Below, piece after piece: positions 1-64,000 of a DNA stretch of 64,000 nt. Source of the DNA: Patescibacteria group bacterium (lineage in GTDB: Bacteria > Patescibacteriota > Patescibacteriia > UBA10025 > JAHIVO01); NCBI GenBank assembly GCA_041660605.1, contig JBAZWB010000001.1, forward strand, positions 558,503 through 622,502, written 5' to 3'. The translations under genes and the position numbers were made by a program. The notes under the pieces were generated by a model. It was not told where the DNA came from, made no database searches, and saw only the letters and a list, made by a program, of their open reading frames with translations. The stretch's first letter is position 1. Every line of letters begins with the position of its first letter.

Positions 1-8
1 TATTTTTT

Positions 9-1883
9 TTACAATAGACTTATCGGGTCGCGGTCAATTTGCCAGTCATTTGGTATTTTTGCTATTAATGAACGCAGGCCGGTCTTTTCAAAATCATGGA
101 AAAATTTAACAACCAGATACATCTGCCACTTTCCGCCAGTATAGGGTTTTAAAGGGGTAATAATGGAAATATCCTTTATAATAACCCTCAATTTATTATA
201 TGTTTGTTTTACTTCATTCAGGCAAGCCTGCTTATCGGCATTTTTGTAAGTGAACTTTATCAATCTGCAAAATGGGGGATAATGGTACTCAAGCCTTTCA
301 TGAAGCTCTCGTTCGTAAAATTTATCGTAACGGCCATCATTTAAAGAATTAATTGCCAAATGATCCGGATTATATGTTTGTAATATTATCCTGCCCTGGC
401 ATAAATATTTAATTTTAGAAAGCATTTGCCAGGTTTTTTCTGCAGCCATAAAATCAGGCAAATAAAGGAATGAGTCAGCCGAAATGATACCGGCCAGTGA
501 GATAGTTTCCCAGTCTAGAATATCAAAGGCCATTTCTGTGCCGATGATTATTTCAAAATTATTTGGGATGTTAATTTTTTCCGTATCTTTATCAAGCCTG
601 AATATTTTTTTGTCAGGCCAGCATTTTTTTACCTCATGCTCGACTTTCTGCGTACCGCTGCCGATAAATTTAAAAATTATTCCGGAACATTTTTTGCAAA
701 AAGGAGGCAGATCAGCCTTTCTATTGCAGCTGTGACAAAATAAAAAATTTTCATGCTGGTGAAAAGCAAAAGGCAGCTGGCAATCAGAGCATTTCAAAAC
801 TTCGCCGCAATCCCGGCATAACACTGTTGAAGAACTCCCTTTTTTATTTATGAAAAGAAATATTTTTTTGCGGTTTTTTAAATTTTGATTGACAGCTTCT
901 ATTAAATCTTCCGAAAGTTGCTGGTAATTGCCTTTTTTACGTTCATTTTTTAAATTAATTATCTCCACCGTTTTTCCCTGGTTTTTTGGATGGCAGGTAA
1001 TAACCCCCTTTTTTTTGTACTGCTCAAATGTACTGACTGTAGGAGCGCAGCTTAATTTAAGTAGTTTGCATTGATAAATCTCAGATAATTGCTCTGCTAC
1101 CAGACGCGCATCAAATCTGGGATTTTGATCAGCCTGTTTATGATTTTGATTTTCTTCCTGATCGAGAATTATAAGATCAGGATTTTTTACCGGCGCAAAA
1201 AGCGCCAGTTTCGTTCCGATTATCAGTTTTACCTGGCCAGTCAGAGTTTGATTGTAATTATAGTAAAATTCATTGTTACTAAGCTGACTATGGAAAATTG
1301 CTGTTTTTCCCTTTACCCGGGCTGGAAGCATGTTTGAATATCTGTATATATCATTAATTTTTGGGCAAATTAATAAAATTGTTCCGGCTATTTTTTTTAT
1401 ACACCAATATAACATTTGAGTATATTGCTCACCGGATGCCGGCCAAAATAGAAAATTCTTATCATCTGCATCCGTGACTTTTTTTAGAAAATCTTTTAAT
1501 TCTGGCGCTAGATCAGGCTGCCAAGAGCTTCCGATATCATAAACAACCGTTTTTAATTTCCTTTTTGGAATAGCCGGGAGCATCATTTTTATAACTGTGC
1601 CAGTTGAAACAAAATAATATCTGGAAAGCCATTCAGCCAGTATGATTTGTTCATTGGTCAATATTGGATCTTCCTGGATGATATCGGCCACCTCTTTTAT
1701 TTTTTTACCGGCGATAGCGGTTTGTTTTAATCTGATAACCACGCCTTCGATAAGGGTCTTTCTGAAGGGGATTGATACCAGATAGCCGACTTTCATTGTT
1801 TTAGCCAGGCGTTCGGGAATTTGGTAGTCAAATACTCCCATGTATTTTGGGAAGCGCCGTGATAAGATAATTTCTGCGTACAT
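9..1883 (-). CDS. priA: Primosomal protein N' (PriA replication-restart helicase)
   Basis: 624 aa. Cys-rich zinc-binding insert (CRDCGEVLKCSDCQLPFAFHQHENFLFCHSCNRK...CKKCSG) between helicase lobes, typical of PriA. DExH-like helicase layout. Confidence 0.75.
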   Translation of the reverse strand: MYAEIILSRRFPKYMGVFDYQIPERLAKTMKVGYLVSIPFRKTLIEGVVIRLKQTAIAGKKIKEVADIIQEDPILTNEQIILAEWLSRYYFVSTGTVIKMMLPAIPKRKLKTVVYDIGSSWQPDLAPELKDFLKKVTDADDKNFLFWPASGEQYTQMLYWCIKKIAGTILLICPKINDIYRYSNMLPARVKGKTAIFHSQLSNNEFYYNYNQTLTGQVKLIIGTKLALFAPVKNPDLIILDQEENQNHKQADQNPRFDARLVAEQLSEIYQCKLLKLSCAPTVSTFEQYKKKGVITCHPKNQGKTVEIINLKNERKKGNYQQLSEDLIEAVNQNLKNRKKIFLFINKKGSSSTVLCRDCGEVLKCSDCQLPFAFHQHENFLFCHSCNRKADLPPFCKKCSGIIFKFIGSGTQKVEHEVKKCWPDKKIFRLDKDTEKINIPNNFEIIIGTEMAFDILDWETISLAGIISADSFLYLPDFMAAEKTWQMLSKIKYLCQGRIILQTYNPDHLAINSLNDGRYDKFYERELHERLEYHYPPFCRLIKFTYKNADKQACLNEVKQTYNKLRVIIKDISIITPLKPYTGGKWQMYLVVKFFHDFEKTGLRSLIAKIPNDWQIDRDPISLL

Positions 1884-1913
1884 TTATTAGCAGTTAATTT
1901 ACTTAGAACGAAA

Positions 1914-2432
1914 TCATTTGTGCCTTTCCACGGTAAATCTGAATAGCTCGATTTTTTTATCGCTAGGATCAATATTGCCTTTTTCGCAGCAGATCAGAAA
2001 CTGCTCTTCTGCGGTTTCAACACCGATATCGGGCAGCAGTAAACCCGTGTGTCTGGAGTCGGACCTGACAATTAATCCGTATTTTTCAGGATCGTGATTT
2101 TCTAATGTAAGAATTTTTTCAGGACTGCTTAAAACGTCGACGTTAATATCTAGATTTTCCAGCTCATCTTTGGCCAGGGGAGGGAAACGCGGATCACTGA
2201 AGGCAGCCGAAACTGCATTATTGATTATTTCTGCGGCCATATTTGGCTCAGTAGGCCGGAAAGTTCCGATACATCCGCGCAGGGAATTATCCGATTTATT
2301 GTGTAATGATACAAATACTCCCGCTTGTTTATTCAAAAAAACTTCAGGTAAATTATGCGGGCATGCCAGCATCTTCCCATTTGTTAAATAATGCCTGATC
2401 GAGCTTATTGCCAAATTTGTATAAGTGTCCAT
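1914..2432 (-). CDS. AMMECR1 domain protein (AmmeMemoRadiSam system protein A-like)
   Basis: 172 aa. LRGCIGTF signature of AMMECR1 family. Clustered with radical SAM and MEMO/LigB-like genes. Confidence 0.7.
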   Translation of the reverse strand: MDTYTNLAISSIRHYLTNGKMLACPHNLPEVFLNKQAGVFVSLHNKSDNSLRGCIGTFRPTEPNMAAEIINNAVSAAFSDPRFPPLAKDELENLDINVDVLSSPEKILTLENHDPEKYGLIVRSDSRHTGLLLPDIGVETAEEQFLICCEKGNIDPSDKKIELFRFTVERHK

Positions 2433-2503
2433 GGCCTTATTTTAGCATTATTAGCACAAATAGAAAAAGCCGTAATTAGCGGCTTTTTCAAAATAAATGT
2501 ATT

Positions 2504-3187
2504 TTACAGGTTTGAAAGTAATTTTTTTGAAATAGTGTATTCCGGTTTTACTAACTTCGACAATGTTTGACTGGAAAATAGCTTAGCCAGTAAACTGACC
2601 AGAGAATTCACCGAAACATAGCTTAAAGCAATACCGCCGGTAAACATTACCCTTTCCAGGAAGACTACCGGAATTAGAGCTATCCATACTTCAGACGGCA
2701 GGTTAAACGCATATAAAAAGGCGACCGAACCGACAGCGTGCGCCGTGAAAGTAGCGCCTAAACTGTTAAAGACCAGGCTCCTTTTTATAAATAGAGTGGC
2801 CACTGGTATCAGCCAGTAAAGTGAAAAAAACCAGGCGCCACGGCCGTTTGGGTGCAAATTAAAAAGTATTATGCAGATAATCGGCACGATGGCGATGAGG
2901 CCCCTCTTTTTCCTAAGCCCTAAATAAAAAGCTGCAAAAGCCAACGGGAAGAAACGAACGATAGTAATAAAATCGAGAGTTTGGTGAGTTATAAGTGCAT
3001 TAGTAAATTTAACGGCTATGACAGCTATTGCGCCCCAGATTGAAGCTAGAAACATGCCGATAGCAGGCGCAAAAAAATCAAATAAGCTGAATTTCTGGCC
3101 TGAGCCTACGATATTAGTAAAGGGTATTTGCAATAGCAAAAAACCCAAAATGGTAAACACAGCAATAAACAGAAACTTCTTTTTCAT
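2504..3187 (-). CDS. Polytopic membrane protein (about 6-7 TM), function unknown
   Basis: 227 aa, hydrophobic throughout. Sits inside the AMMECR1/MEMO/rSAM cluster. Confidence 0.45.
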   Translation of the reverse strand: MKKKFLFIAVFTILGFLLLQIPFTNIVGSGQKFSLFDFFAPAIGMFLASIWGAIAVIAVKFTNALITHQTLDFITIVRFFPLAFAAFYLGLRKKRGLIAIVPIICIILFNLHPNGRGAWFFSLYWLIPVATLFIKRSLVFNSLGATFTAHAVGSVAFLYAFNLPSEVWIALIPVVFLERVMFTGGIALSYVSVNSLVSLLAKLFSSQTLSKLVKPEYTISKKLLSNL

Positions 3188-3209
3188 AATTTTTATTAAA
3201 TATTAATAA

Positions 3210-4007
3210 TTATCTTGGAAGCTGGAAATTCACTACTAAATATCCTACACCAAACGGCCCTTCATAAGACAGGATTTCCGGAGTATATTCCGTGGTGTTC
3301 AAAATGCCCAGTAAAATTATCAGTGAGCGTAAGCCGCATTCACCGGCTTCATCTATAAAATCTTCATCCAGAGATTTTATGCCGTTGTGATCTCTAGATT
3401 TTATTTTTTCAATTATCGTTTCGTCGAATTTTTTTGCCCAATGGGAGTATCCGGCCGGAGCATCGGTTGTCAGACGATGAGACATGTCTCCGGAGGCGAT
3501 TACGGCAATTCTCTTTGTATCATTGATAATATCTTCCTGAAGCTTACGTCCTAAATCGTAATGTGCCTGATAGTCGAGCAGGGAATAGGAAATGGGTACG
3601 ATTTTTATTTTATTACTATCAAATAATTTAGTCAAATAATACAGCGGGACGCCAACGCCATGGTCAAGTTTTTCCTGGTGTGTCAGCACAACCGGAATTT
3701 TTGTTTCCAAAATTTCTTTATAATGATGTATCAAGCCTATATCTCCATTCAGCGGGATTTTTATTGACAAATCGCCGAAATCATTGAAATTAATTTCAAA
3801 TTTTGGCGACATATTTATGCTAAAAGCTTCAGGTATAATCTGACCGTGCGGAGAAATCGTAATAATTGTCTCCGGCTTGGAGGCATAAAGCTCTTCCGCC
3901 AGTTTTTGCATTGCTTTAACGGTTTTTTCCACAAATTTCAGATTTTCTTTACCGATTTCCGGGACAATTAATGGCGGATGCGGGGTTAAGGCGCTGAAGA
4001 CTAGCAT
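3210..4007 (-). CDS. MEMO1 / class III extradiol dioxygenase subunit B superfamily protein (AmmeMemoRadiSam system protein B candidate)
   Basis: 265 aa. N-terminal HPPLIVPE (H-x-P), ISPHGQ and SGDMSH motifs resemble the His-ligand motifs of the LigB/MEMO superfamily. Genomic context with AMMECR1 and rSAM. Confidence 0.5.
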   Translation of the reverse strand: MLVFSALTPHPPLIVPEIGKENLKFVEKTVKAMQKLAEELYASKPETIITISPHGQIIPEAFSINMSPKFEINFNDFGDLSIKIPLNGDIGLIHHYKEILETKIPVVLTHQEKLDHGVGVPLYYLTKLFDSNKIKIVPISYSLLDYQAHYDLGRKLQEDIINDTKRIAVIASGDMSHRLTTDAPAGYSHWAKKFDETIIEKIKSRDHNGIKSLDEDFIDEAGECGLRSLIILLGILNTTEYTPEILSYEGPFGVGYLVVNFQLPR

Positions 4008-4010
4008 AAG

Positions 4011-5411
4011 TTATTGTTGATTAATGTCTATAGGGTCACCTTCAAGATGGATTAAAACGGCTTTATCGGTAGTCCAAATGATGTTTTTCCATTGAAATCC
4101 CAGAGCATCGAATGTTTCCTTGCTGGCAATGCCATGGCGTATGCCATTATTAACAAAATAAACACCATGCATTCCAGGCGAAGTGATTAATTCTCCATCT
4201 TTGAAAGTTATAGGATCACCCTGCGGATACTGATCAATCTCGCTTTGTTCTACCACCACGGGCTTGCGGGTAGCAAATCTGTTTTTAAGAATTTCTTTTG
4301 ACCAGATTGATTGTCTGACTCCGTTCTCCACATAAGATATTCCGCCGGTTTCTTTGGACTGCAATAAAACTCCGGTTGGGTAGATACTGCGCATATTTAT
4401 ATTTGGACCGAAGCTATAGGCCGATAATTCAGATTCACTGGCTTTAATAATCTCTTCAGGGTTGAAGCCAATTTCACGAAAAACATCAGGCGACTCAATA
4501 TATCGGCGCTGATCCCCGTCAATCAGATATACCCGGCCAGTTTCATTGGATAGTATCAACGAATAGTTGGCAAACTTGATCGGCGCGCCATCTGGATAAG
4601 CGTTAATATCACTCAGAGAAACCAGAATTATTTTTGATGGATCAAAACGCGAGACCAGGGCAGAACGTGATAAAAATGGCCGTCGTTTGCCGTCTTTAAT
4701 TAAATATACTCCATTTTCTCCCTCAACCTGAACAAGCGAACCGTCGGGATAATGCTTAGTGAACCATTGGTTCCAAAATTTCCAAATGTTAAAATTGGCA
4801 TTATATACATAGGGAGTGTAAGTATATAATGCAGCTGTGGCGTTATTAGCGGGAGTTACTTGATAGCCGTCACCGGTAGTTTTGGTGATTCCGGGACCCC
4901 AGCCGGTAAATGTCCTGCCATATAACTCGAGATCAGCCAAGTAGCTTTCCCTGATTTTTCGGGCTGACCATAAGACTTGATTATAGAAACCCTTATATTT
5001 TGCCACTGCCGGGTCATCTTTTGAGCAGCTGTCGCAGACAGCATAGCCGGTTGCCCAATCAAGCTGAGCTTGACTAGGAGTACTGTCTGTAATCAGACTT
5101 TGTTCTATCTGCATCCTGACCATCAGATATTGGGGATTAATAGTCCACTGGCGTCCGACTTCGTATAGTATTTCAGCAGCTGTTTTTTCATTCCCATTCG
5201 CGTCAGTAGTTTTATATGTTCCCAAAGCGCCTTGTCCGGATAAAAAGTTTTGAATCCTGGCCAACGAAGTGGCATTGGCATTAGTCATATCAATGTCCGA
5301 AATAATGTGATTTGGGTTGAAAGTTACGGCCAAAGCAGTTACCGGAAACATGAAAAAAGCCATGATGCAAATAATAGCGTTTTTTATTATTTTTTTGCTT
5401 GGCATAATCAA
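4011..5411 (-). CDS. Secreted protein with N-terminal signal peptide, about 200-aa N-domain and four tandem about 50-aa repeats
   Basis: 466 aa. Hydrophobic signal (IICIMAFFMFPVTALA). Repeats GVYLIKDGKRRPF / GRVYLIDGDQRRYI / GISYVENGVRQSI / GVYFVNNGIRHGI, each followed by a GF..I.. motif. Confidence 0.45.
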   Translation of the reverse strand: MIMPSKKIIKNAIICIMAFFMFPVTALAVTFNPNHIISDIDMTNANATSLARIQNFLSGQGALGTYKTTDANGNEKTAAEILYEVGRQWTINPQYLMVRMQIEQSLITDSTPSQAQLDWATGYAVCDSCSKDDPAVAKYKGFYNQVLWSARKIRESYLADLELYGRTFTGWGPGITKTTGDGYQVTPANNATAALYTYTPYVYNANFNIWKFWNQWFTKHYPDGSLVQVEGENGVYLIKDGKRRPFLSRSALVSRFDPSKIILVSLSDINAYPDGAPIKFANYSLILSNETGRVYLIDGDQRRYIESPDVFREIGFNPEEIIKASESELSAYSFGPNINMRSIYPTGVLLQSKETGGISYVENGVRQSIWSKEILKNRFATRKPVVVEQSEIDQYPQGDPITFKDGELITSPGMHGVYFVNNGIRHGIASKETFDALGFQWKNIIWTTDKAVLIHLEGDPIDINQQ

Positions 5412-6454
5412 TTAAATAATGGTTTTATCTTATATTGGCACTTAGGGCATTGGCCTTTATTATCGTATCTATCTATATCATAACCAAAACGTCTGATAAC
5501 AATTGTAGCACATTTTGGGCAATATGTGTTTTCAGATTCAAGACCCGGTACATTGCCGGTATAAACGTAATTTAAGCCGGCTTTTTTGCCGATATCCCAG
5601 GCTTTTTTCAGAGTTATTGCTTTGCTTTCTGGCAAATCCTGCAGTTTATATGAGATTTCCGGAGAAAATGAGGAAATATGCCAGGGTGTATCCGGGCCTA
5701 GTTCAGTTAAAATGAAGTCAGCCATTTGACTAAACATTTTTTCATCATCGCTGAGAGTGGGAATAGAAAGCGTGGTAATCTCTATCCAAATGCCGAATTT
5801 TTTCAGCGTTTTTAAATTTTTTAAAATCGGCTGAAGCTTACCGCCGCAGATTTTTAGATAGTCTTTGTCATTAAAAAATTTTAAATCAACATTAATTGCG
5901 TCAAGATAGGGGATGATCAGCTCCAGCGTTTTTTCTGACATATAGCCGTTTGACACCCAGACGTTTTTTATTTTTTTTGATCTAGCCAATTTCATGCAGT
6001 CAAGAGCGTATTCCATCCAGATAGTCGGTTCAGTATAAGTGTAAGCAATGCTCTGGCAATTATTTTTCAAAGCATCGTTGATTACCTGAACTGGCGGCAG
6101 GTTTTCGCCGCTGATTTTCAGATCAGTATAGCCGGTTTGTTTTGAAGCCTGGGAGATTTGCCAGTTCTGACAATTATCACAGCGAAAATTGCACCCAACG
6201 GTGGCTATAGATAAGGCTTTAGAGCCCGGTAAAAAATGAAAAAATGGCTTTTTTTCGATGGGATCAATAGCTTCGGAGATAGCTTTGCCATATACTAACA
6301 GATAAAGTTTCCCATTGTGATTTTCCCGGACCCCGCAAATTCCCCGATGATTAACAAAAATAGCGCAGTGATGGTTGCAGACATGGCATTGCACTTTATT
6401 ATTTTCTAGCTTTTCATAAAGAAGAGCCTCTTTCATGATAATATATTTTAACAT
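5408..6454 (-). CDS. AmmeMemoRadiSam system radical SAM enzyme
   Basis: 348 aa. N-terminal Cys cluster (CHVCNHHCAI...CGVREN) followed by the CNFRCDNC (CX3CX2C) radical SAM motif. Architecture typical of the PFL-activase-like rSAM partner of AMMECR1/MEMO. Confidence 0.8.
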   Translation of the reverse strand: MLKYIIMKEALLYEKLENNKVQCHVCNHHCAIFVNHRGICGVRENHNGKLYLLVYGKAISEAIDPIEKKPFFHFLPGSKALSIATVGCNFRCDNCQNWQISQASKQTGYTDLKISGENLPPVQVINDALKNNCQSIAYTYTEPTIWMEYALDCMKLARSKKIKNVWVSNGYMSEKTLELIIPYLDAINVDLKFFNDKDYLKICGGKLQPILKNLKTLKKFGIWIEITTLSIPTLSDDEKMFSQMADFILTELGPDTPWHISSFSPEISYKLQDLPESKAITLKKAWDIGKKAGLNYVYTGNVPGLESENTYCPKCATIVIRRFGYDIDRYDNKGQCPKCQYKIKPLFN

Positions 6455-6526
6455 ATTCTAATTGGTTGATAAAGCGTAATAATCAGGGTTTTTGTAAAAA
6501 AATGCTTATTAAAGTATAATTTAGCT

Positions 6527-7072
6527 ATGAAAAAAAGGGTCTTTATTGCCATTGATCTGCCGGAAATTTTGAAGCAGGAAATAAAGAAACTGCAGATTAA
6601 ACTGCAAAAATTTAGTTGGCCAGTACGCTGGGAAGAAAAAGAGAAATTGCATTTAACACTTCGTTTTTTAGGTTTAATTGATGAACACCAGATATCAAGC
6701 ATAAGCAGGATCGTCAAAGAAGCAGTAGCTAAATCCGAATCATTTCAACTGTCAGTCGATGGTTTTATCGCATATCCTAATCTAAGATTCCCCAGCGTAA
6801 TTTGTTTGCTGATTGAAGATAGTAAAACCCTTTATAGTTTACAAGGCGAAATTGACAGTACCATTGAAAAACAGAATATCGGTGAAAAAGAACGGCATCC
6901 TTTTTCCGCGCACATTACCATAGGACGAGTAGGAAAAATAAATACAAACTTTCACGCTTTGAACAAAATAGAATTTAAATCAAAATTTGATGTTCAATCA
7001 ATGGAAATAATGGAAAGTAAATTAGATAATGAAGGCAGTAAATATTTTATTTTAAAATCATTCAAATTATAA
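6527..7072 (+). CDS. thpR: RNA 2',3'-cyclic phosphodiesterase / 2'-5' RNA ligase (2H phosphoesterase)
   Basis: 181 aa. Two H-x-T-x motifs (HLTLRFLG and HITIGRV) diagnostic of LigT/ThpR. Confidence 0.75.
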   Translation: MKKRVFIAIDLPEILKQEIKKLQIKLQKFSWPVRWEEKEKLHLTLRFLGLIDEHQISSISRIVKEAVAKSESFQLSVDGFIAYPNLRFPSVICLLIEDSKTLYSLQGEIDSTIEKQNIGEKERHPFSAHITIGRVGKINTNFHALNKIEFKSKFDVQSMEIMESKLDNEGSKYFILKSFKL

Positions 7073-7075
7073 AAA

Positions 7076-7819
7076 ATGGAAATTAGAATATTAGGCGTTA
7101 AAATTGATAATTTTTCTTTAGCTGAAGTTTTGCAAAAAGTAAAAAGTTTTTTAATCAGCAAAAATCAGCATTATATTGTCACCACTAATCCCGAATTTAT
7201 TATGGCCAGCCGCCATGACGATGAATTTAGGAATATTTTGAACAAAGCTGATTTATCCGTGGCTGACGGGATTGGCATTAAATTTGCCGCTAAACATTTG
7301 GGTAATAAATTAAAGGAACGGATAAGTGGTGTTGATTTAATATGGGAAATTTGCCGGATCGCAGAACAAGAAAAAAAATCTGTTTTTTTACTGGGGTCCA
7401 AAAGGGGAGTGCCGGAAACTGCGGCTGTTAAAATTATTCAAAAATTTCCAGATTTAAAGTTAGCCGGCGTTGAGTGTGGTTACCGGCGTTGGCACAGACA
7501 CATGAAAGATGACAAATTAGTGGAAATAATCAACCGCCGCAAGCCGGATGTTTTATTTGTTGCTTTTGGGCAGGTAAAGCAGGAAAAATGGATATATCAT
7601 AATTTGCCTAAAATGCCCTCAATTAAGCTGGCTATGGGCGTTGGCGGGTCATTTGACTATATTTCCGGCAAAACGCGCCGTGCCCCTAAATGGATGCGAA
7701 ATATGGGTCTGGAATGGTTTTTCCGCCTTATTTACCAACCCTGGCGTCTACCGCGTATAATTACCGCAGTATTGAAGTTCAGTCTGGCAGTCAGAAAGTC
7801 AAAAAAACATGAAATTTAA
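7076..7819 (+). CDS. WecB/TagA/CpsF family glycosyltransferase
   Basis: 247 aa. ILGVKIDNFSLAEV...YIVTTNPEFIM N-terminus typical of TagA/WecG. Confidence 0.7.
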   Translation: MEIRILGVKIDNFSLAEVLQKVKSFLISKNQHYIVTTNPEFIMASRHDDEFRNILNKADLSVADGIGIKFAAKHLGNKLKERISGVDLIWEICRIAEQEKKSVFLLGSKRGVPETAAVKIIQKFPDLKLAGVECGYRRWHRHMKDDKLVEIINRRKPDVLFVAFGQVKQEKWIYHNLPKMPSIKLAMGVGGSFDYISGKTRRAPKWMRNMGLEWFFRLIYQPWRLPRIITAVLKFSLAVRKSKKHEI

Positions 7820-8477
7820 ATATTTTGATATTATTTTAGGGTTGTTTGTGGCAGTATTGCTTATTTCAAACATTGCTTCCACAAAAATATTGAAATTAGG
7901 CCCATTTACCTTTGATGGAGGAACTATTTTATTTCCAATAATTTACATTTTTGGCGATATTTTAACTGAAGTGTACGGCTACCGGGCCTCACGCAGGGTT
8001 ATCTGGACAGGTTTTTTTAGCGCTTTACTCATGTCAATTATCTTTATTATTGTTGGCAGGCTACCAGCAGCTGATGGTTGGGTGAATCAGGATGCTTACA
8101 ATAAAATTTTAGGCCTGACTCCCAGAATTGTCACCGCCTCCTTAATTGCATATTTTTGTGGAGAATTTTCCAATTCATTTATTTTAGCCAAAATGAAAAT
8201 ATTTACTAAAGGAAAATATCTTTGGACCAGAACAATCGGTTCAACAATTGTTGGAGAAGGCGCTGATACTATATTATTTGTAGTCATTGCGTTTTTTGGC
8301 ATTCTGCCAATGAGCTTGCTTCTGGCAATAGTTATTTCAAACTACCTTTTTAAAGTCGGATTTGAAATAATTTTAACGCCGGCCACTTACAAAATAGTAG
8401 GTTGGCTGAAAAGAAAAGAAAATTCGGATGTTTATGATACGCAGACAAATTTCAATCCGTTCTCGATAAAAAAATAA
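7809..8477 (+). CDS. yhhQ: Queuosine precursor transporter (YhhQ/DUF165 family)
   Basis: 222 aa. FTFDGGTILFPIIYIFGDILTEVYGY matches the conserved YhhQ N-terminal motif. About 6 TM. Confidence 0.7.
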   Translation: MKFKYFDIILGLFVAVLLISNIASTKILKLGPFTFDGGTILFPIIYIFGDILTEVYGYRASRRVIWTGFFSALLMSIIFIIVGRLPAADGWVNQDAYNKILGLTPRIVTASLIAYFCGEFSNSFILAKMKIFTKGKYLWTRTIGSTIVGEGADTILFVVIAFFGILPMSLLLAIVISNYLFKVGFEIILTPATYKIVGWLKRKENSDVYDTQTNFNPFSIKK

Positions 8478-8599
8478 ACACGATAAAAATTTTCAAATTT
8501 AGTGAAATACCGCACCCCTTCACGATTTCGTATTAATAAGACCGTGCTAATAAATAAATTAAATTAATTAAGAAATAATTGTTTTTAATAATGTCCATC

Positions 8600-8628
8600 T
8601 TGACAGATTTTTCTTATAATAATATACT
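8600..8628 (+). promoter_or_regulatory. Sigma70-type promoter TTGACA-17-TATACT
   Basis: TTGACA at 8600-8605, 17-nt spacer, TATACT at 8623-8628. No ORF follows for about 250 nt. Confidence 0.4.
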
Positions 8629-8890
8629 AAAATTGACAATTGAATAGACGGTAAGTGTTTTCGGAAGCAGTCAAAAAACACTTAAAACAAAAACCAATAT
8701 CCGATAAAGTAGTTGGTTCTTTTACATTCGAAATTAATAATATTTTGCTAGGTGGGACCACTTCTTTGTCTGAGCTGGTATCAAGCAAGGTAGCAGGGAA
8801 AAAAAATTCAGGATTTCCTAGTATCTTTTCTTGAACCGGACCCCTTGGTTTTAAAAAGGCCAGGCCTCAAAAGGAGCTATTCAAAAGGTC

Positions 8891-9112
8891 TTGCCTAGCG
8901 ATATATTATTAATTAACAGCTCGCGTATGCGTACGAAGACAAAAAGGGAACTGATCGAGGACATGAAATTTCAGCAAATGAAAAGGTTCCTCGGCATACA
9001 CCGGGTGAGAAATTATTGTTCCGGCTGCGGTGAGGAAATTCATGAGCCGATTTACTGCCAGGAATGCCAGGCGGAAATCGAAAGGATTAATCTGAGGAAT
9101 CAGTTTAAGTAG
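8891..9112 (+). CDS. Small zinc-ribbon protein (CxxC-x13-CxxC), TTG start in ORF track. ATG alternative at 8936
   Basis: 73 aa. GGAG at 8868-8871 upstream. C-terminal CSGCGEE...CQECQAE. Weak hairpin plus U-rich tail after stop (about 9160-9190). Confidence 0.3.
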   Translation: MPSDILLINSSRMRTKTKRELIEDMKFQQMKRFLGIHRVRNYCSGCGEEIHEPIYCQECQAEIERINLRNQFK

Positions 9113-9206
9113 AAGAAGCGCACCTATAAATTCGAAATTTTGGAGGCCCCAAAAATGATTTTGGGCTGCTTTGGTTATTTAATAATTATTATGATATAAT
9201 TTAAAC

Positions 9207-10928
9207 ATGAAAAGCAGGCTTACATTAATAATTATTATTAGCATAGCCTTTCTTTGGCTGCCTTTAAAATCAGTAAAAGCAGCTGAAATTGTTGATTCTT
9301 TTGAGACCAATATTGAGATCAATAAAGACAGCAGTTTTAAGGTAACTGAGACAATTAATTATGATTTTGGAGATGGCAGCAGCCATGGTATTTACAGGAA
9401 GATCCCTTATAGTTACTCACGAAATTCTGCTAAATACAATATCAGGATGAAGGTTTTATCGGTTACCGATGAAAATGGGAATGCCTGGGAATACACTACC
9501 TCAAGGCTAGGCGGGGAATTATCGATAAAAATTGGAAATTCCAACGTCTATGTGACCGGTAAACACCAATTTAATATTATTTATGAAGTCCAAAGGGCAA
9601 TCAACTATTTTTCAGATCATGATGAACTGTACTGGAATGTAACCGGCGATAAATGGGAAGTGCCGATCAGCTCAGTCGTAGCGCAAATCTTCGTTCCAGG
9701 GAGCGTCAATCAATCAGATTTCAAAATGACATGCTATACTGGTGCATTTGGTTCAGCCGCTCAGAACTGTCAAAATTCAGTTACCGGTGATAACATTGAT
9801 TTCAATGCCGTTGATCTCGGTGCGTATGAGAACCTGAGCGTGGTCCTTGGTTGGCCCAAAGGGATTACTAATAAACCGACATCCAGCCAGCAGGTTGGCT
9901 GGTTCCTTGCAGATAATTGGCCGGTTTTTATCCCATTGTTTTTTCTCATAATTATGTTTTATTTATGGTACACCCGCGGCCGTGACCCGAAAGGTAAAGG
10001 CACTATAGTTCCACAGTATGAACCTGTGGATAAAATCACTGCTGGAGAGTTAGGGACGGTGGTTGATGAAAGAGTTGACTTAAAAGATATCTCTGCCACA
10101 ATAATCCAGTTGGCCGTTAAAGGTTATTTAAAAATCCGGGAGGTCGAAGAAAAAAAGCTATTTAAGAATTCTAAAAATTACGATCTGATAAAGCTAAAGG
10201 AAGCTGATGATAAGTTATTGAAATTTGAAAAATTAGTTTTCAATGGAATTTTTGATTCAAAAAAATCAATAAACATATCTGATTTAAAAAATAAATTCTA
10301 TGTACATCTTAAGGATATTAAACAATCAATGTATGATCTAGTAGTGACAGACGGTTATTTCCCATCCGATCCGGAATCGGTCAGAAGGATTTACTTAGGC
10401 ATATCTGCTTTGATCCTGCCAATTGGTTTTTTTATCTTCATCGGTTTTTCTAACTCCTTAGCCGGATTTAGCATGATCGCTATTGGTATGATCGCTATGA
10501 TATTCTCCCGCGCCATGCCCAGGAGAACGAAGAAAGGTGCCGAAGCGCACGAACATATACTTGGATTCAAATGGTTTTTATCAGTGACCGAAACCGAAAG
10601 ATTAAAGTTTCATAATGCGCCAGATAAATCGCCCAAACAATTTGAAGAATTTTTACCATACGCCATGGCTCTGGGTGTGGAAAACGAATGGGCTAAACAG
10701 TTTGCTGGCATTTATTTGACTCCGCCTGATTGGTATGAGGGACGGGTTGGCACTGCTTTTGGTGCCTGGTATTTAGCCAGTTCACTTGGATCATTTTCCA
10801 CCAATATGAATCAGGCAATGGTTGCTTCTCCCAGAGGAACCTCAACGGCTGGTTTTGGCGGCTCTGGTTTTGGCGGCGGAGGCTTTTCTGGCGGTGGTTT
10901 TGGCGGCGGGGGAGGGGGAAGCTGGTAA
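9207..10928 (+). CDS. DUF2207 domain membrane protein with C-terminal Gly-rich tail
   Basis: 573 aa. Signal peptide, large extracytoplasmic domain, TM segments, GGSGFGGGGFSGGGFGGGGGGSW tail typical of the DUF2207 family. Confidence 0.65.
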   Translation: MKSRLTLIIIISIAFLWLPLKSVKAAEIVDSFETNIEINKDSSFKVTETINYDFGDGSSHGIYRKIPYSYSRNSAKYNIRMKVLSVTDENGNAWEYTTSRLGGELSIKIGNSNVYVTGKHQFNIIYEVQRAINYFSDHDELYWNVTGDKWEVPISSVVAQIFVPGSVNQSDFKMTCYTGAFGSAAQNCQNSVTGDNIDFNAVDLGAYENLSVVLGWPKGITNKPTSSQQVGWFLADNWPVFIPLFFLIIMFYLWYTRGRDPKGKGTIVPQYEPVDKITAGELGTVVDERVDLKDISATIIQLAVKGYLKIREVEEKKLFKNSKNYDLIKLKEADDKLLKFEKLVFNGIFDSKKSINISDLKNKFYVHLKDIKQSMYDLVVTDGYFPSDPESVRRIYLGISALILPIGFFIFIGFSNSLAGFSMIAIGMIAMIFSRAMPRRTKKGAEAHEHILGFKWFLSVTETERLKFHNAPDKSPKQFEEFLPYAMALGVENEWAKQFAGIYLTPPDWYEGRVGTAFGAWYLASSLGSFSTNMNQAMVASPRGTSTAGFGGSGFGGGGFSGGGFGGGGGGSW

Positions 10929-11071
10929 ATCTCATTTTTAACTATAAATTATCCACTTGACATATTCCATATATATGGTAACTTTATGCGAAGCTTAATA
11001 GCACCTTGATATAGTACATTTTTAAGGAATCTTGTCAGCCATAGAAAATCTAATAATTAATTATTAGGACT

Positions 11072-11263
11072 ATGACTTACGAGTTCATGGTCCTTTTTGG
11101 TGGAAGTCTCGTTTTTATTTCGCTGCGGCGCAATAATCACAGTAGGCATTCACGAAAAAGGATACCACAATCACTCAAAATAATCGGCTTTCTTGTCGAG
11201 TTGGCAGTTGTAACAGTCGGAGTTTCTACGTTGATGATTGGATTAATCGGTTTTTTGAGATAG
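11072..11263 (+). CDS. Small hydrophobic protein (2 predicted TM). Possibly non-coding
   Basis: 63 aa. AGGA 4 nt before ATG. Followed by a strong intrinsic terminator. Confidence 0.25.
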   Translation: MTYEFMVLFGGSLVFISLRRNNHSRHSRKRIPQSLKIIGFLVELAVVTVGVSTLMIGLIGFLR

Positions 11264-11270
11264 ATGTGTA

Positions 11271-11310
11271 AAGACTTGGATCTACGGATTCAAGTCTTTT
11301 CTTTTTTAAT
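11271..11310 (+). terminator. Rho-independent terminator
   Basis: AAGACTTG-12 nt loop-CAAGTCTT, then TTCTTTTTT. Confidence 0.6.
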
Positions 11311-11312
11311 GC

Positions 11313-11341
11313 TTGACAAGACCATTCTTTTAGTATATAAT
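11313..11341 (+). promoter_or_regulatory. Consensus sigma70 promoter TTGACA-17-TATAAT
   Basis: TTGACA 11313-11318, 17-nt spacer, TATAAT 11336-11341. Drives the small AbrB-like gene and rlmH. Confidence 0.6.
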
Positions 11342-11385
11342 TAGTATATACTATTTAATTACTAACACTATAAGAACCATATAAC

Positions 11386-11562
11386 ATGACTAAATATCAT
11401 CCGAAAATAACGCGTAAGATCTTCCAAACCGGGAAATATAGTTATATAATTACCATACCCAAAGATTTGATCAGGTATCTGGGATGGCAAAAAGGTGATA
11501 GTATTGAAATGGATGTTGATAAGGCCGGTAAAAAGCTTTTAATTAGTAAATTTAAATTTTAA
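11386..11562 (+). CDS. SpoVT/AbrB (MazE-like swapped-hairpin) DNA-binding protein, 58 aa, not in ORF track
   Basis: Translation MTKYHPKITRKIFQTGKYSYIITIPKDLIRYLGWQKGDSIEMDVDKAGKKLLISKFKF. The ..IPK.....G...GD.V motif is typical of AbrB/MazE antitoxin-like folds. Stop lies 5 nt before the rlmH start. Confidence 0.6.
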   Translation: MTKYHPKITRKIFQTGKYSYIITIPKDLIRYLGWQKGDSIEMDVDKAGKKLLISKFKF

Positions 11563-11567
11563 GAAAT

Positions 11568-12038
11568 ATGCTTAATATAATAATAATCTGTGTTGGTAGC
11601 GTCAAAGAGTCATTTTGGCGGGAGGCAATCAGTGAATATACTAAAAGACTTTCGCCATATGCAAAAATCGAGATCAAAGAAATTCCTGAGGAAAAAATAA
11701 GTAAAATTACCGATCGCCAGAGAATTTTAAAAATTGAAGGAGAGAAAATCAGTAAAGCCATTCCCGATAGGGCATTTATAGTAGCCTTAGAACGGAATGG
11801 CGTAACGTTTAATAGTGTTGAATGGGCAAAAAAACTTGACGAATGGTCTTTACACGGGCAGCAGATAGTTTTTATTATTGGCGGGCCGTTAGGTTTATAC
11901 TCGGAAATACTCAAACGTGCCGCAGTCTTGCTGTCATTTTCTAAAATGACTTTTACCCATCAAATGTCGCAAATTGTACTGCTTGAACAGATTTATCGCG
12001 GAGTAATGATTACACGCGGTAAAATCTACCATTACTAA
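11568..12038 (+). CDS. rlmH: 23S rRNA (pseudouridine1915-N3)-methyltransferase RlmH
   Basis: 156 aa SPOUT methyltransferase. IVFIIGGPLGL and C-terminal LSFSKMTFTHQM motifs. Confidence 0.85.
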   Translation: MLNIIIICVGSVKESFWREAISEYTKRLSPYAKIEIKEIPEEKISKITDRQRILKIEGEKISKAIPDRAFIVALERNGVTFNSVEWAKKLDEWSLHGQQIVFIIGGPLGLYSEILKRAAVLLSFSKMTFTHQMSQIVLLEQIYRGVMITRGKIYHY

Positions 12039-12105
12039 TTATATTTGGCGAAAATTTAAAACATTCCCAAAAGGCGTGTTTTTTGTTAGAATAAATTAAT
12101 ATCCT

Positions 12106-12195
12106 CAGCCAGCCCGCTCCGCTTCGCGGAGCGAGGCCGGGGAGGCTGATCCCCGCCCACCTGCTACCTCAGGTAGCGGGCGCGGCGCCTTTGGC
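12106..12195. other. GC-rich multi-hairpin intergenic element
   Basis: CGCTCCGC-UUCG-GCGGAGCG (cUUCGg tetraloop), flanked by TCAGCC/GGCTGA. A second hairpin follows: CGCCC-acct-GCTACC-tca-GGTAGC-GGGCG. It is the only GC-rich stretch in an AT-rich neighbourhood. Confidence 0.35.
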
Positions 12196-12215
12196 GGAAA
12201 TTAATAAAAATATCA

Positions 12216-13217
12216 ATGAAACTTAGGAATATAACTTTGTTCGCTTCACTGGCAATTATGTTTGCTGCTTTTTTATGGGCTTTTGACGGTGTGGTTCTGA
12301 CTCCATGGGTGCAGAATTTAGGCCTGTCTGATGTGCCCACTTTTGTTTTTATGCTGCATATAACTGCATCAGTTTTTTTAACATATTTTTTAATAAAAAA
12401 ATGGAATGAATTAAAAAACTTACAAAAGCCTGACTGGTTGGCGTTTGTCTTAACGGCCATATTTGGAGGAGCACTCGGTACCATGGCTATTGTTGCCGCC
12501 ATATTGAAAGTTTACAGCGCCGGGATGAATATCAGCGTTGTTTTGCTTTTGCAAAAGATACAGCCAGTTTTTGCTATTTTACTGGCACTGCTGATGCTGA
12601 AAGAAAAGCCCAGGAAAATATTTTATTGGCTGGCTGTTTTATCATTAATTGGCAGTTATTTGCTGACTTTTGGTTTTGCCCGACCTGATCTAAGCGCTCA
12701 GGGTATGCTGATACCAGCGCTATTAGCGATTCTTGCCTCATTTTCGTTCGGTTCTTCAACAGTTTTTTCAAAAAAAGCCATAACTAAAGTCAGTCATGGC
12801 ATGGGTACGGCCCTGAGATTTTTTCTGACTACTTTAATAATGCTAATTGTTATTACGGTAATTTCATTATTAAATCGTGGCGGGATAAATACAACTTATG
12901 CCGGCTTCTCTGGATTTAATGCTTTAAATGGAAATTTAATTGGCGCATTTATCGTTATCGCCCTAACCACCGGCGGTACAGCAATCTTCATCTATTATTG
13001 GGGTCTGAAGAGAGTGCAGGCTACGCGCTCGACAATTTTAGAACTGATGTTTCCTGTTAGTGCCGTGGTGCTGGAATATTTAATTCACGGAAAAGTCCTG
13101 AATTTTGGGCAATGGATAGGAGCAGTTATTGTCGTGGTTTCGATTTATTTTATAGTTCGACCAAAAAATTCCCTCGTTACTAATGGCGCAATTCCTACAA
13201 AAGATCAGCAAATATAA
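12216..13217 (+). CDS. EamA/DMT superfamily transporter
   Basis: 333 aa, about 10 TM, two EamA-like repeats. Confidence 0.65.
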   Translation: MKLRNITLFASLAIMFAAFLWAFDGVVLTPWVQNLGLSDVPTFVFMLHITASVFLTYFLIKKWNELKNLQKPDWLAFVLTAIFGGALGTMAIVAAILKVYSAGMNISVVLLLQKIQPVFAILLALLMLKEKPRKIFYWLAVLSLIGSYLLTFGFARPDLSAQGMLIPALLAILASFSFGSSTVFSKKAITKVSHGMGTALRFFLTTLIMLIVITVISLLNRGGINTTYAGFSGFNALNGNLIGAFIVIALTTGGTAIFIYYWGLKRVQATRSTILELMFPVSAVVLEYLIHGKVLNFGQWIGAVIVVVSIYFIVRPKNSLVTNGAIPTKDQQI

Positions 13218-14835
13218 GCTGGAATTAATATTGGCGGTTATTGTCTTAGCGAGCCGTCTGCCTTTGATGTCAAAATATTTTTACAGCTGGGATGCGGCCC
13301 AGCTTTCTTTGGCATTCAAGCATTTCGATATTTCCATGCACCAGCCGCATCCGCCTGGCTATATTTTATATGTTTTTTTAGGTAAACTGATATTTTATTT
13401 AACAGGCAATGCCAACCTCGCTTATGTAATTTTAAGCATTATCGCCACTATTGTGGCGGCTGTATTATTTTATCATTTACTTAAGCTTTTATTAAAAGAT
13501 ATTCGTACATCATTTTTGATATCTTTAGCGCTGGTTTTTAATCCATATTTTTGGTACTACGGTGAAGTGACTTCAACCTATATATTTGATGCGCTTTTTT
13601 CAATGCTTTTTGTTTATTTTGCAGTATTAATTATAAAAAAAGAGGAATGGCGCTATTTTTATTATTTTTCTGCGGCTCTGGCTTTATCAGGCGGTTTCCG
13701 CCAAAGTATCGTGATTTTATTTGTACCTATGTGGGTCTATTTACTCGTACTGTTTATAATCCGTAAGAATTTTAATTTGAAAAAAATATTGATCAGCTGT
13801 CTAGTTGGGTTGCTATTTTTAGGGGTGTGGCTGGTGCCATTACTAATTATTACCGGCGGTTGGCATGAATGGTGGGGAACTTCACAGTATCAATGGTCAG
13901 CCGCCAGCCAGCCAACTTCTATATTTGCCGACGCCAGTCTGGCAGTAGTGAAAGATAATTTTTTACAAATTGTTAAGGTAAGCTTAGCCGTAATAAATGC
14001 CTGTCTACTTGGAATAATTGCCTTGTTGTTTGGATGGAAAAAATGGCGGAATTTCAGCATAAAAAATCATTTAATCAGAAATCCGCAATTTTATCTTTTT
14101 GTATTATGGCTTGGCGCCTCTTATTTTGTCTATATATTTATGCATTTTGGCAACCGCGGTTATTTGATGACAGTGGTGGCTGCTTTTGTAATTATGCTCT
14201 TAAACCCCATAGTCTGGTTCGCAAAAAATAAATGGGTTATATCATTAATTATAATTATTTTATTGGCCGAAATCGGCAGTTTTCTGGCAATTGATTCTTC
14301 GCTTGTCAGGAATAATAATATATTAAACCGAGTACGCACAAAGATATATAGTTATAATATCTGGAAAAATTATTTCGCTTACCAGGGTATCAGGGGTTTT
14401 GATGATGAAATAGGGGAGTATTTAGTGGCCATTGAAAAATACAATCCTGAAACAACGGCCGTAATGACGCACCACGGTTGGCAGTACCGTTTACCAGGCT
14501 CAGAAACCTGGGTGCGTGATTATACGGAGCTTTTCCGGCATTATAGTTATTACCTGCCTCAATACAGTGTCTATGAAACATTGTGGGGAAATTCGAAAAT
14601 GTTTTTTTATGAAAAAGATCATATAATGTCATTAGTAAGCTCGCAGACAATATCTCTGCCAGCTAAAATAAATAAAATAGTAATCATTGCTGAAGAAATT
14701 GACAGGGATATTATTAAGAAAGACAATATCAAATTTGACGTACTGCCAAGTGGCAGAAAATTATTTTATATTAATTTGTCTGTAGGCAGTGCCCAACCTT
14801 ACGGAAATTATACAATAAATAATAATTTAAAATAA
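13183..14835 (+). CDS. DUF2723-like polytopic membrane protein (putative GT-C fold glycosyltransferase)
   Basis: 550 aa. SWDAAQ...HQPHPPGYILY motif in first extracytoplasmic loop resembles the HPPGYPL motif of DUF2723/PMT-like GT-C enzymes. More than 10 TM. Confidence 0.45.
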   Translation: MAQFLQKISKYKLELILAVIVLASRLPLMSKYFYSWDAAQLSLAFKHFDISMHQPHPPGYILYVFLGKLIFYLTGNANLAYVILSIIATIVAAVLFYHLLKLLLKDIRTSFLISLALVFNPYFWYYGEVTSTYIFDALFSMLFVYFAVLIIKKEEWRYFYYFSAALALSGGFRQSIVILFVPMWVYLLVLFIIRKNFNLKKILISCLVGLLFLGVWLVPLLIITGGWHEWWGTSQYQWSAASQPTSIFADASLAVVKDNFLQIVKVSLAVINACLLGIIALLFGWKKWRNFSIKNHLIRNPQFYLFVLWLGASYFVYIFMHFGNRGYLMTVVAAFVIMLLNPIVWFAKNKWVISLIIIILLAEIGSFLAIDSSLVRNNNILNRVRTKIYSYNIWKNYFAYQGIRGFDDEIGEYLVAIEKYNPETTAVMTHHGWQYRLPGSETWVRDYTELFRHYSYYLPQYSVYETLWGNSKMFFYEKDHIMSLVSSQTISLPAKINKIVIIAEEIDRDIIKKDNIKFDVLPSGRKLFYINLSVGSAQPYGNYTINNNLK

Positions 14836-14848
14836 ATTTGGACTTTTA

Positions 14849-14948
14849 GACCCCCTCGCTTTCGCTCGGGGCAAAATTTTTAGTAGCACTGGGCCCTCAC
14901 TATGCTCGGGGCAGTTTTAGGTCCTTCGCTACGCTCAGGGCGAACATG
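14849..14948. repeat. Three tandem imperfect about 30-bp GC-rich direct repeats, core CCYTCRCTNYGCTCRGGGC
   Basis: GACCCCCTCGCTTTCGCTCGGGGCA / GGGCCCTCACTATGCTCGGGGCA / GTCCTTCGCTACGCTCAGGGCGA. A fourth copy lies at 15346-15368 (TCCCTCACTTTGTTCGGGGCTCC). Confidence 0.45.
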
Positions 14949-14971
14949 CAAATCAAAAATTTGCATGTTCG
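14941..14971 (+). promoter_or_regulatory. Perfect inverted repeat (13-bp arms, 5-bp spacer) overlapping the promoter -35: candidate operator
   Basis: CGAACATGCAAAT-caaaa-ATTTGCATGTTCG. The right arm contains the TTGCAT -35 hexamer. Confidence 0.55.
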
Positions 14972-14989
14972 GTTTTTATTCGGTATAAT
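14961..14989 (+). promoter_or_regulatory. Promoter TTGCAT-17-TATAAT giving a leaderless or near-leaderless transcript
   Basis: TTGCAT 14961-14966, TATAAT 14984-14989, ATG at 14996. Confidence 0.5.
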
Positions 14990-14995
14990 ATAATC

Positions 14996-15280
14996 ATGAC
15001 AGTTATCTATGAAAAGCCACATGAAATAATTCGTGTCTTCGCGGATTTTCAAGTTCCGCACCTTGGAAAAGGTGCGGTGGAGCGTTTTGGGAATGTACGG
15101 CCGGTGGCTTTTTTTTGGGGCGGACGGCGGTATGAAGTAAAAAAAGTCAATCTGATTTTTCGCAAGCAAAGAGGAGACCGTTATGACATTTGCTTCGCGG
15201 TTTCCGATGAGGCCAACGCTTTTGTCTTATCATATAATCCGGAGAGCATGGAGTGGTGGCTGGAGGAAGTACGATGTTAA
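14996..15280 (+). CDS. Small hypothetical protein upstream of Y-family polymerase (candidate UmuD-analogue / YolD-like accessory subunit, unverified)
   Basis: 94 aa. No S24 peptidase Ser/Lys dyad. Positioned as the first gene of the operon with the UmuC-like polymerase. GC-rich like its partner. Confidence 0.45.
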   Translation: MTVIYEKPHEIIRVFADFQVPHLGKGAVERFGNVRPVAFFWGGRRYEVKKVNLIFRKQRGDRYDICFAVSDEANAFVLSYNPESMEWWLEEVRC

Positions 15281-15527
15281 TTAATAGTCACTCTGAGTGC
15301 AACGAAGAGTCACCTGACCTTCGGTCAGGAGATTCTCGCGTCGCTCCCTCACTTTGTTCGGGGCTCCTCAGAATGACAGAAAATGAACCGTTTATATTAT
15401 GCGACGAATTATCCTCCATTTCGACCCCGCATTTTTGATTATTCTATCTGGGTGCGGGGTGTCGCCCCACGGAAGAGAGAATTGTTTATTATAACTGAGT
15501 GCCTCGTGGGGCTCCACATGAATTATT

Positions 15528-16787
15528 ATGAAGCATAAGCGCATTATTTTACATTTTGATATGAATTCATATTTCGCCAGCGTGGAGCAGCAGGCTAACC
15601 CTTTTTTGCGGGGCAAACCGCTGGGAGTATGCTCAACCATGTCATACCGCGGCTGCATTATCGCTTCGTCAAAGGAAGCAAAAAAAGTCGGGATTAAAAC
15701 CGGCTGCCGCGTCAATGAAGCCCTGGAGATTTATAAAGATGTTATCCTGGTGGAAGTTGATCCGCCGAAGTATCGCTCTACTACTCAGCGGATTTTTTCC
15801 TTGTGTGCGGAATACACCGAGCAGATTGAGGCTTACTCCATTGATGAGGCGTTTCTGGATCTGACCGGCACGGTAAGTTCGCTTGAAGAGGCTGAAAAAA
15901 TCGCCAGGGAGATCCAGCTGCGCATTAAAAATGAAATAGGCGAGTGGCTAGGATGTTCAATGGGCATAGCGCCGACGCGCTGGCTGGCTAAATTTGGCAG
16001 CGACACCGCGCCTAAGGGTGGCATTGTTTTATTGGCCAGAGAAAATTTGCATCAGTATTTAAAAGGCCGCGACGTGCAGGAGGCCTGGGGGATTGCCGGA
16101 GCCATGGCCAGCCGCTTGGCAGAGTGCGGTATCTATACTCTTGACCAGCTGGCAGATTATCCGGTGCAGAACCTGATTTCCGTCATGGGCATCCAGGGAT
16201 ATTATTTATGGGCCAACGTGAATGGGATGGAACTGTCCGGCCTGGAGGTGAAGCGGCCGCCTAAGACCATCGGGCATTCGCATGTCCTGAAAAAGCGCAG
16301 TACCGACGCCAAGTTCAATCAGGCAGTGATTATGCGTTTGGCTGAGCGGACGGGCCGGCGCCTGCGCGACCAAGGCCTTGAAGCCCATGGCATCTATTGG
16401 GCTGTACAGTTTGACGACCGCGAAGGGCTCCATGGCAGCAAAAGGCTGGGCTATCCCATGCTGACTACCAGCCAGATCTTTCATTTTGTCTGGCAGACAG
16501 TGGCGCCGGCGGTGGCCAGGAACAAGCCGGGGTTTTTTGCCCTGGGTCTTTTCGGCTTGCGGCCGCAGGTGAACCAACTGTCGCTTTTTAGCGGTAAAAA
16601 AAGGCTGTCGCCGGAATTGTCGCGGGCTTTGGACGAGATAAATAATAAATACGGCGAAGAAACGGTGGTTCAGGGGCCATTGATAAATCTTGACGGCAGG
16701 CATGTGCCTGACCGCGTCGGGTTCAGAAAAACGATGGAAGCGGAGTTCAGCGGTATTGGCAATGAATACATCAGTGAAAGTGACTAG
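15528..16787 (+). CDS. Y-family DNA polymerase (UmuC/PolV-like translesion polymerase)
   Basis: 419 aa. ILHFDMNSYFASVEQ catalytic N-terminus. YRGCIIASSKEAK and SIDEAFLDLTG motifs resemble UmuC more than DinB. GC content far above the genome background. Confidence 0.85.
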   Translation: MKHKRIILHFDMNSYFASVEQQANPFLRGKPLGVCSTMSYRGCIIASSKEAKKVGIKTGCRVNEALEIYKDVILVEVDPPKYRSTTQRIFSLCAEYTEQIEAYSIDEAFLDLTGTVSSLEEAEKIAREIQLRIKNEIGEWLGCSMGIAPTRWLAKFGSDTAPKGGIVLLARENLHQYLKGRDVQEAWGIAGAMASRLAECGIYTLDQLADYPVQNLISVMGIQGYYLWANVNGMELSGLEVKRPPKTIGHSHVLKKRSTDAKFNQAVIMRLAERTGRRLRDQGLEAHGIYWAVQFDDREGLHGSKRLGYPMLTTSQIFHFVWQTVAPAVARNKPGFFALGLFGLRPQVNQLSLFSGKKRLSPELSRALDEINNKYGEETVVQGPLINLDGRHVPDRVGFRKTMEAEFSGIGNEYISESD

Positions 16788-16791
16788 ATGC

Positions 16792-16820
16792 TTGCAAGGG
16801 AAAAATAACTGTGCTATAGT
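16792..16820 (+). promoter_or_regulatory. Promoter TTGCAA-17-TATAGT
   Basis: Lies immediately after the polymerase stop codon (16785-16787). Confidence 0.45.
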
Positions 16821-16826
16821 GCAGGC

Positions 16827-16938
16827 ATGAATATTTTAGCAGCAAATAATAATTGGCAAACTGCCCTGAAAGCTGGGTAGTGTTGTGCTGTTAAAGTAAT
16901 TTATTTGATAAGCACTGCCCAGCTAGGGCAGTTTTTTT
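16827..16938 (+). ncRNA. Candidate about 110-nt small RNA (promoter to terminator, no ORF)
   Basis: Bounded by the TTGCAA-17-TATAGT promoter and the CTGCCC-agcta-GGGCAG-T7 terminator. Internal stem ACUGCCC/GGGUAGU. No start codon or SD. Confidence 0.35.
16915..16938 (+). terminator. Rho-independent terminator
   Basis: CTGCCC agcta GGGCAG followed by TTTTTTT. Confidence 0.65.
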
Positions 16939-16988
16939 GTTATATATATGAGAAAAATATATTTTATGAAAAACAGATGTACGTTTAA

Positions 16989-18257
16989 GTGGCGATTTTC
17001 GTTGAATTATTGTGTTTGATTAATAAATTAATAATTACACTTATGAATTCGCAAAATTTTAAAGTAAAAGCAACTCCTGATAAACTGGGTTTTTTTGGCA
17101 AATATGGCGGACAGCACGTACCCCCGCAGTTAAAGTTAGAATTAGATAAAATTACCTCTGCTTATTTGGCAGCAAAAAAAGATAAGGAATTTCAGGAAGA
17201 ATTAAGTTCATTGCTGAGAGATTACGTCGGCCGGCCGTCTCCATTGTATTTTGCTAAAAATTTAACAAAATATCTGGGTGGTGCGAAAGTGTATTTGAAA
17301 CGTGAGGATTTAAATCATACCGGCGCCCATAAAATCAACCACACATTGGGAGAGGCTTTACTGGCCAAAAGGATGGGGAAAAAGATTTTGCTGGCAGAAA
17401 CAGGAGCTGGGCAGCATGGAGTGGCTCTTTCTACGGCGGCAGTAATAGTAGGCTTGAAAGCGGAAATCCATATGGGTGCGATTGACTACGCCAAACAGCA
17501 TCCAAATGTTGTGCGCATGAAACTGCTGGGAGCGAAAGTCGTAAAAGTTGAAACCGGCGGACGCTGCCTGAAAGATGCGGTTGATAGCGCTTTCAACGCA
17601 TATATGCAGGATTTTGATAATACATTTTTTGGCATTGGTTCGGTTGTCGGTCCGCATCCATATCCGATGATGATCCGTGATTTCCAGTCAGTTGTCGGAC
17701 GCGAAGCGCGCAGGCAGATAATGGAACACACCGGAAAATTGCCTGATTATCTTATTGCCTGCGTTGGCGGAGGTTCAAATGCCATTGGCTTATTCCATGA
17801 ATTCATCGGTGATCAGATAAAAATGATCGGCGTTGAAGCCGGCGGCAGGGGGTTAGCAAAATTAGGCGATCATGCGGCTACCCTAACGCTGGGTCAGCCT
17901 GGCGTGATACATGGCATGTATACTTATCTGCTTCAGGATGAAAAAGGAGAACCGGCGCCGGTGCATTCCATTGCCTCAGGCCTGGATTATCCAGGCATCG
18001 GTCCGGCGCATTCAGAATTTAAAGACACCGGGCGGGTTAGCTATACAGTAGCTAATGATCAGGAAGCACTGGCGGCCTTTCAATTACTTTCAAAAATTGA
18101 AGGCATAATTCCGGCTCTTGAAAGCGCGCATGCCTTGGCGGAAGTGGTTAAATTGGCACCGACGCTAGATAAAAGCAAAGTAATCATACTAAATTTATCC
18201 GGCCGGGGAGACAAGGACGTGGATTATGTAGCAGAGCAGATCGGATTATCAGTATAG
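16989..18257 (+). CDS. trpB: Tryptophan synthase beta-like PLP enzyme (TrpB2 type). Likely true start at 17043
   Basis: [23 protein letters not shown]...[12 protein letters not shown]-lysine region. GGGSNAIG glycine loop. No other trp genes in the window. Confidence 0.85.
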
Positions 18258-18276
18258 ATTATTTATTAATAATAAA

Positions 18277-18312
18277 AGCGGCGTTTTTATAGACGTCGCT
18301 TTTGTTGTTTTT
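18277..18312 (+). terminator. Intrinsic terminator after trpB
   Basis: AGCGGCG-loop-CGUCGCU (one G-U pair) followed by TTTTGTTGTTTTT. Confidence 0.4.
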
Positions 18313-18515
18313 CAGAAAGAACAACGATCGTAATTCCGCTGGCAGCGTTCGGCAGTGAACAGGCGGTTAATGACATCTCTTTGGCCAGAAGTCAGTTTGC
18401 GTCTGCCAAGCTCTGCCTGGATCAGAATTTCCTCTTCCATAGTTTGTATCAGGCGGAGCCATACGCGATCAACCAGTTCTTCGGTAGGCGTTTCCGTCAG
18501 CTTGAATGAAGACAT
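18312..18515 (-). CDS. Small hypothetical protein (67 aa) with strong SD
   Basis: GGAGGT 5 nt upstream of ATG on the minus strand. No recognisable domain. Confidence 0.45.
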   Translation of the reverse strand: MSSFKLTETPTEELVDRVWLRLIQTMEEEILIQAELGRRKLTSGQRDVINRLFTAERCQRNYDRCSF

Positions 18516-18561
18516 AGTACCTCCAATAAATGTTTAATGTGCATATTAAATTTTACATACC

Positions 18562-18583
18562 AAAAAAACGGCTAGTCAGCCGT
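18562..18583 (-). terminator. Rho-independent terminator downstream of the SRAP gene
   Basis: Minus strand reads ACGGCUGACUAGCCGU followed by UUUUUUU. Confidence 0.55.
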
Positions 18584-18733
18584 TTGTGCCTGTAAAACCG
18601 TTTATTTTATAACTTTACGGATACAGCGAAAGACGACTGACTATTTTGGTCAGTTTCTTGCGCGGGCAAAGTTGTAATGTCATTCTCTTCATAACATAGG
18701 AATTTTATAGCATAATCAAATTACTGTCAAATT

Positions 18734-19390
18734 TCATTTGTACAGTTTAATAATTTCAGCTGATTCATTTCTAAACGAATTGACTAATGGTGAAACTTGA
18801 TACATCTGCATCTGGTCATCCGGAAATGGTTTTAATATTTCCAAGGCTACCTCCAGCTGAGCGCTATTGTCTAGCCAAAGCTGCTCATGCTTTGGCGATA
18901 ATATTACCGGCATGCGATCATGCAGTTCGCTGACCATCTGATTCGCCTTAGTAGTGATAATAGAAAACGTGGGGATGGAAAAGCCCTCCTTGTTTTTATA
19001 AAATTCCCAGATGCCGGCAAAGGCAAATGGCTGTTTGCTTTTCAGCATTATTCGATAGGGGATTTTAACATCGTTTTTTCTTTTCCATTCAAAAAAACTG
19101 TCTGCCAGTACCAGGCAACGACGGTTTTTTATGGCATTGCGAAATGACGGTTTTTCAGCTAATGATTCTGCTCTGGCATTGATCAAGCCGCGGCTTTTCT
19201 TATTTTTCATCCAGACGGGCATTAATCCCCATTGCGCCGGTATTATTTCCCTAGGATTACTATTTAAAATTACCGGTAGTTTTTGCGATGGTGCGGCGTT
19301 AAAATGCCTCTTGATGGGCAATTTAAAATGCGCCTGGAACCTATCTTCCAGGATATCGTCTTTTGAAAAAAATGAATACCGTCCGCACAT
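18734..19390 (-). CDS. yedK: SOS response-associated peptidase (SRAP/YedK/HMCES family abasic-site processing protein)
   Basis: 218 aa. Begins MCGRYSFF, with the catalytic Cys2 of the SRAP family. Confidence 0.8.
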   Translation of the reverse strand: MCGRYSFFSKDDILEDRFQAHFKLPIKRHFNAAPSQKLPVILNSNPREIIPAQWGLMPVWMKNKKSRGLINARAESLAEKPSFRNAIKNRRCLVLADSFFEWKRKNDVKIPYRIMLKSKQPFAFAGIWEFYKNKEGFSIPTFSIITTKANQMVSELHDRMPVILSPKHEQLWLDNSAQLEVALEILKPFPDDQMQMYQVSPLVNSFRNESAEIIKLYK

Positions 19391-19470
19391 GACTAAATAA
19401 TGTCATATATACTTGTTTTTGTTAAGTATTCGCATTTGTTTTTTCGCTGAATAAATACTAAAATGTAGGT

Positions 19471-20577
19471 ATGCAAAAACTTGGCAGATTCATCTTTATG
19501 TTATTCGCTGTTTTAACCGCGACTTTGTTGTTGTATGCAGGGGCGCTGGTTTATTTCCAGGGAAATTACGCTCCTTATTTGAATAAAGTCATGACGGTTC
19601 CATTTCTAGAAAGCTCGCCAAAATCAACCATACGCGGCATGCAAAGAGCAATGACGGAAACAGATACTTTGCATTCCGATCTTGAGTTTAAATTTATCAA
19701 AAATTCAGAAAAAAAACCGTATGCCATTCGTACTAAGGCGGATTTTGACGGCGGATTAGCCAATAAATTATTAGGACAGTTAAAAGTGGAAAATGAACTT
19801 GAAATACAAAATTTGACTTATCTTTTTAATTTTGAGTCACGTTCATCTGATAAATATAATTTTTTACGCGTAACTGAAGTACCGGCCATACCTTATCTAG
19901 ATTTGACGGCGATAAAAAATAAATGGTATGAGTACTCCCAGATTAAAAAATTTAGTGAATATAACGACATGATGCTTTCTGCGAAAAGCCTCATTTCCGT
20001 CACTTCTTTTTTTAATAGATTAAATCGTCTGCCAGATGAGTATATTAACGGTAGTATGGTCTATCATTATGAAACAACGATCGACGTTGAAGGGTTAAAC
20101 GGAGCTTATGCCTATTTAAAATCGAAATACCAGCTAAAACAAAATATTAATTTTGACAAGCTGGCTGATTTTAAGTTTGAATTATGGATAGGCAAGAGCA
20201 ATAAGCGCCTGTATCAAATGAAAGCGGAGTATGAAAAAGATTCCAGCTTAATATATTTTTTGATGCAGAATTCCGATTTTAACTCAAAAGTTACTATCGA
20301 GGAACCGACACTAGCTTACGGGTCGCATGATTTTTCTGTTGATCTATTCGGTAAAACTAATTTTTTGGATTTGCCTCTCTTTGGTTATTTAATAAATTTA
20401 GACATGACTAAATTCTTGGCTGACCTTGACCAGGACGGGCTATATAGCGGTTGGGAAAAGATTTTCGGGACAGATCCTCTGAAGGCCGATACTGATGGCG
20501 ATGACTTTATCGATGGTCCGGAAATAATGAATGGGTATAACCCGACAGGCAAAGGCAAATTATTTGTTATTGAATGA
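19471..20577 (+). CDS. Membrane-anchored/secreted hypothetical protein with C-terminal Asp-rich Ca-binding-like motifs
   Basis: 368 aa. N-terminal TM. C-terminal DLDQDGLYSGW...DTDGDDFIDGPE (DxDxDG-like). Confidence 0.45.
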   Translation: MQKLGRFIFMLFAVLTATLLLYAGALVYFQGNYAPYLNKVMTVPFLESSPKSTIRGMQRAMTETDTLHSDLEFKFIKNSEKKPYAIRTKADFDGGLANKLLGQLKVENELEIQNLTYLFNFESRSSDKYNFLRVTEVPAIPYLDLTAIKNKWYEYSQIKKFSEYNDMMLSAKSLISVTSFFNRLNRLPDEYINGSMVYHYETTIDVEGLNGAYAYLKSKYQLKQNINFDKLADFKFELWIGKSNKRLYQMKAEYEKDSSLIYFLMQNSDFNSKVTIEEPTLAYGSHDFSVDLFGKTNFLDLPLFGYLINLDMTKFLADLDQDGLYSGWEKIFGTDPLKADTDGDDFIDGPEIMNGYNPTGKGKLFVIE

Positions 20578-21449
20578 GCAAGAAATCATTTATTAAAAAA
20601 ATTCTTAAAAAAAGACCCAAAATTTCGGATAAAAGTAAATTTGGGCATGTTTTAGTCATCGCCGGTTCGAAATGTATGCCCGGCGCCGCTTTACTGACTG
20701 CCAAGGCGGCTATGAAAGCCGGCGCCGGGCTGGTGACGATGGCGCATCCAAAATCTTTGCTGCCAATTTTTGTCAAATCATTTCATGAAGCCATTCATTT
20801 ACTTTTGCCGGAAACGAAAATTGGCAGTATTGATGAGTCTGCCTGGCGGATAATCGTAAAAAACATCAGCAGATACAATGTCATTGCCCTGGGCCCTGGA
20901 TTAGGCAGGTGCAGGGAGACGGCGCGTTTTGCCATTCAAATAATAAAAAAAGCGGCTCTGCCCCTGGTGATTGACGCTAATGGGCTGAACGCTATGGCAG
21001 AATTAAAAAAAACATGGATATTAAATAAGCGAATTGGCATTACAATACTTACACCGCATCAAGGCGAGCTAAAACGGTTGATTGATAAGCCAATTTCCTG
21101 GATTGCCGGGCATAGATTATCGATAAGCAAGAAATTAGCCAAGGAATGGAATTCTATAATTGTACTGAAAGGAAATGGCACTATTGTATGCAGCCCAGAT
21201 GGACGCGTATTCAAAGATACTTTAGGCGGGCCGGAGTTAGCCACCGCCGGCACGGGCGATGTATTGACCGGCATTATCTCCTCCTTTGTGGCGCAGCATC
21301 CTGGTTGGCCTTTTGAAGCGGTAGTAGCGGCTGTACAAATACACAGTTTGGCCGGACGCTTAGCAAAACGCGATTTAGGCGAATATTCAGTTACCGCCAG
21401 CGATTTGCTGGAGTATCTGCCAAAAGCCTTGACAATTCAGGTGAAATAA
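20574..21449 (+). CDS. nnrD: ADP-dependent NAD(P)H-hydrate dehydratase (YjeF C-terminal domain)
   Basis: 291 aa. GHVLVIAGS...GAALLTAKAAMKAGAGLVT and GTGDVLTGII motifs. Confidence 0.8.
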   Translation: MSKKSFIKKILKKRPKISDKSKFGHVLVIAGSKCMPGAALLTAKAAMKAGAGLVTMAHPKSLLPIFVKSFHEAIHLLLPETKIGSIDESAWRIIVKNISRYNVIALGPGLGRCRETARFAIQIIKKAALPLVIDANGLNAMAELKKTWILNKRIGITILTPHQGELKRLIDKPISWIAGHRLSISKKLAKEWNSIIVLKGNGTIVCSPDGRVFKDTLGGPELATAGTGDVLTGIISSFVAQHPGWPFEAVVAAVQIHSLAGRLAKRDLGEYSVTASDLLEYLPKALTIQVK

Positions 21450-21479
21450 ATTACTGTGAAGTATTCATAAATAATAAAT

Positions 21480-22073
21480 ATGCCAGTACCAATTTTCGAT
21501 CAGCCTGTAGTTACGGAAGTAAAACATACCAAAGAAGCCGAAATCAAGGAAAAAATTTCTCCTTGGGTAATCTTTATTTCTATTCTTTTAATCAGCGTGA
21601 TGATTACTTTCGGTGAATATGCTTTTCGCGATATGAACAGGGTTTTTAATCCAAATTATTCAAATTGCTTTGTTCAGTCGGGCTTTAAACTAGCTTATCC
21701 ATATGTACGCCAGCAAAACAACTCCCCTAAATCCACTTGCGAATTGGAAAAATACGAAAGAGTCAAATTGATATTGCATGCCGATATCGCGGTGCCGATA
21801 ATTTTGGTAAGCTTGGTAGCTTATCTTTTTATACGCAAGCGCACGCTTGCCTCAGCCGGTAAAGCAATATTTTTTTCTATATCAGTCTGGGTTGGCTGGC
21901 TATCAATCAGGATAGTCGGAGAGGGGGAATATTTTTTTGTTAAACATTATCCTCTTTTTGGAAAATATATCGTTTTTTTCACCCTTGCAACTTTATTGAC
22001 TGTATTGATAATATACATCCAAAATAAGGTCAAAAAAGCAACACAAAAACCATTAAATACAAATAACGATTAA
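21480..22073 (+). CDS. Membrane protein, unknown function
   Basis: 197 aa, 4 predicted TM. Confidence 0.4.
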   Translation: MPVPIFDQPVVTEVKHTKEAEIKEKISPWVIFISILLISVMITFGEYAFRDMNRVFNPNYSNCFVQSGFKLAYPYVRQQNNSPKSTCELEKYERVKLILHADIAVPIILVSLVAYLFIRKRTLASAGKAIFFSISVWVGWLSIRIVGEGEYFFVKHYPLFGKYIVFFTLATLLTVLIIYIQNKVKKATQKPLNTNND

Positions 22074-22142
22074 TTATTAAAGGCAGTAATATCAGCGCTA
22101 TGGCTACAATTTTTTTGGCTTTTTTGGTATAATTAAAATGAT

Positions 22143-22637
22143 ATGGAAATAATTTCCTTAAAAATAGGTGACATTTGTCTGGAAAAAACCGACGCTATTG
22201 TCAATGCAGCAAATGATGAGTTAACGCATGGCGGCGGTGTTGCTGGAGCTATCGTTCGAGCCGGTGGAGAAATAATACAGAATGAATCGAATGAGATTGC
22301 ACCAATACTATTGGGACAGGTCGGAGTGACTTCGGCAGGCAGCTTAAGGACGAAATATATAATTCATGCCGCGACAATGCATTTAGGAGAATTGGCTGAA
22401 GAGGAGAATATAAAAAATTCATTGATAAATAGTTTTTTAAAAGCAAAAGATCTTGGGGTAAAATCAATTTCTTTCCCCGCACTTGGAGCTGGCACTGGAG
22501 GCTTCTCATTAGATCGCTGCGCTGAAATAAGTATCTTTTATGCAAAAAAATATCAATCATATTTTAATGAAATCGTTTTTGTCCTATATAGCAAGAAAGC
22601 ATTCAAGGCTTTTCAGAAGTATCTAAAAATCAAATGA
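22143..22637 (+). CDS. Macro domain protein (ADP-ribose binding / O-acetyl-ADP-ribose deacetylase-like)
   Basis: 164 aa. IVNAANDELTHGGGVAGAI and ISFPALGAGTGG motifs. TGgTATAAT extended -10 upstream. Confidence 0.8.
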   Translation: MEIISLKIGDICLEKTDAIVNAANDELTHGGGVAGAIVRAGGEIIQNESNEIAPILLGQVGVTSAGSLRTKYIIHAATMHLGELAEEENIKNSLINSFLKAKDLGVKSISFPALGAGTGGFSLDRCAEISIFYAKKYQSYFNEIVFVLYSKKAFKAFQKYLKIK

Positions 22638-23761
22638 AAAACAAAAAGTTTTTTTATGCTTTAGCCACTTTTGTAGGCACTGTTATCGGCGTCGGTTTGT
22701 TCGGCATACCTTTTGTCGGAGCTCAGGCCGGATTTTCAGTTTTATTATTTTATCTCTTAATTCTGGGAGTTGTTGTAGTTTGCATCAATTTATTTTTTGC
22801 GGAAGTATCCGTTTTTACCAAAGGTTTGCATCGTCTGCCCGGCTACGTAGAGGCTCATTTTGGCATTAATGCCAGAAGGTTTTCGTCAATAGTGCATATT
22901 ACTTCCTTGCTAGCCTCGCTCCTGGCGTATCTGATTATTGGAGGTCAATTTTTAGCTTCTTTTTTCAATGGATCTGTTTATCTTTATACTTTCATTTTTT
23001 TCGTACTTGGCGCCCTGTTGATCTGGCGCGGACAGGGTTCGGTTGGGCCAATTGAATTGGTACTATTGGTTATATTGCTGGCAGTTGTTTTGTTTTTATT
23101 TTTTGCTGGATTTGGAAAGATAAGCGCTGAGAATTTTTCCGGAATTGATTGGAAGTCATTTTTTCTTCCTTACGGCGTCGTCCTGTTTTCTCTATGGGGG
23201 ACTTCCATCATACCAGAAGTCAAGGAAATTTTAGGCAATGATCTGAAAAAATTAAGAAAAGTTTTAATTATTGGCATAATAATTTGCTTAGTGGTCTATA
23301 TATTATTTAGTCTGGTAGTCATCGGTATTTCCGGCCATCAGACTACCAATGAAGCAATTGCCGGACTTCAGGGCAAATTAGGACATTGGGTTTTACTCCT
23401 TGGGTACGCTTTTGGCATTATAACGACTTTTACTTCTTTTATCGCACTGGGTCTGACGGTAAAAAAAGTTTTTTGGTATGATCTGCATCTGCCAAAAGGC
23501 ATATCCTGGCTTTTAGCTTCCTTTATACCGCTTTTCTTTTATATCATCGGATTGCAGAATTTTATAAAAATTATCAGTTTAACTGGGGCAGTCATGCTGG
23601 GAATTGACGGTATCCTGATCACTTTAATGTTCCTGAAAATTATAAAAGAACGAAAAAGCCAAAAATTGGTGCATTTCAGGCTTTTGAGCCTGGCAATATT
23701 GACCCTTTTATCTTTTGGAGTTGTTTTAGAAATTGTTTTTTTCTTCAAGAATAATTTATGA
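22634..23761 (+). CDS. Aromatic amino acid (Trp/Tyr) permease family transporter
   Basis: 375 aa, 11 TM. N-terminal FVGTVIGVGLFGIPFV resembles the TnaB/Mtr/TyrP family. Confidence 0.55.
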   Translation: MKNKKFFYALATFVGTVIGVGLFGIPFVGAQAGFSVLLFYLLILGVVVVCINLFFAEVSVFTKGLHRLPGYVEAHFGINARRFSSIVHITSLLASLLAYLIIGGQFLASFFNGSVYLYTFIFFVLGALLIWRGQGSVGPIELVLLVILLAVVLFLFFAGFGKISAENFSGIDWKSFFLPYGVVLFSLWGTSIIPEVKEILGNDLKKLRKVLIIGIIICLVVYILFSLVVIGISGHQTTNEAIAGLQGKLGHWVLLLGYAFGIITTFTSFIALGLTVKKVFWYDLHLPKGISWLLASFIPLFFYIIGLQNFIKIISLTGAVMLGIDGILITLMFLKIIKERKSQKLVHFRLLSLAILTLLSFGVVLEIVFFFKNNL

Positions 23762-25182
23762 AAAAAGTCATAGTCAGATTTGCCCCTTCGCCGACAGGAT
23801 CATTGCATATTGGCGGACTGCGCACAGCGCTTTTTAACTGGCTCTGGGCCAGGAAAAATATTGGCAAAATAATATTGAGGATTGAAGATACAGACCGTGA
23901 AAGATTTGTTGAAGGAGCGGTGGAAAATATTATTGAGGCCTTGCATTGGTATGGGCTTGATTTTGATGAGGGACCGATTTTTCAGTCAGCGAGAACTGAT
24001 ATTTATAAAAAATATGCAAAGCAGTTAATAGATAAGGGTTTTGCCTATCACTGTTTCTGCTCCAGTGAACGCCTGGATGAGCTGAGAAAGCTGCAGGCAA
24101 TAAATAAGATCGCTTCTCACTATGATGGACATTGCCGTAACTTAACAGCTGGACAAATTGCTGAAAATTTAAAAAATAAAAAACTTTTCGTCATCAGAAT
24201 GAAAGTCCCGCAGACAGGGGCTACTTCATTTGAAGACGAAATTTATGGCCATGTCTCTGTAGAAAATAACAATATAGATGACCAGATTATCGTAAAATCG
24301 GATGGATTTCCGACTTATCATTTGGCTAACGTAGTTGATGACCATGAGATGGAAATATCGCACGTGATCAGAGCTGAGGAATGGCTGCCTTCGACGCCGA
24401 AGCATATTATTCTGTATAATGCCTTTGGCTGGCAGCCGCCGGTGTTTGCGCACTTGCCGATGGTATTAGGCACTGACAGGTCGAAGTTGTCAAAGCGGCA
24501 TGGCGCGGTGGCGGCGCTTTCTTTTCGCGAACAGGGATATTTGCCTGAGGCAATCTTGAACTTCATCGCTTTATTGGGATGGAATCCAAAAAATAACAAG
24601 GAAGTCTTTACTGTAGAGGAGCTAAAAAAAGAGTTTGATCTGAAAAAAGTTAATAAATCAGGCGCGATTTTTAATCTGGAAAAACTCGACTGGCTGAATG
24701 GCTTTTATATCCGTCAGATGGGCATAGATAAATTGACAGAACTTTGCCTGCCGTTTATGCAGAAAAAGCCCGAACTAAAAAAAGCAAAGAGCATCGTCTC
24801 TTTATTCCAGGGACGGATGAAAAAACTGACTGAAGTAGATGAATTGTCGCGCTTCATTTTCAGCAGTTCGCTTGAATACGAAGCGGATTTGCTTATTCCA
24901 AAAAAGGAAACAAAAGGCCCCTGTCTGAATGCTTTGGTTCAAACCAGGGATTATCTGAATTCTCTCAGCGAATCTGATTTTAACAAAAACAGTTTACGGG
25001 ATAAATTCATGGAATTTATTAAAAATAAAGCGCTGAATAATAAAATTGTGCTTTGGCCACTGCGCGTAGCAATAACAGGCCTGGCCTCTTCTCCTGACGT
25101 GTTTGAAGTAGCAGAAGTTCTTGGTAAAGAGGAAGTATTGGCCAGAATAAGCACGGCAATAAATTCTTTGCAAAAAACGTAG
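23758..25182 (+). CDS. gltX: Glutamyl-tRNA synthetase
   Basis: RFAPSPTGSLHIGGLRTALFNW (HIGH region) and KLSKR motif. Confidence 0.9.
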   Translation: MKKVIVRFAPSPTGSLHIGGLRTALFNWLWARKNIGKIILRIEDTDRERFVEGAVENIIEALHWYGLDFDEGPIFQSARTDIYKKYAKQLIDKGFAYHCFCSSERLDELRKLQAINKIASHYDGHCRNLTAGQIAENLKNKKLFVIRMKVPQTGATSFEDEIYGHVSVENNNIDDQIIVKSDGFPTYHLANVVDDHEMEISHVIRAEEWLPSTPKHIILYNAFGWQPPVFAHLPMVLGTDRSKLSKRHGAVAALSFREQGYLPEAILNFIALLGWNPKNNKEVFTVEELKKEFDLKKVNKSGAIFNLEKLDWLNGFYIRQMGIDKLTELCLPFMQKKPELKKAKSIVSLFQGRMKKLTEVDELSRFIFSSSLEYEADLLIPKKETKGPCLNALVQTRDYLNSLSESDFNKNSLRDKFMEFIKNKALNNKIVLWPLRVAITGLASSPDVFEVAEVLGKEEVLARISTAINSLQKT

Positions 25183-25224
25183 ATTTGTGCTATAATTGGC
25201 TTGCTTATATATTCCACTTAAAAA

Positions 25225-26526
25225 ATGGCCAATATATCAAATAAAAATAAAAATCCTTTTGTGGGCTGTATAGTCGGCATAATATTGATTGCCGTATTTT
25301 TGTTAATCCCACAGAATAAAATTATTGCTCAGACTAATACTAACTCTGATACGAATACCAATTCTGATGCAACCCAAAACGACAATGCCGGAACAAATCC
25401 CTCGCTGGAAACTCTTAACTCAGAACTGGATGCCAAGAGAAATGCCATCGATGAATTGAAGAAAAAAACCGATAATTATGAAGCGAATATAAAAATAAAA
25501 CAGCAGGAAACATTGACTTTGCAAAATCAGATGAGCCTGATTGATTTGCAGGTACAGCAGACAGAAAATGATATCGAGACGGTCAAACAGGAAATCGAAA
25601 AGTCAAATTTGGAAATTGAAAGTATCGGCCTGACCATTGATCAAAAACAGGTAGAATTGGATAATAGCAAGGAATTGCTTTCTGAGTACCTGAGATTGAT
25701 AAATAAATACGATCAAAAAACTTCTTTGGAAATTTTCATGGTGAATGACAGTTTTTCACAATTTTTTGATCAGATGAAATACGCCAAGGATCTGGAAAAT
25801 AGCGCTGAAAAAGCCCTGGAAGGAATTAAACAGGCAAAAACAGAATTAGAAAATGAACGTACCGCGAAAGAGTCGAAAAAACAGGAGTTAAGTGATCTTT
25901 CTGAAAAACTATCCACCAGTATTGCTGATTTATCCGGTCAGAAAGAATATAAGAATGAATTGCTTGATGAAACCAAACAATCTGAAGAAAAATTTTTACA
26001 GTTATTAGAAGCAGCCAAGCAGGAGCAGCAGGCAGCTGAAGCAGAGATGAATTCGCTGGAAACAAAAGCGCGCCAGCAGCTGGAAGAGCAGGGGATTGAT
26101 TTAAATATTTCTTCGGTACTGATGTGGCCGGTCAGCCCGACCAGGGGCGTGTCGGCATATTTTCATGATCCGACTTATCCATTCAGAAAGTTATTTGAAC
26201 ATCCAGCCATTGATATCCCTGAGCCGCAGGGCACTCCTATTCGCTCAGCTGATAATGGTTATGTCGTCAGAGCAAAAAATGGAGGCTTGGGGTATAGCTA
26301 TATAATGATTGTTCATAACAATGAAATTTCCACAGTCTATGGGCATGTAAGCAGGATCGATGTGGCCGAAGAGGATTATGTTGTCCGCGGTCAGCAGATC
26401 GGCTTAGTCGGAGGCTTGCCTGGCACGCCTGGCGCAGGACCGTTAACTACAGGATCACATTTGCATTTTGAAGTGCGATCAAACGGTATTCCCGTAAATC
26501 CTCTGGATTATCTGCCGTCATTATAA
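25225..26526 (+). CDS. M23 family metallopeptidase with N-terminal coiled-coil (EnvC-like murein hydrolase activator/endopeptidase)
   Basis: 433 aa. Signal anchor, long coiled coil. C-terminal HxxxD...GSHLHFEVR LytM motifs. Confidence 0.8.
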   Translation: MANISNKNKNPFVGCIVGIILIAVFLLIPQNKIIAQTNTNSDTNTNSDATQNDNAGTNPSLETLNSELDAKRNAIDELKKKTDNYEANIKIKQQETLTLQNQMSLIDLQVQQTENDIETVKQEIEKSNLEIESIGLTIDQKQVELDNSKELLSEYLRLINKYDQKTSLEIFMVNDSFSQFFDQMKYAKDLENSAEKALEGIKQAKTELENERTAKESKKQELSDLSEKLSTSIADLSGQKEYKNELLDETKQSEEKFLQLLEAAKQEQQAAEAEMNSLETKARQQLEEQGIDLNISSVLMWPVSPTRGVSAYFHDPTYPFRKLFEHPAIDIPEPQGTPIRSADNGYVVRAKNGGLGYSYIMIVHNNEISTVYGHVSRIDVAEEDYVVRGQQIGLVGGLPGTPGAGPLTTGSHLHFEVRSNGIPVNPLDYLPSL

Positions 26527-26591
26527 TTCAATTTAAACATCGACCCGATATTTTTATTTTTTGGGAGATTTTTTTTAAATAAATTTTCAGC

Positions 26592-28265
26592 ATGGTTTTC
26601 TTGATAAAAAATTATAAAGTCCTGCATTTTGAGGATGATGATAAGTTGTCAGATATATATAGAAAGGCATTTATCAGAGCAGGCCTTAAATACTGGCGCA
26701 TAAAGAATCCAAAAAAAAATTTTATTGAGCAGGTAGTTAATATCAAGCCGGGAATTATTTTGATGGATACCAGCCTGCCTGGGCAGGACGGGTTTTCTTT
26801 GGCTAAAATACTGCAAAAACACAAGCAAACAAGCAAAATACCCATAGTTGGGCTGTCTGATGTAGAAAGGTCCGTTGGCGTCAGATGGGCGCTGAATCTG
26901 GGTATGTATGATTATTGGATGCATGATATACGACGGCCTGAGAAAATCGCGCAGAAAATATATAAAATTCTAAATCCTGCGCCGTATCCAGACCGTGATT
27001 CATTGATAAGCGTGGGTTGGCTGGCGAAAAAGATAAAATTATTTTTTAAGCATCATCAGGCAATATGGCATTATGCATTAGTCATACTGTTCATGATGTG
27101 CGGACCTGCGATAATTTATTTTAATAATATTTTTATTAAAACGGCCGATGATTTTATTACAAAACTGCCAACCAGACTGAGTGTAGAGTTGCATGCAGTA
27201 AATTTTAGCTGGCAATACCAGGGAGAAAAATTTATCATAGAAAAAACACTGTATGGCAGAATCGACGAATTTTATAAAAACAGTGACTTGAAATTTTTTG
27301 GAGAAAATGATGCTCTTGACGAATACTACAAGTTTTTTTCAACTCAGTTGTCTGCAGGTGGCGACAATACTATTAATGATTTTTCTGAACAAATAATTAA
27401 ACAGGGGAATGAAAGAAATCTTTCTGAGGATCAGCTAGTCGAATTATCAGTCGGTTTTGTTCAGTCTATACCTTTTGATGAAGAAAAAAAGGAGGCTATC
27501 TTGAATGCTCCGGAGGTGTCTGATGGTGATAATCAGTCTGTCCTGGCGGCCGTAAAATCTTCCTGGCCCAGATTTCCTTATGAAACATTGTATGACAATA
27601 AAGGCGTATGCACAGACAAAACATTTTTGGCTATTGCTTTGCTGCAGCAGCTTGGATACGGTACGGCAATTTTTGATTATCAGACTCACATAGCTCCAGC
27701 GGTAAAATGCACTGACACATACTCAAATTTTAATTCAGGCTACTGCATCGCAGAAGTGACCTCGAATGGTTTTTTTATCGGGGAATTACCAGCCATAATG
27801 GATTCTTATGACCAAACCGTGAAAAAAGACGTTACTTATTTTTCCCAAAAAATGTGGAATATCGGCTTAACCGAGGAAATCATCCAAAAACCCAATATAG
27901 TGGCAATCAACGATGGGAAAAGCTATGAAAGAATTTCACAGCATGCTCCGATTTTTTCCGAAATGAATAAAATCGAAAATGAGTTCAACGATTTAAACGC
28001 AAAAATCAGTTTATTGCTGGAAAAAATAAATGCTCTCGAAAAAGAGGTCAAAACGTATAAAGATACAGTTAATGAAATATCAAAAAAACTGCAGACGGAC
28101 AATAGTTTGCAGTTATATTATCAATATGAAGAGGCGGCCAATAAATATAATAGCGCTTTTGAAAAACACGAAGGCGGTATAGCCGAATATGAGGCCTCCC
28201 TGATCAGCCAAAATAAACTGATTACAGAGTATCAGCAGTTATTAATGCAATTGGAAATAAATTGA
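26592..28265 (+). CDS. Receiver (REC)-like domain / TM / transglutaminase-like Cys-protease domain / coiled-coil fusion protein
   Basis: 557 aa. N-terminal HFEDDD...IILMDTSLPGQDG...IPIVGLSDV is CheY-like. One TM (about residues 150-175). GVCTDKTFLAIALLQQLGYGTAIF...THIAPAV is a transglutaminase-core-like Cys/His region. C-terminal heptad-rich about 100 aa. Confidence 0.45.
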   Translation: MVFLIKNYKVLHFEDDDKLSDIYRKAFIRAGLKYWRIKNPKKNFIEQVVNIKPGIILMDTSLPGQDGFSLAKILQKHKQTSKIPIVGLSDVERSVGVRWALNLGMYDYWMHDIRRPEKIAQKIYKILNPAPYPDRDSLISVGWLAKKIKLFFKHHQAIWHYALVILFMMCGPAIIYFNNIFIKTADDFITKLPTRLSVELHAVNFSWQYQGEKFIIEKTLYGRIDEFYKNSDLKFFGENDALDEYYKFFSTQLSAGGDNTINDFSEQIIKQGNERNLSEDQLVELSVGFVQSIPFDEEKKEAILNAPEVSDGDNQSVLAAVKSSWPRFPYETLYDNKGVCTDKTFLAIALLQQLGYGTAIFDYQTHIAPAVKCTDTYSNFNSGYCIAEVTSNGFFIGELPAIMDSYDQTVKKDVTYFSQKMWNIGLTEEIIQKPNIVAINDGKSYERISQHAPIFSEMNKIENEFNDLNAKISLLLEKINALEKEVKTYKDTVNEISKKLQTDNSLQLYYQYEEAANKYNSAFEKHEGGIAEYEASLISQNKLITEYQQLLMQLEIN

Positions 28266-28269
28266 TAGG

Positions 28270-28674
28270 CTACTTATTTTCGAAGTAATACCTGTAAAAA
28301 GTCTCCAGATTCGTCTCTTCTTTTGATTCTATGGCGCAAGCGCAATATTTCTGGCCGTCGTTGAGAATCTCAATGATATTGCGTTTTCCGGTTAAGAGCA
28401 GCTCCCAGGACTGCTGTGCGGTTAAAGTGCCCTTATTTTCCGGGATAACGCATCTTTTTTGCTTGGCTAATTCGCAATAATTAAAGCAGATTGTTTCATC
28501 CCAGCACATCCGTTCATGGGGCTGTTTGCTGAAAATTTTTGTCAGAATCAGCCCTGTCTGCGCGACTACGAAAATAATTATAATAATCCAGAAGGCCCTG
28601 ACTATTTTTTCAAATATCAAATTCAGCCTAGCTTTGGTGGAGATTTTTTTTGGATTATGTATTGTGGGATCCAT
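28270..28674 (-). CDS. Signal-anchored Cys-rich hypothetical protein
   Basis: 134 aa, one N-terminal TM, 6 Cys in the ectodomain. Confidence 0.4.
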   Translation of the reverse strand: MDPTIHNPKKISTKARLNLIFEKIVRAFWIIIIIFVVAQTGLILTKIFSKQPHERMCWDETICFNYCELAKQKRCVIPENKGTLTAQQSWELLLTGKRNIIEILNDGQKYCACAIESKEETNLETFYRYYFENK

Positions 28675-28683
28675 TTATCGGTC

Positions 28684-29070
28684 TTATTGCTTTAGTTTTC
28701 TTTTTTTCTCCCAATTACGCACAGAAGCTTCATCCATGCCGAAATAATGGCCGATTTCATGATGCACTACGCTAAAAATAAGCCGTTTGACTTTTGTTTC
28801 ATCAGCACCAGCGATCAGTTCGATCGATCTTTTGAATATGGTGATTTTATCAGGCAGTACCCCGCTATAATATCCGCTTCTCTTGGTCAGCGGCACTCCC
28901 TGGTATAAGCCCAGCAATATTCTTCCGGATTTGATATATTTTTCATTTGACTGGGCGTTTCTGACATCTTCTTCCACTACAAATGCAAGATTTTCTATTT
29001 TTTTTCTTAGTTCCAGGGGTACTTTCTCAACCGCCTGTTTTACGTATTCTTCGAATTCCTGCAATTCCAT
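28684..29070 (-). CDS. Zincin-like metallopeptidase (HExxH; Zincin_1/DUF1025-like)
   Basis: 128 aa. C-terminal VVHHEIGHYFGMDE. Confidence 0.6.
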   Translation of the reverse strand: MELQEFEEYVKQAVEKVPLELRKKIENLAFVVEEDVRNAQSNEKYIKSGRILLGLYQGVPLTKRSGYYSGVLPDKITIFKRSIELIAGADETKVKRLIFSVVHHEIGHYFGMDEASVRNWEKKRKLKQ

Positions 29071-29082
29071 TTGAAGTTTAAA

Positions 29083-29802
29083 TTAAAATTTGACTGGTAT
29101 CTCCAGCTGTTTTTGATTGGCGTTCAATCCTGAAGGATTTTCATTATTTATAAAAATATTTCCCTGGCTGGTTTGCGGGTCGGAGAATTCCAGCTTCAGT
29201 GTAAACGGCACGAAATCAGTAGTCATCCATTCATCCTGAGCGCTGGCGTTTCCGCTGCCAATGATGGCCCCGTTTGCATTTTTTACAGTTACCGGCATTA
29301 CCGCTTCAAAAAACCAGGTCCCGCGTGCCTGCCCGCTGATAGTAATCGGACTGGAAATTTTTTGATTTGGACGCGGGTTATCAACTTTTATTTCATCTGT
29401 CATTTCCAATTCGTTGCCGATGTTTTGCGTATAAGTCTGGCCACCGGGCACGGCGCATCGGGACGGATAACTTTCCATAACAGGATAGCCGGCAGCCACG
29501 CAATCATCATATGAAGTTATGTTTACCTGAGAATTAGAATTACTAGTATTTACAGATGGGTTTGAATTTTGATTATTTGAATTGCCGCATTTTCCAGTTG
29601 GTGCAAGGGAGGCTGGGTTACCATGCTTCACCCATTGGCTATTACTGCAGACCCAGGTATCCTCTTCGGTATTAAAGCGTACGACTACCAGTATCAGCCC
29701 GGCAATAATGATTATACTGCCCAGGATCAAATAGACTTTTTTTTGTTTTTTTGTTGCTGTCATAATAGCATGAATGTGAATGATTATGCCTTCAATATAC
29801 AT
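29083..29802 (-). CDS. Membrane-anchored protein with C-terminal Gmad2-like Ig-fold domain
   Basis: 239 aa. PITISGQARGTWFFEAVMPVTVKNANGAIIGSGNASAQDEWMTTDFVPFTLKLEF resembles the Gmad2 domain. Ser/Asn-rich linker. Confidence 0.45.
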   Translation of the reverse strand: MYIEGIIIHIHAIMTATKKQKKVYLILGSIIIIAGLILVVVRFNTEEDTWVCSNSQWVKHGNPASLAPTGKCGNSNNQNSNPSVNTSNSNSQVNITSYDDCVAAGYPVMESYPSRCAVPGGQTYTQNIGNELEMTDEIKVDNPRPNQKISSPITISGQARGTWFFEAVMPVTVKNANGAIIGSGNASAQDEWMTTDFVPFTLKLEFSDPQTSQGNIFINNENPSGLNANQKQLEIPVKF

Positions 29803-29829
29803 TTATTTAAATGAGATGGCAATGATTGA

Positions 29830-29858
29830 TTGACATTATTACCGGCATCTGATAAGTT
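29830..29858 (+). promoter_or_regulatory. Possible promoter TTGACA-17-TAAGTT (weak -10)
   Basis: TTGACA 29830-29835. Would start an about 130-nt leader ending at the 29974-29997 terminator. Confidence 0.3.
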
Positions 29859-29965
29859 TATTCCATATGATTTGGTTAAATAAAGTTATCTCAGAAAAAT
29901 ATTACCGTAGTGCTTTTGTCACACTTCAGAAGCGACGGTAATTATATTTGTTAAATCTAGTTATT

Positions 29966-29997
29966 AAAAATACCGCCATCTGAAGGCGGTTTTTTTG
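29966..29997. terminator. Intrinsic terminator (A-tract, CCGCC-7nt-GGCGG, T7), bidirectional in form
   Basis: AAAAATA-CCGCC-atctgaa-GGCGG-TTTTTTT, located 25 nt upstream of the SD of the 30023 ORF. Confidence 0.6.
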
Positions 29998-30022
29998 TAA
30001 TTCTAAAATCCTGGAGGAAAAG

Positions 30023-30244
30023 ATGAAACAAACACAAAAACAGCACGTTACCGGCAAGCGTACGTTTAAAAAGGAAGGAAGGGTTTTTTGCAAATGTTCT
30101 TGCGGGTTCACCCATCCGGTAGAACCTGATGGTACAATTTGTTTTGGCAATGGGCTTGATGAAGCAGGCCATATTCGGCCACTGCAAAGTGATCATCGTG
30201 ATCAGCTTTATCTCATGTCCACGCCCAAACCATATGAGTATTAG
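30023..30244 (+). CDS. Small Cys-containing protein (73 aa)
   Basis: GGAGG SD 6 nt before ATG. CKCSCGF...CFGNG. Strong terminator immediately after. Confidence 0.5.
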   Translation: MKQTQKQHVTGKRTFKKEGRVFCKCSCGFTHPVEPDGTICFGNGLDEAGHIRPLQSDHRDQLYLMSTPKPYEY

Positions 30245-30262
30245 TAGTTGACTTAAAATAAT

Positions 30263-30296
30263 ACGGAGAAAGTTATTGGCTTTCTCCGTTTTTTGT
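30263..30296 (+). terminator. Rho-independent terminator
   Basis: ACGGAGAAAG-ttattgg-CTTTCTCCGT followed by TTTTTT. Confidence 0.7.
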
Positions 30297-30379
30297 AGCA
30301 AAGTCTTGGTGTACTGATTGGGAAGTCAAACATTGATGCAATCCCGTTGATTGCTTGTCTAAACATTTTAGAATCCTTT

Positions 30380-30844
30380 CTAATATGAGTTGCCCCGGTT
30401 TTCAGACGGTTTCACTCCTGCTTTGGTATTGCCGTTCTCCAGGCGGAAAAAGGCAATCTTAGATACTATCGTACCAATATAGGGGAGGAGTACCAAAATA
30501 CAGGTTTCCATCATCCTCTTTGATACGCAGTATCTGCTATGCGTACTGAATTCGACGATAAACATCATTAGCAGAGTCAACCACCAGCCAATGACGAAAA
30601 GTTCACCTCTGCGCTTTTTAGTGTTTCTCCTTAACCAACGGTCTACCTCTTTGCGCAGAACATAGATCAGGATTAACAGCAAATAAGCGAATGGCATACT
30701 GCCCGGAATGCTGAAGTTGTCGAAGTGCAGAAATTCCAGTAAGCACATGGCAAATTGCACTACAGTCCAAATGCTAAGGAACCAAAAGATGCAGCTTAGC
30801 TTTTTGACTGATTTACATACCGACCCGTTTGGCGATTTTGACAT
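30380..30844 (-). CDS. 4-TM membrane protein, unknown function
   Basis: 154 aa. AAAGGAG SD upstream on the minus strand. Confidence 0.5.
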   Translation of the reverse strand: MSKSPNGSVCKSVKKLSCIFWFLSIWTVVQFAMCLLEFLHFDNFSIPGSMPFAYLLLILIYVLRKEVDRWLRRNTKKRRGELFVIGWWLTLLMMFIVEFSTHSRYCVSKRMMETCILVLLPYIGTIVSKIAFFRLENGNTKAGVKPSENRGNSY

Positions 30845-31249
30845 TTCGAATCACTCCTTTCACGATTGTCCCACCTAGCTGTTCCAGAGCGAATGTCAGT
30901 CGCATTAAATACAACAAAAATTGGCACCAAGACTTTGTAAACGTGCTGTTTTTCTTTGTATTAAATTAATATTACATTGTAAGCCCAATGTAGCAAAAAA
31001 TCAAGACCCCTAAAGTGCATAAGCTGTTCATTAGTCTGTTTTTTGGCTGAGTTGAGGCTTGAATTATAGTACTTTTTATTAATCAAAATTGTTTTCTAAT
31101 AACGAGATAAAATAAGATTCGAAAGCAATAATGTCATAGCAGTTACAATATACCGCGTACTAGGGGGTTGTTTTTTTATGGGTAATTTATTAATATATTT
31201 ATATCAGGCATGTTTTAATCTTTTTTTGTACCTTTATTTGGAGGATTTC

Positions 31250-31411
31250 ATGAAAAATGGTGGAGATTCCAGAAACTTAGTCTCTAAAACGGGAAATCGA
31301 CAAGTAGGTCAGCCCCGAAAGTGCGACAATACTCCTGGCTCGCGTGCGTGCAAAGATTGCCAAAAAAAACAGTCATCTGTATGCAGAGATTGCCGGGCTG
31401 AAGGTAAGTAA
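31250..31411 (+). CDS. Small basic Cys-rich peptide (53 aa; 6 Cys as CxnCxxC...CxxC)
   Basis: GGAGG SD 6 nt before the internal ATG (the ORF track starts earlier, at 31178). Sequence MKNGGDSRNLVSKTGNRQVGQPRKCDNTPGSRACKDCQKKQSSVCRDCRAEGK. Hairpin plus U-tract after the stop. Promoter TTGTTT-17-TAATAT about 60 nt upstream. Confidence 0.45.
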   Translation: MKNGGDSRNLVSKTGNRQVGQPRKCDNTPGSRACKDCQKKQSSVCRDCRAEGK

Positions 31412-31426
31412 AATGAAACAGAACAT

Positions 31427-31460
31427 AGTGGAGCCGCGATAGGTGGTTCCACTTTTATTT
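31427..31460 (+). terminator. Intrinsic terminator after the Cys-rich peptide gene
   Basis: AGUGGAG...UUCCACU stem followed by UUUUAUUU. Confidence 0.45.
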
Positions 31461-31500
31461 AATATGAATCATTGAGCACTACGTTTTTAATAAAGACTAA

Positions 31501-31758
31501 CTATTTTTTTAGCCAAAGCGCTTTGAATAACGACAAGGTAAGGGTGGAAAGCAGAAACGCCACTGCCGGTACAATGGCATTGAGCCAGGGATGCGGCAGT
31601 TTGGCAAACAGGAAAAATACCACGATTACCAGGTAAGTCAGAATTAAAATAATAACTTTCCTGATCCAACTGGTTTCCCAAGCTTTATCAGCTTCTACAC
31701 GCCGGTTGCGGGCGTTAATTTCATTGATTTGATTTTGCAGATCGTCGATAGTAGTCAT
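31501..31758 (-). CDS. Small membrane protein (N-terminal amphipathic/coiled segment + 2 TM)
   Basis: 85 aa. Confidence 0.4.
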   Translation of the reverse strand: MTTIDDLQNQINEINARNRRVEADKAWETSWIRKVIILILTYLVIVVFFLFAKLPHPWLNAIVPAVAFLLSTLTLSLFKALWLKK

Positions 31759-31761
31759 AAT

Positions 31762-32226
31762 TTATGGTTTTAATAAAGGTTCCATTGTAGTATTGTGCTG
31801 AAGTGTTTGTTTTCTGTGATAAGTGTACCATTCACTGATGATAATGTAGGCAACGGAAACAATCCATTCAAGTAGCGGCCATTGAAGTAATAAGTATAAT
31901 AATATAACCGAAAAAATAAAAAATACAAAGGGAAGCGCCCAAGTGCTCATATGTATCGCTAGGGATGGCTGTTGTCGTTGAAGGCTAGTAACATTGTGCC
32001 AAATTGTATTCACTATAATACCCAGGACGGCAACGGCAATCATCAATAGTGTGCCAATCCAGAATATTCCGTTATTGTTTAGTACGCCGTTTGTGCCGAA
32101 TAAGTAGAGAAATACCGGTGCCGATAACGCAAGATATAGCACGCGCAGTAAGATTGTAAAAACAATATTAAGATTTTTAATACGCGATCGCAACTGTTCA
32201 GGTGAAATATTTTTAGTTTCGTTCAT
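31762..32226 (-). CDS. 4-TM membrane protein
   Basis: 154 aa. Confidence 0.4.
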   Translation of the reverse strand: MNETKNISPEQLRSRIKNLNIVFTILLRVLYLALSAPVFLYLFGTNGVLNNNGIFWIGTLLMIAVAVLGIIVNTIWHNVTSLQRQQPSLAIHMSTWALPFVFFIFSVILLYLLLQWPLLEWIVSVAYIIISEWYTYHRKQTLQHNTTMEPLLKP

Positions 32227-32303
32227 GGCGATGTAAATTACAATTAATTATTTTTTTGGCTTATTTTTGCCACTGGAAGAAAGTAGCTTTTAGGAGGTAT
32301 ATG

Positions 32304-32945
32304 TTATTTAAGTAAATTAATAATCTCCAAATGATCTTTAATTATATAATCCGGATGAAAAGCTTGCAATGAATCCAGCGAATAAAATTTTTCATGTTCT
32401 GGAGGATGATAAAGAGCTACCTGGCATTTCATCGATTTAGCGGCTTGAATGTCATTTGCGGCGTCTCCGATTACCAAGACATTTACCGGATCAACGCCGG
32501 CTTTATGGGCAAGAGTTTGAAAAATTATCGGTTTTTCAAACGGGCAATCGTCATAGCTTAAAATTACCTTGAAATATTGCTTAAGTTTAAAACGTTCCAA
32601 CGCTAGTTCAAAATTTGTTTGGCGCGCCAAAGAGCCAAGGCAAATGGTATAACCTTGATTTGTAAGTGCTTTTAAAGTCTCAATAATGTTTTTGTGTAAT
32701 TCAGCCTTTCTAAATCCTAGTCGTGCGCCTTCGTGATAATAATTTGAAAATGCCTCAACGTCTTTTATGCCAAAATTATGAGCGGCCACTTCATTCACAA
32801 TATTAAAGCACTTGCTGATAATTTCCTCGTCAGATGCTTCCAAGCCAAATTTGGCTATCGTTTTTCTGTATGCTTTTAGATGCCAGGGCAGAGTATCGAG
32901 TATTGTGCCGTCAAAATCGTAGATAATTGCTTGCGGTTTTTTCAT
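32304..32945 (-). CDS. HAD-IA family hydrolase (beta-phosphoglucomutase/phosphatase-like)
   Basis: 213 aa. IIYDFDGTILDT motif I. Downstream S/T, K and DD motifs. Confidence 0.75.
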   Translation of the reverse strand: MKKPQAIIYDFDGTILDTLPWHLKAYRKTIAKFGLEASDEEIISKCFNIVNEVAAHNFGIKDVEAFSNYYHEGARLGFRKAELHKNIIETLKALTNQGYTICLGSLARQTNFELALERFKLKQYFKVILSYDDCPFEKPIIFQTLAHKAGVDPVNVLVIGDAANDIQAAKSMKCQVALYHPPEHEKFYSLDSLQAFHPDYIIKDHLEIINLLK

Positions 32946-33002
32946 ACGTCAATAGATATTATTTTAAGAATATTTATATTTATTAATTTATTATATTAGG
33001 TA

Positions 33003-33031
33003 TTGACAATTATTAAGAGAAATGATAGATT
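33003..33031 (+). promoter_or_regulatory. Promoter TTGACA-17-TAGATT
   Basis: TTGACA 33003-33008. Followed by a GGAGG SD at 33061 and ATG at 33072. Confidence 0.45.
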
Positions 33032-33071
33032 ATGTCGATATATTGAACCTTATATTAGTTTGGAGGAAAAA

Positions 33072-33452
33072 ATGCCAGAAACGATCGAGCAATGCTGTTC
33101 AGTACCAAAATGGCATTGGTATAACATCATGAGTGATCTTGACGTGCAAGGGGGTTTGCCTGGTGTAGTCATCGATCCACTTTCGGTTGAAGAGTGTGGT
33201 TGTGGCGGTACGACCACGGCTGGTACAAAGTTTTACATAACCTGGGTCAAGGACAAGTTTCTCCTTTTGAGCGTATCTCAGCAGGAGCAGGCGCTTGTCG
33301 ACGCATTCGCCAAAGTCGTTGGGTATCAACCATTTTGCCGGTATATCTCTACTAAGGGTGGTTTGCTCACGATTGAGTGGGACAAGCAGGATCCGACTGG
33401 TCGGTATTCTGAACTTGAAACTGAGGGTGTAAAAGATCTGCAGTGTCTTTAA
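33072..33452 (+). CDS. Hypothetical protein (126 aa from SD-preceded ATG; the ORF track starts at 33003)
   Basis: Strong SD GGAGGaaaaaATG. Cys motifs CCS and CGCGG. No recognised domain. Confidence 0.5.
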   Translation: MPETIEQCCSVPKWHWYNIMSDLDVQGGLPGVVIDPLSVEECGCGGTTTAGTKFYITWVKDKFLLLSVSQQEQALVDAFAKVVGYQPFCRYISTKGGLLTIEWDKQDPTGRYSELETEGVKDLQCL

Positions 33453-33473
33453 TAACTCTCACTAAGAAGGTTT

Positions 33474-33507
33474 GATCGTCCTGATGGGTATCGGGACGAT
33501 CTTTTTT
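33474..33507 (+). terminator. Rho-independent terminator
   Basis: GATCGTCC-12nt-GGACGATC followed by TTTTTT. Confidence 0.6.
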
Positions 33508-33511
33508 ATAA

Positions 33512-34570
33512 TTAAAACCCAAACCCGCGTTCCAATTTTTCATACCCGCCTCCAGGCAAAGAGCGGTAATAGCCTGAACCCTGCGGACCGCCGTCCCACT
33601 GGGAATTAAGCGGGGCTTCGTAATGCTCGCCGGTGGTTGGTGAATATACATTTTCATAACCCATGATCGCCTCCGTCCATTTATCCGACAGCGATACCTC
33701 GGGATTATCAGCACTATCAGAAGGGTCTGGCGTAGAAACGTCAACGCTGGAAGTTACCGGCCGCAGCTGTGAAACGCACCGGATGGTTAAAGCAACCGAA
33801 AAGGGGAGTGCGCCGCTAGAATCCCATTTATCGTTTGGCGTGTCCGCCATATATACTGACACCACATACGTGGTTGGGTCACTAAAATTATATGTCTTAT
33901 AAATAATCGCTCCTTGCCTGCCGGTTGAAGTAGTGAAATCGCGCTGGATAAAACCCTCGTAAATATCTTTTGGCTCACCAAGCGTAAAACCGCCGCTGGT
34001 AAAAGAACCGGTAAACGCATAGCTCAGCCAAGCGGTTAAAAACGATTCAGCGTCCGGATACATATATTTATACACCACGGCAATGCCCCAACCGGCGTGT
34101 TGGGATTTATCCGGCGAATACAGGTCTGTGCCGGTGCTTTCCGCGTTGCCGGTAAATGACCAATCTTCCGGCGCCAGTGCCTGGCAATGACCGGTTTGTT
34201 TTTCAATCAATTGAACAGCCGTATCATTTATTGTTTTGGCGGCGATTATGACATTCTGCTGATTTGAATTAACTGCTGTGTTAATTACAGTTTGATTCGT
34301 GTTGCCGTTGGTTTGCACGACTACCTGGCTGGCGTTAGTATTGCCGTTAACATTAGTATTTTGATTGGCAATAGTATTATTTACAACCGTAATATCTGAG
34401 TTTGCATTACTATTGGCGACTACGATAGATTTGTTTGATTCATTTGAATTTTTATTTGTTTTCATAAGCACAACTACGACGACAGCCAGTCCGATAATTA
34501 TAATTGCCATTACCAGTAAAATGATTTTAATGTTCTTTGGTGAATTTTTGATCGGGTTTTGATCTGGCAT
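33512..34570 (-). CDS. Membrane-anchored protein with Asn/Thr-rich low-complexity linker and C-terminal globular domain
   Basis: 352 aa. N-terminal TM. An N/T/V-rich stretch of about 90 aa. Confidence 0.45.
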   Translation of the reverse strand: MPDQNPIKNSPKNIKIILLVMAIIIIGLAVVVVVLMKTNKNSNESNKSIVVANSNANSDITVVNNTIANQNTNVNGNTNASQVVVQTNGNTNQTVINTAVNSNQQNVIIAAKTINDTAVQLIEKQTGHCQALAPEDWSFTGNAESTGTDLYSPDKSQHAGWGIAVVYKYMYPDAESFLTAWLSYAFTGSFTSGGFTLGEPKDIYEGFIQRDFTTSTGRQGAIIYKTYNFSDPTTYVVSVYMADTPNDKWDSSGALPFSVALTIRCVSQLRPVTSSVDVSTPDPSDSADNPEVSLSDKWTEAIMGYENVYSPTTGEHYEAPLNSQWDGGPQGSGYYRSLPGGGYEKLERGFGF

Positions 34571-34579
34571 AAATATTAA

Positions 34580-35353
34580 TTAATATTTTAGCGTATTTTT
34601 AATTATTTCAATTAATTTATCGTGTATTATTCCATTGGAGATTAAACCGCCTTTTGTCGGACCATCGTATTTTTGATCATTGCCGAACATATCGGTAACT
34701 TTACCTCCGGCTTCTTCAATAATGATTTTTTGCGCGGCAATGTCCCAGGGCGTGTTATGCGGAAATATATTGGCTACCGCTTCGCCACTGGCCACCAGAG
34801 CGCCTAAATAAGAAGTAGAGCCGGTTTGCATATTCATGCCCAATGAAATCAATTTAGTAACGGTGCCTGTCAGATCGTAGGTTGAATTATTCCAGACACA
34901 GATGCCGATTAAATTTCTGGAAATTGCCGCAACTTTTGAAACATGGATTTGTTCGTCATTCAAAAAAGCCCCTTTATTTTTTTCGGCAAAATAAAGACGG
35001 TCTGTAAATGGATTATAAATTACTCCTAATATTGGCTGGCCGTTCCTTAACAATGCAAGAGTGAAACAACAAACAGTCATTCCCGCAGAAAACGGTATGG
35101 TGCCGTCCAGAGGATCGCAAATCCAGACATACTCCGCTTTTTCGCTAAAACTTCCGCCTTCCTCACCGATAAAACCGTGGTTGGGAAATTCTTTCTTAAT
35201 GCTGTTTAATACCAAAAGATTTACTGTCTTGTCCACAATAGTCACAGGGGATTCATCGTGCTTGATTTCAATCTCGTGTTTGGTATTAAAATGCTGAGAA
35301 ATTATTTTACCGGCTTGCTCGGCCAGAGAAAGAGAAAAAGATTTGGGAGTCAT
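34580..35353 (-). CDS. Inositol monophosphatase / FIG family phosphatase (SuhB/CysQ-like)
   Basis: 257 aa. GEEGG and WICDPLDGT metal-binding motifs. Confidence 0.8.
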   Translation of the reverse strand: MTPKSFSLSLAEQAGKIISQHFNTKHEIEIKHDESPVTIVDKTVNLLVLNSIKKEFPNHGFIGEEGGSFSEKAEYVWICDPLDGTIPFSAGMTVCCFTLALLRNGQPILGVIYNPFTDRLYFAEKNKGAFLNDEQIHVSKVAAISRNLIGICVWNNSTYDLTGTVTKLISLGMNMQTGSTSYLGALVASGEAVANIFPHNTPWDIAAQKIIIEEAGGKVTDMFGNDQKYDGPTKGGLISNGIIHDKLIEIIKNTLKY

Positions 35354-35436
35354 AGTTTATTTAAGTTTAATATTTGTTTGAATATTCTTACGTGTCCGTC
35401 GAAGTAAAGCATAGGTGGAAGAATATTAGAATGTGA

Positions 35437-35468
35437 TATAGGAACGTTCGTCCGAACGTTCGAATGTT
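35437..35468 (-). promoter_or_regulatory. Conserved palindromic element A (tandem CGAACGTTCG-like sites), candidate operator/promoter module
   Basis: ATAGGAACGTTCGTCCGAACGTTCGAATGTTA, about 85 nt upstream of the IMPase-like gene start. Near-identical copy at 37488-37521. Confidence 0.45.
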
Positions 35469-35486
35469 ATTTTAAAGCGAATAATA

Positions 35487-36230
35487 TTATTTCTTTCTTG
35501 CCATAATTAAAATAGTTTTAATGGGAATTCGGATGGTTTTAGGATATTGATTAAGTTTTTGATGCAATTCAGCCAATGCCTGCTTCTTTCGTTTTTTAGA
35601 TAACGCCAGATACCAGGAAAATGATGTTTGCATGCTGATATAATCCGCTCTGCCCATTCGTATAGTTCGTCGGTACTCTTTGGTTGTTGCGTCAGTAAAA
35701 TTATGATGCCGTTTTAATCGTTGTATTATCTCTATTGCTTTTCCACCTTTGGCTGAGGAGTATTTTTTGTGCAGTTTCATGGCCCATTTGCCAATACCTT
35801 TATTATAATAATTAAAGTTCCAGAAGAGCGCCAGTACACCGCCGGGTTTGAGCAAAGCGCGGGTTTTGGTGAATTGAATGCCGGGCTTGATCCAATGAAA
35901 CGATTGCGCTGAATAAATAAGCTTAAAGTGGTTTTTCGGTAGTTTAATATTCTCAAATTGGCCGATTATGTACTTCATCCGCTGGTAGCGCTTTAATTTC
36001 TCTTTCGCGATACTGACCAGCTCCCGGCTAATGTCATTCGCAATTAAATGATTGCTGTAACGCACGAACGGTAGTGTTGCTTTTCCTGTACCAATCCCAA
36101 TTTCCAAAACCGGATCATTTTTTGTCAATTTACTGTATCTAATAATATCGCGAAAAAGGGGATCAGGGTACCCAAGCCGAGCCTTATCATATTGTTTTGG
36201 TATAGTGCTGAATGTTTCCTTGAGTTTCAC
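35487..36230 (-). CDS. Class I SAM-dependent methyltransferase
   Basis: 247 aa. VLEIGIGTGKATLPF glycine-rich SAM motif I, and acidic motif II. Confidence 0.75.
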   Translation of the reverse strand: MKLKETFSTIPKQYDKARLGYPDPLFRDIIRYSKLTKNDPVLEIGIGTGKATLPFVRYSNHLIANDISRELVSIAKEKLKRYQRMKYIIGQFENIKLPKNHFKLIYSAQSFHWIKPGIQFTKTRALLKPGGVLALFWNFNYYNKGIGKWAMKLHKKYSSAKGGKAIEIIQRLKRHHNFTDATTKEYRRTIRMGRADYISMQTSFSWYLALSKKRKKQALAELHQKLNQYPKTIRIPIKTILIMARKK

Positions 36231-36231
36231 G

Positions 36232-36939
36232 TTAAATTATTTTATTTGTTTTTGGTGAATGTAGTAATATTTTGTTTGTAATCAGACTTAGAGCGTATGT
36301 GACTAAAGATGCGCCTATTAACATATTTATTATAAGATGTAGCCATGCATGGTTAATTATAATCAAAGTTATCGTTTCTGCCATACTAGTATTGTTTTTT
36401 TGTAATTCTAAAAAATAATCTGATACTCTGGGAGTAAGCACTAAAAAAAGAATTAAAAATAAAACTATAAATCCCACAACTACAGTTTTATTTACACTCC
36501 ATTTAAATTTATCCTTTAGCCAGATAAAAAAGCCGACACATAAAGGTAGCCAGCCTATCTGTATAAAGAAATAAAGGATGATCTTATCTACATCATGAAA
36601 AAAAGTTTCCACACTATCAGCAATGCCCGGGATAATATACGACACAATTATAAGTATTGTTCCGGTTACCCAGTAACCTATAAAAATACCACAACTTAAC
36701 ATAACTAATGAATCAAATAAAGTATGTGTTTTTGAAAATCTTAAATAAATTGTTAAGGTTATAATTCCTAAAATCAATCCAATTAAATGGGGTAAAAAAG
36801 TAATTAAATTTGCATTTTGAATAAATAAGGTAAAGGTTCCTATAGCAATATATATTGAGGTAAATCCAAGCAATATGCCAAGGCAAATGTTACTAATATT
36901 CCGTTTTAAGTTGCTAAAATTTTCATTTGCTAATTGCAT
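36232..36939 (-). CDS. Polytopic membrane protein, unknown
   Basis: 235 aa, about 7 TM. Confidence 0.4.
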   Translation of the reverse strand: MQLANENFSNLKRNISNICLGILLGFTSIYIAIGTFTLFIQNANLITFLPHLIGLILGIITLTIYLRFSKTHTLFDSLVMLSCGIFIGYWVTGTILIIVSYIIPGIADSVETFFHDVDKIILYFFIQIGWLPLCVGFFIWLKDKFKWSVNKTVVVGFIVLFLILFLVLTPRVSDYFLELQKNNTSMAETITLIIINHAWLHLIINMLIGASLVTYALSLITNKILLHSPKTNKII

Positions 36940-36951
36940 ATTATTTATGAA

Positions 36952-37470
36952 TTATATATTTAATAATTTATTTGCCTGCAATAAAAATTCCAAGTCCCGT
37001 GCAAGTATAAAATTTCCATCATAATCAATCGGTTTATCGTTCTGCAGTAATTTTATTGCTTGGGGTAAGGGAGTCCACACTACTTCAAATTTACCATCTT
37101 TTTCCCATTTTGAAAGTTTTAGTTGTTTTTGTTCACCGACTGTTTTAACGATGTAGCAATATGATCGTCGATGTTCCTTTCGTTTGTCTTTGTATTCATC
37201 AATATATCCCAATTCAGAAGTAATTTTAACGTCATAGCCAACTTCTTCAAGACATTCGCGCAAGCAAGCTTGTTCGGATGTTTCTCCAGGTTCGATAGTA
37301 CCACCAGGAAGCTTGTGAATTTGATAAACGCCGGTTTTCATCAGCGCAACGTTATTTTGTATATCAAATATAACAGCACGGCTAGATTCTTGAAATGTAT
37401 AATTATTGCGTTTAATATCCTTAGCGTTTGGAAATAGATCTGAATCAGTTATTGTTTTTAAATGGGTCAT
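36952..37470 (-). CDS. NUDIX hydrolase
   Basis: 172 aa. Nudix box GGTIEPGETSEQACLRECLEEVGY. Confidence 0.8.
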   Translation of the reverse strand: MTHLKTITDSDLFPNAKDIKRNNYTFQESSRAVIFDIQNNVALMKTGVYQIHKLPGGTIEPGETSEQACLRECLEEVGYDVKITSELGYIDEYKDKRKEHRRSYCYIVKTVGEQKQLKLSKWEKDGKFEVVWTPLPQAIKLLQNDKPIDYDGNFILARDLEFLLQANKLLNI

Positions 37471-37487
37471 TTATGGTAGTTAATGTC

Positions 37488-37521
37488 ATAGGAACGTTCG
37501 CACGAACGTTCGAACGTGTTA
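37488..37521 (-). promoter_or_regulatory. Conserved palindromic element B (tandem CGAACGTTCG sites), candidate operator/promoter module
   Basis: ATAGGAACGTTCGCACGAACGTTCGAACGTGTTA, 18-50 nt upstream of the NUDIX start. It fills the 58-bp gap between the HD gene stop and the NUDIX start. Confidence 0.45.
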
Positions 37522-37528
37522 AATCATT

Positions 37529-38677
37529 TTAAAAATTTTTCTCAAGCGCTTTATAAAGCACTCCAAAATCAACCCCGCAGATTATTTTCCCAGCGTACAT
37601 ATGTGTCAGACTGATCCGCGCCTCGGATAATTTCTTGTTTGTTATGCCGTTTTGCAAAGCTAAATACGCTTCGAGGTAAGCAGCCAAGTGATCAATGGCT
37701 TTGATTAGATCGCCGTTTCGAAGAATGCGCCCGTTTTTTTCTTGTACCGTGAATTCATTTACCGTGAAGTATTTGATATCCTCGGCAATATTCGGAGGCA
37801 AGAGGGGATAGACCCGTCGCTTCATTTCATCATGTTCAAATTTTTTGACAAGATCTGACATTTTACCGACTTGTTTGATAGGCCGGATAACATCTCTGGT
37901 TAATGCTTCCGGAAGGTCATGGAACAAAGCGGTAAAGAAATTGTTAAAACAAACATCAACTTCGTCATTCCTGCTTTTGAGGAGATAGGTGATAATGGCC
38001 ACGATCAACATGTGGCCAAGGACTGATGTTTCCGGCACACGGTAAGTGTGGCTCCAACGTATCTGATACCGGAGCTGTCCGCACAGCTGGATGAAACGTC
38101 TGAGCTTTGGATCATTTTCAACTTCTTTTGCTGATTTGAGATGGCTGGTAGCTTTTTTAATGCTGGCCGTCAGATCCTGCTCAATCTCGGCGATGTCATA
38201 TCCGTCCGGGTTTGTCCGCTGGATAACGACAAATTCTTCCCAAGAAGCCAGGTAGTTAGCCGCGTCCATGATGCGGTGGTAGATCGTCGGAGCGTTTATC
38301 TTATCCAGGAGGTATTTTTCGTAGGCATCCAGGAATTTTTTATCAATAAAATATTGGTCTAATTCTTCTTTTGAATAATTAATCAGTTCTTTGTACGTTT
38401 TTACGTCTTTCTCTATCCGGTGGAATAATTGAGGTTTGAAATCCGTCAGGGTTAATCTTTGGAGAAACTCAAACACCCCGGCCTCAATCAGTTTGTGCCA
38501 GTCAAATGATTTTACCGGGCTCATTTTGCCGATCAAATAGGCGATAATGAATTTCTGGGCCTGCTTGTCTATTTCGCGGAAATCCACCGCGCGCACCTGG
38601 TCATTCCAGCGCTTGAGAAACGCGGCGTTGTAGAGGTAGAGGAGGAATTTATAATTAATAGTTTTGAGTTGAGGCAT
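37529..38677 (-). CDS. HD-domain phosphohydrolase (YfbR-like 5'-deoxynucleotidase core) with about 200-aa N-terminal extension
   Basis: 382 aa. SVLGHMLIVAIITYLL ... ALFHDLPEALTRDVIRPIK matches the YfbR H...HD...D pattern. Confidence 0.55.
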   Translation of the reverse strand: MPQLKTINYKFLLYLYNAAFLKRWNDQVRAVDFREIDKQAQKFIIAYLIGKMSPVKSFDWHKLIEAGVFEFLQRLTLTDFKPQLFHRIEKDVKTYKELINYSKEELDQYFIDKKFLDAYEKYLLDKINAPTIYHRIMDAANYLASWEEFVVIQRTNPDGYDIAEIEQDLTASIKKATSHLKSAKEVENDPKLRRFIQLCGQLRYQIRWSHTYRVPETSVLGHMLIVAIITYLLKSRNDEVDVCFNNFFTALFHDLPEALTRDVIRPIKQVGKMSDLVKKFEHDEMKRRVYPLLPPNIAEDIKYFTVNEFTVQEKNGRILRNGDLIKAIDHLAAYLEAYLALQNGITNKKLSEARISLTHMYAGKIICGVDFGVLYKALEKNF

Positions 38678-38748
38678 TTAAATAGTATTTATTATGAGGA
38701 AATAAATATGCCCAAGCAATGGGAGATAGGGAAGGTTATGTGGGCATG

Positions 38749-39402
38749 TTAATTGGAAAAATCAATTATGCTAATTATTGGATTATTTTTCGTTCCATCC
38801 CAATTAATTTCAATATCTGCTTTCAAAAATGATCCACGTTTTTCATTTAATTCTAACACTATGTACGTCTTCCCTGGATTAAGTGTAGACCATTTGGATA
38901 TTTCTCTCCCTGCAGATAATGCAAGCTGTAGCATAGGTGATTCATTTTTTGGCATAATTAAGTTAGCAATATCAAGACTAACTTCCTGTTGGGGGTATAT
39001 GTTTCTATAAAGTCGATTTGAATGTAACTGACTATGTGTCCAAAAAAGTGGTAAAGGAATATATTTAGGCTGTTTCCCATCAGAATCAATTTTTTTTATA
39101 ATATTTGCTTCAACGTCACTCGCTGAGATATAGCTCGTATTTTTTATTGATAATCTAACTACTTTAAGCCAAATTTGTTGCTCGATAGTATTACTACCAA
39201 ATGGTCTTAATTTCGGTTTGTGTAATGTTTTAAACCATTCAGAAGATATTGCAACAACAACCGCACTAATCCCAAGAAAAATGGTTCCAACTGCTGTCCA
39301 CTCTTGAGAGGTCCATTGAATAATGTATTTTAATCCTATAACAAGGTAGATTAAAATTACACCAATTATTAGAACAGATAATATTCCTTTATTCCACGAC
39401 AT
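38749..39402 (-). CDS. 2-TM membrane protein with C-terminal soluble domain, unknown (integrase-adjacent)
   Basis: 217 aa. Confidence 0.4.
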   Translation of the reverse strand: MSWNKGILSVLIIGVILIYLVIGLKYIIQWTSQEWTAVGTIFLGISAVVVAISSEWFKTLHKPKLRPFGSNTIEQQIWLKVVRLSIKNTSYISASDVEANIIKKIDSDGKQPKYIPLPLFWTHSQLHSNRLYRNIYPQQEVSLDIANLIMPKNESPMLQLALSAGREISKWSTLNPGKTYIVLELNEKRGSFLKADIEINWDGTKNNPIISIIDFSN

Positions 39403-39415
39403 ATATTTTTAACTA

Positions 39416-40348
39416 TTATTTTTCCAACGGATGATATTTGCGATGCGATCGTTCAGCATATTTATCAGAAGCATTAACGTAACGAGTAGTAGTATCTAAT
39501 GATTCATGGCCAAGCAGTATTTGAATGGCGGCGGGGCTTGCTCCATTTTCTGCCAAGTAAGTGGCAAAACCGTGGCGCAGGCTATGAGCCGAAGTGGGCA
39601 CATTGATTCTTAAACGCTCGCGGTATTGTTTTATTTTCATTTGCAGATAATTATTTGAGACCCGGGCGTCTCCGGAAGCGGCATTGGCCCCGCGATAGGG
39701 GATAAAGAGCGCAGGATGGTTGTCGCCTCTTGAACGCAGATATTTTTCCAAAATTAATTTAGCTCTGTCAGTCAGATAAACAAACCTCTGCTTGCGTCCT
39801 TTGCCCTCGATGAATATCTTGCCGGAATTGTCTATCTGGTTCTTATTTAATTTTATCAGTTCTGAAATGCGCATGCCAGTGGCAAACAGGACTTCCAACA
39901 TAGCCCGGTTGCGCAGAGCCACATCTTTATTTTTTTCAAATTCGCTGGGGGATTCAATCAGCCTGACAATGTCAATTAATTCGGCTACCTGCGGATGCTT
40001 CTTGATAGTCTTGGTTAATCTGACCATTTGAGGCGAAATTGGCGTGGGATAGTCATTATCTATTAAATACTTCAGAAAAGACCGTAAAACCGACAACATC
40101 CGGTTAATAGAGTAAAAATTGAGCTTTTTAAGGCCTTTTTGGTCTTGGGCTGTCATTCTATCACGTGAGGTAAGGAAAGCCTTATACAGCTCAATATCGC
40201 GCTTCTGGAGGGCCTTGAAAGTCTTTTTAGCCTCATTATCAATATAGTGCTCAAAGACCTGCAGATCCCGTTCGTAGTTATAGATAGTCTCGTCGGAGTA
40301 GTTGTTTGTTTTAATATTTAATAAGAAATCGTCTAAGTGTGGAAGCAT
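39416..40348 (-). CDS. Tyrosine site-specific recombinase (XerC/XerD/phage integrase family)
   Basis: 310 aa. R...AHSLRHGFAT...LLGHESLDTTTRYV catalytic R-H-R-Y motifs. Confidence 0.8.
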   Translation of the reverse strand: MLPHLDDFLLNIKTNNYSDETIYNYERDLQVFEHYIDNEAKKTFKALQKRDIELYKAFLTSRDRMTAQDQKGLKKLNFYSINRMLSVLRSFLKYLIDNDYPTPISPQMVRLTKTIKKHPQVAELIDIVRLIESPSEFEKNKDVALRNRAMLEVLFATGMRISELIKLNKNQIDNSGKIFIEGKGRKQRFVYLTDRAKLILEKYLRSRGDNHPALFIPYRGANAASGDARVSNNYLQMKIKQYRERLRINVPTSAHSLRHGFATYLAENGASPAAIQILLGHESLDTTTRYVNASDKYAERSHRKYHPLEK

Positions 40349-40556
40349 ATATTATTAATTATCGGCTAAGCCATACATATTGTTAATAGGGTAGTTTCTG
40401 GCTATTTTAACGGAGTGTAAGGGTTATTATACCTAGTTATACCTTTAGCATAACATGGGCGTTTTTATAGGTCAATTCAATTATATAATAAAAGGTCTTC
40501 CGGAGTGAATCAGAAGACCTTATCAACTTATTTAATCTTGTAGTAGGTCGTAGGAA

Positions 40557-40796
40557 TTAACTGCGTATTGTTTCCAGGTTTATACCGGCAATAAGATAGA
40601 AAGTTCCATCAACTTCCAAACCGGGCTTGCTTTCCTGGCCAATACCGGTCAATAGACCCATTACCCAGGCTGGCTTACATCCAGCTGCTGGCCTGAAAGA
40701 AAATGCCACTCTATCACCAACCGTGATTGCCTCAAATGACAATCTTTTATCCAGATCTCCCTTTGTCGCTTCTACCATCGTTTCCACTTCAGACAT
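40557..40796 (-). CDS. Small hypothetical protein (79 aa) with strong promoter, SD and terminator
   Basis: TTGACT-17-TAAATT promoter and AGGAGG SD upstream on the minus strand. Terminator hairpin GGTCTTC...GAAGACC downstream (40490-40525). Confidence 0.5.
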   Translation of the reverse strand: MSEVETMVEATKGDLDKRLSFEAITVGDRVAFSFRPAAGCKPAWVMGLLTGIGQESKPGLEVDGTFYLIAGINLETIRS

Positions 40797-40862
40797 TTAG
40801 TCCTCCTGACTAAAGTACTATAATATTATAACAATTTAGTATTATTTTTGTATTTAGTCAAG

Positions 40863-40898
40863 CTAAAAAGAACAGATCCAAAAAATGGAACTGTTCTT
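40863..40898 (-). terminator. Rho-independent terminator after the DUF4342 gene
   Basis: Minus strand reads AAGAACAG-15nt-CUGUUCUU followed by UUU. Confidence 0.5.
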
Positions 40899-40922
40899 AA
40901 AAATATATAAAACTTCTTATTT

Positions 40923-41177
40923 CTATTCTTTGATTTTTATAACTTCAATCGTACAATTTGTGACGATAGCCGCCAAAGCGCCTACTGCCGCTAAGATAGG
41001 GAGAAGAATAGCGCCAACCGTGGCAAAGGTCACTGGTATCTCAATCAGCTGATTCCCCTTCTCATTTTTAATGATTAGCTTCCTGACATTTCCCTCGTGG
41101 ATAAGCTTTTTAACCGTCTTAAGAAGCTGATCTCCCGTTACTTTTAATTCCTCTTTGATTGTTTTTTCTTCCGCCAT
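40923..41177 (-). CDS. DUF4342 family small protein
   Basis: 84 aa. KKLIHEGNVRKLIIKNEKGNQLIEIPVTFATVGAILLPILAAVGALAAIVTNCTIEV is typical of DUF4342. Confidence 0.6.
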   Translation of the reverse strand: MAEEKTIKEELKVTGDQLLKTVKKLIHEGNVRKLIIKNEKGNQLIEIPVTFATVGAILLPILAAVGALAAIVTNCTIEVIKIKE

Positions 41178-41501
41178 ATTATTTAGATTAAATATTAATA
41201 TCCGTATATAAATTATATCTTTTTTTTACTTAATAAATCAAATCATTGGACATCAAATAATTATTGGTAATATATTAGTTAATACAAAAATATCAATTTA
41301 AATCCCCTATTTATCCTGATTTAAGCAATAATAAGATAATAAATATGAATTTAATTTTGGCTAATTTTAGCTAATTATAAGGGATTAATTGTTTTTCCAC
41401 AGCAATTTAAGTCAATAAACATAGCGTTTTCCTGCAAATTTGCTATACTTACTGCATCAAAAGGTTGTTTTTTATAAACTAATAAATAAGGAATAAACGA
41501 A

Positions 41502-41783
41502 ATGGCAAAAATGACCAAGTCTCAATTAATGACTACCCTGGCCGAAAAGTCAGGCTTAGCCAAAAAAGACGTCGTAAAATTCATGGACATTCTGGTAGAA
41601 GTTGCTTATGGCGAAGTCAAAAGCAACGGTGAATTCACTATCCCAGGTGTCGGCAAGTTAGTTAAGAAAAACCGGGCTGCACGCCAGGGCCGCAACCCAG
41701 CTACCGGTGAAACTATTCAGATCCCGGCTAAAACTGTTGTCAAATTCCGCGTAGCCAAGGCTGCCAAAGAAGCAATTCTTTAA
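41502..41783 (+). CDS. hup: HU family nucleoid-associated DNA-binding protein
   Basis: 93 aa. GEFTIPGVGKLVKKNRAARQGRNPATGETIQIPAKTVVKFR with the beta-arm signature. Confidence 0.9.
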   Translation: MAKMTKSQLMTTLAEKSGLAKKDVVKFMDILVEVAYGEVKSNGEFTIPGVGKLVKKNRAARQGRNPATGETIQIPAKTVVKFRVAKAAKEAIL

Positions 41784-41794
41784 ACAACCGATAT

Positions 41795-41830
41795 AAAACA
41801 AAACCCTCAAATTCGAGGGTTTTGTTTTTG
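41795..41830 (+). terminator. Rho-independent terminator after hup
   Basis: AAAACAAAACCCTC-aaattc-GAGGGTTTTGTTTT, then TG. Confidence 0.8.
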
Positions 41831-41950
41831 GCTAAATCCGTGCTTAGCAAGTGCAAGGATCATTGCCGCAAGTTGGACATGGACCTGTCATAATTAATAT
41901 GATTAATTATTTTCTTGATATATCGTGAATATATTATATCAGAAAAAATT

Positions 41951-41976
41951 AATAAAAAAAAGAGGCGTTAGCCTCT
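41951..41976 (-). terminator. Intrinsic terminator (minus strand)
   Basis: Minus strand reads AGAGGC-uaac-GCCUCU followed by U9. Confidence 0.5.
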
Positions 41977-41978
41977 TG

Positions 41979-42176
41979 TCAGTTGATTACGATCGTGAAA
42001 TTGTGATCGACGGTATTAGCTCCATAGATTTGAGCCTGCCTTACCGCCTCAACTATACCTAGCAGTGATTGTGGAAAAGAACCAATGGGCTGGAGAAATC
42101 CTCTGATGTATAAATCCAGTACTAGTTTGGATACTGGGTTTACCCTAAAGTATGCCCTTGCAGAATATGTTGCCAT
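41979..42176 (-). CDS. Hypothetical small protein (65 aa)
   Basis: ORF only. No motifs found. Confidence 0.3.
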   Translation of the reverse strand: MATYSARAYFRVNPVSKLVLDLYIRGFLQPIGSFPQSLLGIVEAVRQAQIYGANTVDHNFTIVIN

Positions 42177-42293
42177 GCAACCTCCCTTAATTGCAAAGTT
42201 ACAAATACTAATTAGTATATATTAGCAGTTTAGATGAATCTGTCAACGTCTGTGGCTGATAGCCAATTCATTTGGCTTGTCTGATTTTCCGTC

Positions 42294-42743
42294 TTAAGTC
42301 AATAGATGATTATATAAAATTAACAATAATCCGATATATAGTGCCTGTGAAAGCAGGCCCAGGCTGGTGGCAAACCGGCCGTGAAATTCATGCTGCATCA
42401 AACCATGAAAAAAATATAGTTTTTTGAATATCCTTCTGCCTTTGGCAAAAAATTTTGCCGCTGTAAGCATGTCAGGCAGTAAGGAAAAAAACACTGCCAA
42501 AGTAATGCTTATTATTCTTTCAGGAAAAATTGCCAGAAAAGCGATATATATCAGGATCGAACATATGGCGTCCGGAATCAGCTTGGCCAGTTCCCTAGCG
42601 CTGAGATTTTTTGGTTCAAAATTCCAGTGAGGCCATTTATCCAGCAGGAAGTGGGAGGAAAATGACGCCAGGCTGCCCAAAAATGGATTTTCAATTTGCT
42701 GGCCGATAATGCATCCGGTAACAGTATGCGCTAGTATTATCAT
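42294..42743 (-). CDS. DUF457/YdjM-like membrane-bound metal-dependent hydrolase family protein
   Basis: 149 aa. N-terminal MIILAHTVTGCIIG (M..H...G...G) and SHFLLDKWPH motif resemble the YdjM family. Confidence 0.45.
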   Translation of the reverse strand: MIILAHTVTGCIIGQQIENPFLGSLASFSSHFLLDKWPHWNFEPKNLSARELAKLIPDAICSILIYIAFLAIFPERIISITLAVFFSLLPDMLTAAKFFAKGRRIFKKLYFFHGLMQHEFHGRFATSLGLLSQALYIGLLLILYNHLLT

Positions 42744-42749
42744 AGTGTA

Positions 42750-43631
42750 TTATTTAAGATAAACCCTGTCCCCTATCCTTAGGTCTATGTATTCGTTGGC
42801 CGGTGCGACTCCCGCTTTTTCATCGAGAACCCGTATTAATTTGTTGATTTGCGTGCTTACGTCTTTTGTTAGGTCAAAATATATGGCATAGCCGGCATCG
42901 GTGTGGACATTGAATTGACGGGATACGGAACTGTTTGTCTGAGGCGCTGATGCCGTAGCGGAGGCAGGAGGAAGCGAATAAGAAGTGACTGTAAATTTAT
43001 TAATAGCAATAATATTGCTGATAATCTCCATAATAGCGGTGATTTCATTTTTATCCATGATTTTCTGTCCAGGCACGACTGCGGATGGCGATTCGTCAAT
43101 AATCAAGGGTAACCCGATTGCCTGCTCTTTCTGGTCTATTTTAGATGAAATATTGCCATTCCCTTCCAGATAAAAATAATTATTTGCGGATTGTAATATC
43201 AGTATTGGTTTTTTTTCTTCTATGGTGACTGTCAAAGTATCAGGCAGCTTTTTTTTGACTGTTACTGATTGCGGATCATATTGGGAGGAAATATTTTTTT
43301 TCAGCCAATTTTTATCAAATAATAAGATATTGCTTTGCTTAAATATCAAGAATTTTGACTGTTGAATTTGCCATTTGATGAATTTGTTCTCAATAATTTT
43401 AGCGTTTTTATTATCGATTCCGCTGATATTTATTATTTTTATCTGCAGCCACGGTGAATAGAATAAAACGTAAATTATGGAAAAAAATATTAGGATAGCT
43501 AGCCAGGCAAAAAGGCTGATTTTTTCAATGACAAAGGCCTGCCAGTTTTTTTTAGTAAATAGCGGATTGCGGTAGTTAGGCGCATTACTGGATTCGGAAT
43601 TCATCTTATTTTTGCGAAAATCCCAGCGCAT
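42750..43631 (-). CDS. ftsQ: Cell division protein FtsQ/DivIB-like (TM + POTRA)
   Basis: 293 aa. Single TM after a basic N-terminus. Lies immediately downstream of ddl, as in dcw clusters. Confidence 0.5.
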   Translation of the reverse strand: MRWDFRKNKMNSESSNAPNYRNPLFTKKNWQAFVIEKISLFAWLAILIFFSIIYVLFYSPWLQIKIINISGIDNKNAKIIENKFIKWQIQQSKFLIFKQSNILLFDKNWLKKNISSQYDPQSVTVKKKLPDTLTVTIEEKKPILILQSANNYFYLEGNGNISSKIDQKEQAIGLPLIIDESPSAVVPGQKIMDKNEITAIMEIISNIIAINKFTVTSYSLPPASATASAPQTNSSVSRQFNVHTDAGYAIYFDLTKDVSTQINKLIRVLDEKAGVAPANEYIDLRIGDRVYLK

Positions 43632-43688
43632 AAATTTAACTCTGGCAATCGATTGCCAGCCTGAAAAAAATATTAGTTACGGATATTT

Positions 43689-44822
43689 TTATTTTTGATA
43701 CCACCTGGCTTTGGGCTTATAACTCGTAGATAAGTCGGATTTTTCCCGATGTTTTTCTATTGCCAGCGTGATGAGTTTTTCAATTAATTTATCATATGAC
43801 AACCCAGTCGCCTGCCATAATTTTGGATACATGGAAATTGAAGTAAAACCAGGAATGGTATTAACTTCAGACAGATATATTTTATTTTGATTGCCGAGTA
43901 GAAAATCAACGCGTGCCATGCCTGAACAATCGATTGATTTGAAAGCATTTATGGCATATTTCCTCAATTTGCTGCTCAGATCTTTTGGCAAATCAGCCGG
44001 AATATTTATTTGTGATTTTCCATCTACGTACTTGGCATCGTAATCGTAAAATTCGTTGGAGGCAAAAACCTCGCCAGGCAGGGAGGCTGAAGGATTATCA
44101 TTGCCCAGAACTGCGATTTCAATCTCTCGCGGTTTTAGTACGGCTTTTTCGGCAATTATTTTTTTATCGTACAAAAATGCCAGATTGATGGCCTCATTGA
44201 GTTCATTAAAATTTTTTACTTTTGAAATGCCGACGGAAGACCCTAAATTTGCCGGCTTTATGAATATCGGATAGCCCAGGCCACTAATTTTTTTAAAAAC
44301 GAAAATTTTATTATTTTTAAATTCATACTTCGTAAAAAAGACAAACGGCACTACCGGCAGTCCTGAATTTTTGAAGATAATTTTCTGTATTGTTTTATCC
44401 ATGCCTACTGCCGAGGCCAAAACGTTGGCGCCAATATAAGGTATATCCGCCAGCTCCAGCAATCCCTGAATAGTCCCATCTTCGCCAAAAGTACCGTGCA
44501 AAACAGGGAAAACAACATCCAGCTTCTTTTCCGTTATCGGCTTAGTAATCCCCTTAGCCCCTTTAATAGCTACCAAAGATTTTTTTGTTGAATCAGGCGT
44601 TATTATTTTCAGCGTGTCGGCGGCCTTAAAGGATCCTTTTTTCAGGATTTTCAACGGATTATTTTGAGTCAGCCATGTCCCCTGTTTGGTGATGCCGATT
44701 GGTACTACTTCATATTTTTTTTCATCCAGGGCTTTTATCACAGACTCCGCTGAAGCTATGGATACTTCGTGTTCACCGGATCGCCCGCCAAAAATTACGC
44801 CAATGCGTATTTTTTTTGCCAT
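43689..44822 (-). CDS. ddl: D-alanine--D-alanine ligase
   Basis: [26 protein letters not shown]-terminus and ATP-grasp motifs. The ORF track's 5' extension to 44993 overlaps another ORF and is probably not translated. Confidence 0.85.
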
Positions 44823-44832
44823 AATGTATTTT

Positions 44833-45051
44833 TTATTTCTGAGTTTTTTCAATATCTTTATATTGCTCCCACATTTCCAGGCCCTCAATAAATTCTTCAT
44901 GGCCAGCGTCGGTACCGGCCAGGCAGGAAGTGCATTCCCCGAATACTTCACCTGCTTTGTACTCTTTTTTAAAACCGCAGGGTACGCAGACATAATGGCT
45001 TGATTCGGGAACCTGGTCTCCTTTATTGAAAGTTTGTTTTTTTTCCGGCAT
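44833..45051 (-). CDS. Small zinc-ribbon protein (72 aa) between alr and ddl
   Basis: YVCVPCGF...CTSCLAG (CxxC-x16-CxxC). Fits exactly between the alr stop and the ddl start. Confidence 0.5.
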
Positions 45052-45056
45052 ATATT

Positions 45057-46199
45057 TTATTTAATAATCTGTCTGGGCATTAAAGGATTGATTCTGGTTA
45101 CTATTTCATAATTAATCGTGTTAATTTTTTTTGCCAAATCATCTGCCGTGACAGAGAGTTTTCCCGACTGGCCTATTAATATGACTTTATCTCCTGCTTT
45201 GACGTTTTTCAGGCTGGTAACGTCTACCATGGACAGATTCATGCAAATTCTTCCCCTGATTTTGCATTTTTTATTGTTTATCAATACTTCTCCGCAATTT
45301 GAAAGCCGGCGATCATAGCCATCCCAGTATCCAACAGGAATGACAGCAATCTTCATTCGTTTATTTGCCGAAAAAGTTCCGGAATACCCAATTTTTGTGC
45401 CTCTGGGTATTCTCTTTATCTGGATTATTCTGGTGTACCACGATAAGGCAGGGATGAGTTTTATTCTTTTTTTAATATTACGGGTAAATTTCGCGCTATT
45501 TTCGATAGACGAAAGACCATAAGCTGAAATGCCGATCCTAACCAGATTAAAAAAACTCTGGGGGTTAAGCAAGGCCGCTGCTGAACAAGCCAAGTGCTTG
45601 TAATGAATTACAATGCCCTGCTCCTCAATTTCTTTTATTACTTTTTTAAAAATAATAATTTGCTTGTTAGTTATGGACTGGTCAGGATTTTCTGCATCGG
45701 AAAAGTGCGAAAATATTCCCTCAATTTGTATATTCTTGAGCTGGCTAATTGCGGTAACGGTTTTTACAGTTTCTGAGGGCATTAATCCCAGCCTGGTGGT
45801 GCCGGTATCTATTTTTATGTGTAGTCTAGCTGTTTTTTTAAGCCGTTGTGCAATTAATGAAATTCTTTTGGCTGCTTGATATCCGTAAATTGCCAAAGAA
45901 ATATCCTTTTTTACAGCCAGTGGCAAAAGTCCAGGGTTAAAAAAACTCAAAACCAATATTTTCGATTTAATTTTGTTATTGCGTAAACTAAGCGCTTCCT
46001 CCAAATTAACTGTCCCGAGCCACTTCACGCTGGCAGCACCGAATATTTTAGCGCACTGAACCAGCCCATGCCCGTAGGCATTTGATTTTACCACTGCCAT
46101 TAACTGAGTCTCTTTTGGAAGATATCGGAAAAATTCCTTGATATTGTGCGTAAGTGCCGTTTTTGATATCTCTATCCAGGTTATTTCTGCTTGTTTCAT
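45057..46199 (-). CDS. alr: Alanine racemase
   Basis: AVVKSNAYGHG PLP-lysine motif. 380 aa. Confidence 0.85.
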   Translation of the reverse strand: MKQAEITWIEISKTALTHNIKEFFRYLPKETQLMAVVKSNAYGHGLVQCAKIFGAASVKWLGTVNLEEALSLRNNKIKSKILVLSFFNPGLLPLAVKKDISLAIYGYQAAKRISLIAQRLKKTARLHIKIDTGTTRLGLMPSETVKTVTAISQLKNIQIEGIFSHFSDAENPDQSITNKQIIIFKKVIKEIEEQGIVIHYKHLACSAAALLNPQSFFNLVRIGISAYGLSSIENSAKFTRNIKKRIKLIPALSWYTRIIQIKRIPRGTKIGYSGTFSANKRMKIAVIPVGYWDGYDRRLSNCGEVLINNKKCKIRGRICMNLSMVDVTSLKNVKAGDKVILIGQSGKLSVTADDLAKKINTINYEIVTRINPLMPRQIIK

Positions 46200-47461
46200 T
46201 TTTTTCTGATTTCGGTAAAGTTACAAAATTTATGCAATTTTTCCGGTACTTTTACTGAGCTGTCTTCCTGTTGGCAGTTTTCAATGATTGATAATAAAGT
46301 CCTTGGCGTGATAGCAGTGGCATTTAGAATATGCGGAAAATAAAGTATATTTTCCTTATCTCTGTATTTAATATTGTTCCTTCTGGCCTGAAAATCTGTG
46401 CAATTTGAAGCGGAATGAGTCTCTCTGTATTTATTCTCAGACGGCATCCAACATTCCAGATCTATTACTTTTGCTGAGGGCTTAGGCAGATCGCCGGTAC
46501 AAACCATCAGTAGCTGATAAGGCAATCCCAAGCCTTCAATAATCGTTTTCTGAATTCCAAGGAGTTCCTCAAATATTTCCCAGGAGTTCTGCGGAGCAGA
46601 AATGACCACCATTTCCTGCTTATCAAACTGATGCACTCTCAGAATGCCCTTAGTATCTTTTCCATAACTGCCTGCTTCCCTCCGAAAACAACTGGAAAAA
46701 GTCGTATAGCGCAGCGGCAATTCTGATGATTTTAATATTTCATCACTATGGTACGGCAAAAGAGCATGTTCACCAGTACCAACTAAATAAAGCTTATCTT
46801 TGCTGATAAAATACGCTTCCTGCCCTTCTGTATAGGAATTATAGCCGGAATTATGCATTACCTCTTCTTTCACCAATGAAGGGCTGTAAAAAGGGATAAA
46901 GTTCTCCTTAAGCAGTATTTCCAAAGTGTATTGGATTAGGGCATTCCATAATAATGCTCCTTCTTTCTTTAAATAACCAAACCTCGGACCGCTGACTTTT
47001 GCTGCACGCTTAGTATCAATAATATCCAAATTTTCAGCAATTTCCAGATAACTTTTTGGTTTAAAGCTAAACTTTGGCAAGTTACCGATTTTTTTTATGA
47101 CTTTGTTCTCGCTTTCGTCTTTTCCGACATTAACGTCTTCTGCTGGTAAATTTGGCAAATCCAGTGTCAGTTTTTGCAAAGCAGATTTTATATTTTTTAT
47201 TTCTTCCTCCAGCTTAGCTTCTTGCGCCGTTAGATCCGTTAACTGTTGGATTTTTTCAACTTTTTCTTCTTTGGTAAATTTGCTGATATTTTTATTAAAA
47301 GAATTTTTTTGGTTTTTTAATTCTTCAATCTTCTGCAAATTTTCCCGATACTGTTTATCATGCTCGATTATTTCTGTAATAGCAACATCCTTTACATTAC
47401 GTTTTTTAAAAGCCTGTCTGAAGAAATCAGTATTTTTTCGCAATAATTTAATATCAATCAT
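46196..47461 (-). CDS. serS: Seryl-tRNA synthetase
   Basis: N-terminal coiled-coil arm. Class II motifs including FRREAGSYGKDTKGILRVHQFDKQE. Confidence 0.9.
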   Translation of the reverse strand: MIDIKLLRKNTDFFRQAFKKRNVKDVAITEIIEHDKQYRENLQKIEELKNQKNSFNKNISKFTKEEKVEKIQQLTDLTAQEAKLEEEIKNIKSALQKLTLDLPNLPAEDVNVGKDESENKVIKKIGNLPKFSFKPKSYLEIAENLDIIDTKRAAKVSGPRFGYLKKEGALLWNALIQYTLEILLKENFIPFYSPSLVKEEVMHNSGYNSYTEGQEAYFISKDKLYLVGTGEHALLPYHSDEILKSSELPLRYTTFSSCFRREAGSYGKDTKGILRVHQFDKQEMVVISAPQNSWEIFEELLGIQKTIIEGLGLPYQLLMVCTGDLPKPSAKVIDLECWMPSENKYRETHSASNCTDFQARRNNIKYRDKENILYFPHILNATAITPRTLLSIIENCQQEDSSVKVPEKLHKFCNFTEIRKK

Positions 47462-47467
47462 ATAATT

Positions 47468-47932
47468 TTATTTATTGTCACTGGCGTCTTCCGGGGTAGC
47501 AACTACTTTTTTTTCAAATCTATGTTCAATCCGGCCAAGTATAACTAAGACAATTAATGATCCGACTGTGGCTGAAATTGCCAGGAAGTAATATCCTAAT
47601 CCTACGGCCATGCCGATGGCAGCTACTACCCATATGCTGGCAGCTGTAGTCAAACCATGGACAGATCCCCTGCCCTGGATTATCGCCCCAGCGCCGAGAA
47701 AACCAATACCGGTAACTATTTGTCCGACAATCCGGCCGATATCAGCGCCTCCATTAATGTTAAAATCGTAGAATATATTCAGTGCAACTAAAGAAATAAT
47801 AGTAGAACCCAATCCTACTAAAACATTCGTTCGAAAACCGGCCGGTTTATGGTAATGTTTTCTCTCTAATCCAATTAAACCGCACAGGATGATGGATAAA
47901 ACGATTCGTAGAATAATAGTCGGGTTGTCCAT
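47468..47932 (-). CDS. MgtC/SapB family membrane protein
   Basis: 154 aa. GLERKHYHKPAGFRTNVLVGLGSTII. Confidence 0.7.
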   Translation of the reverse strand: MDNPTIILRIVLSIILCGLIGLERKHYHKPAGFRTNVLVGLGSTIISLVALNIFYDFNINGGADIGRIVGQIVTGIGFLGAGAIIQGRGSVHGLTTAASIWVVAAIGMAVGLGYYFLAISATVGSLIVLVILGRIEHRFEKKVVATPEDASDNK

Positions 47933-47947
47933 ATTTTTATAAATTAT

Positions 47948-48514
47948 TTATAATCCTAAATCATTGGCAATATTTTTCATTCCTGCTAGCACGTTGCCTA
48001 TATGTTCATCAATGGTTTGACCCAGAATTTCTGCGCCTTTATAAATTTCTACCCTTTTTACCGTTTTGGCAAAAGCTTTGTCTTTCAGTTTTTTCTTGAT
48101 TGATTTTATCTCAACTTCACTGAGAATTTTATGAGGCTTGACTAAAGCTACCGCAACGATAAAACCGCATAATTCATCTACGGCAAAAATGGTTTTTTTG
48201 AGAGCGGTATCCAATGATATTCCTGTATGCGCAGAGTGTGCCAGTATCGCTTCTGTAAATTCATCAGAATATCTTTCTTTTTTTAAAATTTCAACTCCTT
48301 TGTATGGATGATCTTTCGGTTCGGGGTATTTTTCATAATCAAAATCATGAAGCAGTCCGACATTCCCCCAATAAGTTTCATTTTCATGAAATTTTTTTGC
48401 GTAGCATTTCATCGCTGCCTCCACGGCGAGCATGTGTTTTATAAGGTTCTGATTGGTAACGTATTTGTTTAATAATTTAACGCACTTTTCCCTGTTGATA
48501 TCAATTTCGTTCAT
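47948..48514 (-). CDS. HD (HDIG-like) domain phosphohydrolase
   Basis: 188 aa. H...GLLHDFDY...H...D pattern. Confidence 0.65.
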   Translation of the reverse strand: MNEIDINREKCVKLLNKYVTNQNLIKHMLAVEAAMKCYAKKFHENETYWGNVGLLHDFDYEKYPEPKDHPYKGVEILKKERYSDEFTEAILAHSAHTGISLDTALKKTIFAVDELCGFIVAVALVKPHKILSEVEIKSIKKKLKDKAFAKTVKRVEIYKGAEILGQTIDEHIGNVLAGMKNIANDLGL

Positions 48515-48515
48515 T

Positions 48516-49973
48516 TTACTTTTTTGGTTTAAGCGTAGGAAAAAGAATAATTTCTTTGATCGAATGAGATCCTGTCAGCAAAGCTACCAGACGATCTATG
48601 CCTATGCCAATGCCGGCAGTTGGAGGCATCCCATATTCTAGCGCTTCGATATACTCCAAGTCGATTCTTTGGGCTTCATGGTCGCCCTGCTTTCTGAGTT
48701 TTTCCTGATCCAGAAATCTTTCTTTTTGATCAGCCGGATCATTCAATTCTGAAAAGGCATTGCATAATTCTTTGCCAGCCGCAACCAGTTGAAATCTCTC
48801 TACGTAACCATTCTCATTTTCTTTGCGTTTTGCCAATGGAGAAAGTTCTATCGGATAATCAGTGATAAAAGTGGGTTGTACTAAATTTGGCAGGATGAGT
48901 GCTTTAAAAATTTCATCAAGCATTTTAGGTCTGCTGGAATTTGCCGGCACATCAAGCTTTTTATTTTTTACAAATTTTGTTAATTCATCTTTTTCAATAT
49001 CTATCTCAGCAAATTTTTTACAGGCTTCTTTAAAATTCAATTTTTGGAAAGGCGGGGTAAAGTTAATCTTGTTCTTTTCAAATTCAATCTCAGGAGAGCC
49101 AAATACTTCAGTGAGCAGATCAAATAACAGCTTTTCGGTGAAATTCATAAGTTTGATGTAATCCCAGTAAGCTGCATAAAATTCAACTTGCGTAAATTCA
49201 GGATTATGATTCCGATCGATTCCTTCATTGCGGAAACAACGTGCTATTTCAAAGACTTTTTCAAAACCGCCGATAATCAGCCTTTTTAAATATAATTCCG
49301 GGGCGATACGGAGGTATAAATCGCAATCAAGGCTATTGTGATGAGTTTTAAAAGGCTCGGCATTTGCGCCTCCCGGTATTGTCTGTAAAATTGGCGTTTC
49401 TACTTCTAAAAAACCGGCATTTTCCAGCAGGCTTCTCAATGTCTTTATTATCTTTGAGCGCAAAGAAAAATTGTTTTTGACAGACGGATTGACGATCAGA
49501 TCCAAATATCTCTGACGGTAGCGTATTTCAACATCCGAAAGGCCGTGCCATTTTTCCGGCAAAGGCCTTAGTGATTTGCTGATCAAGGCAAAAGTTTTTA
49601 TCTGCAGGGTCTTTTCGCCTTTTTTTGTTTTGAATAAATTCCCGGAAGCGCTGATGAAGTCGCCAATATCAAGAAAGTTAGACATTTGTTCGTAAGATTG
49701 CTGACCAACCACATCTTTTTTATAATATACCTGCATTGAATCAGTACCATCGGCAATATGCATGAAAGTTGAACCGCCATGTCCGCGAATGCTCTTGATT
49801 CTTCCGACAATGCCGAACTCCTCACCGGACATTTCTAGCTTATTGAAATTGAGCAATAATTCATGGATTGTCGATGACCTTTGAGCTTTAGCTGGGTAAG
49901 GATTAATGCCATTTTTCTTAACCTGCCGTGTTTTTTCTTGCCTAAATTTGATTTCTTCTTCAAGACGGGACAT
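48516..49973 (-). CDS. lysS: Lysyl-tRNA synthetase (class II)
   Basis: N-terminal OB fold. FRNEGIDRNHNPEFTQVEFY motif 2. Confidence 0.9.
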   Translation of the reverse strand: MSRLEEEIKFRQEKTRQVKKNGINPYPAKAQRSSTIHELLLNFNKLEMSGEEFGIVGRIKSIRGHGGSTFMHIADGTDSMQVYYKKDVVGQQSYEQMSNFLDIGDFISASGNLFKTKKGEKTLQIKTFALISKSLRPLPEKWHGLSDVEIRYRQRYLDLIVNPSVKNNFSLRSKIIKTLRSLLENAGFLEVETPILQTIPGGANAEPFKTHHNSLDCDLYLRIAPELYLKRLIIGGFEKVFEIARCFRNEGIDRNHNPEFTQVEFYAAYWDYIKLMNFTEKLLFDLLTEVFGSPEIEFEKNKINFTPPFQKLNFKEACKKFAEIDIEKDELTKFVKNKKLDVPANSSRPKMLDEIFKALILPNLVQPTFITDYPIELSPLAKRKENENGYVERFQLVAAGKELCNAFSELNDPADQKERFLDQEKLRKQGDHEAQRIDLEYIEALEYGMPPTAGIGIGIDRLVALLTGSHSIKEIILFPTLKPKK

Positions 49974-50065
49974 ATATTTTTATTATAAATATTGACTTAA
50001 TAATAACAAAAAACGGGCTTTTTTACAAGATTAAACCCGCCTTTGCGATTGACTTGGATTGCTAA

Positions 50066-50530
50066 TTATATAATAGCGATAATTTTAAATTTTTTACTGC
50101 CCTGGGGAACCTTTATTTCGATCGTATCGCCTGTTTTTTTGCCTAAAAATGCCTTACCCAGAGGCGATTCATTTGATATTTTGCCTCGGGAGGGGTCAGC
50201 TTCATTTGAGCCAACTATATAATATTCTTTAGTTTTATCGTCTTCGCTAATTTTAATCTTTGAACCGACTCGGACCTCGCCAGTGGCTTTTGACTGTTTG
50301 ATAATTGTAGCATTCTTGATGATTGATTCGATTTCTAAAACGCGGCCTTCCGCAAATGATTGCTCATTCTTCGCTTCAACATATTCTGCATTTTCGGACA
50401 AATCTCCAAGTTCTTTTGCTTCCTGAATTCTTTCGGCGATTTCTTTGCGTTTGGTCGTTTTTAATTCACTCAATTCATGCTTTAATTTATCTAAGCCGTC
50501 TTTAGTTATAAAAGTATTTTGTTCAGTCAT
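50066..50530 (-). CDS. greA: Transcription elongation factor GreA
   Basis: 154 aa. LGDLSENAEY acidic coiled-coil tip and C-terminal FKBP-like domain. Confidence 0.9.
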   Translation of the reverse strand: MTEQNTFITKDGLDKLKHELSELKTTKRKEIAERIQEAKELGDLSENAEYVEAKNEQSFAEGRVLEIESIIKNATIIKQSKATGEVRVGSKIKISEDDKTKEYYIVGSNEADPSRGKISNESPLGKAFLGKKTGDTIEIKVPQGSKKFKIIAII

Positions 50531-50628
50531 TTTTTATTAATATAAAAATCAACAAAATAAAAACCTCATTAAATAATGAAGCATCAATTTTATTATTTTA
50601 TTATCTATCTTTTATCTTAAGCAAATTA

Positions 50629-50658
50629 TTTATATAATTTTTGCCGCCTACTGTCAAG
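50629..50658 (-). promoter_or_regulatory. Promoter TTGACA-18-TATAAA upstream of greA
   Basis: Read on the minus strand from the reverse complement of 50629-50658. Confidence 0.35.
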
Positions 50659-50675
50659 GCAGTTATCCACAGTAT

Positions 50676-52598
50676 TTATTCTGCAATGTTGAACCAAGCT
50701 TTTAAACCTTCGCGTGCTACAGGTAAAGCGCTTAAGTGTCCTTCGCCTCCGCCTTCGATAACTACGGTTATGGCAATTTCAGGGTTATCATAAGGGGCAT
50801 AACAGGTAAACCAGCCATGGGACTTACCTTCATTGCCAAATTGCGCCGTACCGGTCTTTCCGGCAACAGCCACCGGAAAATTGTTCAATATACTTGAGCT
50901 GCCCGTAGTTACACCTTGTCTTAGGCCCTCCTGTACGATACGGATATTTTGTGATGAAATAAAATTATTACGTATAATTTCCGGTACAAGATCCGATGAA
51001 GTGTTATTTTTTTGATTTAAAAAAGATTTAATTAAATACGGTCTGTAAAATGTTCCGCCATTTGCTATGGTTGCAGTATATGAAGCCACCTGAAGTGGCG
51101 TTACCAGAAGGTCTCCCTGGCCGATGGCCAGATGATAAGTATCTCCGATGTACCATGGCTCTCCTTTTGTCTTTTCTTTCCAATCTTTATCCGGGAGAAA
51201 TCCGCTAGCCTCACCAGGCAAATCAATACCTAGCGGAGAATTTAATCCAAATAAAGACAGGTATTTCTTGATTTTTTCGACTCCTAAGCCTGTAAAATTA
51301 TTGTTATCACCTCCCCCGATCATATAGAAGTAGGTATTTACAGATTCAGCCAAAGCTTTTTTTATATCCGTAACTCCATGTCCGCCGGCTTTCCAGTCTG
51401 GAAAAAACCATTTATCAATTTGAATTCCGCCAGAACTTAGAAATGTAGTATATTCATTGACTATGCCTTCTTGCAGAGCCGCAGAAGCAATTAATGGTTT
51501 AATCGTTGAGCCAGAAGGATATTCAGCGGAAATCGACCGGTCAAATAAGGGACGCTCCGGATTTGAAATTATGTTATTGTATTCATCAGATGAGACGCCC
51601 AGAGTAAAATTATTGTCATTAAATGACGGGTATGAAACTAAGGCAAGCACTTCTCCTGTTTTTGGGTCAATAGCGACCGCAGAACCTCCGGTAGCTGATT
51701 TATTAACCTTTAGTTCATTTTCAAGGGCATTATATAAAGCTGACTGAAGTTTTTCGTCCAGGGTGAGGGTTAAATTTCTTCCTTGTGTTGGCTGTGTTTC
51801 CGCAACTACCTTTTTTTCTTTACCAAAGGAATCTACCTCAATTTCTTTCTTACCTTTTTCGCCTTTTAATTCAGATTCATAATATGATTCCAGGCCAGAC
51901 TTTCCCACATAATCATCCAAAGTGTAATTGTCTAATGTTTTATATTCTTCAGTGGTTAATTTTCCCACATAACCTAAAACATGTGAAAATGAAAAATCAT
52001 TTGAATATTTTCTGAAACTGTCAGTTTTCAAACCTATACCCGGCCAATTACTACTGGATATTTTCAGTAATATTGCCTGATCATATGGGATATGATCCGC
52101 CAAGACAACCGGCTGATATGATGTCGCATCAGCAGCGCTGATTGTCTCTTTTAATTTTTGGAAGTCGATTTTTAATATTGAAGAGATCTTATCAATAATA
52201 TTATTTTTTTCAGCTTCATTATTTGTAAAATCAGCAGGTATAAGTTGTAAAACGAAGTTGGGTATATTATAGGCCAATACATTACCGTTTCTGTCAAGAA
52301 TATTCCCACGCGGTGCTTTGATCTCCTCAACTCTGATTCTGTTTTCTTCAGCAGCCAATTTATATTCATCGCCACGTATGATCTGCAGATAACCGGTACG
52401 AAAAAAAAGTACAGAGAAAAAGATAATTATAATAATAAAAAACCATCGAAGTTTGCTTAGGTCGAAGTTTAAGGAAATATGCTCTTCATTGCTCGAAAAA
52501 GGACTGATTAAATCGTCATCGGGCGCATCTATCCGATATTTTTTCTGTTCACCTTCTTCGTCAAAAGTGGTATCAATTTCAAAAATGTTTTTTTTCAT
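50676..52598 (-). CDS. mrdA: Penicillin-binding protein 2 (elongasome transpeptidase)
   Basis: 640 aa. N-terminal TM, STIKP (SxxK), SSG and KTGTAQ motifs. Downstream of mreBCD. Confidence 0.85.
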   Translation of the reverse strand: MKKNIFEIDTTFDEEGEQKKYRIDAPDDDLISPFSSNEEHISLNFDLSKLRWFFIIIIIFFSVLFFRTGYLQIIRGDEYKLAAEENRIRVEEIKAPRGNILDRNGNVLAYNIPNFVLQLIPADFTNNEAEKNNIIDKISSILKIDFQKLKETISAADATSYQPVVLADHIPYDQAILLKISSSNWPGIGLKTDSFRKYSNDFSFSHVLGYVGKLTTEEYKTLDNYTLDDYVGKSGLESYYESELKGEKGKKEIEVDSFGKEKKVVAETQPTQGRNLTLTLDEKLQSALYNALENELKVNKSATGGSAVAIDPKTGEVLALVSYPSFNDNNFTLGVSSDEYNNIISNPERPLFDRSISAEYPSGSTIKPLIASAALQEGIVNEYTTFLSSGGIQIDKWFFPDWKAGGHGVTDIKKALAESVNTYFYMIGGGDNNNFTGLGVEKIKKYLSLFGLNSPLGIDLPGEASGFLPDKDWKEKTKGEPWYIGDTYHLAIGQGDLLVTPLQVASYTATIANGGTFYRPYLIKSFLNQKNNTSSDLVPEIIRNNFISSQNIRIVQEGLRQGVTTGSSSILNNFPVAVAGKTGTAQFGNEGKSHGWFTCYAPYDNPEIAITVVIEGGGEGHLSALPVAREGLKAWFNIAE

Positions 52599-53125
52599 TA
52601 GACACTAAAAATGAATTTATTTCTAAATTTTGTTTTTATAAATTTTAAAGAAAAGTAAATTATTGACATTAAAATTATCTGGAAGGCTAGTTGAATAATT
52701 AAATTATTTAAATAACTAGGGTTTAGCTTTATGGTAAAATCATTCCAACCTAACCAATAAAAAATATTCGTAAATGACCATAGTACTAAATTATATACCA
52801 GCAATGAAACTATGATAGCCAAAATGAGTGTAAAAATTGACTTATGAGCAATAAATTTAATGAAAATTACATGCATGACAGGCACAGTGGCCGCTAGTGA
52901 GAGAGTTATTATACCAAAACTAAATGGCGAGTAAATATCTAGCACCAGACCAGAGATAATGGCAAATATAAGTGCTGTTTTATAATCCTTTAAAATGGAG
53001 AATAAAACAACCATAAGAACTATTAGGTTAAGATATTGATTGAAAATATTAAATTCAAATAAAAAGCTAATCTGAAAAAGCGCGATTAAAATTGCAAAAA
53101 TGCCAAAAGTTATCCATTTAGTCAT
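52598..53125 (-). CDS. mreD: Rod shape-determining protein MreD (by position; polytopic membrane)
   Basis: 175 aa, 5 TM, between mreC and mrdA. Confidence 0.5.
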   Translation of the reverse strand: MTKWITFGIFAILIALFQISFLFEFNIFNQYLNLIVLMVVLFSILKDYKTALIFAIISGLVLDIYSPFSFGIITLSLAATVPVMHVIFIKFIAHKSIFTLILAIIVSLLVYNLVLWSFTNIFYWLGWNDFTIKLNPSYLNNLIIQLAFQIILMSIIYFSLKFIKTKFRNKFIFSV

Positions 53126-53933
53126 TATAAGGTAATATTACGGTTATAATAGAAATTTTTTCATAATCAACGGGAGGCTCAACGATTGCCTGCTGAAATA
53201 ACTCTCCCGTGATCGAAGTCTTTTCTTTTATAATTCCAATAATCAAATTTGAAGGGATAAAATCTTCCAGGCCAGAGGTGATAATTGTCTGACCAATATC
53301 AAGCGGCTGATTTTGCGGTATTAGCTCCATCTGCAATGCAATGCCGAATTGTCCTTTGACGATACCCGGCGTTTTCGCCTCATTTTGAGTGATAGCGCTA
53401 AATTGGCTGCGGTTATCATTTAACAACATGACGATTGATGTATTTTCATTAACATCGATAATTTTTCCAATCAAAATACCGCTATTAACCATTACCGGGT
53501 AACCGATTTTTATGCCGTCTCTGTTTCCTTTGTTGATGACGACGGCTTTCAATGTTTGATCAGAATTTCTGCCGACTACTTTTCCAATCACAGAATTATA
53601 ATTATGCTCGGTGACAAAGTTCAATTGTTCTTCGATAAGTTTGCTGTCTTCAATTTTCTGTTTTAAATCCCCATTTTCAACCATCAAATTTGCAATTGTG
53701 TTCTTAAATTCATCATTTTCTCTTTTCAGTCTTTGCACGCTGGAAAAATATACTGATATGTTTTTTATCTGCTGCGCTCCTTGAGAAAAAAATGTTTGCA
53801 CTGGACGAAAAACAGTTGTGGCGACATTTTCTACAGGTCCGAGAGCGTTTATTCTGTATAAAAAAACTATCACTATTATTCCAGTGATACTAATAAATAT
53901 AATCCCCCACTTCGATCTGATGAATTTCCGCAT
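53118..53933 (-). CDS. mreC: Rod shape-determining protein MreC
   Basis: 271 aa. N-terminal TM, coiled coil, beta-rich C-domain. Confidence 0.7.
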   Translation of the reverse strand: MRKFIRSKWGIIFISITGIIVIVFLYRINALGPVENVATTVFRPVQTFFSQGAQQIKNISVYFSSVQRLKRENDEFKNTIANLMVENGDLKQKIEDSKLIEEQLNFVTEHNYNSVIGKVVGRNSDQTLKAVVINKGNRDGIKIGYPVMVNSGILIGKIIDVNENTSIVMLLNDNRSQFSAITQNEAKTPGIVKGQFGIALQMELIPQNQPLDIGQTIITSGLEDFIPSNLIIGIIKEKTSITGELFQQAIVEPPVDYEKISIITVILPYND

Positions 53934-53935
53934 TG

Positions 53936-54997
53936 TTAATCAGTTAATTTATCTTCATTAGCGGAGGAGGACAAAATTTCCTGTAAATTTTCCAAATCAT
54001 CAAGAACAATTCCCGTGCCTCTGACCACGGCGGTCAAGGGATCGTCAGTTACATGAACAGGAATTTTCGTCTCTTGTTTTATCAGGGTATCCAATCCTTT
54101 CAATAAAGCGCCTCCACCTGACAGTACAATCCCCCGTTCAAAAATATCTGCCACTAATTCCGGTGGTGTAATTTCTATAGTGGATTTGATATTTTCAACT
54201 ATCATACGAAGTGACCTGGAAATAGCTTCCCTGATTTGATTTCCATTAATAATTACTTCTTTTGGCAAGCCCGAGATCAAATCTCTGCCTCGCATTGTTG
54301 ACTCAAACGGATCATCTGAAGCTAATGCTGAGCCAATCTTTATTTTTATGTTTTCTGCCGTACGTTCTCCAAGTAGTAAGTTGAAATGATCACGAGCATA
54401 TTGAATAATATTTTGATCAAATTCATCGCCTGCTATCCTTAATGATTTCCAGGTAATCACGCCACCAAGGGAAATTACGGCGATTTCCGTTGTACCTCCG
54501 CCAATATCAACTATCATATTTCCTGCTGCATCTTGTATCGGTAATCTGGCACCGATAGCTGCGGCCATCGGTTCTTCTATCAGAAAGGCTTCCCTGGCGC
54601 CGGCGTTCAGACAGGCATCTTCGACCGCTTTTCTTTCGACTTCCGTAACGCCAAGAGGCAAACCAATAACAATGCGCGGGCGTGGAAGGATAGAAAAACT
54701 CTCTTTGTGTACCTTATCAATGAAGTATTTCAGCATTTTTTCTGTAACTTCAAAATCAGAAATCACTCCATCCACCAAAGGTTTAGAAGCGACGATATGC
54801 GCCGGCGTCTTGCCAATCATTTTCCTTGCTTCCTCGCCAACTGCGAGAATCTGATCATTGCGAATGTTGATGGCCACAACTGATGGTTCATTTATTACGA
54901 TTCCCTTATCTTTTACATAGACAAGCGTATTAGCAGTCCCGAGATCAATACCCATGTCTTTTGAAAATTTTCCAAAAAAGTTGTTAAAAAGTGACAC
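53936..54997 (-). CDS. mreB: Rod shape-determining protein MreB
   Basis: MGIDLGTANTLVYVKDKGIVINEPSVVA actin-fold phosphate-1 motif. Confidence 0.9.
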   Translation of the reverse strand: MSLFNNFFGKFSKDMGIDLGTANTLVYVKDKGIVINEPSVVAINIRNDQILAVGEEARKMIGKTPAHIVASKPLVDGVISDFEVTEKMLKYFIDKVHKESFSILPRPRIVIGLPLGVTEVERKAVEDACLNAGAREAFLIEEPMAAAIGARLPIQDAAGNMIVDIGGGTTEIAVISLGGVITWKSLRIAGDEFDQNIIQYARDHFNLLLGERTAENIKIKIGSALASDDPFESTMRGRDLISGLPKEVIINGNQIREAISRSLRMIVENIKSTIEITPPELVADIFERGIVLSGGGALLKGLDTLIKQETKIPVHVTDDPLTAVVRGTGIVLDDLENLQEILSSSANEDKLTD

Positions 54998-56234
54998 TGT
55001 ATGTTTCTTTAATTATTTTAACTAAATTTGAAAGGCTCACAAGCCTGCTTTTTTCAGACAGGCGATTTTTTATTTCGATCTGTTCGCCAGTTTTTTCGCT
55101 GATTATTCCTCGCAAACTGATACCAATGAGGTCCGCGTCATTTAATTTTACTCCAGGTGAAAGATCCCGATCGTCAAATAATAATTCAATATTTTCTTTT
55201 TCGCAGATAACGATAGTTTCATTAAGCAATTTTTGGTTTATTTTTTTCCCTAGATTTAGCAAGTGCAGATGAAAAGGGCTGACAGACGCAGGCCAGGCTA
55301 TTCCTTTTTTGTCATTATTTATTTCAACGATTGCGCCCATTAATCTTCCTAATCCTATCCCATAACAACCCATTATTATTGGTTTTTTTTGGCCATTCAT
55401 GTCCGTATAATTTAGCTCAAAGGCATCTGAAAATTTTGATTTTAGCGGAAATATATTGCCTACTTCGATAGCGCATTTTTTTACTAATTTTGTGCCATGG
55501 CATTTAGGACAGGTTTTTTGGCTATCAATTATCTCACTGTTAATAGCCACCTGGCATTTTTCGCATAAATAGATCGTATCTTCACCGGCGTCGGTAATAG
55601 TTTGAAATTCATGTGAATATTGGGAAAAGCTTCCCCCTGAAGCATAAGTCAGAAAAGTGTCATGGCCAATGCCAGCCAGCCTAAAAATATCCTGATAAGC
55701 CTGTTGCATTTTAGCGTAATAATTTTCGAAATCTTTTTCATCTAAATGAAATGAATACAGATCTTTCATCAAGAATTCTCTGCTTCTGAGTATTCCTGAT
55801 TTAGCTCTTAGCTCATTCCGAAATTTAGTTTGTATTTGATAAAGATATATCGGTAAATCTTTGCGTGACTGGATGTATTGTTTAACCAGCGGGACGATGA
55901 TTTCTTCATGACTCTGGCCTAATAAAATTTTTTTATCTTTTTCATTATTTAGATAATAAAGTACGTCAATATTTTCCCGTCCGGTTTTGAGATAATTTTC
56001 AACTGGATGTAAGGCAGGCATAAATAATTCCTGCCCGCCGTTCTCATTCATTTTATCTCTGATGATATTTTCAATTTTTTTTATCACTTTAAGGCCTAAA
56101 GGCAAATAGGTATATACACCAGACATCAATTTATTGACATATCCGGCCTGCACTAACAATTGCGAGTTTCTTGAAATCTCATTCTTTGGAGCGGTTTTTT
56201 GAGTTCTAAAAATGTAATTAGTCAGTCTAATCAT
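54984..56234 (-). CDS. proS: Prolyl-tRNA synthetase, short form lacking the INS editing domain, with C-terminal Cys4 zinc-ribbon insertion
   Basis: 416 aa. LLVQAGYVNKLMSGVYTYLPLGLKVIKKIENIIRDKM. CEKC...CPKC near the C-terminus. Confidence 0.85.
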   Translation of the reverse strand: MIRLTNYIFRTQKTAPKNEISRNSQLLVQAGYVNKLMSGVYTYLPLGLKVIKKIENIIRDKMNENGGQELFMPALHPVENYLKTGRENIDVLYYLNNEKDKKILLGQSHEEIIVPLVKQYIQSRKDLPIYLYQIQTKFRNELRAKSGILRSREFLMKDLYSFHLDEKDFENYYAKMQQAYQDIFRLAGIGHDTFLTYASGGSFSQYSHEFQTITDAGEDTIYLCEKCQVAINSEIIDSQKTCPKCHGTKLVKKCAIEVGNIFPLKSKFSDAFELNYTDMNGQKKPIIMGCYGIGLGRLMGAIVEINNDKKGIAWPASVSPFHLHLLNLGKKINQKLLNETIVICEKENIELLFDDRDLSPGVKLNDADLIGISLRGIISEKTGEQIEIKNRLSEKSRLVSLSNLVKIIKETYSVTF

Positions 56235-56238
56235 CTTA

Positions 56239-57405
56239 TTAAAATAAATTACTAAAGAAGCTGGAAATATTACTGCTGAATCTTGTGAGATCTTTGAAGG
56301 TAATAAAAAGCACTAGGCCCATCAAGAGCATAAAACCGACGCTGTGAATAGTAGCTTCAATCCTTTGATTTACCGGACGTCCTCTGAATTTTTCAATAAC
56401 TAAAAATAGTACCCTGCCTCCATCCAGTGCCGGAAAAGGGATATAGTTCAAAATCGCCAGATTAATCGACAAGATTGCTGTAAATTGCAGCAAATATATA
56501 AAACCGAGTTTTGCGACTTTTCCGGTTAAAATTGCGATACCTACGGGACCAGCAACATCTGCACTTAATTGCTGCTGAACAATAAGGTTTTTAAACAATT
56601 CATAAAAAGCAACGACAATTTGCCAGGTTATTGAAAGTGTAGTCTTTACGCCCATCCAAATGGCGTAATACCATGGGTAACTGACTAAGCCTGTTTCAAC
56701 TAGCCAGGTGCCGATTTTTCCTTTTCCATTATTATCGAGATCAATTGGCGTTATCGTTTTTTGTAAAATTTCATTTCCGCGTTTTACTTCTATGCTAATT
56801 TCTTTATTCAGCGCCGGCTGAGTGGAATTTTGAAAATTTTGAATATTAGTAACCGGTAGGCCATTTATTTTTTCTATAATGTCCCCTACCTGGAGATCCG
56901 AATTTTTAGCTGGACTGTTTTCCTGTATTTGAGCAATTTGAATATTATGATTTTTAATTTTTGCCAATGGTGATGCGTTATTATCAATGGCCGTAGGCAA
57001 GCCTATAAAAAAACCGATAGTAAGTAAGATCATGGCGAAAATAATATTCATAGCCACACCGGCGGACAGTACGGTCGCTCGTTTCCATATTTTTTTTGTG
57101 GCAAAACTATCTTTATCAGTCAAATTTTCGCCCTGTTCACCTTTTATTTTTACAAATCCTCCAAAAGGGATCCAGTTAATTGAATATATGATATTTTTAT
57201 TTTCTTTATCCTTGATTTTTCCAAAAATAATATTAAATTTTTTGGAATTTGTGCGCCGTTGTAAGCCGATCATTCTCGGCGGATAGCCAAAACCGAATTC
57301 CTCCACACCAATTCCCATTTTTCTGGCAGTTACAAAATGGCCTAATTCGTGTACAAAAATTACTAAACTAAGTACAACTAATAATATTATTATAGTTACT
57401 ATCAT
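56239..57405 (-). CDS. rseP: RIP zinc metalloprotease RseP (site-2 protease, M50 + PDZ)
   Basis: HELGHF HExxH in TM1. PDZ segment. Start moved to the internal Met to avoid overlap with frr. Confidence 0.8.
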   Translation of the reverse strand: MIVTIIILLVVLSLVIFVHELGHFVTARKMGIGVEEFGFGYPPRMIGLQRRTNSKKFNIIFGKIKDKENKNIIYSINWIPFGGFVKIKGEQGENLTDKDSFATKKIWKRATVLSAGVAMNIIFAMILLTIGFFIGLPTAIDNNASPLAKIKNHNIQIAQIQENSPAKNSDLQVGDIIEKINGLPVTNIQNFQNSTQPALNKEISIEVKRGNEILQKTITPIDLDNNGKGKIGTWLVETGLVSYPWYYAIWMGVKTTLSITWQIVVAFYELFKNLIVQQQLSADVAGPVGIAILTGKVAKLGFIYLLQFTAILSINLAILNYIPFPALDGGRVLFLVIEKFRGRPVNQRIEATIHSVGFMLLMGLVLFITFKDLTRFSSNISSFFSNLF

Positions 57406-57406
57406 T

Positions 57407-57958
57407 TTATATTGACATAATTTCTTTTTCTTTCTCTTCCCCAATTGCCGTAATTGAACTATTGTATTTATCGACTATGTTCTGCAATTCCTTTTGTTCT
57501 TTGAACATTTGATCTTCTGATATTTTAGCGTTATTTTTCTGTTCTTTCAGAATTTTCCAGATTTCTTCTCTTGAATTTCTTATGCTTACTTTAGTTTCTT
57601 CAATTTTATGTTTTACCACTTTTGTCAATTCCCTTCTCCTCTCTTCCGTCAAAGACGGTATTGGCAGACGCAGTGAATCGCCGTCATTTACCGGGTTTAA
57701 GCCCAATGGTGAAGATTGTATGGCTTTTTCAATGTCTTTTAGCGCATTTTTATCCCAGGGCTGGATAACTAAAAGTTTTGCGTCGGGGACGTTTATACTG
57801 GCAATTTGCTTAAGCGGGGTTTTGGTACCGTAATAATCAACCATTATATCTTCAACCAAGGAAGGATTTGCCCGGCCGGTTCTGATATTGGAAAGCTCTT
57901 TCTTCAAATGATCAATTGTTTTTTCAAATTGTCCTTGTTTTTCATTAAAAATTGTCAT
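57407..57958 (-). CDS. frr: Ribosome recycling factor
   Basis: 183 aa. NIRTGRANPSLVEDIMVDYYG. Confidence 0.9.
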   Translation of the reverse strand: MTIFNEKQGQFEKTIDHLKKELSNIRTGRANPSLVEDIMVDYYGTKTPLKQIASINVPDAKLLVIQPWDKNALKDIEKAIQSSPLGLNPVNDGDSLRLPIPSLTEERRRELTKVVKHKIEETKVSIRNSREEIWKILKEQKNNAKISEDQMFKEQKELQNIVDKYNSSITAIGEEKEKEIMSI

Positions 57959-57959
57959 A

Positions 57960-59006
57960 TTATTTGGTTTGTGGTTTTTTAGTTCCTAAATAAATTATAT
58001 TAGCGTCAGATGGATTTGAAATCATATAATTAATTACTCGGCTGGTCGGAACGGTTTTTAATGTCTCCCAAAATTTTCCGCCGTCTATGGTTTTATACAG
58101 AATATTGTCAACTGAAAATATGACTTCATTAAGATTATTTTTATTATAAACAATTGGCACCATCGGAACTCTTTTAAAATTGAATAAGGTCGGTATTTCT
58201 TCCCAGGCATTGCCACCGTCGGTGCATTTATAAATGCCCATATTAGTCCCGATGAAAAAATATTCGGTATTTGGATCAAAATTTATGAATAAGATTCTTA
58301 AATCCTTTTTTAATTTGAATAACCCTTTGCTTATATCAGTCCAGTCATTTCCGGCATTAGTGCTTTTACTAAGTCCTTTATTGGTCCAGGCATATAAAGT
58401 ATTCGAATTTATATTACTTAAATAAAGATTTAAAATTTGCGGCTTTTTCCAGTTTAAAAGTTCCCAGGTATTTCCGTAATCAGTACTTTTAATAATTCCC
58501 GTTGTGGTGGCTGCATATACAATGCTGGCGTCAAACGGATCGGCAATTAAACTAACTAAATTTTGACTGGGCCTTTTTTCATAATACGTATCAAACCAGG
58601 TTTTCATACCATCAACGGTCTTGGAAATTTTTGAACCCTGGGTGACGTAAATTACATTATTATTAAGATTATTTATCGCTATGCTTTTGTAAGTTCCTGA
58701 TGTTAAAGTGGTTTTTTGCCAGTTTTCTCCACCGTCAGCAGACTTATAAACGCCTTGGCCGCTGGAATTAAGATAAATCGTGTCTTTATCATTTGAATCA
58801 AATTTCATGAATCGTATTTCAAGATTACCAATATTTCCAGTTTTTTCACCATTATTTAATATTGAATTCTTCGTACTCCAGCTTTTCCCGAAGTCATTTG
58901 ATTTGAAGACGCCGCCGTCAATTTTAACTGGCTTGCTGGTTTGTAATACGCACCCGGATATGAAAGCCAATGATAAGATTAAAACAACGGTAGATATTTT
59001 TTTCAT
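57960..59006 (-). CDS. Lipoprotein with BNR/sortilin-like repeat beta-propeller
   Basis: Lipobox FISGC. Seven repeats of the form K-[ST]-x-D-x-G-x-x-W (KSNDFGKSW, KSADGGENW, KSTDYGNTW, and others). Confidence 0.6.
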   Translation of the reverse strand: MKKISTVVLILSLAFISGCVLQTSKPVKIDGGVFKSNDFGKSWSTKNSILNNGEKTGNIGNLEIRFMKFDSNDKDTIYLNSSGQGVYKSADGGENWQKTTLTSGTYKSIAINNLNNNVIYVTQGSKISKTVDGMKTWFDTYYEKRPSQNLVSLIADPFDASIVYAATTTGIIKSTDYGNTWELLNWKKPQILNLYLSNINSNTLYAWTNKGLSKSTNAGNDWTDISKGLFKLKKDLRILFINFDPNTEYFFIGTNMGIYKCTDGGNAWEEIPTLFNFKRVPMVPIVYNKNNLNEVIFSVDNILYKTIDGGKFWETLKTVPTSRVINYMISNPSDANIIYLGTKKPQTK

Positions 59007-59011
59007 AAAAT

Positions 59012-60019
59012 TTAAATTTTCAGTATTAAATTTTCCATTACAAGATTTGGATTTGATGATTTACTAATTAGTATTTTAGAAAAATTTATTTCTTTAATAA
59101 TATTGACTATTTTTTCAAAATTTATTTTTTTTGAAATACTTAATATTTTCTGTTTGTAAAAAATATTAGTTAACTCATTATTTTTATAATAGCATAGCAA
59201 GAAATCCCGATAAATTGAAAGCCAAATATCTAATAATTCCTTATATAACGAAACATCTTTTTTGATCTTAAAGATACCGATTATCCCGTTTAAAATGGAA
59301 AATTTATCATTAATATTGGAATTTATAATTTCAAACAAAAGGTCCAAGCTATCCTTTTTTTCATTAATTATTGCGTCTGTACTTAAAATTATTTTTGCCA
59401 GACCGGGACGCCCCATGCATAAATGGGCAATATCATTGGCTTTATTCTTATCATTACCTTGCATGATCAGCCAATTTTCAATATTTATCGTTGAAACAAG
59501 ATTAAATTTAATACTTTGGCATCTGGAAATAATCGTTTTAGGCAGTAAATGCAGATTATTCGCAATTAAAATGATAATAGTATTGGACGAAGGCTCCTCA
59601 AGAGTTTTCAAAAGCGCATTGGCAGCTTCTTCTGACATTAATTCAGCATGGTCGATTATAGCCACCTTATAGTTAGTTAAAAATGATCTTAGGGAAAGCT
59701 TTCTCTGCAATTCGCGAATTTGCTCAATCGTAATTTTCTGCTTATCGCTTTCTTTTTTAACAATGGAAATATCAGCATGAATGTTTTTCTCGATTTGCTC
59801 GCAAGCCGGGCAAGAAAGGCACGGTTTTTTATTTTTACTTGCCTGGCATAATAAGGAAGTTGCGGCATACTTAGCCATAGTAAACTTGCCGAGATGATCA
59901 GGCCCATGGAATAGATAGGCGTGGGACATATTCTGCAATGTCAGTGATAGCTGCAGGTAATTCTTTATTTGGCTATTCCCCAGCAATGGCCAATGATAGT
60001 AGTTTTTTTGATTATCCAT
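59012..60019 (-). CDS. holB: DNA polymerase III delta' subunit (clamp-loader AAA+)
   Basis: 335 aa. HAYLFHGPDHLGK Walker-A-like. CLSCPAC zinc module. SRC-like sensor region. Confidence 0.75.
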   Translation of the reverse strand: MDNQKNYYHWPLLGNSQIKNYLQLSLTLQNMSHAYLFHGPDHLGKFTMAKYAATSLLCQASKNKKPCLSCPACEQIEKNIHADISIVKKESDKQKITIEQIRELQRKLSLRSFLTNYKVAIIDHAELMSEEAANALLKTLEEPSSNTIIILIANNLHLLPKTIISRCQSIKFNLVSTINIENWLIMQGNDKNKANDIAHLCMGRPGLAKIILSTDAIINEKKDSLDLLFEIINSNINDKFSILNGIIGIFKIKKDVSLYKELLDIWLSIYRDFLLCYYKNNELTNIFYKQKILSISKKINFEKIVNIIKEINFSKILISKSSNPNLVMENLILKI

Positions 60020-60133
60020 AAGCTAATAAAAAATTCTCCTGCTTAAATCAGTATAATATAAAATAACATAAACAGGTATATTTTGCAAGTATGCAAAAAA
60101 CAGACATTCTAGAAGATAGATACCAATGCTGTA

Positions 60134-61321
60134 TTACGCAAAGAGGGTTTTTATTTGTTTTGCGCTAGTTTCCCAGGAATATTTAATTATATTTTTAAGA
60201 CCATTCTGAATCATTAATGATCTTAGTTTCTTGTCATTTATGAGGGTATCGATTGATTGCGCTAAATTCTCTAAATTATCAGGGTTTATTAGCAAGGCGG
60301 CATTTCCGCTTACTTCCTTCATTGCCCCAAAATTTGATGTAATAACAGGTATTTGACAGGCCATAGCTTCGATAATAGGTATGCCAAAGCCTTCATACCT
60401 TGAAGGAAAAACAAATAAATCTGCAGCATTCATGATGTAAGGCAAATCATTCTCTCCAACCCATCCGGGCATGATGATTTTTTCATTTAAATTTAAATTA
60501 TCAATCAATTTTTTTATTTCACTGAATCCATTACCTGGGTTACCGATCAAAATAAGTTTATGGCTGTTTTTTATTTTTTTAATAAAAATTGAAAACGCTT
60601 TTATTAATTCAATTGTTCCTTTTTTATACTCAAGTCTTCCAATATTAAGTAAAAAGGGTGTTGTAATTTGATACTTCTTTAAAACTGATTTAATTTTCTC
60701 AAGATTGTCAATTTTTTTATAATCTTGATTGAAGCCATTATAAATCACCTTGATTTTGTCCGGATTAACATGAAATTTATCAATTATTTGAATTTTGGAA
60801 AAATTTGATACTGTGACTATAGTTTTTGCTTTTAAAGCTAATCTGGTTGACCAGCGATGATAATCCAATTCATTATTACTATACCTTCCTAAGGTAAATA
60901 CTTTAACCAAGATATAAATAATTCTTTTGATCAGGCTATTGTCTGGGCCTATTAATTTTTGGGAATAAAATTCTGGATTATTTTCAAAACCAACGTCGTG
61001 CAAAGTGGCAATCGTATTGCTGGGATGAATGATGGGAATCGTATGCGCTGAAACGTAAAGAACATCAACTTCATGGAAAAGCATCTCCCAACTTAATCGC
61101 AGTTGCGTCCATAAGTATTTAGGATTCCATTTCAGCACTTTATTTTTAAAATTAACAGGAAGAACGGATAAATCGCCAATCAGCGGTTCTTTTGAATATA
61201 AAATATACTGATCATGCGGATCAGCAATCTTTTTTAATTCCTGGATAATATGGTAAGAAACCCACTCAGTTCCAGTTTTTTTTTGAATATTGGCTCTGGA
61301 AGCATCAATCCCGATAAGCAT
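60134..61321 (-). CDS. GT4 family glycosyltransferase
   Basis: 395 aa. EGFGIPIIEAMACQIPVITSNFGAMKEV (E-x7-E motif). Confidence 0.8.
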   Translation of the reverse strand: MLIGIDASRANIQKKTGTEWVSYHIIQELKKIADPHDQYILYSKEPLIGDLSVLPVNFKNKVLKWNPKYLWTQLRLSWEMLFHEVDVLYVSAHTIPIIHPSNTIATLHDVGFENNPEFYSQKLIGPDNSLIKRIIYILVKVFTLGRYSNNELDYHRWSTRLALKAKTIVTVSNFSKIQIIDKFHVNPDKIKVIYNGFNQDYKKIDNLEKIKSVLKKYQITTPFLLNIGRLEYKKGTIELIKAFSIFIKKIKNSHKLILIGNPGNGFSEIKKLIDNLNLNEKIIMPGWVGENDLPYIMNAADLFVFPSRYEGFGIPIIEAMACQIPVITSNFGAMKEVSGNAALLINPDNLENLAQSIDTLINDKKLRSLMIQNGLKNIIKYSWETSAKQIKTLFA

Positions 61322-62329
61322 TTATTTGGTCGATAAGATACTTTTTTTATATGATTCTAAATTTTCCAGAGCGACACCAGTTCCCTTGGCTACACATAAA
61401 TGAGCGTCATCAGCCAGAAAAGCCGGAATACCAGTAGCTTGCGATAATAATTTGTCCATGTTCTTAAGCAATGACGTACCACCGGATAAGACCATTCCTT
61501 TGTCCATTATATCAGCGGATAATTCCGGAGGAGTTTCCTGCAAAACGGATTTTACAGCCTGGATAATGCCGGCTAATTCATCCTGAATAGCTTCTGTCAC
61601 GTCATCGCTTTCTACGGTTACTATTTTTGGCAAACCCTGCACGGAATCACGCCCTCTGATTTCTGTAAATAATTTTTCTTCCAACGGCAAGGCCGAGCCA
61701 ACGCTTATTTTTAAATCTTCCGCAGTCCTTTCGCCAATATTTAAATTATATTTTTTTCTGATAAATTCTTGTATGGCCGCGTCTAGTTTATTCCCCCCAA
61801 TTCTTACCGATGCGTTTGCCACGATGCCACCAAGCGATATTATCGCCACTTCCGAGGTGCCACCGCCCATATCTACTATCATATGGCCTGAAGCCGAACC
61901 AATGGGTATATTTGCGCCGATAGCGGCGGCAATAGGCTCTTTTATTATATAAGCCGCTTTAGCGCCTGCCTGAAGGGTCGCTTCAATGACTGCGCGCCTC
62001 TCGGTCGAGGTAATGCCAGCCGGCACTGCAATCATAACCTCCGGCCGGAAAAAGCGTACGCCCCCTAGCGCCTTATTGATAAAATATTTAATCATAGCCT
62101 GGGTAGTTTTGTAATCTGCGATCACGCCGTCTTTCAGCGGTCTTGAAGCAACTATAGTATCGGGAGTGCGGCCTAACATTTCCTTGGCTTCATTACCTAC
62201 GGCCATGACTTTTTTGTCAATCAAAGAGATAGCCACTACCGAAGGCTCATTAATTACAATGCCTCGCCCAGGTATATAAACTAAGGAGTATGTTGTGCCT
62301 AGATCTATTCCAAGTTTTCTGGAAAACAT
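61322..62329 (-). CDS. MreB-like actin homologue (second paralog)
   Basis: LGIDLGTTYSLVYIPGRGIVINEPSVVA. About 50 percent identity by eye to the mreB at 53936-54997. Confidence 0.8.
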   Translation of the reverse strand: MFSRKLGIDLGTTYSLVYIPGRGIVINEPSVVAISLIDKKVMAVGNEAKEMLGRTPDTIVASRPLKDGVIADYKTTQAMIKYFINKALGGVRFFRPEVMIAVPAGITSTERRAVIEATLQAGAKAAYIIKEPIAAAIGANIPIGSASGHMIVDMGGGTSEVAIISLGGIVANASVRIGGNKLDAAIQEFIRKKYNLNIGERTAEDLKISVGSALPLEEKLFTEIRGRDSVQGLPKIVTVESDDVTEAIQDELAGIIQAVKSVLQETPPELSADIMDKGMVLSGGTSLLKNMDKLLSQATGIPAFLADDAHLCVAKGTGVALENLESYKKSILSTK

Positions 62330-62332
62330 ATG

Positions 62333-63814
62333 CTATTCTGTAATTATATTTAAATCTTTTGAAAGTTTTGTGTTAATCAATATATCATTACCCGGTCTTT
62401 CGTCAATACCCTCAACGCCAGATACTTTTGAAATTTTTCTATCCAGTTTAAAGTTGATGGTCGTGGCGTAATCTGAAGTGCCAGGCTGTTTCTGTACCAT
62501 TAAAGAATAACTGCCATTTTTTAATTGGTTTCTTACGCTTTCTGGCAATGAATATCTGAAATGCAGTGATTTTTGCTCTCCTGGCTCGATACAGATAAAT
62601 GTGCCAAAAACTGTTTTATTTAATTCTTCCAATGTTTCAACGCTCCCCTTGTCGTTTAACTTGCAGTCAACCATTTGACCTTCACTCATAATAAGTTTGG
62701 CACCCAGTGGCACGTAAATTCTTGTATAAGTGCGATAGCGGGTAGTTTTCCAGGTGATTGAACCGGTATTATTATAATTGATAGTTAAATCCGCAATCAG
62801 ATTATTACTATCTTTTTGGACTGAGTAAGAAATACTTCTTTCAATCGTTGAATCTGTTTTTAAACTGGCGAGATTTGCGTCAATTACGGAAAAATAGTCT
62901 CCAGTGGTTTCATAAATTTTTCCTCCCCAATTTTCTTTATTTACATAATTTTCAATATAGCTATCCTTGATATAAACCAAGAGTTGCTTTTCATCAATAT
63001 TTTTTGAAATTACCGTCCATAAGTCGGGCCACTTGCTTTTTGGCAGATCCAAGACTTTTTCCAGAATTTTTGAAGATAAAGTTCCGATAATTTCTTTTCT
63101 TTCTGACTCAGCCAGTCCCTGTCGCAGAAAACCCTGTTCAACTTGATATTGCAATGTTTCAACTAAATTTGATGAATTAAAAGAAAGGCCATTAACCTTG
63201 ATATCACCAGTTAAAGTCAGCAAAGACTGGATAAATGATGGAGTTACGGCAATGATACCGTCAATATTGTTCTCGGGGCCTTTCTCCTGATGATAGAACC
63301 ACTCCGCCTTCTGCGCAGTTGTAGGAAAATCAGGTGACCAATTGGAATCTCTGAAATACCACTGATGGATAGCATTGTAGCGCGTCAGAGGCCAGGGTGG
63401 TTCTACGTTAAGCCAGGCTTCAGCAGGCTTATCCAGATTATAGGAATTATCGGTATTGAATTCTTTAATATCGCCGTCTTTAACCTTTAAAATTCCATAA
63501 GTACCAATAAAACCGCCAGTCGGACGCAGTTCAGTATTATTCTGCAGCAAGAATAAATATGTTTTTTGATCAGGATAGCCAGCGATGGAGGGGATTATTT
63601 GGCTGGCAGAAATACCTTCATCAAGCGCTTTTTGTAATTCACCGGATTTTTCTTTTAATGGAGTGATGATATTTTCTATTTTATTTATCAATCCTTTCTC
63701 CGGAATAGCGTCAATTTTTTCAACCGCAATGTCAATTGATTTTTTTGCGTCTTCCAGTTTTGGTTTTGCTTCATAAATATTCTGCATTAATTGATGAGTC
63801 TCCTCATCACTCAA
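62333..63814 (-). CDS. DUF4012 domain protein (possibly N-terminally longer, toward or past the window end)
   Basis: ELRPTGGFIGTYG motif characteristic of DUF4012. 493 aa from the first Met. Confidence 0.55.
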   Translation of the reverse strand: MSDEETHQLMQNIYEAKPKLEDAKKSIDIAVEKIDAIPEKGLINKIENIITPLKEKSGELQKALDEGISASQIIPSIAGYPDQKTYLFLLQNNTELRPTGGFIGTYGILKVKDGDIKEFNTDNSYNLDKPAEAWLNVEPPWPLTRYNAIHQWYFRDSNWSPDFPTTAQKAEWFYHQEKGPENNIDGIIAVTPSFIQSLLTLTGDIKVNGLSFNSSNLVETLQYQVEQGFLRQGLAESERKEIIGTLSSKILEKVLDLPKSKWPDLWTVISKNIDEKQLLVYIKDSYIENYVNKENWGGKIYETTGDYFSVIDANLASLKTDSTIERSISYSVQKDSNNLIADLTINYNNTGSITWKTTRYRTYTRIYVPLGAKLIMSEGQMVDCKLNDKGSVETLEELNKTVFGTFICIEPGEQKSLHFRYSLPESVRNQLKNGSYSLMVQKQPGTSDYATTINFKLDRKISKVSGVEGIDERPGNDILINTKLSKDLNIITE

Positions 63815-64000
63815 GCTATTTAAACTGATATCGTCATTTTTTTGCAGAGGAGTAATAATGTCGATGGCTAAATCATTTACGGTGGCAATTGCATTTCCGG
63901 CATTTAATCCTGTTTGTAGTAAATTGTCTAAAGCGGAAACCTGAGTGCCTAAAAATGGAATATATTTAATCCAGCGTAATTTATTAAAATCATTGCTGGC

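Follow-up and report, generated by a model that had tools for sequence, protein, structure and literature searches.

Predicted ArsR/SmtB-type operators, built from three copies of one 8-mer, ahead of two gene units in a Patescibacteria genome

What is the role of two near-identical palindromic elements that lie 2050 bp apart in a Patescibacteria genome, each just ahead of a leftwards-transcribed group of genes? To our knowledge, how the Patescibacteria (CPR) control transcription is almost uncharted, and full-text literature searches found neither this motif nor an ArsR regulon of CPR bacteria described. The two elements, A and B (Table 1), are located within the 64,000-nucleotide stretch of DNA that was analysed here (the window). 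They are predicted to be protein-binding operators of the ArsR/SmtB type, because the same site brackets an ArsR gene elsewhere and varies with the DNA-reading helix of the encoded protein; we put the probability of this reading at about 0.6.

Table 1. Coordinates of elements A and B, their parts, and the genes discussed in the text (window positions)
Feature	Coordinates	Strand	Description
Element A	35438..35469	+	weight-matrix score 46.1; sequence ATAGGAACGTTCGTCCGAACGTTCGAATGTTA
A outer flank	35438-35442		ATAGG
A unit 1	35443-35450		AACGTTCG, inverted
A spacer	35451-35452		TC
A unit 2	35453-35460		CGAACGTT
A unit 3	35461-35468		CGAATGTT, then A at 35469
Element B	37488..37521	+	weight-matrix score 51.9/51.9; sequence ATAGGAACGTTCGCACGAACGTTCGAACGTGTTA
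B outer flank	37488-37492		ATAGG
B unit 1	37493-37500		AACGTTCG, inverted
B spacer	37501-37502		CA
B unit 2	37503-37510		CGAACGTT
B unit 3	37511-37518		CGAACGTG, then tail TTA
352-aa gene	33512..34570	-	N-terminal membrane anchor; no family match; 9 nt past the IMPase gene
Inositol-monophosphatase-family phosphatase (IMPase) gene	34580..35353	-	257 aa; first gene past A
Class I SAM-dependent methyltransferase gene	35487..36230	-	247 aa; last gene of the unit starting past B
Membrane protein gene	36232..36939	-	235 aa; no family match; 12 nt past the NUDIX gene
NUDIX hydrolase gene	36952..37470	-	172 aa; first gene past B
HD-domain gene (YfbR-like 5'-deoxynucleotidase family)	37529..38677	-	382 aa; directly upstream of B
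XerC/D-like tyrosine recombinase gene	39416-40348		2 kb from the elements
Y-family polymerase gene	15528-16787		
SRAP gene	18734-19390		

Elements A and B are direct repeats with 27 of 30 positions identical in register, and the likeness is lost ~5–10 nt beyond either edge. Both are real, and although the coordinates first given for B are right, those for A were one base low. Each element contains two copies of the 8-mer palindrome GAACGTTC, and the repeat unit, as comparison of copies shows, is an 8-mer used three times, with one inverted copy, a 2-bp spacer and two direct copies. The general element (~31 bp) is thus written ATAGG, AACGTTCG, NN, CGAACGTT, CGAACGTT, in which CCTAT/ATAGG, from the TTCCTAT... 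flank where a -10 had been suggested, is a conserved outer part that belongs to the element. Together, units 1 and 2 make up an inverted repeat of the 10-2-10 type with a GG/CC flank in both window copies, and a 13-2-13 repeat in a symmetric variant on another contig (L142). The direction from unit 1 to unit 3 of element B is on the plus strand, against the flanking genes. The original prediction of two perfect 10-bp palindromes per element, separated by 3 nt, does not match this anatomy: the first 10-mer of each element is GGAACGTTCG, the perfect CGAACGTTCG is present once per element, and the gap between the 10-mers is 2 nt (3 nt only when read as 9-mers). A reading as two independent 10-bp palindromes is also not supported, since in variant copies such as AACATTCT-TA-AGAATGTT-AGAATG the internal palindromes are lost, whereas the dyad around the 2-bp spacer is retained, as is the third direct unit.

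The four copies of GAACGTTC in the window all fall within A and B (0.44 expected; four copies in 0 of 100 shuffles), and its occurrence is non-random. The motif is confined to the two intergenic elements, with none in coding regions, when the window and a 10 kb flank are counted, and a weight-matrix scan of the 64-kb window and 10 kb of extra left flank gave no third copy. Both elements lie between co-directional genes, in a window of which ~7% is intergenic; B is 7 nt past the stop codon of the HD-domain gene and 17 nt ahead of the NUDIX ATG, and A is 17 nt past the methyltransferase stop codon and 84 nt ahead of the IMPase ATG. The 352-aa gene is probably in the same transcription unit as the IMPase gene. 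Proteins 100% identical to those of the IMPase and NUDIX genes are encoded by a MAG assigned to a Patescibacteria group bacterium (the MAG with proteins MFA6098422.1 and MFA6098425.1); a Bacteroidota origin, suggested by GC content and cell-wall genes, is thereby rejected. No Shine-Dalgarno sequence is visible ahead of the NUDIX ATG, no sigma-70-like promoter matches at 9/12 or better over A or B (a consensus that may not be that of CPR), and the window contains no Rfam families or tRNAs. In L144, the closest relative by synteny (IMPase 63% identical), both the element and the NUDIX/membrane protein/methyltransferase block are missing, and the element is absent from all of the loci with IMPase homologues at 51–63% identity (L144, L146, L147/148), such that orthologous footprinting is impossible.

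The same extended element was found in low-GC contigs by a metagenome scan. In seven distinct contigs (L135, L143, L149, L150, L151, L152 and L157, two of which are duplicated by L153, L158 and L159) two copies flank a 91–107 aa ArsR/SmtB-family gene within a NiFe-hydrogenase cluster. Two of these, L135 and L143, have copies directly upstream and downstream of a 91-aa PF01022 (HTH_5/ArsR) gene, and all 30 of 30 nt of B are identical to the L135 and L143 copies, with unrelated neighbouring genes. The loci on L149, L150, L151, L152/153 and L157–159 were found via the protein alone, and the two-copy arrangement is present each time. In contigs L154/L155, which encode the P0141 regulator, the inverted repeat has diverged further (AACAC(G/A)TTAAC-N3-AATGTGTTAAT); it does not align confidently and was excluded from the counts; matches in L136 are unrelated, corresponding to tandem repeats in eukaryotic-looking DNA. 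By profile comparison with known structures, the small proteins associated with the element are true ArsR/SmtB members (HlyU, the ArsR-family regulator 6o8k, CzrA, CadC, SmtB, NolR and NmtR; E = 1e-14 to 1e-6). They have 0–1 cysteines, and the alpha3 CXC and alpha5 metal-site motifs are absent by eye.

The element occurs in both orientations relative to genes, and the window elements are inverted with respect to their downstream genes when compared with the ArsR loci. Other genes next to the element elsewhere are the regulator itself and a 269-aa gene without an assigned role in the hydrogenase cluster. A regulon of nucleotide-acting enzymes, as was first suggested, is at most hinted at: on L142 the symmetric variant lies 15 nt ahead of the ATG of another, different NUDIX gene, but the remaining copies adjoin the regulator and 269-aa genes.

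Comparison of 16 copies shows that the arms are 92% complementary, and that three dyad positions are altered on both sides (13 cells) with no one-sided changes. Such changes would be expected of an operator dyad, but also of a hairpin or of quasi-palindrome correction. A C to A change at unit position 1 is present in 18 of 18 units of six variant copies, and base pairing fails to explain it because the unpaired third unit changes likewise. The units also vary with the recognition helix of the adjacent regulator: SVSKHLQK is found with CGAA(C/T)GT and S(A/C)SFHLLK with AGAATGT, in all three units, and at the P0136 locus the unit type was predicted from the helix before retrieval and the prediction matched. 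This pairing is a correlation drawn from roughly 2–3 independent lineages, and it suggests a putative specificity rule in which K/Q or F/L in the helix correlates with CG or AG, respectively, opening each unit. The shared operator for one oligomeric repressor that had been envisaged for A and B agrees well with the seven ArsR-flanking contigs and with this co-variation.

A role at the RNA level is unlikely. On the gene strand, units 1 and 2 are predicted to pair into a GC/AU hairpin of 8 bp (-10.4 to -11.8 kcal/mol, z ~ -2.1). Such a hairpin could terminate or attenuate transcription between cistrons, mark a site of processing, or stabilise the 3' end of the upstream gene's transcript, consistent with the start of each element 7–17 nt past a stop codon and with the preservation of pairing by the both-sided changes. 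Two unrelated contigs (L130 and L132) have the same core between A and T runs, resembling a bidirectional intrinsic terminator. However, no U tract follows the stem on the gene strand, either in the window or at the ArsR loci; the gene (minus) strand tail is CCUAUGACAUU or CCUAUAUCACAUU, which argues against an intrinsic terminator, and the only strand picked out by a terminator scan is the antisense strand of A. Moreover, none of 144 cells contains a G-U intermediate, the unpaired unit 3 co-varies with the paired units and the regulator recognition helix, and the element has no Rfam match and is used in both orientations to genes.

Could a different DNA-binding protein recognize the elements? 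It is quite improbable that they are operators of another factor, such as some other winged-helix protein or, as in Chloroflexota, one of the LacI family, that happens to share the GAACGTTCG-NN-CGAACGTTC core. The genome scan is dominated by Chloroflexota LacI loci, with no CPR genomes among the matches listed; in 102 of the 120 loci listed, nearly all Chloroflexota, the core is 8–83 nt upstream of a LacI-family gene, and more than 100 species are represented among these matches. We know of no description of this Chloroflexota palindrome. Each GAACGTTC has a central CG as in LacI-family operators, and no ArsR gene was found in the MAG sequence searched. The presence of the same 20-nt core at LacI genes means that sequence alone does not identify the binder. 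Nevertheless, the window has no LacI homologue or other classical regulator, the CPR copies adjoin ArsR genes instead, and the window copies match those of the ArsR loci over the whole CPR-type element: both have the ATAGG flank and the third unit, and both read GGAACG where the Chloroflexota palindrome has GCGAACG.

An SOS (LexA) box akin to the Gram-positive Cheo box, or a dif/attC-like site for a XerC/D-like recombinase, is extremely unlikely. The CGAAC/GTTCG pentamers are equal to the Cheo half-sites, and the window encodes both a Y-family polymerase and an SRAP protein, but the element is upstream of neither gene and no S24/LexA domain was identified in the window ORFs scanned. Matches to CGAAC and GTTCG in the window have spacings of only N0 (A and B) and N21 (at 14941–14971), and a LexA/Cheo operator is rejected because of the spacing (N0 rather than N4) and the gene context in the window. 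The connection that had been drawn to a polymerase-operon palindrome is likewise not upheld, as the sequence at 14941–14971 is a different 13-5-13 palindrome with only CGAAC in common. As for recombination, a tyrosine recombinase gene is located 2 kb away, but Xer-type strand exchange needs a central region of 6–8 bp and that of the element is 2 bp; the ArsR loci that carry the element have no recombinase and are syntenic rather than cassette-like. An integron attC site is similarly excluded (~31 bp for the element and 55–140 bp for attC), and the attC end GTTRRRY fits B (GTTAAAT) only, and not A or the L135 and L138 copies.

The two direct copies bracket the three-gene NUDIX/membrane protein/methyltransferase block exactly, the block is missing from L144, and a copy on L138 abuts an IS4/IS5-type transposase fragment. 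These observations, together with the failure to find a cognate regulator in the window and 10 kb flank or by profile search, could reflect relics or boundaries of the acquisition of the block, or a REP/MITE-like repeat, with no regulatory role here. This is improbable, as neutral relics should decay and yet neither copy deviates in units 1 and 2, and B is intact relative to those of L135 and L143. In addition, the 74 kb contain just two copies, far from what a REP family would give; no target-site duplications, terminal inverted repeats or RAYT/transposase genes were seen nearby; and viral contigs gave no matches to the element.

A cognate regulator was sought by phmmer and profile HMM. No ArsR-family ORF is present in the window or the extra 10 kb, and searches of the window, L156, L144 and L142 translated in all six frames gave only noise. 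Of the 29 clusters with E ≤1e-13 in the protein profile search, none is on the 960449-bp contig of the MAG (longest contig 81 kb), and the sites are therefore possibly orphans here. A stronger version, in which they are true orphans whose regulator was lost or never encoded, and the GAACGTTCG-NN-CGAACGTTC core is an old cruciform or hairpin structural element read by different protein families and common to two possibly related phyla, is very unlikely.

Under the ArsR/SmtB reading, a dimer of a small (~91 aa) winged-helix protein of the ArsR family would bind across the dyad, with unit 3 providing an auxiliary contact for the repressor. Occupancy would block initiation of, or read-through into, the NUDIX/membrane protein/methyltransferase and IMPase/352-aa units, until some signal releases the repressor. 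We infer from these sequence comparisons that the elements are bound by protein and mediate repression, that the two units may be co-regulated, and that a cognate regulator is probably encoded in this genome. Most likely this is an ordinary kind of switch, an ArsR-type operator, that is undescribed in a poorly known phylum. It offers a candidate regulator-operator pair, consisting of the 91-aa ArsR-family protein and the three-unit site with its putative specificity rule, and would, in these organisms, link the NiFe-hydrogenase cluster to genes for NUDIX and phosphatase proteins; metagenomes suffice to read the operator-helix co-variation directly. Should the MAG indeed encode no such regulator, the two sites would represent retention of an operator without its repressor.

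Three other types of palindrome resemble the elements in part. The Cheo box (CGAAC-N4-GTTCG), which serves LexA as operator in Firmicutes and certain other phyla, is palindromic with the same pentamers, whereas the element has zero spacing, a tandem site and no association with LexA or SOS genes, and the protein associated with it elsewhere is of the ArsR family. REP or intergenic palindromes and intrinsic terminators are likewise short GC-containing palindromes positioned just past stop codons between co-directional genes and form stable hairpins; the elements, in contrast, lack a U tract and number only two, contigs that are otherwise unrelated carry them with identical sequence, the co-variation extends to the unpaired unit 3, and a gene for a DNA-binding protein goes with the element. 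The palindrome at LacI-family genes of Anaerolineae/Chloroflexota has the identical 20-nt core and a similar TAGG...CCTA flank and is directly upstream of the regulator gene, but its flank is GCGAACG (here GGAACG), its arms extend outward with variable, complementary sequence, the third unit is usually absent, there is one copy per locus, and the neighbour is a LacI-family gene.

The elements also compare with the 12-2-12 inverted repeats that ArsR/SmtB proteins classically bind near or over the start site of their targets, which can be far from the regulator gene (PMC8790569); the architecture of the element fits this family because it is an x-2-x inverted repeat. The operators of SmtB, ZiaR, CzrA and AztR/AzuR are likewise imperfect inverted repeats with a 2-bp gap between the arms, located near the start of the regulated gene, usually by the autoregulated repressor gene, and bound by a small winged-helix dimer (PMC8790569). 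The elements described here differ in the length (10–13 bp) and sequence, (ATAGG)AACGTTCG, of their arms, in the third, direct unit that follows the dyad in most copies, and, in the window, in the absence of a regulator gene.

As originally noted, two near-identical elements, A and B, lie 2 kb apart in the window (27/30 identity in register, distance 2050 bp), their likeness being confined to ~40 nt. Both lie in intergenic DNA, which makes up ~7% of the window, and all four copies of the 8-mer GAACGTTC in the 64-kb window fall in A or B (0.44 expected; 0/100 shuffled controls reach four copies), a non-random placement rather than a scatter that includes coding regions. A weight-matrix scan finds no third copy in the window, and the element is absent from 10 kb of additional flank. 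The coordinates first given for B were exact and those of A one base too low. Each element had been described as two perfect 10-bp palindromes separated by 3 nt; instead, each opens with the 10-mer GGAACGTTCG, contains a perfect CGAACGTTCG once, and has a gap of 2 nt between the 10-mers. The hexamer AACGTT occurs eight times in the whole window (16.5 expected), four of these within A and B, and is ~four-fold rarer than expected outside them; this could reflect avoidance of a restriction target or selection against chance half-sites.

The genes around A and B are all transcribed from the minus strand, in the order XerC/D-like recombinase, 217-aa protein, HD/YfbR-like protein, B, NUDIX, 235-aa membrane protein, methyltransferase, A, IMPase and 352-aa protein. 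B lies 7 nt beyond the HD stop codon, with 17 nt between it and the NUDIX ATG; A lies 17 nt beyond the methyltransferase stop, with 84 nt between it and the IMPase ATG. B would be placed to gate transcription into the NUDIX, membrane protein and methyltransferase genes, and A into those for the IMPase and the 352-aa protein. The IMPase and NUDIX proteins are 100% identical to NCBI MFA6098422.1 and MFA6098425.1 from a Patescibacteria (CPR) MAG. Across nearly all ORFs of the window, Pfam annotation reveals no LexA, LacI, ArsR or other classical repressor. Neither the elements nor the bracketed NUDIX/membrane/methyltransferase block is present in the nearest syntenic relative (contig L144), and the element arrangement is therefore lineage-specific.

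The recombinase-to-IMPase stretch is rearranged between the window and L144, which has there a dCMP deaminase, a 270-aa HD protein and an alpha/beta hydrolase; the window HD protein has an extra ~190-aa N-terminal region with no family match. The window genome also encodes two MreB/Mbl paralogues, MreC and a PBP2-like transpeptidase, as well as a 557-aa protein in which a response-regulator receiver domain is fused to a transglutaminase-like region.

Coordinates of the elements, neighboring genes and compared loci (window positions unless a contig is named)
Feature	Coordinates	Strand	Sequence or position
31-bp palindrome (13-5-13)	14941-14971		CGAACATGCAAATCAAAAATTTGCATGTTCG; CGAACATGCAAAT-N5-ATTTGCATGTTCG
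94-aa ORF	14996-15280	+	just downstream of 31-bp palindrome
Y-family DNA polymerase (IMS domains)	15528-16787	+	
SRAP (SOS-response-associated peptidase)	18734-19390	-	2 kb beyond polymerase
557-aa receiver/transglutaminase-like protein	26592-28265		
Rearranged stretch	31500-40350; L144 3900-10800		
352-aa protein, no assigned function		-	after IMPase gene
IMPase-family phosphatase	34580-35353	-	
Element A	35438-35469		ATAGGAACGTTCGTCCGAACGTTCGAATGTTA
Class I SAM methyltransferase	35487-36230	-	
235-aa membrane protein		-	between NUDIX and methyltransferase genes
NUDIX	36952-37470	-	
Element B	37488-37521		ATAGGAACGTTCGCACGAACGTTCGAACGTGTTA
HD/YfbR-like protein	37529-38677	-	
217-aa protein, no assigned function		-	between recombinase and HD/YfbR-like genes
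XerC/D-like recombinase	39416-40348	-	
MreB/Mbl paralogues	53936-54997; 61322-62329	-	
Core on unrelated contigs	L130 243-264; L132 1452-1473		GGAACGTTCG-NN-CGAACGTTCC
Truncated ArsR gene and element	L138 739-1235		
NiFe-hydrogenase cluster with ArsR	L151 6984-15150; L152 6970-19757; L157 1-3964		
Distant ArsR member P0141	L154 500-1130; also L155		

In metagenomes the CPR-specific form GGAACGTTCGNNCGAACGTTC was matched at 22 loci, and the full element ATAGGAACGTTCG-NN-CGAACGTTCGAACGTTA is present on four low-GC contigs (L135, L138, L142 and L143). Two of these (L135 and L143) share the order EamA transporter, element, ArsR, element, 269-aa protein, such that a 91-aa gene matching PF01022 (ArsR family) has one copy on either side. 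L138 has a canonical copy after a truncated ArsR gene. L142 carries a variant with perfect symmetry, ATAGGAACGTTCGCACGAACGTTCCTAT, which separates an EamA gene from a NUDIX gene other than that of the window and lies 15 nt ahead of the NUDIX ATG. An IS4/IS5-type transposase fragment (DUF4096) ~100 nt past the L138 copy suggests disruption by an insertion sequence. In every locus retrieved via the ArsR protein alone (L149, L150, L151, L152/153 and L157-159) two copies again flank the ArsR gene, which on the longer contigs is within a NiFe-hydrogenase cluster (Fer4_22, FAD/NAD-binding subunit, EamA, ArsR, 269-270 aa protein, HypC, small and large subunits, HypA). The conserved 269-270 aa protein has no family match; its gene is the constant one downstream of the element in these clusters and a candidate target. 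GC content, gene content and the names on weaker homologues indicate that the ArsR-bearing low-GC contigs are probably also CPR.

The canonical element has the form AACGTTCG-NN-CGAACGTT-CGAACGTT, corresponding to an inverted unit, a 2-bp spacer and two direct units, an anatomy that does not fit Xer/dif or attC sites. Variants in L150 (AACATTCG-CG-CGAATGTA-CGAATGT.) and in L151, L152 and L157 (AACATTCT-TA-AGAATGTT-AGAATG..) lose the internal 8- and 10-bp palindromes and keep the dyad about the spacer plus the third direct unit, favoring a three-unit architecture over two separate palindromes. Among 16 copies, dyad complementarity holds in 92% of cells; three positions are altered on both sides (13 cells), with no one-sided changes and no G-T combinations. 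Such symmetric changes could also be produced by hairpin selection or quasi-palindrome correction. The positions of A and B just past stop codons, and a stem with a predicted stability of -10 to -12 kcal/mol, lend some support to a hairpin or terminator acting in RNA. However, the gene strand has no U tract, G-U intermediates are absent, the element occurs in both orientations, Rfam has no match, and the third unit, which has no pairing partner, alters in the same way as the paired units.

Unit sequence also follows the regulator. Position 1 is A in 18/18 units of six variant copies and C elsewhere, and there are two classes of recognition helix, SVSKHLQK with CGAA... units and S(A/C)SFHLLK with AGAATG... 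units. For the ArsR-family protein P0136 the operator type was forecast from the helix before its locus was retrieved, and both copies there matched (GGAACATTCT-TA-AGAATGTT-AGA(A/T)TG). Profile matches to HlyU, an ArsR-family regulator (6o8k), CzrA, CadC, SmtB, NolR and NmtR identify the element-flanked regulators as genuine ArsR/SmtB members; these proteins contain no obvious metal-site motifs and 0-1 Cys. A more distant member (P0141; 57% identical) adjoins a HisKA_7TM protein; around its gene lies an inverted repeat of diverged sequence, AACAC(G/A)TTAAC-N3-AATGTGTTAAT, with one copy upstream and two downstream.

Scanning of species-representative genomes with GAACGTTCGNNCGAACGTTC gave at least 120 loci (L002-L121), and the matches listed are almost entirely Anaerolineae/Chloroflexota, with the motif (T/G/A)GCGAACGTTCG-NN-CGAACGTTCGC. 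A LacI-family gene follows the motif, with its 20-nt core GAACGTTCG-NN-CGAACGTTC, at a distance of 8-83 nt in 102 of the 120 matches listed, and none of them has an ArsR gene nearby; the window has no LacI homologue. The core can therefore be a conserved regulatory site, and its binding protein is not nameable from sequence alone. Among the matches listed, the Chloroflexota arms extend outward with variable yet complementary sequence, by at least 4 nt in 49%, at least 6 nt in 25% and up to 13 nt, giving perfect palindromes of up to ~46-50 bp. On two unrelated contigs (L130 and L132) the core is bordered by tracts of A and of T (AAAAAGGAACG...CGTTCCTTTTTT) and looks like a bidirectional intrinsic terminator, such that the same sequence can serve elsewhere as a plain hairpin.

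A and B are probably ArsR-type operators (probability roughly 0.6), and an ArsR-family protein of the SVSKHLQK class is the best-supported reading of their cognate repressor; binding, repression, an effector and the promoter positions at the two sites are all putative. The proposal of a shared repressor operator gains independent comparative evidence, with an ArsR-family protein in place of a LexA-like one. A relationship to LexA Cheo boxes fails on spacing and gene context, and the palindrome of the polymerase operon, with which half-site kinship was also proposed, is separate, having only CGAAC ends in common, and is a candidate operator in its own right. No ArsR-family ORF was detected in 74 kb of the window genome (window plus 10 kb flank), and the longest contig among 29 clusters of the ArsR profile search at an E of 1e-13 or better is 81 kb, so that none is on the MAG's 960-kb contig. 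A and B may be orphan sites; alternatively, their regulator may be encoded on a different contig or have diverged beyond detection. The missing regulator and the bracketing of a variable gene block would also fit a relic or mobile repeat, against which units 1 and 2 are perfectly conserved, identity of B with copies in unrelated contigs is 30/30, and just two copies occur in 74 kb. Relative to the ArsR loci, A and B are inverted with respect to their downstream genes; a near-symmetric operator tolerates inversion, yet the third unit is then on the far side.

Full-text literature searches found no earlier description of the element, and A and B provide a case from a phylum whose regulation is almost unstudied. 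The classical operators of ArsR/SmtB repressors are imperfect 12-2-12 inverted repeats that lie at or close to the beginning of the controlled genes, often adjoining the autoregulated repressor gene, and distant targets also occur (PMC8790569). The element resembles these operators in its x-2-x layout (10-2-10, and 13-2-13 in L142) but differs in carrying an additional direct unit.
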